Virus record (IMG/VR): IMGVR_UViG_3300043442_000189
Strand: one strand, 5' to 3'
From: a virus
DNA length: 23,610 nt
Shown: piece after piece, positions 1 through 23,610 of the stretch
How positions within the stretch are numbered: position 1 is the stretch's first letter
Layout: the number at the start of each line of letters is the position of its first letter
The notes under the pieces: generated by a model
Told to the model about the DNA's origin: nothing
Database searches by the model: none
What the model saw: the letters and a program-made list of their open reading frames with translations, nothing else
Made by a program: the position numbers and the translations under genes

Positions 1-63
1 TGTAAACGTAGATCCGGTAACACTACTAAGAGATATTGCAGATCGCATTGTTGAATAAGCCAT
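1..63 (-). CDS. N-terminal fragment of a minus-strand gene running off the window (MAYSTMRSAISLSSVTGSTFT...), possibly virion protein
   Basis: ATG at 63-61 after an A-rich leader, 25 nt downstream of the stop of 89..541; open to the window edge. Confidence 0.55.
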   Translation of the reverse strand, partial: MAYSTMRSAISLSSVTGSTFT

Positions 64-88
64 TTTCTATTTTATTTTTTAAAGGTTT

Positions 89-541
89 TTACAGTTTTAT
101 AAAGTTATATAGCGAGTACCATTGCGGTGTCAACTGACCATCTGCAATATATGTAGCACTTGTAACAACACCCGTAGCTACACCATTTGCTGGTTTAATT
201 GTTTCTGAATATATAACACTACCGTCTACTTGAGAACCTGCTCCCGGTTCGACTAGTACATCATCAACACTCATTGACATTATAGTAATCTTTGTACCAG
301 ACTGAGCTGATGAAACTGCTGGTAGGTATACGGTTACAGCACCGGGACCTATTGTTGTAACATTAGAAATAATGAACACGTTCTCTAAAGCAGTTAACTG
401 TTCCCATGAAATAAAATAATCAGTAACACCTTCTGCAAACGGATCTAGTATTACCACTTTCGGAACACTAGGGTTAGGTGGCGTAGGCGCGGGAGGAGGT
501 TGTACTTTACCAGATGCTATTAAAAACGGATTGTTCGCCAT
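89..541 (-). CDS. Putative virion structural / tail-fibre-associated protein
   Basis: 150 aa, Pro-rich N-terminus then a beta-rich segment (VTVYLPAVSSAQSGTKITI) resembling tail-fibre small domains; on the divergent arm. Confidence 0.6.
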   Translation of the reverse strand: MANNPFLIASGKVQPPPAPTPPNPSVPKVVILDPFAEGVTDYFISWEQLTALENVFIISNVTTIGPGAVTVYLPAVSSAQSGTKITIMSMSVDDVLVEPGAGSQVDGSVIYSETIKPANGVATGVVTSATYIADGQLTPQWYSLYNFIKL

Positions 542-554
542 ATACTATAATATA

Positions 555-562
555 CAAAAGTA
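555..562 (-). promoter_or_regulatory. Bacteroidota-type -7 promoter box (TACTTTTG) for the minus-strand arm
   Basis: Matches TAnnTTTG 13 nt upstream of the ATG at 541; no TTTG at canonical -33 spacing. Confidence 0.45.
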
Positions 563-899
563 CAACTGATTATTCAAATATAAAAGGTTTTTTCGGGTAC
601 ACTAGATAACGTCTGATATATCATTCAAAGAATACTCCCTATAGGGTATAATGTCCGTTATATCATACAAAACTATACCCTTATGGGTACTATAAGAAAC
701 ATTATCCCCCGGGTACTTCTGGTAGTTAGCGTACCCCCGTATGTAACGGCGGACGAATTACTGTACGGGAGGGGGTGTGATACGGCTGTGAAAAGTATAT
801 GTGGAAGGGGGTGTGAAGGGGGGTTACTGCAACCGACCCCGGCGCGTGTCGAGTTAGGGGGTACCCCCCGTGAAAAACCCTAATGATCTTAATAACACT

Positions 900-1127
900 A
901 TGCAACAAGAACCAAAATGCCAGTGCTGCAAAAGCACAATGTCTGTAGGTTTCGTGGAAACCTACATTCCCTGCTACGACGACGGCGGATCAATCGATTC
1001 ATTCGACGTTGACGTCGAACGCGTCGAAATCTGTACTAATCCTGACTGCGATTACAGTATTAATACCGCGGAACGCAGCGGCATCCGCGCAACGCACTGC
1101 GATTGCGACGATGATCTCCCTTTCTAG
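900..1127 (+). CDS. Small Cys-rich (Zn-ribbon-like) protein with C-terminal DDDLPF
   Basis: ATG 15 nt after motif; CQCC...CTNPDC; ends CDDDLPF. Confidence 0.8.
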   Translation: MQQEPKCQCCKSTMSVGFVETYIPCYDDGGSIDSFDVDVERVEICTNPDCDYSINTAERSGIRATHCDCDDDLPF

Positions 1128-1186
1128 GGAGGTCATCACCCCTTCGGGGTGAACAGGAAAAACCCTAATTGATAAAATACACACAT

Positions 1187-1375
1187 ATGGAAAAAATGTT
1201 GAAATGCACCTGCGGGTGCACAGAATGGACCACAACTGTGGTGCCGTTCCTAACGGGATACTGTCCCGAAACTGTTGATGTCGACTATGCAGACATAGAC
1301 GTCTGCGCTTCTTGTGGTAAAGAAGCGTATCTGGTCAGCTGTGTAGATGATGAAGATGATGATCTCCCCTTTTAG
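1187..1375 (+). CDS. Small Cys-rich (Zn-ribbon-like) protein with C-terminal DDDLPF, likely paralogue of 900..1127
   Basis: ATG 17 nt after motif; CTCGC...CASC; ends EDDDLPF. Confidence 0.8.
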   Translation: MEKMLKCTCGCTEWTTTVVPFLTGYCPETVDVDYADIDVCASCGKEAYLVSCVDDEDDDLPF

Positions 1376-1430
1376 GGGGGTTCATTATCATCAATGTGAA
1401 AAACCCTATTAAATATAATACATAACACAT

Positions 1431-1649
1431 ATGAAAAAATTAGCAATTGAAATCGCATCGTTTATAGGATGCATTGTCACTCTTCACTGGTTGGGAGTAA
1501 TCGTTTTTAGTCTTGTGACTCCGTTTAGAATTACTCAAATGACTGGGTCATTTGTCTACTCGTTTGTTAGTATATTCTTTTGCGTGCTTATCACGCTTGG
1601 AATATTTGCTGACTTGAGTGACAAGAAATACTTTGATCGCTTCGAGTGA
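1431..1649 (+). CDS. Small membrane protein (two predicted TM helices)
   Basis: Two hydrophobic stretches; ATG 20 nt after motif. Confidence 0.8.
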   Translation: MKKLAIEIASFIGCIVTLHWLGVIVFSLVTPFRITQMTGSFVYSFVSIFFCVLITLGIFADLSDKKYFDRFE

Positions 1650-1672
1650 TCACTTGTGTGTAGTGTGGTGAG

Positions 1673-1699
1673 AGGGGACTTCGGTCCCCTTTTATTTTA
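1673..1699 (+). terminator. Intrinsic terminator
   Basis: AGGGGAC-TTCG-GTCCCCT followed by a T-rich tail. Confidence 0.8.
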
Positions 1700-1736
1700 C
1701 TACTATAAAAACCCTAATAAAACCAATCTCTACACT

Positions 1737-1895
1737 ATGGAACACAAATTTGAATTTGAAACATTTGATCTTGGTGAGATCCCTAAGATGCAAGCGAAAC
1801 TGAATCAGTGGATAACTATCGGGAAACTAATTGATCATAAGATCATTGTGTTATCCGAAAGAAAACTGCTGGTTCAATACAGAGTGCACAAATAG
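1737..1895 (+). CDS. Hypothetical protein (52 aa, MEHKFEFETF...)
   Basis: ATG 18 nt after motif; the longer GTG-start call crosses the terminator and motif. Confidence 0.75.
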   Translation: MEHKFEFETFDLGEIPKMQAKLNQWITIGKLIDHKIIVLSERKLLVQYRVHK

Positions 1896-1945
1896 TGCAC
1901 TTTGTTTTCTTTTCTAAAAACCCTAATAACGGCAATCTATATACT

Positions 1946-2101
1946 ATGAAAGATAAAATCACAATCACAGAAGATTACGCTATTAGCGTAAACCGCGATG
2001 TCCAAGACATCATAAAAGAGAAGATCAATGAGGGATACTTCATTGTAAACAGTTACTCACATCCTGCGGTGGGAATGTGTTACGTAATGATCCCTGCATA
2101 G
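1946..2101 (+). CDS. Hypothetical protein (51 aa, MKDKITITED...)
   Basis: ATG 18 nt after motif. Confidence 0.75.
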   Translation: MKDKITITEDYAISVNRDVQDIIKEKINEGYFIVNSYSHPAVGMCYVMIPA

Positions 2102-2145
2102 CGGGGATACATTACAAAAAACCCTAATGATTTTAACACATACAT

Positions 2146-2295
2146 ATGAACGAAGTTCAAGATGCTCGTAAAGAGTTAATGGACACCATCATCAAAATGA
2201 TGAAGAGTGCCGAAGAGAAACAAATTCCACTCGCAGAGATGCGTGAAATGTTCGAAGAAATTCGAAAAGTGTGGGACCAAAAGATACCCCTATAA
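2146..2295 (+). CDS. Hypothetical helical protein (49 aa, MNEVQDARKELMDTIIKMMKSAEEKQIPLAEMREMFEEIRKVWDQKIPL), absent from the ORF track
   Basis: ATG 17 nt after motif at 2117; TAA at 2293-2295 inside a hairpin, as in neighbouring units. Confidence 0.75.
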   Translation: MNEVQDARKELMDTIIKMMKSAEEKQIPLAEMREMFEEIRKVWDQKIPL

Positions 2296-2340
2296 GGGGT
2301 GTCTTTTCTTTTGTCAAACCCTAATAATACCAATACATAT

Positions 2341-2535
2341 ATGCAAGAAAATCATTTATCACCCGCAGAGCGTGCGGATGTACTTCGCAACATCAATATG
2401 AAGATGATGTTGCTATTCGGTAAACAAATCACCGAAGAGATGTACAACGAGTTTCACGAAATGTCCGACAGCGGACTATTCGGCGTGTCACTCTCGTACT
2501 CGATGATGTTGATGCAAAAGAGAAGAGAGTGTTAA
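2341..2535 (+). CDS. Hypothetical protein (64 aa, Met-rich)
   Basis: ATG 15 nt after motif. Confidence 0.75.
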   Translation: MQENHLSPAERADVLRNINMKMMLLFGKQITEEMYNEFHEMSDSGLFGVSLSYSMMLMQKRREC

Positions 2536-2586
2536 CGCACTCTTTTCTTTCCACTTGTAAAAACCCTAATGAAACAAACACACATT

Positions 2587-2799
2587 ATGGAATATTTAAA
2601 AGCAAGACACGACACATTACAGCGGTCGTTAGTTCGTATCGTCAAGACAATTGAGAGAAAAATTGAGTATCTCGAAAAAGGGAAACCTGTTTCAGAGTTT
2701 GCCGACAGAAACGAAATGTTAACGAAACTCAAACAAGACATTGTTCATTACCGTGGTGTATTACACGGTGTAGAATGCTGTCAAAAATTGTTTTATTAA
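2587..2799 (+). CDS. Hypothetical coiled-coil protein (70 aa)
   Basis: ATG 16 nt after motif (alternative in-frame ATG at 2569 lies inside the motif). Confidence 0.75.
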   Translation: MEYLKARHDTLQRSLVRIVKTIERKIEYLEKGKPVSEFADRNEMLTKLKQDIVHYRGVLHGVECCQKLFY

Positions 2800-2820
2800 A
2801 ACCCCTTCGGGGGTTTTATT
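2797..2820 (+). terminator. Intrinsic terminator-like hairpin
   Basis: TAAAACCCC-TTCG-GGGGTTTTA. Confidence 0.7.
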
Positions 2821-2859
2821 CACACTAATTAAAAACCCTAATGATTCTAATTATACACT

Positions 2860-3165
2860 ATGGAAAACAACCAACCCATTCTTTCCTGCGCGGGAAGGGA
2901 CGCAGTGTCAATTGACTCTGCTTTATTGCAACAGTTGTTGCAATCATTTAGACCAAACCTCATCGGTGTTCAACATCGGGCAATGCAAATTAATAGCATA
3001 ATGTTCGATATTACTAATGGTGAGTTTGGTGATAAATCCTTGAAAATATTCAAGGATACTATAACAGAAGAGTTTCTGTTTATCCAATTAATGGAAGCGT
3101 CTCGTCTTGCGAGAACGGTTTCTGCGGAATCGTTGTGTGACGCTGATGAACCGGATAACCATTAA
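2860..3165 (+). CDS. Hypothetical protein (101 aa)
   Basis: ATG 17 nt after motif. Confidence 0.75.
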   Translation: MENNQPILSCAGRDAVSIDSALLQQLLQSFRPNLIGVQHRAMQINSIMFDITNGEFGDKSLKIFKDTITEEFLFIQLMEASRLARTVSAESLCDADEPDNH

Positions 3166-3184
3166 CTCCGACAAATTGAAAACG

Positions 3185-3220
3185 GCACCTTGTGGAAACA
3201 CAGGGTGCTTTTTTTCTTTT
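3185..3220 (+). terminator. Intrinsic terminator
   Basis: GCACCTTGTG-GAAA-CACAGGGTGC plus T tract. Confidence 0.85.
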
Positions 3221-3344
3221 AAAGTGCGATTTGTCCATCGGTGAAACACCCGTAAAATAAGGAAAAACCGTTTTTCAGTGCGGTGATAACACCGTCCTCG
3301 TGCTACTACTCGGAAAAACCCTAATGAACTTAATTCTATACACT

Positions 3345-3617
3345 ATGAATAATATCATAAACGAGATGATTGCTACGGGAGTAGCGACGCTCACAGAGAA
3401 AATCGCGTTCTACGAGAAAACAATTAAGGAATCTGAAACAGGATTAATTAAGAAAGTACTCGGCGAACCTACGGACAACTATACGATTGAATCACACCTA
3501 AAAGGTTTGGTGACAATGCGTGGTATGGTTGTAGAATTGCACCGTGCTCTTGCGGAACTGCAACCGAAATCCGTAAAGAGTCTAAAGCGCGCAAAGCGTG
3601 GAAGACCTCGCAAATAG
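3345..3617 (+). CDS. Coiled-coil protein with C-terminal AT-hook-like KRGRPRK
   Basis: ATG 19 nt after motif; ends RAKRGRPRK. Confidence 0.75.
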   Translation: MNNIINEMIATGVATLTEKIAFYEKTIKESETGLIKKVLGEPTDNYTIESHLKGLVTMRGMVVELHRALAELQPKSVKSLKRAKRGRPRK

Positions 3618-3622
3618 TGTGT

Positions 3623-3643
3623 AGCACCCTGTAACGGGGTGCT
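3623..3643 (+). terminator. Hairpin between array units (no strong U tract)
   Basis: AGCACCCTG-TAA-CGGGGTGCT. Confidence 0.5.
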
Positions 3644-3678
3644 CACTCTACCTCAATTAAAAACCCTAATTACTTGCT

Positions 3679-4152
3679 ATGTTTAAATTAAAGTTCAAAA
3701 ACGAGCGTGTTGTGCGGGATGCACAGGGCGTTCAAAGTAAGCGTTACTACTACAAGGTAACGGGTATGTCACCTGAACAAGTCGAACAGTATCGTCTTGA
3801 TTTGGGTACCGACGACGAAGGAAAAGATTGGGCTGTCATTGAAGACGGTGTTCCAATTTATCGCAGTGAAAAGCGTTTGGGTGAGATTGCTGTTATCAAA
3901 CGCAGTATGAATCCAAACAAGACCACCAATCGTCACTCGTGGTACGCAAAGTGCAATCGCGAAATCTTAACAGATTTGTTAAGCGAGAACAGTGCTATTG
4001 GTTCCACGGGATTTGCGCAATTTGCGTATCAGGACTTTTTGGAACAATCCAAAGTCTTAATGCGTGAGATGATTGCAAAGGGTACTGTTGGTGAGTCGGA
4101 GACGGAGTCCGAGAAGGAAACCGAGAGTGAGAAGAGTGTGGACGATTTGTAA
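3679..4152 (+). CDS. Hypothetical phage protein with acidic tail (ends VDDL); likely paralogue of 4484..4972
   Basis: 157 aa; motif 8 nt upstream; YYxV-x3-[S/T]xE pattern shared with 4484..4972. Confidence 0.85.
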   Translation: MFKLKFKNERVVRDAQGVQSKRYYYKVTGMSPEQVEQYRLDLGTDDEGKDWAVIEDGVPIYRSEKRLGEIAVIKRSMNPNKTTNRHSWYAKCNREILTDLLSENSAIGSTGFAQFAYQDFLEQSKVLMREMIAKGTVGESETESEKETESEKSVDDL

Positions 4153-4187
4153 AAGTGAGAGCGCCCCTTCGGGGGTGCTCACTTTTA
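4150..4187 (+). terminator. Intrinsic terminator
   Basis: GAGCGCCCC-TTCG-GGGGTGCTC extended by TAAAAGTG/CACTTTTA. Confidence 0.8.
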
Positions 4188-4483
4188 AAATCTAAAACTG
4201 ATTCTATGTGTTATGTTTTTAAATAGTCCGACCCTAATGGTTTGTGTGGTGTGACGAGCATACCGACTATAAGAGAGTTGTAAGGTTGCAGTGTTGGAAT
4301 AGTACTACTCTGATAGTTAGTTAGTTAGCAAGCTAGCGTTGCGGGTTGGTTGGTTGTGGTGCTCGTTTTTTGTGTGGTGTGTTTTGTTTGGAAATAGTTT
4401 TCCCTAATAGACTGCTTGTGCGTGTCTAGACGATACTGTACAAGTAAAGTAAACTAATAATTAACAATTTAAAAACTACTGAA

Positions 4484-4972
4484 ATGAAAGCAGTACAGAT
4501 TAAAGGTCAAGAAATGTACCGTAAGAAAGGTACAGGTAACGTAGTATGGAAGTACTATGTAGTAGATGCAACCGCAGAAGAGTTGGATGCACTAAAAGCG
4601 ATTAAGGGTGACTACTATCGCGAAACTTCCGAACCCGTTATGTATAACGGAAAGTTAATTACGTGTCCTCTATTGTTCGAAAACAATTGGGAAGGTGACG
4701 TCATTGACTACAATGTCACCGCTAACAACCGTCTTGTAATAGATAAGTTGGCAATGTTGAAAGCAGAAAGCATTATGAAGAGTGTCGGTGACGATACTTT
4801 GAAGGTTGCGATCGCTAACAAGATTGCAAACGAGTCTATCGGCGACTTGTTTCAGCGTAGAAGTAGTACCAGTGTAGGTGGTGCAATAGGTAAAACCGAG
4901 ACTAAAACAGAAGGTTCTGCGACAGAAAACGTAGAAACTCCTGAACCAGCCGACAATGTTGACGACTTGTAA
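4484..4972 (+). CDS. Hypothetical phage protein with acidic tail (ends VDDL)
   Basis: 162 aa, A-rich leader, similar architecture to 3679..4152. Confidence 0.85.
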   Translation: MKAVQIKGQEMYRKKGTGNVVWKYYVVDATAEELDALKAIKGDYYRETSEPVMYNGKLITCPLLFENNWEGDVIDYNVTANNRLVIDKLAMLKAESIMKSVGDDTLKVAIANKIANESIGDLFQRRSSTSVGGAIGKTETKTEGSATENVETPEPADNVDDL

Positions 4973-4982
4973 CTGATTGACA

Positions 4983-6430
4983 GTGAGAGTGTTGCAGTGT
5001 GTGAGAGTGCCCAACACCTTGGGTATTCTCCACATTGTGACAACCCACTAGAAACACACACAAGTACAACGGTTTAGAGTATAGCATTAATTAACTAATT
5101 ATACTACTCTCTTATGGTTACCTACTACCTCATACACACAGTTACTCGTAAAGTGTTATTTGAGACTCATTGTTCTACTCTTCTCTCTGCTTATATAGAA
5201 CAGAAGGTAGAGATGCATATGATTCCCCGCGTTTCTGTAATCATCGACGACTCAACTGATTGATTACCAACATATTAGTCCCAGCAGAGTGTTTTTAATT
5301 AAACATAGTGTATAGTTTCGGTTTCTATACTCTGTTGGGACTATCTTTTTTGAATTCCCGTAAACCCTCACAACGGTGAGATAATTAACCTAAATAATAA
5401 CATAGGTATGGTTTGTATCAAATTCTACGGGAATTCATTCATATTGCTATATACTTGTAGCAAGAAAGTAAGTAATTGTAGTGTACACGCAGCCTGATAA
5501 ATAGACACAATGCTGTTGAATAATCGGTAAAACTGGTGTAAGATGAAATAGGTTATGTACATAAGTGCACATTGTGTACTGTAAAACACGCAGTTCCTAT
5601 CACTACAATTGCTTTCTTTACTCTCATCCTAGATTAACTAACCCGGTAAAACTTGCACTGATATGCAGGTAATCCTATACTAGGTAGGTTCTTGATTCCA
5701 CGGTAGTGACTTCCGTGTAATAAATTAAGACTGTCATATGAAATCTATCTTTTTTTTAATTTCACTCTATAACTTTGGTCGGTTATAGGGTAAAAAAATC
5801 AGAAATTGCTGCAATTTGTAACCGAAAGGTTACTGGGCTAAACAGAACTTGACCAACAGTAGGATAATATACTGTTAGTTTTGTGATGCCTATTGCAGCC
5901 AGTTGAATAGAACTGTAAAATCTATTGGTGTTTAAACTGTTCACCAACCACAGTCAATCATACATTAGAGATTATCCTCTTTTATATGGTGTTAATTTCT
6001 CTTTGCACTAACCGAAAGGTGAACAGTTGTAACCTTCGACTACACAGAAAGCAAGTTTAAAGAACCAGTACTCAATCTGGGACAAGCTGATGCAGGTAAG
6101 ATTTGGTTACAACTGAGTGCAATGGGATTATTTAATGCACCATTCTCACGTGGATATAAAGACTTCCTACCACCATAACAATCTAACTCCACAGCTGAGT
6201 GGAAATGGTTATATAAGTGTAAGATGTGAAACCACAATGATTAATTGACTATTGTTATATCTGGATAATCCTTTATTGGTAAAGATATAATATTGCGAGT
6301 CACCGTGTTAATCATTCTCCCAAGGGTGAGCAGTTGTAATGGTTACATGTTAAGATGGGAGACCAAACGGTTATGCTTAACATGGGATAACTTATTAGAC
6401 TATTACAACTGAGTGCAGAGGGGATAATAG
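4983..6430 (+). ncRNA. Putative structured non-coding RNA region (one long RNA or several)
   Basis: No credible ORF; series of closed stems, e.g. 5276-5290/5329-5343, 5351-5362/5426-5437, 5470-5483/5601-5614, 5808-5815/5892-5899, 6024-6034/6105-6115, 6331-6344/6398-6411; G-U pairs favour the + strand. Confidence 0.6.
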
Positions 6431-6497
6431 AATAAACTATTCAAATTCAGAGATCAACTATACTGAGAGTTAGTTGTAAAACTTAAATACCAAAACA

Positions 6498-6845
6498 ATG
6501 GTTAAAGCAACAAACAACAAAGGGTTTTCATTAACCTTCGAGAACGGATTTACTATATCTGTTCAGTTCGGTTACGGTAATTACTGTGACAATGGTCGTC
6601 ATCCTGACGGATTTGAATTCTCTAAAAAGCAAGAGGTAACAGAGTCTTCTAATGCAGAGATTGCAATATGGGATGCTGATGGACAGTGGTATGTATTCTA
6701 TAACGGTGATACCGTAATGGGATATTGTTCCGCAAATGATATTGCTGAATGGATTGACAAGGTAAGCAAACTTCCCGCTGATTATATCAGTATGAAGAAC
6801 GATGCTGATTTAAACGCTTTAGAGTCACAATCTTATGAAGGATAG
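6498..6845 (+). CDS. Hypothetical phage protein
   Basis: 115 aa; GFSLTFENGFTISVQFGYGNYC pattern looks like a phage-type small protein; A-rich leader. Confidence 0.85.
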   Translation: MVKATNNKGFSLTFENGFTISVQFGYGNYCDNGRHPDGFEFSKKQEVTESSNAEIAIWDADGQWYVFYNGDTVMGYCSANDIAEWIDKVSKLPADYISMKNDADLNALESQSYEG

Positions 6846-7050
6846 TGCTCCCGTTTATTGGCAAATGCGTAATGGTGAATTGATATCCGTAGATGATATG
6901 GATGTCAATCACCTTCGCAATGTTCTCAAAATGATTATCCGTAACTCTAAAACTACTCGTAAGAAGGATGCATTTCTGCAGAACTTCATAGAAGAAGAGA
7001 TTAATGAAATCGAAAGACAACAAGAAGAAGAGTCAGACTATCCATACTAA
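6835..7050 (+). CDS. Hypothetical phage protein
   Basis: 71 aa, overlaps upstream stop; WQMRNGELISVDDMDVNHLRN. Confidence 0.8.
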   Translation: MKDSAPVYWQMRNGELISVDDMDVNHLRNVLKMIIRNSKTTRKKDAFLQNFIEEEINEIERQQEEESDYPY

Positions 7051-7080
7051 AATGCGGGGGAACAATCCCCTGCATTTATT
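7050..7080 (+). terminator. Terminator hairpin
   Basis: AAATGCGGGGGA-ACAA-TCCCCTGCATTT. Confidence 0.7.
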
Positions 7081-7106
7081 ATTATTAACCTAATACCATA
7101 TTAAAA

Positions 7107-7199
7107 ATGGAAGAAAAAGAGTTTAAACAAGGATTATTAGCGGGAGTGCTAATAATGAGTACCGTTTTATTGTATGTTTTACTATTAATACTATTATAA
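7107..7199 (+). CDS. 30-aa single-TM peptide (MEEKEFKQGLLAGVLIMSTVLLYVLLLILL), absent from ORF track
   Basis: Fills the gap between the terminator and 7202; preceded by AACCTAAT, a motif-like variant. Confidence 0.55.
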   Translation: MEEKEFKQGLLAGVLIMSTVLLYVLLLILL

Positions 7200-7201
7200 G
7201 A

Positions 7202-7525
7202 ATGGAAGATTTAGATTTTGGTTCTCTGTATGAGAACTTTGAGAAAGAACAGTCGTATCTTTCTGCGGAAAAGGAACAAGTTCCGGTTTGTTACAACTAC
7301 TACTCTAAAGTGGTTAAGTTTAACTACACAGGGGATAATCTACCCGTGTTTTTGTTTGTGTATGATTTTGATGAAAACAAAGACGAGTTATATGCTACAG
7401 TTATTAAATCACATTGTCCCGAGTATTATCCAGGTGAGAAAGTTACTCTAATTCCACAGTTTACTGCGATTATAGAGAACTTTGACATTATTGAGCATAA
7501 GAAAGAGACCGAAATCCTATTTTAG
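7202..7525 (+). CDS. Hypothetical protein
   Basis: 107 aa, tiles with neighbours. Confidence 0.75.
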   Translation: MEDLDFGSLYENFEKEQSYLSAEKEQVPVCYNYYSKVVKFNYTGDNLPVFLFVYDFDENKDELYATVIKSHCPEYYPGEKVTLIPQFTAIIENFDIIEHKKETEILF

Positions 7526-7526
7526 T

Positions 7527-8402
7527 ATGAGTTCAAGACAGATATTAAACGGTCTCGAAAGTCTGCAAAGACATAGAGAGTTCTTTACATTCTCTCCCGA
7601 AAGACAGCGTATGGAATACTACCTAAATAAAAATTGGTATAATACTAACTATGTGTACTTGTACTCTGATGATGACAAGGTATGTTTAGCCAATGAAATA
7701 CGTAGAGTTAGAATTGGTACCACAGGTAAAGCATGGGCACAGAGTGATAAAGACAGAAGGGGTCTTACCTATGACAAGAAAACTAAAAAGGTTAAGTTAT
7801 GGTATAACTCTAACATGTATAGTTTCAGTCAGCATGAAATGAACTCTTTATTTGATCATATGGAAGTGAGTTGGTTCAAAGATACATACGATGTACTCAC
7901 TGGATTAGTTACACCTACTATGCTTGGTAAAGTATTTAGTGGTAAGATTACTGATGAACTCGGATTTTGTAAAGAGTTTATCAAATCTAAACCTTGGTTA
8001 AAGAACAGTGATGTTACACCTGAAAAGTTAGAAAGTTTGTTAGCACATATGCGCACAAATAATATGGTTAGATTAGGCGCTTTCATACAGTCTTTCTCCG
8101 TTGCTAAATCAGGTAGAGATCTTTGTGATCAGATTATCAATGGTAACTCAAATAAGTACCATCTGATATATCAAGTAATTGCACAAGCACTTGCCCTGAA
8201 TGAGAAGATAGACTTCTCTAAAGATGTAGAAGAGATTATGAAGTTAGAAGAACAGTTTAACAAGATGATGATGCGACTCAAGTTAGAGACTAATCCTAAT
8301 GTAGCATTGGTTAAAAATGGTGATAGACTAGATGAGGTTCATAATCATCCCTCATATGCACGTCAAGAACCATTGCTTGATTTAGTAATGCAAGACTTAT
8401 AG
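7527..8402 (+). CDS. Hypothetical phage protein (291 aa)
   Basis: Long ORF; ATG at 7527 one base after the upstream stop. Confidence 0.85.
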   Translation: MSSRQILNGLESLQRHREFFTFSPERQRMEYYLNKNWYNTNYVYLYSDDDKVCLANEIRRVRIGTTGKAWAQSDKDRRGLTYDKKTKKVKLWYNSNMYSFSQHEMNSLFDHMEVSWFKDTYDVLTGLVTPTMLGKVFSGKITDELGFCKEFIKSKPWLKNSDVTPEKLESLLAHMRTNNMVRLGAFIQSFSVAKSGRDLCDQIINGNSNKYHLIYQVIAQALALNEKIDFSKDVEEIMKLEEQFNKMMMRLKLETNPNVALVKNGDRLDEVHNHPSYARQEPLLDLVMQDL

Positions 8403-8404
8403 TT

Positions 8405-8436
8405 TAAACCCCTGAGATTTATATCTTGGGGGTTTA
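8405..8436. terminator. Bidirectional terminator between convergent genes
   Basis: TAAACCCCTGAGAT...ATCTTGGGGGTTTA between stops at 8402 (+) and 8434 (-). Confidence 0.7.
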
Positions 8437-8667
8437 ATTATTCTTTGCTGATGCTTTAATAAACAAGTGTTGTTTCTCTTGTTCAGCTGCCATGATTGCC
8501 ATCAATCCTCTTAGTTCTTCATATGTGAATTGAACTACAAGATTATCTTCTTCGTTAAGTACTTGTATTTTCTCTTCATCTATGTAGATCATAGGTTGTG
8601 TGTAATCGTCCTCGTCTTCATCGAATCCGGGAGGTGCAAAGAGTCCTGCTTTTAAGTATGTTGCCAT
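8434..8667 (-). CDS. Small acidic hypothetical protein
   Basis: 77 aa, 2 nt downstream of the phosphoesterase. Confidence 0.75.
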   Translation of the reverse strand: MATYLKAGLFAPPGFDEDEDDYTQPMIYIDEEKIQVLNEEDNLVVQFTYEELRGLMAIMAAEQEKQHLFIKASAKNN

Positions 8668-8669
8668 AG

Positions 8670-9677
8670 TTATAGTACTTTACCGTCTATGATTAATTTA
8701 TTATCTACTGAAAATGTACCATCTGGTTTTACATCTACTGTAGCAAAACCGTGTACCCATTCTGTATGGGTGTTCATATATTCCGCGTCTAGTTCACATA
8801 GGCATCCTGTTGACCAAGAACCGTGTACTGTACCATCTATATCTTTAGTAAGATGCTCTGACTTTCTATGGAAGTGTCCGCATATTACAGATGATTTAGT
8901 TTTTAGGTACATGTTACGTGCTGGGTTTACAGTTCCTCCGCCTTTGTACTCGTGACCGTGAATGATATTGAGGTTGCCTGCTTTTATAGTTGTAAACTTT
9001 TCAACTAGATGGACTCTATTTTCACCAAACTTCAAGAGAATAGGTATCTCAAACTCGTCTGTTCCTATCCATTCAGGTGCTTTAAGTTTTAACCAGCGCT
9101 CAAGGCGCATCTCATGGTTACCTATCTTATAGTATATCAGTGCGTTAGGAAATACTTGTCTCATTGCAGAGATAAACCATCTACCTTGTTCTAATTCTTC
9201 ACGCATCTTAGGTTTACTCGGATCTTTATCAAATGATGATAGACCATAGAAGTCTAGGATGTCACCGTTGAGAATGATTGTGTCGGGTTTATATTCTTTG
9301 AGATAATCTATTGCTGCTACTAGAGCTTCTTCATCGTGGTAAGGAAAGTGTATATCGGATAATACTCCTATACGTTGTGATCCCTTACCTAGTGTGAGTA
9401 CAGTCGCTTTCTCTTTGTAGGATTTTGGTATATTATCAAAGGGATTGTAGTTGTATGTAGGTTCTCTTAGTAGATCTTTGTCAGCAACAATTTCTCTATT
9501 AGGTTTTCCTCGTAGACCAGCGTAGTATCTTATCATATCTCTTACATCTTCTACAGATTTAAAGTAGTCAGGTTTCTCGGAGTAGATAAGTTTTGCAAGG
9601 GTAAGAATGGGAGTTGTTTTGTACTTTGAAAGGTAAGATTTTACAACCTCACCTTTCTTTGTTGATTTGCTAGCCAT
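8670..9677 (-). CDS. Calcineurin-like metallophosphoesterase
   Basis: Motifs SDIH, GDILD, GNHE, HGHE and GHFH in order. Confidence 0.9.
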   Translation of the reverse strand: MASKSTKKGEVVKSYLSKYKTTPILTLAKLIYSEKPDYFKSVEDVRDMIRYYAGLRGKPNREIVADKDLLREPTYNYNPFDNIPKSYKEKATVLTLGKGSQRIGVLSDIHFPYHDEEALVAAIDYLKEYKPDTIILNGDILDFYGLSSFDKDPSKPKMREELEQGRWFISAMRQVFPNALIYYKIGNHEMRLERWLKLKAPEWIGTDEFEIPILLKFGENRVHLVEKFTTIKAGNLNIIHGHEYKGGGTVNPARNMYLKTKSSVICGHFHRKSEHLTKDIDGTVHGSWSTGCLCELDAEYMNTHTEWVHGFATVDVKPDGTFSVDNKLIIDGKVL

Positions 9678-9715
9678 ATAGTAAAGGTAAGAAAATTTAA
9701 TTTAATAACAAAATT

Positions 9716-10165
9716 ATGGGATTTCACGTACATGTGGATAGAGACCACATTAAGCAGAAGTTAAAGTTTCATCTGACTAAACTAGATGACGTGCACATAG
9801 ACCAGATAGCTGATGTAATGGACCAGATGAATAGTAATCAAGCTGCTATTATATTCAAATCTCTAGATGGATATGTATATAAAGATCATCCGTGGGTTAT
9901 CGGTGACAGCGTTATGATACATAAAGACTACCTCTATACTAATAGATATGACGAGAATGCTATGGAAGAGTATGGTATCATAGATGAGAATGGTCTTGTA
10001 GAATGTAGGATAATCAGGATAAGCAAGCTTGAGAGTGAGATGAGAGTACAGTATAAACGAGTAGATACTGATGGTTCACATGGTACCGCAGAGTGGTCTT
10101 GCGATATAAATAAAATAGAAAGAACCGTGGGTCTAGAGAGACCGAACTTAAATGATTTATTATGA
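9716..10165 (+). CDS. Hypothetical protein
   Basis: 149 aa, A-rich leader. Confidence 0.8.
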   Translation: MGFHVHVDRDHIKQKLKFHLTKLDDVHIDQIADVMDQMNSNQAAIIFKSLDGYVYKDHPWVIGDSVMIHKDYLYTNRYDENAMEEYGIIDENGLVECRIIRISKLESEMRVQYKRVDTDGSHGTAEWSCDINKIERTVGLERPNLNDLL

Positions 10166-10356
10166 ACGAGAGTCAAGATAAACGTGCCGTATACATGGGC
10201 ACATTCGAAGCGTATAAGAAAACAACCGGTAAGCAGTTAGTAGAATTTGTGGATATAACCAAGGACATTTGGAAATTTACAAGTAAACATACTGTTATAC
10301 TATATTGTATTTCTTTGAGTGCATTAGCACTAAGTATTGTAGCATTAGCTATATAA
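10162..10356 (+). CDS. Small protein with C-terminal TM helix
   Basis: ATGA overlap; hydrophobic C-terminus. Confidence 0.7.
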   Translation: MNESQDKRAVYMGTFEAYKKTTGKQLVEFVDITKDIWKFTSKHTVILYCISLSALALSIVALAI

Positions 10357-10412
10357 TGTAAACTATTTAAAGTTCTGAGTACTAACCATTTGGTATTTCA
10401 CTAACTTTGATT

Positions 10413-10685
10413 ATGCTATATCAGCTTCCCACAGGAAAAGTAGTTTGGTTAGAGGTAGAGGATGTTCTTAACCTCTCTAAAGAAGACCTACAGTTCCTGA
10501 TTGCGATCAACGCTGGTGAGCATGTACATAATCCATTTAAGTACTCATCTGTAGAGCAATCGGAGAAACCCGATGACCTTGTAGAAACAGAAGAAGAAGA
10601 AGTAGAAACTTACTATGAGGAGTTCTTCCCAGATGAGTTTCCAGACTTGTTGGATGATGGTATTCATTTAGAATTTGATGACTGA
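10413..10685 (+). CDS. Hypothetical phage protein with acidic C-terminus
   Basis: MLYQLPTGKVVWL...; ATG 3 nt after TAACTTTG. Confidence 0.8.
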   Translation: MLYQLPTGKVVWLEVEDVLNLSKEDLQFLIAINAGEHVHNPFKYSSVEQSEKPDDLVETEEEEVETYYEEFFPDEFPDLLDDGIHLEFDD

Positions 10686-10722
10686 TACTCAGTCTGTTTG
10701 TTGTTTGTGTTTTGTTTTGTTT

Positions 10723-10754
10723 AGTGGGGGAGTAAAATCCCCCATTATTTTTTT
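10723..10754 (+). terminator. Intrinsic terminator
   Basis: AGTGGGGGA-GTAAAA-TCCCCCATT plus T tract. Confidence 0.8.
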
Positions 10755-10781
10755 CTGTAAATTTTTAAATCCTTAATAAAA

Positions 10782-11249
10782 ATGAGTAAATATCAAAAGG
10801 TCGTTTACGACGGGAGAATGAGTTCTTATCAGAAGTATGGTGCTTCTTTTAAGAAAATTCAATTCGAGAAGGATCCATTCAATTCTTACCAGAATTTCTT
10901 GTACAAGCGTGCGTTATTTGGACTTTCTGTATATCAGAAAGATGAGCTTGAAAAGATGCATTGGGATAAGAAGAGAAGGATCGAGAAAGTGCATGAGCGT
11001 GCACAAAAAGTATTAAATCTCTGGAAACAAGAGATGACTGACCAGTGGTTGGGTGCTGTTTTATCTACTGTATTTCATCATAGTAGTTTGGTCAAAGAAC
11101 TAAACGAAAAATTTGGTGGTGAAACAGATGATCAGTACATTAGCAAAGTAGATTTTAAGTCATTGGGTATAAGTAAAGCACAAATTGTGCAGAAACTTAT
11201 CCAAGAAAAGATTCTACCTGCTAATTTTTATCAACTAACTGGTGAATAA
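10782..11249 (+). CDS. Hypothetical phage protein
   Basis: 155 aa, A-rich leader. Confidence 0.85.
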   Translation: MSKYQKVVYDGRMSSYQKYGASFKKIQFEKDPFNSYQNFLYKRALFGLSVYQKDELEKMHWDKKRRIEKVHERAQKVLNLWKQEMTDQWLGAVLSTVFHHSSLVKELNEKFGGETDDQYISKVDFKSLGISKAQIVQKLIQEKILPANFYQLTGE

Positions 11250-11560
11250 TGGAACTACACGGTCTGACAAATGAAGAGATTCTTTTTGTATACATGAGCA
11301 ACAAGAAGAGAATAGAAACATATTCTTTAATCCTTGAAAAACGCGGAGTATATAACGAACTTGAAATACCAGAAGTGGGTTACATTTCCGTATTCAGAAA
11401 TATGAATGAGGAGGACCTAGCAGATATGCTAGAGTCCCCTCATTACAAAATCTGTTTGCAAATTCAAGACAAACTCGAACCAATTGTCGACATGATTCAA
11501 GAGAATCTTCCAGAAGAGTATAAAAAAATAAGTGAAATCTTTAAAGACTTAGAAGAATGA
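11249..11560 (+). CDS. Hypothetical protein
   Basis: TAATG coupling with the upstream gene. Confidence 0.8.
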   Translation: MELHGLTNEEILFVYMSNKKRIETYSLILEKRGVYNELEIPEVGYISVFRNMNEEDLADMLESPHYKICLQIQDKLEPIVDMIQENLPEEYKKISEIFKDLEE

Positions 11561-11772
11561 AAACTACATTTATCGTAAATGGTAAGACACAACTTGTACT
11601 TACCCCAGAAACAGATACCGAGAAGGTATTACTTGCAGCATTAGTTAAACAATCAGATCGTATGATTACAGATCTTTCAGAAGATAGTCAATATGGTAGA
11701 ACATATGGTCATGGTTCTCTTTTGATAACTAGTCAAGCAAAAGTACATGCAAGCGAAGAAGAAGCTGTGTAG
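11557..11772 (+). CDS. Hypothetical protein
   Basis: ATGA overlap. Confidence 0.75.
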   Translation: MKTTFIVNGKTQLVLTPETDTEKVLLAALVKQSDRMITDLSEDSQYGRTYGHGSLLITSQAKVHASEEEAV

Positions 11773-12160
11773 TGGTTGTAATCAATTAGAATACATTTGG
11801 AAGAAAGAGGGGTTAGAGAGATATTGCAAGAATTGCTGGAGTTGCCATAACAAAAGTAAGAAAAGCGCTAAACCAACTAGTAAAAAACCTCTCTCCCCTC
11901 GATCTTCTAAACAGCAGAAGTTAGAAGCGTTGTATTCTATACTGAGAACTAAGTATCTACAACATCATCCGTACTGTGAAGCACATCTTCCAGGATGTCA
12001 AATCAATGCATCAGACATACATCATAAGAAAGGTAGAACAGGAGATCTAATGTTAGATGATACTGAGTTCCTTGCTGTATGTAGAACATGTCATGGTTGG
12101 ATTGAGACACATCCTGAAGAAGCTAAAGTATTAGATCTATCTAAATCAAGAGAGTCATGA
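11747..12160 (+). CDS. HNH-family endonuclease with N-terminal Zn finger
   Basis: CxxC...CxxC, then CEAHLPGC...DIHHKKGR...CRTCHGWIETHP. Confidence 0.8.
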   Translation: MQAKKKLCSGCNQLEYIWKKEGLERYCKNCWSCHNKSKKSAKPTSKKPLSPRSSKQQKLEALYSILRTKYLQHHPYCEAHLPGCQINASDIHHKKGRTGDLMLDDTEFLAVCRTCHGWIETHPEEAKVLDLSKSRES

Positions 12161-12465
12161 GTAAGATGAAAGAAGTTATGATGCATCCTTGGGGTTATGG
12201 TGTTGACGTGCGAGTTTACTTTGATGGTGTTAAAGATTGTATGTATCACACTGCGTATCTGCAAGGTGATATTACACATAACATGCTGAAGAGATTAATA
12301 AACGTTGCAGGTCAAGATCATCCAGAGGGTGTGCCTAGTAAACAACCAATTAAAGCAGAGTTATATGTGTATAGAATGTATGGTAAGGATAAAGAGTACC
12401 AGCAGTTCTGTAGATCATTAACTATGTCAGAAAAACAATGTAAAGAAGTATGGAGCTATGAGTAA
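12157..12465 (+). CDS. Hypothetical protein
   Basis: ATGA overlap. Confidence 0.75.
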   Translation: MSKMKEVMMHPWGYGVDVRVYFDGVKDCMYHTAYLQGDITHNMLKRLINVAGQDHPEGVPSKQPIKAELYVYRMYGKDKEYQQFCRSLTMSEKQCKEVWSYE

Positions 12466-13552
12466 ATCAAAGCAAGAAGTGCAAGATGATGCACTTGAGG
12501 TGTTACAAGATTATAACCGTGCTACTGCTGCAGTAAGCATGGGTGTAGGTAAGACTTTAATTGGTCTTCGACATATGGAGCAGAACTTTAAATCAGGAAG
12601 AAAGTTTCTGGTTGTAGCTCCAAAGTTAGCAATTTTAAAGTCGTGGGAAGATGAAGCGCGCAAGTTTAATCTTGAGTATTTGCTTGATCACATAGACTTT
12701 ACAACGTATTTGTCATTGACAAAACAGCATTTGAACTATTACATGGTGTATCTAGATGAGTGTCACAACTTGTTATATACCCATGAACCTTGGTTAGCAC
12801 AATACAAAGGAAGAATACTTGGTTTAACTGGTACTCCTCCTAAAGTAAAGAAATCAGAAAAGGGTGCTATGGTCAACAAGTATTGTCCTGTAGTGTATGA
12901 ATACATTACAGATCATGCTGTTGAAGATGGTATCCTTAATGATTATAGTATAGTTGTACACTTGCTGAGTCTTGATGCTCGTAAGAACTATATGAAGAAA
13001 ACCAAGAGTGGTAAACAGTTTCCGTCAAGTGAATTCTCCGATTACAATTATTGGTCAGAACGATTACTTACTGCAAACTATGGTAAGGAAGAACAGATAC
13101 TCCGTGTGATGCGTATGAAAGCGCTCATGAGTTATCCTAGTAAGACCAAGTACGCTATTGACTTGTTTAACTCTATTACAGATAAGTGTATCTTATTTGC
13201 TAATACACAAGAACAAGCGGATAGTATGTGCACATATAGTTATCATAGTAAGAATCCGAATTCTGAACAGAATCTACAAGATTTTAAGAATGGTAACATC
13301 GACAAACTATCTTGTGTACTGCAGTTAAACGAGGGTGTTAATATCCCCGATCTAAAACAAGGTATTATAATGCATGCATATGGTAATGAACGAAAAAGTA
13401 CTCAGCGTATTGGTCGTTTGTTACGTTTGAATCCTAATCAAAAGTCTATAGTACACATATTATGTTATGAAGATACTGTTGATTATACTTGGGTATGTAA
13501 AGCATTAGAAGACTTTGATCAATCAAAAATTAAATACGTAAAAAAACAATGA
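12458..13552 (+). CDS. Superfamily 2 (DExH) helicase
   Basis: MGVGKT Walker A, DECH, LTGT, LNEGVNIP, QRIGRLLR motifs. Confidence 0.9.
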   Translation: MSKSKQEVQDDALEVLQDYNRATAAVSMGVGKTLIGLRHMEQNFKSGRKFLVVAPKLAILKSWEDEARKFNLEYLLDHIDFTTYLSLTKQHLNYYMVYLDECHNLLYTHEPWLAQYKGRILGLTGTPPKVKKSEKGAMVNKYCPVVYEYITDHAVEDGILNDYSIVVHLLSLDARKNYMKKTKSGKQFPSSEFSDYNYWSERLLTANYGKEEQILRVMRMKALMSYPSKTKYAIDLFNSITDKCILFANTQEQADSMCTYSYHSKNPNSEQNLQDFKNGNIDKLSCVLQLNEGVNIPDLKQGIIMHAYGNERKSTQRIGRLLRLNPNQKSIVHILCYEDTVDYTWVCKALEDFDQSKIKYVKKQ

Positions 13553-13824
13553 GTAACTTACCTAGTGGTGCAGAAAATGATTCACGGGCACCGTGGAATG
13601 AATACGATAATCTATGTAGATACTGTGATTCTGATGTACTATATGACTTCTTTATGGAAGAAGTAGCAAAGGACTTAGGAGTTCAAATGATGGAATTTGA
13701 TTCAGAAGAAGACTATCTGGAGTTCTTACATGAGCAAGCAGAATTTAATTTATCTGAACAACCTTTATGTAAACAATGCGCTAAAGAAGAATACTATGAT
13801 GACGATGATGACCGCGACCTATGA
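13549..13824 (+). CDS. Acidic hypothetical protein with CxxC pairs
   Basis: NLPSGAENDSRAPWNE N-terminus; CRYC and CKQC; poly-Asp tail. Confidence 0.75.
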   Translation: MSNLPSGAENDSRAPWNEYDNLCRYCDSDVLYDFFMEEVAKDLGVQMMEFDSEEDYLEFLHEQAEFNLSEQPLCKQCAKEEYYDDDDDRDL

Positions 13825-14089
13825 TACTGACGTATTAGAAGAAACTGAAGTTGTTACTACGTCAGAGGAAGAGAGTAAGATTATTCTATATAATGATCAT
13901 GTAAACTCTTTTGAACATGTGATTATGTGCTTAGTAGCATTCTGTGATCATGGGTTTACCCAAGCAGAACAGTGTGCATTTATAGTACATAACAAAGGCA
14001 AATGTGCAGTAAAACACGGTAGTAAAGAAGATATGCTAGAGCGTGCAAAAAAATTATCTGAAGAACATTTGACTGTAGAAGTAATCTGA
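13805..14089 (+). CDS. clpS: ATP-dependent Clp protease adaptor ClpS
   Basis: IILYNDHVNSFEHVI...QAEQCAFIVHNKGKCAVKHG matches the ClpS core; exact start uncertain (ATGs at 13796-13808). Confidence 0.85.
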   Translation: MMTATYDTDVLEETEVVTTSEEESKIILYNDHVNSFEHVIMCLVAFCDHGFTQAEQCAFIVHNKGKCAVKHGSKEDMLERAKKLSEEHLTVEVI

Positions 14090-14098
14090 TTATATTTG
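14068..14098 (+). promoter_or_regulatory. Bacteroidota consensus sigma promoter
   Basis: TTTG (14068-14071), 19 nt spacer, TATATTTG (14091-14098). Confidence 0.65.
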
Positions 14099-14138
14099 TG
14101 GTGTGTACTTGTTTACATTGTTATGTGTTTTGATTTAG

Positions 14139-14171
14139 CTAGAAGAGGAGAAACGTCTCCTCTTTTAGTTT
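14139..14171 (+). terminator. Terminator hairpin
   Basis: CTAGAAGAGGAGA-AACG-TCTCCTCTTTTAG. Confidence 0.75.
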
Positions 14172-14184
14172 AAAACTATTTATC

Positions 14185-14478
14185 ATGAAAACTAAAAAGA
14201 AAACTAAGGAAGAAGTAGCAAAAGACCTAATCAATGCAATGTTTACTATTGCTGGTTATGATACTACCTTCGATGATGTTGCTAAAGAACCTGATGGTTA
14301 CTATGAAAGATATACCTGGTCTCCTGAACAAGAGAAAGAATGGATATCTTGGGCAACAGATTATGTAAAGAAACATTTAAAGCAACGTTCTACCTATGCT
14401 GATAGAGAGGTTGCTATGTTTAACCTATGTTATGGTCTCCGGACTGTATTTCCACAAACAGAAATTGACGCAGCATGA
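14185..14478 (+). CDS. Hypothetical phage protein
   Basis: 97 aa. Confidence 0.8.
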   Translation: MKTKKKTKEEVAKDLINAMFTIAGYDTTFDDVAKEPDGYYERYTWSPEQEKEWISWATDYVKKHLKQRSTYADREVAMFNLCYGLRTVFPQTEIDAA

Positions 14479-14777
14479 GACCAGGAACCAGAGTAGTATG
14501 CGTAGATGATTCTATGATACCAGAGATTGCTGAATGGCAACCAAAACATTGTCCTAATTGGGTAAAGAAAGATCAAGAATATACTATCCGGTTATTTGAT
14601 GATAATGCAGGTATAGTAGATGGTGTTTTACTTGAAGAAGTTAGAAATCCTATTGTTTATCTTAGTAAATGGGGTAGAGTCATAGAACCTAGGTTTGCTA
14701 CGTGGAGGTTCCGAGAAATTGCAGAACCAGAATCTGAAGAATCATCTATAGAAACTTGGAAAGTTCTTGCAGTATAA
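14475..14777 (+). CDS. Hypothetical phage protein (SH3-like GxRVVCVDD start)
   Basis: ATGA overlap. Confidence 0.8.
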   Translation: MRPGTRVVCVDDSMIPEIAEWQPKHCPNWVKKDQEYTIRLFDDNAGIVDGVLLEEVRNPIVYLSKWGRVIEPRFATWRFREIAEPESEESSIETWKVLAV

Positions 14778-14803
14778 TTACTTTTGTTACAAATAAACCA
14801 ACT

Positions 14804-15082
14804 ATGTTCAAAGAATTACGCGGAAAACGCATCTTGGTTGAGAGACCCGAAAGACCAAAATCTCTTATTGAATTGACTCCTGAAGCTGAACAAGAAGCAG
14901 CTATTCAGTTTGTAAAGACCTTAAACAAGTTACCTGTTGCTGCAGTAGGGACTGATGTTACCAACATTAAAGTTGGAGACTTGGTTTATACTGGTATGGG
15001 TATCACCAATTGTGAAGTGCTTGAAATAGATGAGAAACTCTATTTCGTAGTACCTGAGCAGATGGTTATCATTGTTTGGTAA
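14804..15082 (+). CDS. groES: GroES-like co-chaperonin
   Basis: LRGKRILVE...VAAVGTDVTNIKVGDLVY fits the GroES/Cpn10 fold; TACTTTTG box at 14779-14786 upstream. Confidence 0.7.
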   Translation: MFKELRGKRILVERPERPKSLIELTPEAEQEAAIQFVKTLNKLPVAAVGTDVTNIKVGDLVYTGMGITNCEVLEIDEKLYFVVPEQMVIIVW

Positions 15083-15087
15083 AATCC

Positions 15088-15192
15088 GTAGTACAGATAG
15101 TCGAGTAGGTAGCTTCTACTCACCCCAGTTGAGGAATACTCTCCGTAAGGACGTCTATCCGGAGTGACGTATAGCACTGGGTTCTGTACTAC
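15088..15192 (+). ncRNA. Putative structured RNA domain
   Basis: GTAGTACAGA/TCTGTACTAC closing stem with internal GAGTAG/CTACTC and CCCAGT/ACTGGG stems. Confidence 0.4.
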
Positions 15193-15439
15193 CACTTTAC
15201 AAATTAGTAGCTTTTTACTTTACAGATTAGTAAATTTTAATTTCTGTTTTTTACCAAAAATGCCCGAAAATGAAAATGAACAGATTTAAAGGGTTTTACT
15301 GAACAAAATTGTACCTCTCACTCAGTAATGAGCGCCATGAGAGAGTCCCTTGCAGGTGAGCTAGACACTATTGCAAGTAGCTGTGTTAGGTGGGAAACTA
15401 CGCTATCACACAACACCAAGCTAAAGTCGGGTGTAATAT

Positions 15440-15524
15440 AGTCAGGTGGCGGAATGGTAGACGCACAATGATGGTAGTAATGCCAGTTGTTAAAGACTTA
15501 CAGGTTCGAATCCTGTTCTGACTT
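15440..15524 (+). tRNA. tRNA-like gene (Leu/Tyr/Ser-type D arm) with non-canonical anticodon arm; identity unassignable
   Basis: Acceptor AGTCAGG/TCTGACT, D arm GGCGGAATGGTAGACGC, T arm ACAGG-TTCGAAT-CCTGT; no 5-bp stem/7-nt anticodon loop; no encoded CCA. Confidence 0.75.
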
Positions 15525-15538
15525 CAAATAATTATCTT

Positions 15539-16435
15539 ATGAATGGTTTAGTAAAAGAAGTTACCAGACGGCAACTTAAGATTACTGAATCCGGGAGAAG
15601 CACTGATTTCATTGCTCCTAGTTTTGGTCACGGATGTCTATTCAACTGCAGTTATTGCTACATGAAGAGACATAGACCTACCGGATTACAGATTGCAAAA
15701 AATGTAGATGATGTATTAGATGCTGTAGGTAAGCATTATGAATGGTTATTAAACACAACCATGTGGTGGACGGAGAATAAACCTAATCAAACACATGACA
15801 CTAGAGTTACTTATGACATAGGTACTAATGAAGATCTTGCTTTACATGCTAAGTATTATGACTTACAGAAGATATTTGATTATCCAAAAGGTAAGGCTAT
15901 GCTGTTCTCATTTGCTACTAAGTATGTAAACTATGACTTAAAACATTTAAACGTACATCTTAGTAGAACCCGTATTAGATTTAGTTTGATGCCTCAGAAG
16001 TATGCGGACATACTAGAACCTAATACTAGTCCTATAGAAGAAAGGATATCTGCTATTAATGATTTTATAAAGTATGGTTATGATGTACACATTAACTTTA
16101 GTCCTGTTATAATTACTGATACTTGGATAGAGGATTACCGGGATTTGTTTATGCTTGTAGATAAGATTGTATTTCCTTTGTATAAAAGAGAACGTGCTAT
16201 AAAATCAGAAGTTATCTTTCTCACACATAATGAGAAGAAGCATGAGTATAATCTTGCTAACGGAATACCCGGGGAAGATCTACTATGGAGACCTGACATA
16301 CAAGAGAACAAGATCTCTAGTAATGGTCAGTTAAATATAAGGTACAACCATAAACTAAAAGCTGATTACATATATCAGTTTAAGTGTTTACATGAGTTGA
16401 TGCTACCTTGGAACACAATACGTTATATATTTTAA
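15539..16435 (+). CDS. splB: Spore photoproduct lyase-family radical SAM protein
   Basis: GCLFNCSYCY CxxxCxxC motif; FATK, RIRFSL, ERIxAIN, GYDVHINFSPVI and EVIFLTHN segments typical of the SPL family. Confidence 0.85.
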   Translation: MNGLVKEVTRRQLKITESGRSTDFIAPSFGHGCLFNCSYCYMKRHRPTGLQIAKNVDDVLDAVGKHYEWLLNTTMWWTENKPNQTHDTRVTYDIGTNEDLALHAKYYDLQKIFDYPKGKAMLFSFATKYVNYDLKHLNVHLSRTRIRFSLMPQKYADILEPNTSPIEERISAINDFIKYGYDVHINFSPVIITDTWIEDYRDLFMLVDKIVFPLYKRERAIKSEVIFLTHNEKKHEYNLANGIPGEDLLWRPDIQENKISSNGQLNIRYNHKLKADYIYQFKCLHELMLPWNTIRYIF

Positions 16436-16438
16436 ATT

Positions 16439-16681
16439 ATGGAAGAACCTAAACCAAAGTTAGAGTCTGTTGTATTTACCTTTAGTCAAGAAGGTAATTG
16501 TGTAGGTAACACTGCTGAGTATGAAGAATTAACTATTGAATATACCTCTGATATGGGTATAGATAATAGTGAAGGAGGATTCTTTGTTCTTAAAACTACT
16601 ACAGGATGGTCCGTTAATAACGAGAATGATATCAAAGAGTTATTTGATAGAGTTAGACAAGTTGATCTTTTAAAACCTTAA
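16439..16681 (+). CDS. Hypothetical protein
   Basis: 80 aa, tiles with neighbours. Confidence 0.75.
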   Translation: MEEPKPKLESVVFTFSQEGNCVGNTAEYEELTIEYTSDMGIDNSEGGFFVLKTTTGWSVNNENDIKELFDRVRQVDLLKP

Positions 16682-16683
16682 TT

Positions 16684-16794
16684 ATGGAAATAGATGACTT
16701 AGTATTTACAGCAGTATTTTACATACTGTTTGCTATTGCAATAGGAGCAGTATTATATGTAATGTTTTGGAACCCTAAAGACAGACAAAAATGA
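16684..16794 (+). CDS. 36-aa single-TM peptide (MEIDDLVFTAVFYILFAIAIGAVLYVMFWNPKDRQK), absent from ORF track
   Basis: Fills the gap exactly; ATGA overlap with 16791. Confidence 0.65.
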   Translation: MEIDDLVFTAVFYILFAIAIGAVLYVMFWNPKDRQK

Positions 16795-17108
16795 ATAAAG
16801 AATTTGTACCCTACGAGTTAGCTTTAGAGTTAAAGCAACTTGGGTTTGATGAACCTTGTATGGCTTCTAAAAATATGAACAATGATAAAGGTCTTATACA
16901 ATTGCCACTATACCAACAAGCATTTAGATGGTTTAGAGAGAAGTATTCTGACTTAGATTTTGGAGTTTCTAAAATTCATAATGGAACTAACAACTACCAT
17001 TATCATATAAATCTTACATGGGAATTTTTTGAAGGCACTTATGAAGAAGCAGAACTTGCTTGTCTTACCAAGTTAATAGAAATAGTTGAACAACAAAATC
17101 AAAAGTAA
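16791..17108 (+). CDS. Hypothetical phage protein
   Basis: MNKEFVPYELALELKQLGFDEPC...PLYQQAFRWFREKY. Confidence 0.8.
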   Translation: MNKEFVPYELALELKQLGFDEPCMASKNMNNDKGLIQLPLYQQAFRWFREKYSDLDFGVSKIHNGTNNYHYHINLTWEFFEGTYEEAELACLTKLIEIVEQQNQK

Positions 17109-17109
17109 A

Positions 17110-17304
17110 ATGGAAAAGAAACAAAGTAGTATTGATTGGTTGGTAGAAATGGTATCTAAAATGGGATACGTTTCTGTGGAAATACTTGAACAAGCCAAAG
17201 CAATGCACAAGGAAGAGGTAACTGATGCTTACATTGATGGTCATAGTACTTGGGGAGTTAGTAGAAATGCAGAACAATACTACAACGAAATATTTGGAGG
17301 ATAA
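17110..17304 (+). CDS. Hypothetical phage protein
   Basis: QSSIDWL...ILEQAKAMHKEE...AEQYYNEIFG; ATG 1 nt after the upstream stop. Confidence 0.75.
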   Translation: MEKKQSSIDWLVEMVSKMGYVSVEILEQAKAMHKEEVTDAYIDGHSTWGVSRNAEQYYNEIFGG

Positions 17305-17306
17305 GA

Positions 17307-17546
17307 ATGAACGAAATAGAAGTATTCCGGAATAGACTAAAGAAGATAGGCATTGAACTAGAACTGTTTGGTAATGTTCCTTGGATATACATAGACAAAG
17401 TTAATGGTAACAAGGTAAGTCGGGAAGACTACAATGCTAACCACGGATATAACTTTGCTTGGTATCCTGTAAGAAGAGGTGAAGAACCCCATCTTGATTG
17501 GTCAGCTATTAAAAAAACATTTGAAGTAATAAGAAAATACAAATGA
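17307..17546 (+). CDS. Hypothetical protein
   Basis: 79 aa, tiles. Confidence 0.75.
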   Translation: MNEIEVFRNRLKKIGIELELFGNVPWIYIDKVNGNKVSREDYNANHGYNFAWYPVRRGEEPHLDWSAIKKTFEVIRKYK

Positions 17547-17776
17547 AGAAGTGTTTTGGATGTAACTATAGGTATCCTTTGTTCATGTTTCAAAAAGATA
17601 ACATGAAATACCAACGTCCCCATGACCAAGGTAGAGTTAAGGTATGTAGAATATGTAACTATAGAAAATGGAGTAAGGACAAAGAAGCTTGGTTTTATAA
17701 CTTTGATATCAAGAAGTTTGAGAAGGTAATTTTCAAGAATAAACTGGATATACTAAAAAGAGTATTAAAAAAATAA
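17543..17776 (+). CDS. Small basic Zn-finger-like protein
   Basis: CFGC...CRIC; ATGA overlap. Confidence 0.7.
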   Translation: MKKCFGCNYRYPLFMFQKDNMKYQRPHDQGRVKVCRICNYRKWSKDKEAWFYNFDIKKFEKVIFKNKLDILKRVLKK

Positions 17777-17786
17777 ATTTATAATT

Positions 17787-17999
17787 ATGCCTGATATTTC
17801 AATGTGTGAAGGGACCAACTGTCCCGTAAAAGAAAAGTGTCACAGGTTTACAGCAAAACCTGATGAGTATCAATCTTACTTTGCTGATGTACCTGGAGAA
17901 ATAAAAGATGGTAAGTTTACCTGTAATTATTTCTGGGGTGAGCAAGCTCAAGGTATTTGGAAACAACTTAATGATATAGTAAAAGGAGAAGAAAAATGA
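17787..17999 (+). CDS. Small Cys-rich phage protein
   Basis: DISMCEGTNCPVKEKCHRF. Confidence 0.8.
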   Translation: MPDISMCEGTNCPVKEKCHRFTAKPDEYQSYFADVPGEIKDGKFTCNYFWGEQAQGIWKQLNDIVKGEEK

Positions 18000-18298
18000 A
18001 AAACTTTTATGTAATAGAACAACTCAATCAGAGTGTTGAGTATGTTATCACAGAAGCAGATACTGATGATGGTACTATGTATCAATTATACCGTAGTCTT
18101 AATGAGACGTGGTCTGAGGATTGTCGGGGTGAAGTACTTGTAACTATGATTGATGATGGTAATGGGTATAAGTTTAAGTGGAAACAAAAGGAAAAGAAAC
18201 GTCTTGGTTATGATGAGATAGAGCATTTATATCTTCTCATTGATTATGTACGTAGAATAGAAGGTAAAACTTTGTATAACATATGCCAATATTTATGA
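17996..18298 (+). CDS. Hypothetical protein
   Basis: ATGA overlap. Confidence 0.75.
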   Translation: MKNFYVIEQLNQSVEYVITEADTDDGTMYQLYRSLNETWSEDCRGEVLVTMIDDGNGYKFKWKQKEKKRLGYDEIEHLYLLIDYVRRIEGKTLYNICQYL

Positions 18299-18543
18299 TT
18301 ACCGCATTATTAGTTGTTATCGCTATCCTGTTGTTAGGATATGTGTACATGGGATTTAAGATCATCATGAAGAAGTCTGAAATAGAAATGCTGAAAGATG
18401 CTATCTGTTTTACTAAGGATGATTTACTCTGTGCTTGGAATGGTGGATTCACCGAAGCAGTTAAGAGTGAAAGAGGTCATCCTGAAAAGAATTTTCATGA
18501 GTGGTATCAATTTCACAAATCAATTAAAAAGTATGGAAAATAG
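18295..18543 (+). CDS. Membrane-anchored hypothetical protein
   Basis: N-terminal TM helix; ATGA overlap at 18295. Confidence 0.7.
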   Translation: MITALLVVIAILLLGYVYMGFKIIMKKSEIEMLKDAICFTKDDLLCAWNGGFTEAVKSERGHPEKNFHEWYQFHKSIKKYGK

Positions 18544-18724
18544 CAATGGTTTACCTATTGGCGCAATAGTATTCGTTGTACTATTAACCCTAAAATTATC
18601 CGGTGTAATAGACTGGTCATGGTGGTTAATAACTTTACCTCTATGGTGGTGGATACCTTTTATATTACTTGTTGTTATATTTGCACTTGTGGTTGTAGCA
18701 TTTGAAGAAATAAGAAAAAAGTAA
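18533..18724 (+). CDS. Small two-TM membrane protein (LKLxGVIDWSWW type)
   Basis: LLTLKLSGVIDWSWWLITLPLWW. Confidence 0.75.
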   Translation: MENSNGLPIGAIVFVVLLTLKLSGVIDWSWWLITLPLWWWIPFILLVVIFALVVVAFEEIRKK

Positions 18725-18725
18725 T

Positions 18726-19049
18726 ATGACTGAAGAAGAAAAACTAAGAGTTGTGCATTTGATGATGCATTTGGAAGTGTGTATACACGCTTGTGACAAT
18801 ACAGAAAGTATTAAATGGTTTAATAGACATAAGACCAAAGTGACTATGAAGAACTTTGTAGATACTGTTCTTAAAGAACATGGTCATTTGTTTAATTCTT
18901 TCTGGGAGACTCCTGGTTTAGATATGACTGACTTTGTTAGGACTATTACAGAATTTGGTAGCGAGGTAAGTACACTTCCTTTGATGGATTTACCTGAAGT
19001 TACCGCAATGATCAAAAATTTTAAAGAAAATAAATACGGAAAAAAATGA
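18726..19049 (+). CDS. Hypothetical protein
   Basis: 107 aa, tiles. Confidence 0.75.
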   Translation: MTEEEKLRVVHLMMHLEVCIHACDNTESIKWFNRHKTKVTMKNFVDTVLKEHGHLFNSFWETPGLDMTDFVRTITEFGSEVSTLPLMDLPEVTAMIKNFKENKYGKK

Positions 19050-19354
19050 TTACACCAATTTTAGTAGTCGCAACTATTTGCGCAACAGGTACTGCAGTAA
19101 TTCTCGCAGCTAAAGTTAAAAGTCGTGGTAAAGAAGTTGATGAGTTACACATGCTCTATAATAAGCAAGTAAACAAGTATGCAGATCTTTTAGTAGAAAA
19201 TTATGGTTTAAAAACAGAGTTATCAAAACTTAAGAGAAAACCACGTAAAGACAAAGGTCAACCAAGAAAAACATATGGCGGCAAACCTATTACCAATAAG
19301 CGTAAAGTTCAAAAAGGAGAACAAGGAACTAATAATAGCAAATCAGCTAAGTAA
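19046..19354 (+). CDS. Membrane-anchored coiled-coil protein with basic C-terminus
   Basis: N-terminal hydrophobic helix; ATGA overlap. Confidence 0.65.
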   Translation: MITPILVVATICATGTAVILAAKVKSRGKEVDELHMLYNKQVNKYADLLVENYGLKTELSKLKRKPRKDKGQPRKTYGGKPITNKRKVQKGEQGTNNSKSAK

Positions 19355-19655
19355 AGTTCAACTTGATCTATTTGTAAAACAGTTAGAGGAAGGACAGAAA
19401 GTTCAAGTGACTTATGAAGTAGTTAATGATGATGCATCTTATGCACAAATCAGTAAGCTTCATAAGTGTATACGGGAACTTGCTGATTATTCCGGGATGT
19501 CAATGGATGACATGAAACTATATGTAAAGAATGAAGCAGGTTTAGTGAAAGGAGACAGTGTTGTCTCCTTCGCTGACTGCAGTAAAGAAGAAATTAGTAG
19601 TGCGATACAAGCGTGTATCTCTATTGGGGAGAAGATTGGTTTTCCCCTGTACTAG
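19275..19655 (+). CDS. Hypothetical protein, possibly NinB/Orf-like
   Basis: SYAQISKLHKCIRELA...SFADCSKEEISSAI loosely resembles the NinB pattern; family call tentative. Confidence 0.6.
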   Translation: MAANLLPISVKFKKENKELIIANQLSKVQLDLFVKQLEEGQKVQVTYEVVNDDASYAQISKLHKCIRELADYSGMSMDDMKLYVKNEAGLVKGDSVVSFADCSKEEISSAIQACISIGEKIGFPLY

Positions 19656-19974
19656 GTTTTAAGTACTCACCAGTTTCCATATCGTAGTCTACTTTTTCAG
19701 TATGACCCTGTTCACGAGCTTTTTCTTCTATTAAACTTATTAGAGATATTAAAGTTGATAAGTGGTAAGCTTTTCTATCGTGCTCGATATCATCCTTAGC
19801 AACTTTTTCTAGTAACTTAGCAAATTCTTCTTTATCGCTAATAGGAAATAATTCAAGCATGAATTGATTCAATCTTGTGTGATAAGTAACAGGAAGTTCA
19901 AGTTTTATAACAGTGTTTCTTTTTAAAACTTCTACGTTTTTTAATATAGATTCGGGTTTTTCTTCTTCTGACAT
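19621..19974 (-). CDS. Hypothetical protein on the opposite strand
   Basis: 117 aa, fills a gap with no + strand ORF; normal composition. Confidence 0.7.
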   Translation of the reverse strand: MSEEEKPESILKNVEVLKRNTVIKLELPVTYHTRLNQFMLELFPISDKEEFAKLLEKVAKDDIEHDRKAYHLSTLISLISLIEEKAREQGHTEKVDYDMETGEYLKPSTGENQSSPQ

Positions 19975-19997
19975 AACTAATTAATTTATACAAACTT

Positions 19998-20702
19998 ATG
20001 CTACAAAACGTAAACCTCCAAGAGGTAAAAGAAAAATTGTATGTTAAACTAAAAGAATCAGGATGGTCTGAGTACATTAAAACATTCGTTCTGAGTTCTG
20101 AGATGGATACAATATTAGAGACACTTCTGAGTGATGCTATGGACAATAAAAGGTTTACTCCAAAAGTAAAAGATTTGTTTAAAGCATTCGAGATGTGTCC
20201 GTTTGATGCTGTAAATGTGGTAATTATAGGACAAGATCCTTATCCACAAGAAGGTGTAGCGGATGGTATTGCGTTCTCCTGTGGTTACACAGGTAGACCG
20301 GAAGCATCGCTTCGTTATATCTTTGATTCTATTAAGAGTACAACCGGCATAGATTCATCTGATGCTGATTTATCTAGATGGAGTAAACAAGGAATACTGC
20401 TTATAAATACTGCATTTACTACTACTATTGGTAAACCAGGTTCTCACCAGTTATTGTGGAAACCTTTTACTGTTGCTGTATTAGATGCTTTAGTATGGAA
20501 TAAACCCAACCTTGTATATGTATTTCTAGGTAAACAAGCTCAAACGTATGCTGATTTGGTACCCAGTAACAACTACAAGTATTTCACAAGTCACCCTGCA
20601 AGTGCTGCTTACATGAAGCAATCTAAGTGGGATTGTAATGACATATGGAATAAGATAAACAAGTCTTTAGAAGAACAGAATAAACCAAAAATCGAATGGT
20701 AG
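19998..20702 (+). CDS. ung: Uracil-DNA glycosylase (family 1)
   Basis: VVIIGQDPYP, ADGIAFS, LLINTAFT and SHPAS motifs. Confidence 0.95.
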   Translation: MLQNVNLQEVKEKLYVKLKESGWSEYIKTFVLSSEMDTILETLLSDAMDNKRFTPKVKDLFKAFEMCPFDAVNVVIIGQDPYPQEGVADGIAFSCGYTGRPEASLRYIFDSIKSTTGIDSSDADLSRWSKQGILLINTAFTTTIGKPGSHQLLWKPFTVAVLDALVWNKPNLVYVFLGKQAQTYADLVPSNNYKYFTSHPASAAYMKQSKWDCNDIWNKINKSLEEQNKPKIEW

Positions 20703-21070
20703 AAAAAGTAACAGTGACTATATGGACAGAACTTACCAAATATGGTGAGGTAGAATTCTCTGTAAAAAGTCATAAAGGATTATTCAAAAGAAAATGCTTA
20801 CACGATGCTTTATCTGAAGCAGATATTAAGATGACAGGTATAGATGATATGATTAAATCATTTACCAAAAAGCTTAAACATGTAGAACACTTTGCAGTTA
20901 ATTCACAAGATACAAGATTATATGACGAAATTAGAGAAACAGAAGAGAGAACTCGACAAAGCGTTGTTGATATTGAATCAACAGTTGAACACAGCGTTCA
21001 TGACGTTCCAGTCAAACATACAAAAAGCAGTAAATCTCGTACAAAACGGAGAGAAGCTGTCTTATCATGA
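20696..21070 (+). CDS. Hypothetical protein
   Basis: Overlaps the ung stop; 3' part overlaps the next gene by about 150 nt. Confidence 0.55.
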   Translation: MVEKVTVTIWTELTKYGEVEFSVKSHKGLFKRKCLHDALSEADIKMTGIDDMIKSFTKKLKHVEHFAVNSQDTRLYDEIRETEERTRQSVVDIESTVEHSVHDVPVKHTKSSKSRTKRREAVLS

Positions 21071-21401
21071 TGTTTTCAATAACTTTAAATTGACTCTTTC
21101 TGAACTTGTAGAGGTTGCTGTTCAAATAGAACCGCAGTGTCTTATAGTACGAAAGAACTCAAGACAAAGACAGTACGTCGTACCACGTCAGATGATCTGC
21201 TATTTTGCATCACAGATGGGTTATAGTGAAGAAGCTATTGCAAAAGAGATTATGAGAGACCGCTGTACAGTTGGTTACTCGAAGCAAATTGTAATAGACG
21301 CATTGACTTACAATAACTTAGAGTACAGACGTGTGTACAAGGAGTTTATAAAGCACATGAAGAAGTATCCTAATGGTGATTATTTAGATCATCTTGATTA
21401 A
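20922..21401 (+). CDS. Protein with DnaA C-terminal-like helix-turn-helix
   Basis: RQRQYVVPRQMICYFA...GYSEEAIAKEIMRDRCTVGYS resembles DnaA domain IV (RQxxMYL...IG...RDHTTV). Confidence 0.7.
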   Translation: MTKLEKQKRELDKALLILNQQLNTAFMTFQSNIQKAVNLVQNGEKLSYHDVFNNFKLTLSELVEVAVQIEPQCLIVRKNSRQRQYVVPRQMICYFASQMGYSEEAIAKEIMRDRCTVGYSKQIVIDALTYNNLEYRRVYKEFIKHMKKYPNGDYLDHLD

Positions 21402-21415
21402 ATTAGCGGAAAGAT

Positions 21416-21979
21416 ATGGAAATGTTAGAACTATTTCAGTATATAGAAGATAATAAACTGAGTCCTAATCAGTACTATCTACTATGGTCTATACATATGA
21501 AGAGAGTCCCCAAGTACATCAAGGGTGACACTGAGCTGCGATTTCTTGTAGCTGAAGGTTATGTGGAAGACAAGAAGATTACTCAAAAAGGTTTAGACCT
21601 GTTGAGTATTATTAATCAAGAAGTTAAACCAGGAATAGTAGTGGTTAAGACATTTGACGTAGACACTTACTTAAGTTTGTTTCCTAAAGGTAAATTACCG
21701 TCTGGTAAACCTGCTAGGGTTAACAAAAGAAACATAGAAGAGTCTTTCAAATGGTTCTTTAAGAGTTATGATTTTGATTGGGAAACTGTAATAAAAGCTA
21801 CCGGTATGTATATTGACGAATACGAAGTAAAGAATTATCTCTACATGCGTAACTCTCAATATTTTATACGTAAGCAAAATTCAGATAAAACATGGGAATC
21901 AGAACTCGCAAACTACTGTGATATGGTACTGTCTGGAGATCAACCAGATGCAAATCATTTTTCAGAAAACGTAGTATGA
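21416..21979 (+). CDS. Conserved-looking phage protein upstream of DnaB, possible replication initiator/helicase loader
   Basis: 187 aa, winged-helix-like N-terminus; function inferred from position only. Confidence 0.65.
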   Translation: MEMLELFQYIEDNKLSPNQYYLLWSIHMKRVPKYIKGDTELRFLVAEGYVEDKKITQKGLDLLSIINQEVKPGIVVVKTFDVDTYLSLFPKGKLPSGKPARVNKRNIEESFKWFFKSYDFDWETVIKATGMYIDEYEVKNYLYMRNSQYFIRKQNSDKTWESELANYCDMVLSGDQPDANHFSENVV

Positions 21980-22170
21980 GTTTAGAACTAGAAAAAATTA
22001 TAATGAAGATTTTGACATCGGTAGCGCTGTCATTAATATGCTTCTTAATCATTAATCATTTTATTGTGAGTGTTAATATCTTTGAGTACTTAATTATTGA
22101 AGTTCTCTTGGTTTTATCGCACACATTTTATAAATTTGTATATCGCTGGATCAGCGTTCAACAACGATAA
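21976..22170 (+). CDS. Small two-TM membrane protein
   Basis: Hydrophobic; ATGA overlap. Confidence 0.65.
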   Translation: MSLELEKIIMKILTSVALSLICFLIINHFIVSVNIFEYLIIEVLLVLSHTFYKFVYRWISVQQR

Positions 22171-22181
22171 TCAGTACTATA

Positions 22182-23171
22182 ATGGAGAAGAAAAAGCTTT
22201 GGAAAGACCAGAAGCAAGGTTTCCTTGACTCTTTAGTTTATCTAAAGGGTAGAAAAGATGGTCACATTCGTAGCTTGAAGACTCCGTGGGAAAAGTTTAA
22301 TGATGCTACCACTGACGGTCTAGAATGGCACTCGATGACTGTTATAGGTGGACGACCAGGTAGTGGGAAAACTTTGATTAAGGATCAACTTGTAAGAGAA
22401 TCTTTCAGGTTAAATCCTGATGAGACGTTTAGAGTATTAGAATTTCAGTTTGAAATGCTTGCTCGTACGTCTGCAATCAGAGAGTTCTCAAGTGTACTTG
22501 GTAAATCTTATAAGTACCTATGTAGTGCTGATGGTCAATTGTCGAATGAAGATCTTGCTGTATGCTACGAACATGCTAAAGAGAGAGTAAAGATTCCTAT
22601 TGATATAGTAGAGGAACCTATTACCGTCAACGAACTTAAAGAAGTAATTGTGGACTACATGAATGCCCACGCGACTAAAGATGACGAAGGTAAGTTTGAA
22701 TTTACTAAGACTATAGTGACTCTCGATCACTCTTTGCTGTTAAAGAAAGCACCATTTGAGAAGGATAAGTTTGATACCTTGTACAATCTTGGCGAAGCTA
22801 TCACAGAACTTAAACGTAGATTTCCAATCGCGTTTATTATTCTTACACAGCTTAATCGAGGTATTGATAATCCTGAGAGGAATGAAGACGGTAAGTATGG
22901 TAATTACATACTAGAGTCTGACATCTTCGGTTCAGATGCATTGCTTCAACACGCAGATACACTTATTGGTATCAATAGACCTGCTAAACAAAAGATTAGG
23001 TTCTATGGTCCCGATAGGTATATCATAGAAAATGACCGGGTGCTTGTGTTGCACTTCTTGAAATGTCGTAATGGTGATAACCGTATGAGTTTCTTCAGAG
23101 CAGAGTTTGAACGCATGCGTATTTCAGAAATGGCAACACCCCCACAACAAGAAAAAAGAGTTAAGTTATGA
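22182..23171 (+). CDS. dnaB: DnaB-like replicative helicase (ATPase domain only)
   Basis: GGRPGSGKT, FQFEM, LTQLNR, SDALLQHAD and KCRNG motifs. Confidence 0.9.
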   Translation: MEKKKLWKDQKQGFLDSLVYLKGRKDGHIRSLKTPWEKFNDATTDGLEWHSMTVIGGRPGSGKTLIKDQLVRESFRLNPDETFRVLEFQFEMLARTSAIREFSSVLGKSYKYLCSADGQLSNEDLAVCYEHAKERVKIPIDIVEEPITVNELKEVIVDYMNAHATKDDEGKFEFTKTIVTLDHSLLLKKAPFEKDKFDTLYNLGEAITELKRRFPIAFIILTQLNRGIDNPERNEDGKYGNYILESDIFGSDALLQHADTLIGINRPAKQKIRFYGPDRYIIENDRVLVLHFLKCRNGDNRMSFFRAEFERMRISEMATPPQQEKRVKL

Positions 23172-23610
23172 GTTTAAGTTTGAAAGAAAAAGAAAAAGAT
23201 TACAAGACAAAAGTTGCTGAACTAAGAGAGTATCATCAAGAAACATTTAATGCTTTGGGAATCCCCGATGCGTATTTCTATCCAAAGATTGCGTATCGTC
23301 CTAAAGGTAAAGACGAGTTGCACATTAGTTTATTTCCCAGTGAATTGAGAAAAGGAACTGACGTGTATACAGAGTTTGTAGCAGGTGACACAGAACCACA
23401 GGATCCTAATAGAACATTGTGGAGATTGTACTTTAATCCCCATTGGGAAGAAGAGTATGACACAACCACTCCTTCTGATGATCCTAAAATGCGTTACTTG
23501 ATTCCTGTTAGTGAACTTGTAAAGGTGACAGCTCCGTCAAAGTTTAATGCGGCGGCGAGTTTGAAAGTAACAGAGTTTGATGATTTCTCAAACTTGTTGC
23601 AAGATGACGC
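23168..23610 (+). CDS. Hypothetical phage protein, truncated by window end (MSLSLKEKEKDY...)
   Basis: ATGA overlap with the dnaB stop; open to the end of the window. Confidence 0.8.
   Translation, partial: MSLSLKEKEKDYKTKVAELREYHQETFNALGIPDAYFYPKIAYRPKGKDELHISLFPSELRKGTDVYTEFVAGDTEPQDPNRTLWRLYFNPHWEEEYDTTTPSDDPKMRYLIPVSELVKVTAPSKFNAAASLKVTEFDDFSNLLQDD

Follow-up and report, generated by a model that had tools for sequence, protein, structure and literature searches.

The closest described systems include the PeSL elements of T4-type phages, in which a hairpin and a conserved start signal lie between small orphan genes of an early variable region (Arbiol 2010, PMC2839356; Comeau 2014, PMC4122927). 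In the accessible text of these papers, PeSL promoters are host sigma-70 −35/−10 sequences or MotA sequences, followed by a Shine–Dalgarno sequence (PMC2839356, PMC4122927). In the Thermus phage P23-45, 14 pre-early start sites that carry an AT-rich motif were assigned to the virion RNA polymerase gp96, and terminators lie at the left genome end (PMC10770324). The replication arm of phi14:2, a crAss-like phage, is early and is transcribed by the virion RNA polymerase gp66 (Drobysheva et al., bioRxiv 10.1101/2020.03.07.982082). The SAS repeat GGGATAGGAGCCC of cluster K mycobacteriophages lies just upstream of start sites genome-wide and was proposed to be translational (Pope et al. 2011, PMC3203893).

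The window analysed here, a stretch of 23,610 nt from a freshwater crAss-like phage (IMG/VR record IMGVR_UViG_3300043442_000189), carries at the start of its replication arm (the arm with DnaB) a plus-strand array of 11 motif–leader–ORF–hairpin units, one gene each, at 873–4190; no such array in crAss-like phages was described in the literature searched. The array shares with PeSLs the insertion, deletion, replacement and displacement of ORFs, a variable crossover point within the element and the lack of a dedicated recombinase, but it forms one compact row whereas PeSL elements, as described in the accessible text, are spread over several regions, and it has a single 12-mer unlike host boxes, without a Shine–Dalgarno sequence, which varies between closely related lineages. 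P23-45 may be likened to it in a strongly conserved motif, with some 14 copies at the end that is transcribed first, and in an injected, single-chain two-barrel RNA polymerase; it differs as a siphophage with a polymerase fused to the tape-measure protein, a second, non-virion polymerase (PMC10770324) and mapped start sites, whereas the present array is known from sequence and RNA contigs. The accessible P23-45 text mentions neither shuffled cassettes nor a motif that changes from lineage to lineage. Phage phi14:2 belongs to the same crAss-like group, has the same polymerase type and transcribes some non-coding stretches strongly close to where its replication arm begins, but the accessible text reports no common motif upstream of its early transcripts, and its first 9 kb show no array of this kind. 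SAS, like the motif, is a short asymmetric repeat with a single orientation and stands upstream of small genes that are non-essential, whereas the motif is A/C-rich, lies 8–20 nt from the ATG in one array only and also heads ORF-less units. Integron arrays are likewise single-gene units in a row, with content and order variable between relatives; for the present array, in contrast, no tyrosine recombinase was found in the five records searched, no attC-type imperfect palindrome forms a fixed crossover site, and each unit appears to have its own start signal.

Anatomy of the Array

The 12-nt motif AAAAACCCTAAT was found to be exact in nine units, at 873, 1158, 1707, 1916, 2117, 2559, 2831, 3314 and 3659. 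The preliminary description had listed 11 copies; the array is real, but the copy at 1399 (AAAAACCCTATT) has one mismatch and the one placed at 2316 is degenerate, with only AAACCCTAAT present there and TCAAACCCTAAT at 2314 agreeing at 10 of 12 positions. A scan of the window allowing one mismatch returned 11 matches, 10 in the array and one on the minus strand at 19950, whereas shuffled sequence gave 0.35 on average and never more than three. All 12 copies of the shorter CCCTAAT in the window lie on the plus strand between 878 and 4408; two of these, at 4232 and 4402, were missed in the preliminary description, have no ORF directly after them and are both kept in L020 and L029. The distances from motif to ATG (15, 17, 20, 18, 18, 17, 15, 16, 17, 19 and 8 nt for units C1–C11) were exactly as first reported. 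The leaders are poor in G (9 in the 180 nt of all 11 summed), and the ACAC(A/T)ATG-like ending ascribed to most of them was recovered as ACAC(T/AT)ATG in six and as near variants in four, but not in C11. The motif contains no Shine–Dalgarno-like purine run.

A hairpin follows the ORF in all 11 units (z −2.2 to −7.5, 200 shuffles each), in agreement with the initial reading. The hairpins have 9–14 bp and many overlap the stop codon; in C1, C2 and C4–C7 the hairpin extends into the ORF end, and the loop contains the stop codon or lies next to it. Five of the 11 passed a plus-strand scan for a hairpin plus T-run terminator. The cassette ORFs are genes. Their products had been called mostly unrelated, and no pair among the 11 matches at E 0.01, but the C1 and C2 proteins are alike in their Cys pairs and in a DDDLPF end, the tail that is also found on Bacteroidota SSB. 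No family hit above the cut-off was obtained for any of the 11, and the host-takeover or anti-defence role first put forward for them would be speculative.

Units of the Array

The rightward (replication) arm starts with GGGGGTACCCCCC at 857–869, just before the first motif, a site kept in L020, L029, L031 and L033, and a GG(G/T)G(G/T)TACCCC-like site begins the equivalent arm in G003, G004, G005, G007, G008, G010, G013, G014, G015, G016 and G017. All units are on the plus strand. C1 (873–1157; motif 873–884; ORF 900–1127, 75 aa; hairpins 1110–1137 and 1138–1150) has orthologues in L020, L029 and L033 (pN/pS 0.38–0.69). C2 (1158–1398; motif 1158–1169; ORF 1187–1375, 62 aa; hairpin 1351–1393) is missing from L029, and another unit takes its place in L033 and in one run X16 contig. 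C3 (1399–1706; motif 1399–1410; ORF 1431–1649, 72 aa; hairpins 1634–1652 and 1660–1703), with a hydrophobic product predicted to be a membrane protein (pN/pS 0.53), is omitted in a run X3 contig. C4 (1707–1915; motif 1707–1718; ORF 1737–1895, 52 aa; hairpin with T-tract 1879–1905) does not occur in L020 or L029, follows C5 in L033 and has orthologues behind other motifs in G003 and G017. C5 (1916–2116; motif 1916–1927; ORF 1946–2101, 51 aa; hairpin 2084–2115) is also not in L020 or L029, and a joint from 1904 to 2304 in runs X3 and X5 skips both C5 and C6. C6 (2117–2313; motif 2117–2128; ORF 2146–2295, 49 aa; hairpin with T-tract 2279–2307) was seen only in the window and in L030 and L032, which are nearly identical to it. 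C7 (2314–2558; degenerate motif 2314–2325; ORF 2341–2535, 64 aa; hairpin 2519–2550) gave a pN/pS of 0.39 against L020. C8 (2559–2830; motif 2559–2570; ORF 2587–2799, 70 aa; hairpin 2797–2818) is not in L020 or L029, and run X5 contigs carry a different ORF from its ATG onward.

C9 (2831–3221; motif 2831–2842; ORF 2860–3165, 101 aa; hairpin with T-tract 3184–3209) encodes a member of a widespread family without known function (76 protein clusters); its allele is swapped between L020 and L029, and it stands behind other motifs in G003, G008, G016 and G017. Non-coding modules precede C10 at 3222–3311, namely a conserved block (3222–3260) and a 51-nt piece (3261–3311) flanked by the direct repeat GGAAAAACC; a 61-nt block is 93% identical to L029, and a related non-coding piece precedes C11 in L020 and L029. 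C10 (3314–3658; motif 3314–3325; ORF 3345–3617, 90 aa; hairpin 3615–3650; pN/pS 0.46) has a product with a basic KRGRPRK end, which we take to resemble an AT-hook, and its G017 orthologue sits ahead of C9. C11 (3659–4190; motif 3659–3670; 8-nt leader; ORF 3679–4152, 157 aa; hairpin 4151–4186) gave a pN/pS of 0.32. A twelfth, ORF-less unit (4231–4401), kept in L020 and L029, consists of the core ACCCTAAT at 4231–4238 and a G/T-rich foldable stretch; ORF-less terminal copies likewise occur in G003, G008 and G017. A thirteenth (4402–5064) has CCCTAAT at 4402–4408, a 75-nt leader with a hairpin and an ORF at 4484–4972 (162 aa, pN/pS 0.24).

Lineage-Specific Motifs and Unit Turnover

Five more lineages (G003, G008, G014, G016 and G017) have arrays at the equivalent locus with their own motifs, among them AAAGTCCTTAAT in G003 and AAACTCCTTACT in G017 besides TAACACCTTAAT, TATAACCTATTA and TACAGCTT, with 15–31 nt to the ATG (8–31 nt overall); judged by their sequences, the five versions resemble a single 12-mer that drifts. 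Within a lineage the change affects all copies together, also when the cargo genes show 81–92% identity. Scans placed the matches at the array locus: all eight in the 43.8-kb fragment G001, all 13 exact copies of AAAGTCCTTAAT in one cluster of the complete G003 and all nine of AAACTCCTTACT in one cluster of the complete G017, the last two at the equivalent locus. The window motif formed no array in 14 related records (two exact matches altogether), and the G016 and G017 motifs were absent from the four other records tested. The G016 capsid protein is 96% identical to that of G001, a relative of the window, and the motifs differ at three of 12 positions; C9 with its hairpin is 81% identical in amino acids between L029 and G016, and G003 and G017 share a 382-nt ORF-plus-hairpin block at 87% identity. 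Arrays are partial in G010 and G013, and no clear repeated motif was found in G004, G005, G007 and G015 (four of the 11 relatives in which the early arm was inspected), all of which encode the polymerase described below.

Among three related genotypes and environmental contigs, units were deleted, inserted, replaced and reordered, and breakpoints fell in the intergenic modules, which bears out the analogy with PeSLs drawn earlier. No cassette gene was present in the array of every lineage.

Candidate Readers of the Motif

The search for an RNA polymerase yielded a giant polymerase-type gene with a DFDxD motif in relatives (14 of 15 and two of two records), an assignment based on that motif and on tblastn, which matched 129 phage records, the majority of them crAss-like and one annotated 'putative RNA polymerase'; phmmer returned nothing from PDB, PHROGs or Pfam. 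The gene is not in the G001 fragment and is known from relatives rather than from the window's own DNA. Sigma-70 region 2 was found in none of five records. TAnnTTTG is the Bacteroidota −7 promoter box. The motif is not this box, as had been stated, and the box is absent from the plus strand of 600–4500, in contrast to two such boxes on the minus strand at 555–582, ahead of the divergent late gene 89–541. Sigma-70-type sites were at chance level (18 versus 21.5 expected), and the array holds no other promoter candidate.

Three RNA contigs of run X23 fell in the array, at 1189–1375 (C2), 1484–1645 (C3) and 3694–4150 (C11), each confined to one unit (single-contig chances 0.37, 0.45 and 0.04), and a further contig, 4424–5064, starts 16 nt past the CCCTAAT of the thirteenth unit. 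These are assembled contigs from one low-depth study, in which a start and a cut are not distinguishable, and the one-unit contigs are a weak hint of promoter activity.

Function of the Motif

Each lineage keeps its own motif while the units turn over; the motif is therefore probably a phage-specific early promoter read by an injected virion RNA polymerase. A phage-polymerase promoter is the best supported of the three options first proposed (promoter, RNA signal or homology site). It is also favoured by the restriction of the motif to one array, the place of that array on the early arm, the polymerase-type gene in relatives, the missing host box and the precedent of P23-45. The spacing of 8–31 nt and the ORF-less copies agree better with a promoter than with a signal for translation, and an SAS-like role is therefore unlikely. 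The likeness of its position to phi14:2 suggests that the array is immediate-early. Against a virion-polymerase promoter stand phi14:2 itself, whose early transcripts, in the text available, have no common upstream motif (bioRxiv 10.1101/2020.03.07.982082), the four polymerase-encoding relatives without a clear array, and the motif distance, which follows polymerase identity no better than it does the identity of the capsids (seven genomes, motifs aligned by hand; Mantel rho −0.41 in both cases, p 0.054 and 0.052). A terminator role of the hairpins is opposed by the T-tract type being found in only five of 11 and by contig 4424–5064, which reads through the hairpin at 5004–5030.

That the Mantel result does not single out the polymerase would suit a motif serving as the site of a small phage regulator (an activator of host RNA polymerase, or a repressor) or of a second, non-virion polymerase, since concerted lineage-specific change needs only a phage-encoded reader, and P23-45 is described as having two polymerases and two motifs (PMC10770324). 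The AT-hook-like end of C10 could belong to such a regulator, but the arrays do not all have a cassette gene in common, the array comes first on the early arm, with no obvious earlier gene for a reader made after infection, the host box for an activator is absent, and no sigma region 2 was found in five records; we regard this reading as rather doubtful.

The hairpins, of which six showed no terminator-like T run in the scan and which often lie over the stop codon, could also mark processing of a single long RNA that begins at the genome end, motif and hairpin forming an RNA-processing or translation-enhancing signal that frees single-gene mRNAs. The RNase III sites of T7 are a precedent for processing into separate mRNAs, and SAS is one for a translational signal. 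Starts and cuts look alike in the RNA contigs, and no promoter motif is given for gp66 in the accessible phi14:2 text (bioRxiv 10.1101/2020.03.07.982082). The variable spacing, the ORF-less copies and the lack of a purine run make this unlikely, however, and a host ribosome or RNase would not account for different 12-mers beside 96% identical capsids.

It is very unlikely that the motif acts mainly in recombination and not in transcription, as an integron-like att site or homology patch that recombination and gene conversion among the copies keep homogeneous. Gene conversion could homogenise the copies, and breakpoints do fall at the motif (L033 versus L020, the X16 joint from 1171 to 1359 and the GGAAAAACC-bounded piece), so that the earlier proposal of cassette exchange at the motif survives in part; others lie in hairpins, including the DDLPF-coding one, T-tracts and the ATG, scattered over the whole intergenic module, and exchange is not confined to the motif. 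The five records searched yielded no tyrosine or serine recombinase, no integrase was found, and the strict strand bias, the fixed place ahead of G-poor leaders and the absence of another promoter candidate also speak against such a site. The motif is the very part that differs between lineages; a dedicated attC-like site was rejected because lineages sharing cargo DNA each retain their own motif.

A promoter element for the host holoenzyme (e.g., with an alternative sigma factor) that differs with the host is highly improbable: PeSLs, as described, rely on host sigma-70 promoters (PMC4122927) and the hosts of these phages may differ, but the motif is unlike TAnnTTTG, sigma-70-type sites are at chance, the usual host box lies ahead of gene 89–541, and the five versions look like drift of one 12-mer.

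With the motif as a promoter for the virion polymerase, the polymerase would start a short RNA just past each motif on phage entry, the unstructured, G-poor leader would be translated without a Shine–Dalgarno sequence, and the hairpin would end or protect each RNA. Whole genes could then move when co-infecting phages recombine, in the ordinary way or by microhomology, between intergenic modules that are similar, and such moves would leave expression intact because each unit has its own start and stop. Incoming genes would finish behind the resident motif, because only the resident version would be read.

The Cassette Array and Its Locus

The array at 873..4190 (plus strand) is real and functional-looking, and comprises eleven cassettes (C1–C11), each made up of a 12-nt motif with the core CCCTAAT, a leader, an ORF and a hairpin. 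The motif stands at the positions given in the preliminary description. Nine copies are exact, the copy at 1399 is a variant that reads AAAAACCCTATT and the one placed at 2316 retains only AAACCCTAAT; the motif-to-ATG gaps (8–20 nt) were each reproduced exactly. With at most one mismatch allowed, 11 matches were found in the window, 10 in the array and one on the minus strand (19950), against 0.35 expected from shuffles. CCCTAAT also occurs at 4232 and 4402 with no ORF adjoining, and both copies are conserved in relatives, which brings the units to 13 in total. CCCTAA resembles telomere or telo-box repeats, and this resemblance was put down to chance. The hairpin reported after every ORF was confirmed in all eleven cases (z −2.2 to −7.5), and 5/11 passed a scan for a hairpin plus T-run. 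The hairpin of the preceding unit stands directly before ten of the eleven motifs, the first motif being preceded instead by a GGGGGTACCCCCC site. In six units, the stop codon is inside or next to the hairpin loop (1110–1137, 1351–1393, 1879–1905, 2084–2115, 2279–2307 and 2519–2550), so the 5′ arm of the hairpin is coding; in C1 and C2, this arm codes for a DDLPF tail and doubles as crossover homology. The leaders contain 9 G per 180 bases and nearly no structure. The pN/pS values of 0.32–0.69, over 10 comparisons covering nine of the eleven cassette ORFs (C6 and C8 being without a diverged orthologue), indicate that these ORFs are genes.

The array starts immediately after the GGGGGTACCCCCC site, where a minus-strand structural arm and a plus-strand replication arm diverge, and the same site heads the early arm in 11/11 relatives read. 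The divergence region (600–872), with nested inverted repeats and G-rich runs (770–860) beside this site, is possibly a genome end, a packaging site or a site of first initiation. Judging from its gene matches, the window belongs to a crAss-like phage (Crassvirales and kin): its DnaB is closest to those of gut crAss-like phages (~30%), and a close relative, G001, encodes a crAss-type terminase (phrog_6681) and capsid (phrog_11589 and phrog_35737). The best named matches of the clade's capsid were Lbo-JY46 (27%) and Cellulophaga phages phi17:2 and phi4:1, a similarity remote enough to place the phage on a distant branch of this group. The best named capsid record, PP438436.1 (27%, full length), has the cyanobacterium Leptolyngbya as recorded host, a surprise given the crAss-like capsid. 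The relatives and the leaders, which have no Shine-Dalgarno sequence, suggest a Bacteroidota host; outside the array, 3/23 starts have a GGAG-like word. Most of the stretch is contained in four runs from freshwater or aquatic metagenomes, and two of these are perhaps the window's own source. Auxiliary genes of the window include a ClpS adaptor (13730–14089), a tRNA-Thr (15440–15525), a spore-photoproduct-lyase-like radical SAM protein (15539–16435), a uracil-DNA glycosylase (19998–20702), a protein with a DnaA C-terminal HTH (20922–21401) and a metallophosphoesterase (8670–9677) on the minus strand inside the plus-strand arm.

Lineage-Specific Motifs

An array with the window's motif was found in none of 14 longer relatives (capsids 83–92% identical), with two exact matches overall, and pattern scans of viral contigs for the motif with its leader returned 19 and 7 stretches, among which the contig of the related locus L020 alone contained an array. 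Five lineages other than the window's carry a motif of their own at the same locus. The complete genome G003 has 13 exact copies of AAAGTCCTTAAT in a single cluster on one strand, and the complete genome G017 has AAACTCCTTACT, with 9/9 copies in a single cluster; G016 has TAACACCTTAAT (6/6 exact 11-mers in a single cluster), G008 has six copies of TATAACCTATTA, and TACAGCTT with ACT directly behind it occurs at 12 sites in G014. Partial arrays were seen in G010 (six copies of ATATTTACTT, mostly ORF-less) and G013 (three copies of GCTAACCCTT), and no clear array was found in the early arm of G004, G005, G007 and G015, so that the 11 relatives with the early arm read divide into five full, two partial and four without. 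Clustered 9-mers of G013 and G015 were rejected as array motifs, as they fall inside long repeat-protein ORFs; TAAATCAGAATAG of G014 and AAAACTAAATAA of G004, which lie 2–7 nt before the ATG of packed genes elsewhere, were regarded as another feature and not counted. Repeated gene junctions of a second kind are present in the replication arm, with TAAATCAGAATAGA or AAAACTAAATAA 2–7 nt before the ATG of tightly packed genes (G014 104,546–106,109; G004 104,041–104,573), and at the G014 junctions the upstream gene terminates in ...FKSE. In the early arm of G007, several early genes are duplicated (e.g., MTRELARIKT... and MSK.ILFFYLLTG..., two copies each).

The motifs differ even between close relatives. 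G016 and G001 have capsids 96% identical and motifs different at three positions, and the motifs of G003 and G017 differ at 2/12 positions, the identity between these two genomes being 96% for the capsid and 54% for the polymerase core. Cargo, in turn, is common to lineages with different motifs: orthologues of C4, C9, C10 and C11 were found under foreign motifs (C10 precedes C9 in G017), and G003 and G017 have in common one gene 92% identical in amino acids, hairpin and spacer included, with the own motif retained on both sides. C9 and its hairpin are likewise common to the related locus L029 and G016, each with its own motif. Blastn blocks spanned the whole motif in 4/20 cases between arrays with different motifs versus 14/26 between arrays with the same motif, a comparison that is partly circular and in which relatedness differs between the two groups. 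That all copies change together while the cargo crosses lineages points to a phage-encoded reader of the motif. At loose ends of contigs from the runs X3 and X5 (2334, 2817 and 3210), co-occurring relatives share C7/C8/C9 DNA with the window and then continue into TAACACC flanks like the G016 motif, suggesting that more motif variants exist in the same waters.

Turnover of the Units

The window's motif is common to four genotypes, namely the window (with the near-identical L030 and L032), L020, L029 and L033. All of C1–C11 are present in the window, L030 and L032, whereas L020 contains C1, C2, C3, C7, C9, C10 and C11. In L029, C1 is followed by a 115-nt ORF-less unit, C3, C7, another allele of C9, a new gene of 125 aa, C10 and C11, and L033 has C1, a new gene of 56 aa, C3, C5 and C4, at which point its sequence ends. 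Since L020 and L029 are 92–95% identical across long blocks, their breakpoints are clean. The preliminary description had asked whether genes are gained and lost at the motif. Some breakpoints do lie there: in L020, the spacer found behind C3 in L033 is fused, at the motif, to L033's C4 leader. Others do not, as the C9 allele swap between L020 and L029 begins at the ATG and stops before the hairpin, C2 was lost at the hairpin coding D(D/E)LPF, and the 125-aa unit of L029 has the hairpin core CCCTTAATTGGG, repeated along with its T-tract, on both flanks. The mapped joints thus spread over motif, ATG, hairpin and T-tract. Environmental contigs provide further joints, namely 1904→2304 in two studies (the shorter side is 21 letters long, and 9 letters fit both sides), 1389→1725, and 1171→1359, where 218 letters of different sequence replace those of the window. 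Junction zones, 30% of the length, held 12/13 loose ends in 873–4190 (binomial p 6e-6), as counted on the 19 of 91 loose ends listed. None of the joints listed for these assembled contigs runs back on itself as a mini-circle would.

Tyrosine and serine recombinases (PF00589 and PF00239) were each found in 0/5 related records, four of them at least 90% complete. With the breakpoints scattered and neither recombinase family found in these records, the turnover matches homologous exchange of the type seen at T4 PeSL (promoter/stem-loop) elements and not an integron; ORF insertion, deletion and exchange at the elements are all present in the related genomes. A non-coding module of ~45 nt (GTGATAAC..CCGT..TACTACTC) stands before C10 in the window (within 3222–3311) and before C11 in L020 (6160–6205) and L029; the adjoining block 3222–3260 is ~90% conserved, more than the surrounding genes.

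Reader of the Motif

The preliminary description had left several functions open, and among these a promoter for a phage RNA polymerase is favoured by a polymerase-type gene in the relatives. The motif is probably a promoter read by the virion polymerase. The candidate polymerase, a DFDxD protein of 3,300–4,400 residues, was found in 14/15 and 2/2 related records, G016 included, the G001 fragment ending before the locus. Its core matched 129 phage records, mostly crAss-like, one of which is annotated as a putative RNA polymerase, and nothing was matched by this region in PDB, PHROGs or Pfam. In the available text on phage phi14:2 (bioRxiv 10.1101/2020.03.07.982082), the replication arm forms the early class and is transcribed by the injected polymerase gp66, and in that on crAss001 (PMC8375218) the early genes occupy one end of a linear genome. 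The motif is repeated on a single strand and confined to the array region, which would, by analogy with phi14:2, be transcribed first.

Several observations count against this reading. No such array is present in the first 9 kb of phi14:2, whose early transcripts come without a motif as far as the accessible report goes (bioRxiv 10.1101/2020.03.07.982082), and G004, G005, G007 and G015 encode the polymerase yet have no clear array. The Mantel correlation of motif distance was the same with polymerase identity and with capsid identity (rho −0.41 for both). A different phage regulator is an unlikely reader; sigma-70 region 2 was absent in the 5 records searched. That the motif is a signal for RNA processing seems rather improbable. 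The metatranscriptome X23, a single one of low depth available as contigs and hence a weak hint in favour of the promoter, covers 1189–1375, 1484–1645, 3694–4150 and 4424–5064; none of these contigs crosses a motif, and three start 16–24 nt past one, in a kind of data that cannot show transcript starts. Stretches without RNA cover in X23 (e.g., 1–1188) and runs with small word shares were not counted as evidence, and X16, X20 and X24, whose RNA label is a guess (X16 and X20 being probably DNA), were left out of expression. A translation signal like the start-associated sequences (SAS) of mycobacteriophages, another of the early suggestions, is disfavoured by the spacing of 8–31 nt and the ORF-less copies. 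A pure recombination site would account for exchange at the motif, and is very improbable given the scattered breakpoints and the recombinase families found in none of the five records. A host promoter is the least credible, as TAnnTTTG, the host (Bacteroidota) promoter box, is absent from the array, with two copies before a divergent late gene, and sigma-70 sites in the array are at chance level.

The promoter for the virion polymerase thus remains the preferred reading. Beyond the array, an ORF-poor region (5138–6430) gave the deepest X23 RNA contigs, 5894–6065 (depth 276) and 6157–6426 (depth 75), and its short repeats (6012/6319 and 6107/6403) are common to many other contigs with differing flanks. 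Rfam gave two matches at chance level on 500–7600 and none for 5138–6430. The region is reminiscent of the strongly transcribed non-coding stretches that the available phi14:2 text places close to the beginning of the early arm, and its RNAs are candidate small RNAs.

Cassette Proteins

None of the eleven cassette proteins was matched in PHROGs at E 0.01 or above the cut-off in Pfam and NCBIfam. The C9 profile reached a best E of 0.28 against PDB, and the Atlas gave at best 0.79 for C9 and nothing usable for the ORF at 4484–4972 (162 aa), which was also unmatched among 50,697 phage records. C11 and this ORF were rejected as paralogues (BLASTP E 0.054, hhalign probability 0.2%). The last residues of C10 (3345–3617) are KRGRPRK and those of the G017 orthologue KRGRPSKKK, resembling an AT-hook DNA-binding motif.

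C1 and C2 have the C-terminus DDDLPF, the same as an SSB tail. Acidic-LPF likewise closes the first array ORF of G010, G014, G016 and G017; that of G003 has PPF at this place, and that of G008 a different end. Acidic-xPF ends were found in 6 of the 1,747 ORFs scanned, and 4/6 are first or second cassette genes. These ends use differing codons for Leu, Pro and Phe, and that of G010 is not a GGG/CCC hairpin, which argues for selection on the peptide. Among 18 Bacteroidota ORFs ending in DDLPF, 8 were SSB (PF00436), 9 DUF3127 and one DnaB; as these were picked by name out of 80 loci listed, with a pattern that itself selected the tail, the count proves only that SSBs ending in DDLPF exist. The S. 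aureus SSB tail is DDDLPF (PMC5531588), and prophage DUF669 proteins have been suggested as SSB-tail mimics (PMC13687109), both according to the portions of these papers available. Proteins of the C1/C2 type would plausibly either recruit the partners of host SSB or compete for them, and the cassette genes may, as was first supposed, serve in host takeover or anti-defence.

Relation to Known Systems and Significance

The cassette principle is already known from the T4 PeSLs and Thermus phage P23-45, as described in the accessible parts of the sources. The analogy with PeSLs, drawn in the preliminary description, holds for the placing of a stem-loop immediately before a conserved start element that separates small ORFs, and for ORF exchange at the elements, but not for the sigma-70-type −35/−10 host promoter and Shine-Dalgarno sequence of those cassettes, which the array does not have (PMC2839356 and PMC4122927, available text). 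In P23-45, 14 start sites mapped close to the left end have an AT-rich motif that has been assigned to a two-barrel virion polymerase, and the promoter logic of the array resembles this case (PMC10770324, available text). Unlike the SAS, which adjoin the start codon and have ribosome-binding potential as far as described in the text at hand (PMC3203893), the array has gaps of 8–20 nt, ORF-less copies and no GGAG-type run. Unlike in integrons, no site-specific recombinase was found in the five related records, and the crossover site is not fixed. No description of a crAss-like early promoter, array or early-region repeats was met in the literature searched, which mostly did not cover subscription papers. 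What is added here are genomes that are nearly sisters and have motifs two and three bases apart, the exchange of cargo with the motif staying lineage-specific, and first genes with SSB-like tails.

As a tentative proposal, the 12-base family wAAnwCCyTAmT may be the promoter of the clade's crAss-type virion RNA polymerase, in orthogonal polymerase-promoter pairs that co-diverge; each lineage would thereby have a cassette rack of its own that works without a recombinase and takes up genes of other lineages downstream of the resident promoter, with the first slot usually holding small mimics of the host SSB tail that divert repair and replication enzymes at entry. How an injected crAss-like RNA polymerase finds its start sites has been studied in phi14:2 as the sole case, which gave no motif in the available report. 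The clade offers exact candidate promoters, and G003 and G017, each with its own polymerase and a motif difference of 2/12, suit a comparison of cross-specificity. If the proposal is true, these phages would provide polymerase-promoter sets that are orthogonal by nature, and the first proteins that they make could be read from the array, candidate SSB-tail mimics among them.

Follow-up and report, generated by a model that had tools for sequence, protein, structure and literature searches.

The large structured phage RNAs GOLLD and ROOL contain pseudoknots, occur in lake phages, are inherited as units of 600-800 nt or more and form homo-oligomeric nanocages, as set out in PMC12286853. Self-cleaving ribozymes also lie in clusters in intergenic regions of bacteria and phages, and the neighbourhood of known ribozymes has yielded new classes according to PMC10085705. 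The type-P1 twister ribozyme, as described in PMC5408937 (RF03160), is built from P1, P2, P4 and two pseudoknots with an optional P5 and a compact terminal loop L4, and has a U-A cleavage dinucleotide in L1 and a G at the general-base position. The C4 antisense RNA of phages P1 and P7, a three-stem RNA released by RNase P, represses by pairing through a loop with the initiation regions of the phage's own mRNAs, and the loop tracks its target between lineages, in the account of PMC5320573. Between the early genes of the crAss-like phage phi14:2 lie long intergenic regions that are reported to be highly and persistently transcribed (10.1101/2020.03.07.982082).

Here we describe the region 4983-6497 of the window, the window being the whole 23,610-nt stretch of viral DNA that was analysed. 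We consider it quite likely that the end of an early operon, with a hairpin, a small protein gene and a hairpin acting as a brake (H1), is followed in this region by an array of swappable RNA modules that is driven by a promoter and cut by a twister-type ribozyme. The features are listed in Table 1.

Table 1. Features in and around the region, with positions in the window
Feature	Position	Strand	Remarks
Best predicted H1 target	3336..3347	+	At the start codon of gene 3345
Long hairpin 3' of gene 4484-4972	4983..5049	+	z -6.85; alignment of L001, L002 and L004
AGTATAGCA	5078..5086	+	Complementary to 5445-5455
49-codon protein gene	5114..5263	+	Conserved; overlooked by the initial annotation
Hairpin H1	5276..5343	+	Loop core 5304-5315 (CATAGTGTATAG) complementary to early start-codon regions
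Hairpin/junction H2	5351..5437	+	Closing stem covaries
Promoter-like element TATACTTG	5450..5457	+	One mismatch to TAHHTTTG
Module D1	5470..5618	+	Closed multibranch domain with D-arm-like GUU...GGUAAAAC element; mobile
Module M2	5625..5741	+	tRNA-like part and 3' H-type pseudoknot
Module M3	5756..5994	+	Multi-helix RNA of ~240 nt
Twister-like sibling	5995..6126	+	P2- and P5-like stems kept
Expanded twister-type ribozyme	6127..6428	+	Predicted; type-P1 layout; family of 95 stretches
First downstream gene	6498..6845	+	Next to the 3' end of the array

Genomic setting and presence in RNA libraries

The DNA samples that best hold the window are freshwater metagenomes, pointing to an uncultured freshwater phage, and BLASTN of the window against 50,697 cultured phage records returned a single 35-nt chance match. 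The DnaB-like helicase of the window is closest to those of human-gut crAss-like phages (31-33% identity). The window also encodes a metallophosphoesterase, a helicase, an HNH nuclease, ClpS, a spore-photoproduct-lyase-like protein and a uracil-DNA glycosylase. From the one marker, the helicase, together with start regions that are devoid of Shine-Dalgarno sequences, we infer a crAss-like phage with a Bacteroidota host. An array of small genes occupies 870-4972, most of them with a terminator-like hairpin and a AAAACCCTAAT motif upstream; we call these genes early from their layout alone. The tRNA nearest to the region lies at 15440, and no tRNA island adjoins it.

RNA run X3 (freshwater), which was picked for holding the region, gave contigs that match 3694-4150, 4424-5064, 5138-5645, 5894-6065 and 6157-6426 with 0-1 differences, and 13 short contigs that fall in 12 of the 30 bins of 6500-23610. 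The phage is therefore in this RNA library and the region is represented there. The contig at 6157-6426 runs on into other sequence and so belongs to another phage with an identical module. Contigs reached a depth of 9-14 upstream, of 276 over 5894-6065 and of 2.6-6.3 in the downstream pieces listed; the assembled contigs carry no strand, ends or level, and bins left uncovered by RNA contigs say nothing on expression. The small-share RNA runs X20-X22, which mostly matched shared twister motifs of other phages, likewise say nothing on expression.

Stems and folding of the region

The initial annotation had read the region as about 1.5 kb of gene-free, consecutive closed RNA domains. The stems that it named exist at 5276-5290/5329-5343 (15 bp with one G.U, extendable to 17), 5351-5362/5426-5437 (12 bp, Watson-Crick throughout), 5470-5483/5601-5614 (14 bp including one G.U), 5764-5791 and 5808-5815/5892-5899, and the last encloses GTAACC-GAAA-GGTTAC and AACAGTA/TACTGTT, as it had said, in both sequence and fold. 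Its list was empty over 5993-6428, where both twister-like elements sit. Over 4975-6497 we counted 9 stems of at least 11 bp, compared with 2.4 +/- 1.6 (maximum 5) in 30 dinucleotide shuffles. The folding z scores of eight tested pieces were -6.9, -7.3, -4.3, -2.8, -0.6, -6.5, -3.6 and -5.8, so that seven of the eight beat their shuffles (z -2.8 to -7.3), the exception being the pseudoknotted M2; such local z scores are unspecific on their own, because some coding windows near terminators reach about -4.8.

Rfam searched with the window and with the region alone gave nothing above noise in the region, with GOLLD and ROOL unmatched, in line with the initial annotation, which could not match the region to either. 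Extended to the window, the region and 41 other loci or stretches, the search found only tRNAs, hatchet matches outside the window and sub-threshold noise. Literature word searches returned no description of these modules; motif alignments in supplements could contain them.

The early-operon end

The 5' third of the region, with a protein gene in it, is part of the early operon's end. The long hairpin with which it begins is altered in sequence in the relatives L001, L002 and L004 with its structure kept; it has no U-tract and may serve in processing or stabilisation. Contrary to the view that the region holds no credible open reading frame, the 49-codon frame is open in L001, L002 and L004, at identities of 82%, 63% and 47% (alignment of 4), and differences at codon positions 1/2/3 number 52/26/60. 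Relatives of the protein are encoded by 14 metagenome contigs, and more distant small genes lie at the equivalent position in L006, L010 and L015. The protein has no Pfam family, and its atlas matches were weak, below 0.9. The truly gene-free part is therefore about 5264-6497.

The arms 5078-5086 and 5445-5455 are both present in the window, in L001, L002 and L004 and in the duplicates of these, and no covariation was seen in their pairing. It is possible that they form a long-range helix closing the small gene, H1 and H2, or that they are two separately conserved DNA motifs. A TATAGCA motif points inward from both ends of 5078-5455.

H2 follows H1. Its closing stem has two-sided changes in 7 of 11 pairs, and the element is missing from L215, L217 and L218.

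Complementarity of H1 to early start codons

A repeat search revealed that the loop of H1 is complementary to several early start regions. Exact complements reach 12 nt at the start of gene 3345, 11 at 2860, 10 at 3679 and 9 at 1737; none of 31 other starts exceeded 8 nt. None of 1000 shuffles reached the sum of the top four and 3/1000 reached the maximum, by a statistic that was picked after the match had been seen. With opening costs included, net pairing was -10.7 to -11.6 kcal/mol at 1737, 1946, 2860 and 3345, and -6.4 kcal/mol at the best of 20 other starts; loop pairing was -13.7 kcal/mol at early starts versus -7.0 at the others (p = 4e-5). Nested cofolding of H1 with 12 starts gave 0 net energy for targets and controls alike, by a method that cannot model loop pairing.

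In group A the loop core is invariant in 6/6 rows while the stem of H1, which shows covariation, is rewritten. Group B (L004, L215-L218) has a different early region and a different H1 sequence, and here 13-15 nt of H1 are exactly complementary to the ATG and the codons just after it in the gene at the position of 3679, a length reached by 0/1000 shuffles (L004, L218). When H1 and starts were crossed between the groups, matches were 8 nt or less. At the sequence level, then, H1 complementarity is matched to lineage, over a test that comprises two lineages, the early partners of L002, L211 and L213 lying outside their contigs. L219 has no match, and the group B complement is largely paired inside the hairpin, with a net energy of only -6.5 to -7.2 kcal/mol.

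The same complementarity would arise if the H1 complement belonged to a decoy or mini-gene on the minus strand, with a start region of early type, or were a DNA operator common to the early leaders. The minus strand of H1 does read as a start region with an ATG, part of the complement is paired in the plus-strand fold, and the inward-facing TATAGCA motifs would suit a DNA element. Against this, the plus strand folds better than the minus strand in 9/9 sequences and G.U pairs likewise favour plus, the minus-strand mini-ORFs (3 to 13 codons) are unconserved in length and sequence, and the group B complement spans the coding sequence of one gene, not a repeated operator. We therefore regard a decoy, mini-gene or operator as unlikely.

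Initiation in Flavobacterium is described as dependent on an unstructured, A-rich start region (PMC6847099), and pairing of H1 is for this reason expected to repress. We lean towards repression of genes 1737, 1946, 2860, 3345 and 3679 by H1 as the function suggested by these complements; H1, produced late in the early operon, would then feed back on early-gene translation. A scan with the 15-nt loop core gave 99 viral matches, 3 of them in stems of at least 16 bp and all three on previously known contigs. H1 is a single hairpin with no three-stem C4 fold and no Rfam match.

A promoter-like block at the conservation boundary

The promoter-like element lies just 3' of H2 and resembles the Bacteroidota -7 consensus, given as TAHHTTTG in PMC6847099. 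An exact match to the consensus, TATATTTG, is found in L002, L207, L215, L217 and L218. The window and 12 relatives have a common block ending in GCTATATA(C/T)TTGTA, which is shortened in L211; the -7 element is absent from L211 and L219. The predicted start, about 5462, is the point where conservation with the relatives stops. A sigma-70 promoter scan scored at chance level (21 vs 25), Bacteroidota promoters being outside its coverage. We marginally favour a start of the host RNA polymerase near 5462.

Modules D1, M2 and M3

D1 differs from its copy in L221, its one independent relative, at 3 positions, all in the closing stem and all with pairing kept, including a change from G-C to A-U. An RNA contig of run X20 joins a D1-related piece to a twister 3' end.

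M2 had 21 viral matches, of which 17 rows were aligned. Its tRNA-like part can be read as a D-arm, a 6-nt CUGAUA loop, a variable-arm hairpin and a T-arm-like GGUUCUUGAUUCC; the loop of the variable-arm hairpin pairs with the 5' end, as UA in 9 and CG in 8 of the 17 rows. In the alignment 96.9% of cells are paired and 9/23 pairs have two-sided changes, with 0/500 shuffles doing as well. ARAGORN, relaxed to a 75% threshold, reported a tRNA in the 5' 90 nt of 11/17 members against 8/340 shuffles, and at 80% in 4/17 against 2/340, with parses that differ between members; at the default threshold it found none. M2 is without a 7-nt anticodon loop (it has 6 nt) and without a paired acceptor stem, and there is no CCA at the acceptor end in the parses shown. 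A covariance model of M2 run over 95 sources found 4 copies, all known before.

M3 had 8 viral matches, and the 7 distinct rows that were aligned represent about three sequence types. It contains a loop-bulge pseudoknot, in which 5776-5780 pair with 5851-5855, and a further pseudoknot at the 3' side that is invariant, as is a UAA/GAU internal loop. The internal loop is one that we take to resemble the UAA/GAN tertiary motif. In the alignment 97.5% of cells are paired and 20/52 pairs show two-sided changes, 2 of these in the loop-bulge pseudoknot, where GGUC/GACC is swapped to GACC/GGUC. No Rfam family matches D1, M2 or M3, and all three contain a (G/T)GTAAAA(C/T) element.

As a tentative assignment with somewhat less than even chances, M2 may be a tRNA-derived decoy or stability RNA; the same role for D1 is a guess, as is a processing or stability role for M3 as a compact tertiary RNA. 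M2, M3 or both could instead be new self-cleaving ribozyme classes, making the array a ribozyme cluster that cuts its transcript into units. Covarying pseudoknots and invariant unpaired bases are found in both, a twister-type or hatchet motif lies within 900 nt of 16/21 M2 loci compared with 6/800 random phage windows, Rfam hatchet matches adjoin M2 in L178, L189 and L192, and it was near known ribozymes that PMC10085705 reports new classes. The 21 loci include near-duplicates, however, and the enrichment shows only that gene-free arrays are shared, because the control windows are mostly coding DNA; M2 moreover looks tRNA-derived, and a twister motif is within 900 nt in only 4/8 M3 rows. This reading is thus improbable, and for M3 taken singly a new self-cleaving class is equally so. 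Compared by eye with the Rfam hatchet consensus and with the layouts of hammerhead, pistol and HDV-like ribozymes and group I/II introns, M2 and the twister insert disagreed in helix order or core motifs.

Twister-type elements

One component of the cluster, a twister-type ribozyme, belongs to a known kind. The element that ends the array has P1 at 6127-6132/6423-6428 (6 bp), P2 of UGCA/UGCA, P4 at 6145-6149/6326-6330 (CUCAC/GUGAG) and P5 at 6331-6411. Its L4 is not compact: 6150-6316, about 167 nt, is an insert that forms a conserved two-arm family of its own. By comparison with L177, a separate canonical twister (RF03160, E 9e-12, below the gathering cut-off), cleavage is predicted between U6133 and A6134, the latter followed by A6135, and G6418 is placed as the general base.

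A search with a pattern for the P5 stem found 95 viral stretches. In the loci analysed, 97 distinct elements were parsed: 55 compact, 26 expanded and 16 without the 5' half. The conserved core positions lay outside the search pattern. Among elements with both halves, UAA is at the cleavage site in 75/81 and the general-base G is present in 79/81; the long pseudoknot is CCC/GGG in 65/76, compensated CCA/UGG in 6/76 and mismatched in 5/76, and the short pseudoknot is CC/GG in 72/81 versus GC/GC in L177. P1 varies from 0 to 6 bp. The context of the family matches the description of type-P1 twisters in PMC5408937. RF03160 itself had no match in the window, in L126 4800-6300 or in the family elements of 5 records, and natural L4 insertions are reported to have lowered twister cleavage on average, with changes at the first L4 position tolerated (10.1101/2024.07.11.603121). 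Since the Rfam model misses the family and L4 insertions lower cleavage, we file the element as a twister-type variant and not as an Rfam member. It probably cleaves at 6133/6134.

The adjoining sibling has no UAA before its P2-like stem and no UCCCAAGG loop, its L4 being replaced by ACC-GAAA-GGU. Because the cleavage strand and the L4 loop are absent, it is predicted to be non-cutting.

A mosaic array of exchangeable modules

L001, the closest viral relative, follows the window up to 5459 and is unrelated over 5460-6310; 3' of 6310 it has only two short common (twister) motifs, near 6318 and 6400. When mapped against all loci, the region splits into blocks with different carriers. D1 recurs at 98% in L221, M2 at 92-93% in L102 and L187, and M3 at 91% in L107, and the 200-nt flanks of the recurring modules are 40-50% alike, against 45% for random pairs. 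The comparison of module order covered the window and 12 relatives; the orders after the promoter-like block, in the 9 loci shown, are D1-M2-M3, X4-X3, M2-X4-X3, Y-X4 and none. D1-M2-M3 recurs in L208 and M2-M3 in L186. In each of the 9 sequences that extend more than 700 nt downstream, the array ends in a twister-type element; L217 and L218 show its 5' half only. In the relatives a different gene comes after this element.

The initial annotation had proposed an undescribed large ncRNA or a cluster of ncRNAs. The cluster is supported by the covariation within modules, the lack of an Rfam match and the presence in an RNA library; the single large ncRNA is not supported, as D1, M2 and M3 recur at 91-98% in phages with unlike flanks and close relatives bear other modules at the equivalent place.

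The modules might be selfish or neutral RNA elements that collect downstream of a promoter, at an intergenic site that tolerates them, with no benefit to the phage. In agreement with this, modules come and go rapidly among close relatives, unrelated phages carry near-identical copies, and a core-less twister sibling sits next to an intact one. Yet the compensatory changes imply selection on structure, the 3' twister-type element is kept wherever enough downstream DNA is available, and no mobility gene, terminal repeats or target duplications were seen, which makes elements of this kind a rather remote prospect. It is more improbable still that 5463-6428 is one large ornate GOLLD/ROOL-like RNA whose domains fold and act together: its dense back-to-back stems, its one predicted promoter, the module orders repeated in L208 and L186 and an unconstrained fold of the whole array in which 45 pairs join M2 to the twister insert (-272.7 vs -248.0 summed) could be read in that way, but Rfam gives no match, modules are found alone between unrelated flanks, most are missing in close relatives, and neither comparative support for the M2-twister insert pairing nor any covariation between modules was seen.

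Proposed organisation

We therefore return to an early-operon end followed by a promoter-driven, twister-cut module array. The comparisons establish the small gene, the modules with their covarying folds and unlike flanks, and the lineage-matched complement in H1; promoter use, cleavage, repression and the roles of D1, M2 and M3 are proposals built on them. The early transcript would end with the hairpin, the 49-codon gene, H1 and H2, and a host-type promoter near 5462 would drive the module array, into which cargo modules may be recruited singly by recombination at a hot spot. The terminal twister would cut the array off the mRNA of gene 6498. Cleavage would release an RNA of ~670 nt (D1-M2-M3-sibling), and the gene 6498 mRNA would begin with a structured leader bearing a 5'-OH, the 3' product of twister cleavage.

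A more far-reaching proposal, possible though doubtful, is that freshwater crAss-like phages run a cassette system. Autonomous RNA modules would be swapped between phages at a hot spot bounded by a fixed promoter on one side and a self-cleaving twister on the other, the cargo (M2, M3, D1) would include at least one new class of ribozyme or tRNA decoy, and the lineage-rewritten hairpin seed would serve as an early-to-middle RNA timer in a host without Shine-Dalgarno pairing.

Comparison with known systems

The locus resembles phi14:2, as that phage is described (10.1101/2020.03.07.982082), in that a crAss-like early region contains gene-free stretches exceeding 1 kb, and it suggests possible contents for those intergenic regions of crAss-like phages that are highly transcribed and unexplained. 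Unlike the region studied here, the phi14:2 stretch holds a tmRNA (ARAGORN), and its complementarity to the phage's own gene starts does not exceed 10 nt. There is no sequence similarity between the two; the region had none to phi14:2 1-12000 or to cr125_1 1-50000.

The nearest known analogue of H1 is the C4 RNA of P1/P7, with which it has in common the pairing of a loop with initiation regions of the phage's own mRNAs and a loop that tracks its target between lineages. Relative to C4 as presented in PMC5320573, H1 consists of one hairpin that follows a small gene, its predicted targets are early genes and not an antirepressor operon, and it would pair over the AUG and A-rich leader of mRNAs without Shine-Dalgarno sequences. 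H1 is a concrete candidate for RNA-level shut-off of early genes in a Bacteroidota phage, with seed and target changing together between lineages.

With GOLLD and ROOL the region has in common large structured phage RNA, pseudoknots and an occurrence in lake phages. Unlike them, as they are portrayed in PMC12286853, it gives no covariance-model match, its modules travel singly rather than as one inherited unit, and the array sits away from a tRNA island. Long gene-free stretches in phages may accordingly be mosaics and not single giant RNAs. There is also a parallel with the ribozyme clusters of PMC10085705, where twister-type, hatchet and uncatalogued motifs likewise lie in the same arrays; compared with the clusters reported there, ours has a fixed promoter-like start, a twister end and exchangeable, partly tRNA-like cargo. 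D1, M2 and M3 are short, testable families from the type of neighbourhood that yielded new ribozyme classes.

The terminal element has the P1, P2, P4, P5 and two pseudoknots of the type-P1 twister, together with the U-A dinucleotide in L1 and the general-base G. It departs from RF03160, as characterised in PMC5408937, in its CC/GG short pseudoknot, its two-arm L4 insert of ~167 nt, its long and variable P5 and the core-less sibling alongside, and this variant escapes Rfam. The region thus combines known kinds of element, in a new variant, with three uncatalogued motifs, D1, M2 and M3.

Early-type genes and gene-free stretches of the phage genome

Almost every small gene of the early-type array is preceded on its 5′ side by a terminator-like hairpin. 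The motif AAAACCCTAAT was found just ahead of the ATG of almost all these genes, with 11 copies extending as far as 4231. Since relatives carry different motifs at the equivalent position, AAAACCCTAAT is probably a phage-specific promoter. The motif at 4231, ACCCTAAT, belongs itself to the ORF-free stretch ahead of gene 4484, which has a folding z of -2.6 and is conserved in L001, the closest viral relative. The divergent intergenic region keeps its layout in L001 and in another related locus, L004, and may represent a genome end or an origin.

The odd tRNA closing the gene-free stretch at 15 kb was identified by ARAGORN as Thr-GGT and obtained an Rfam score of 36.5 bits; its middle arm is long and replaced, and it has no CCA. 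Relatives from run X6 share its ends and differ in the middle. One contig of DNA run X1 has 37 additional letters at 15226-15234, a difference which is strain variation within the stretch.

Features of the window and of related viral loci
Feature	Location	Remarks
Divergent intergenic region	window 540-870	24-nt direct repeat at 606 and 648; G/C-rich palindromes
Early-type array	window 870-3700	
ORF-free stretch (300 nt)	window 4190-4483	G+U-rich; upstream of gene 4484
Gene-free stretch	window 15080-15525	hairpins; odd tRNA at its end
Hatchet, canonical twister, hammerhead-like motif	L118 7389-7540; L178 1713-1850; L189 258-395; L192 863-1021; L177 1501-1564; L112 after 5486	within or close to arrays
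Modules X1/X2	L102, L142, L179, L187, L193 and L084, L115, L168, L184, L195	
Modules X3, X4, Y	L001 6980-7350; L004, L213, L217, L218	uncatalogued; same array, close relatives
tmRNA of phi14:2	L321 4031-4500	long intergenic region 3′ of g004

Structured RNAs in related viruses

Modules X1 and X2 are two sequence types of another small pseudoknot-like module, located about 115 nt 3′ of the tRNA-like module M2, in the place held in the window by module M3. Ribozyme motifs also occur within or close to arrays of this kind: the hatchet ribozymes score over the Rfam cut-off, a canonical twister is present and the hammerhead-like motif was recognised by eye. The tmRNA of phi14:2 was found by ARAGORN; it is absent from the record annotation as shown and had no Rfam match at the gathering score.

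In L006, L010 and L015, other structured, repeated modules lie 3′ of the small ORF and ahead of a gene of 470-490 aa; an Rfam search of L006 and L010 gave no match. The product of this gene presumably resembles a Ro60/TROVE-type protein, and the modules could possibly be its Y-RNA-like partners.
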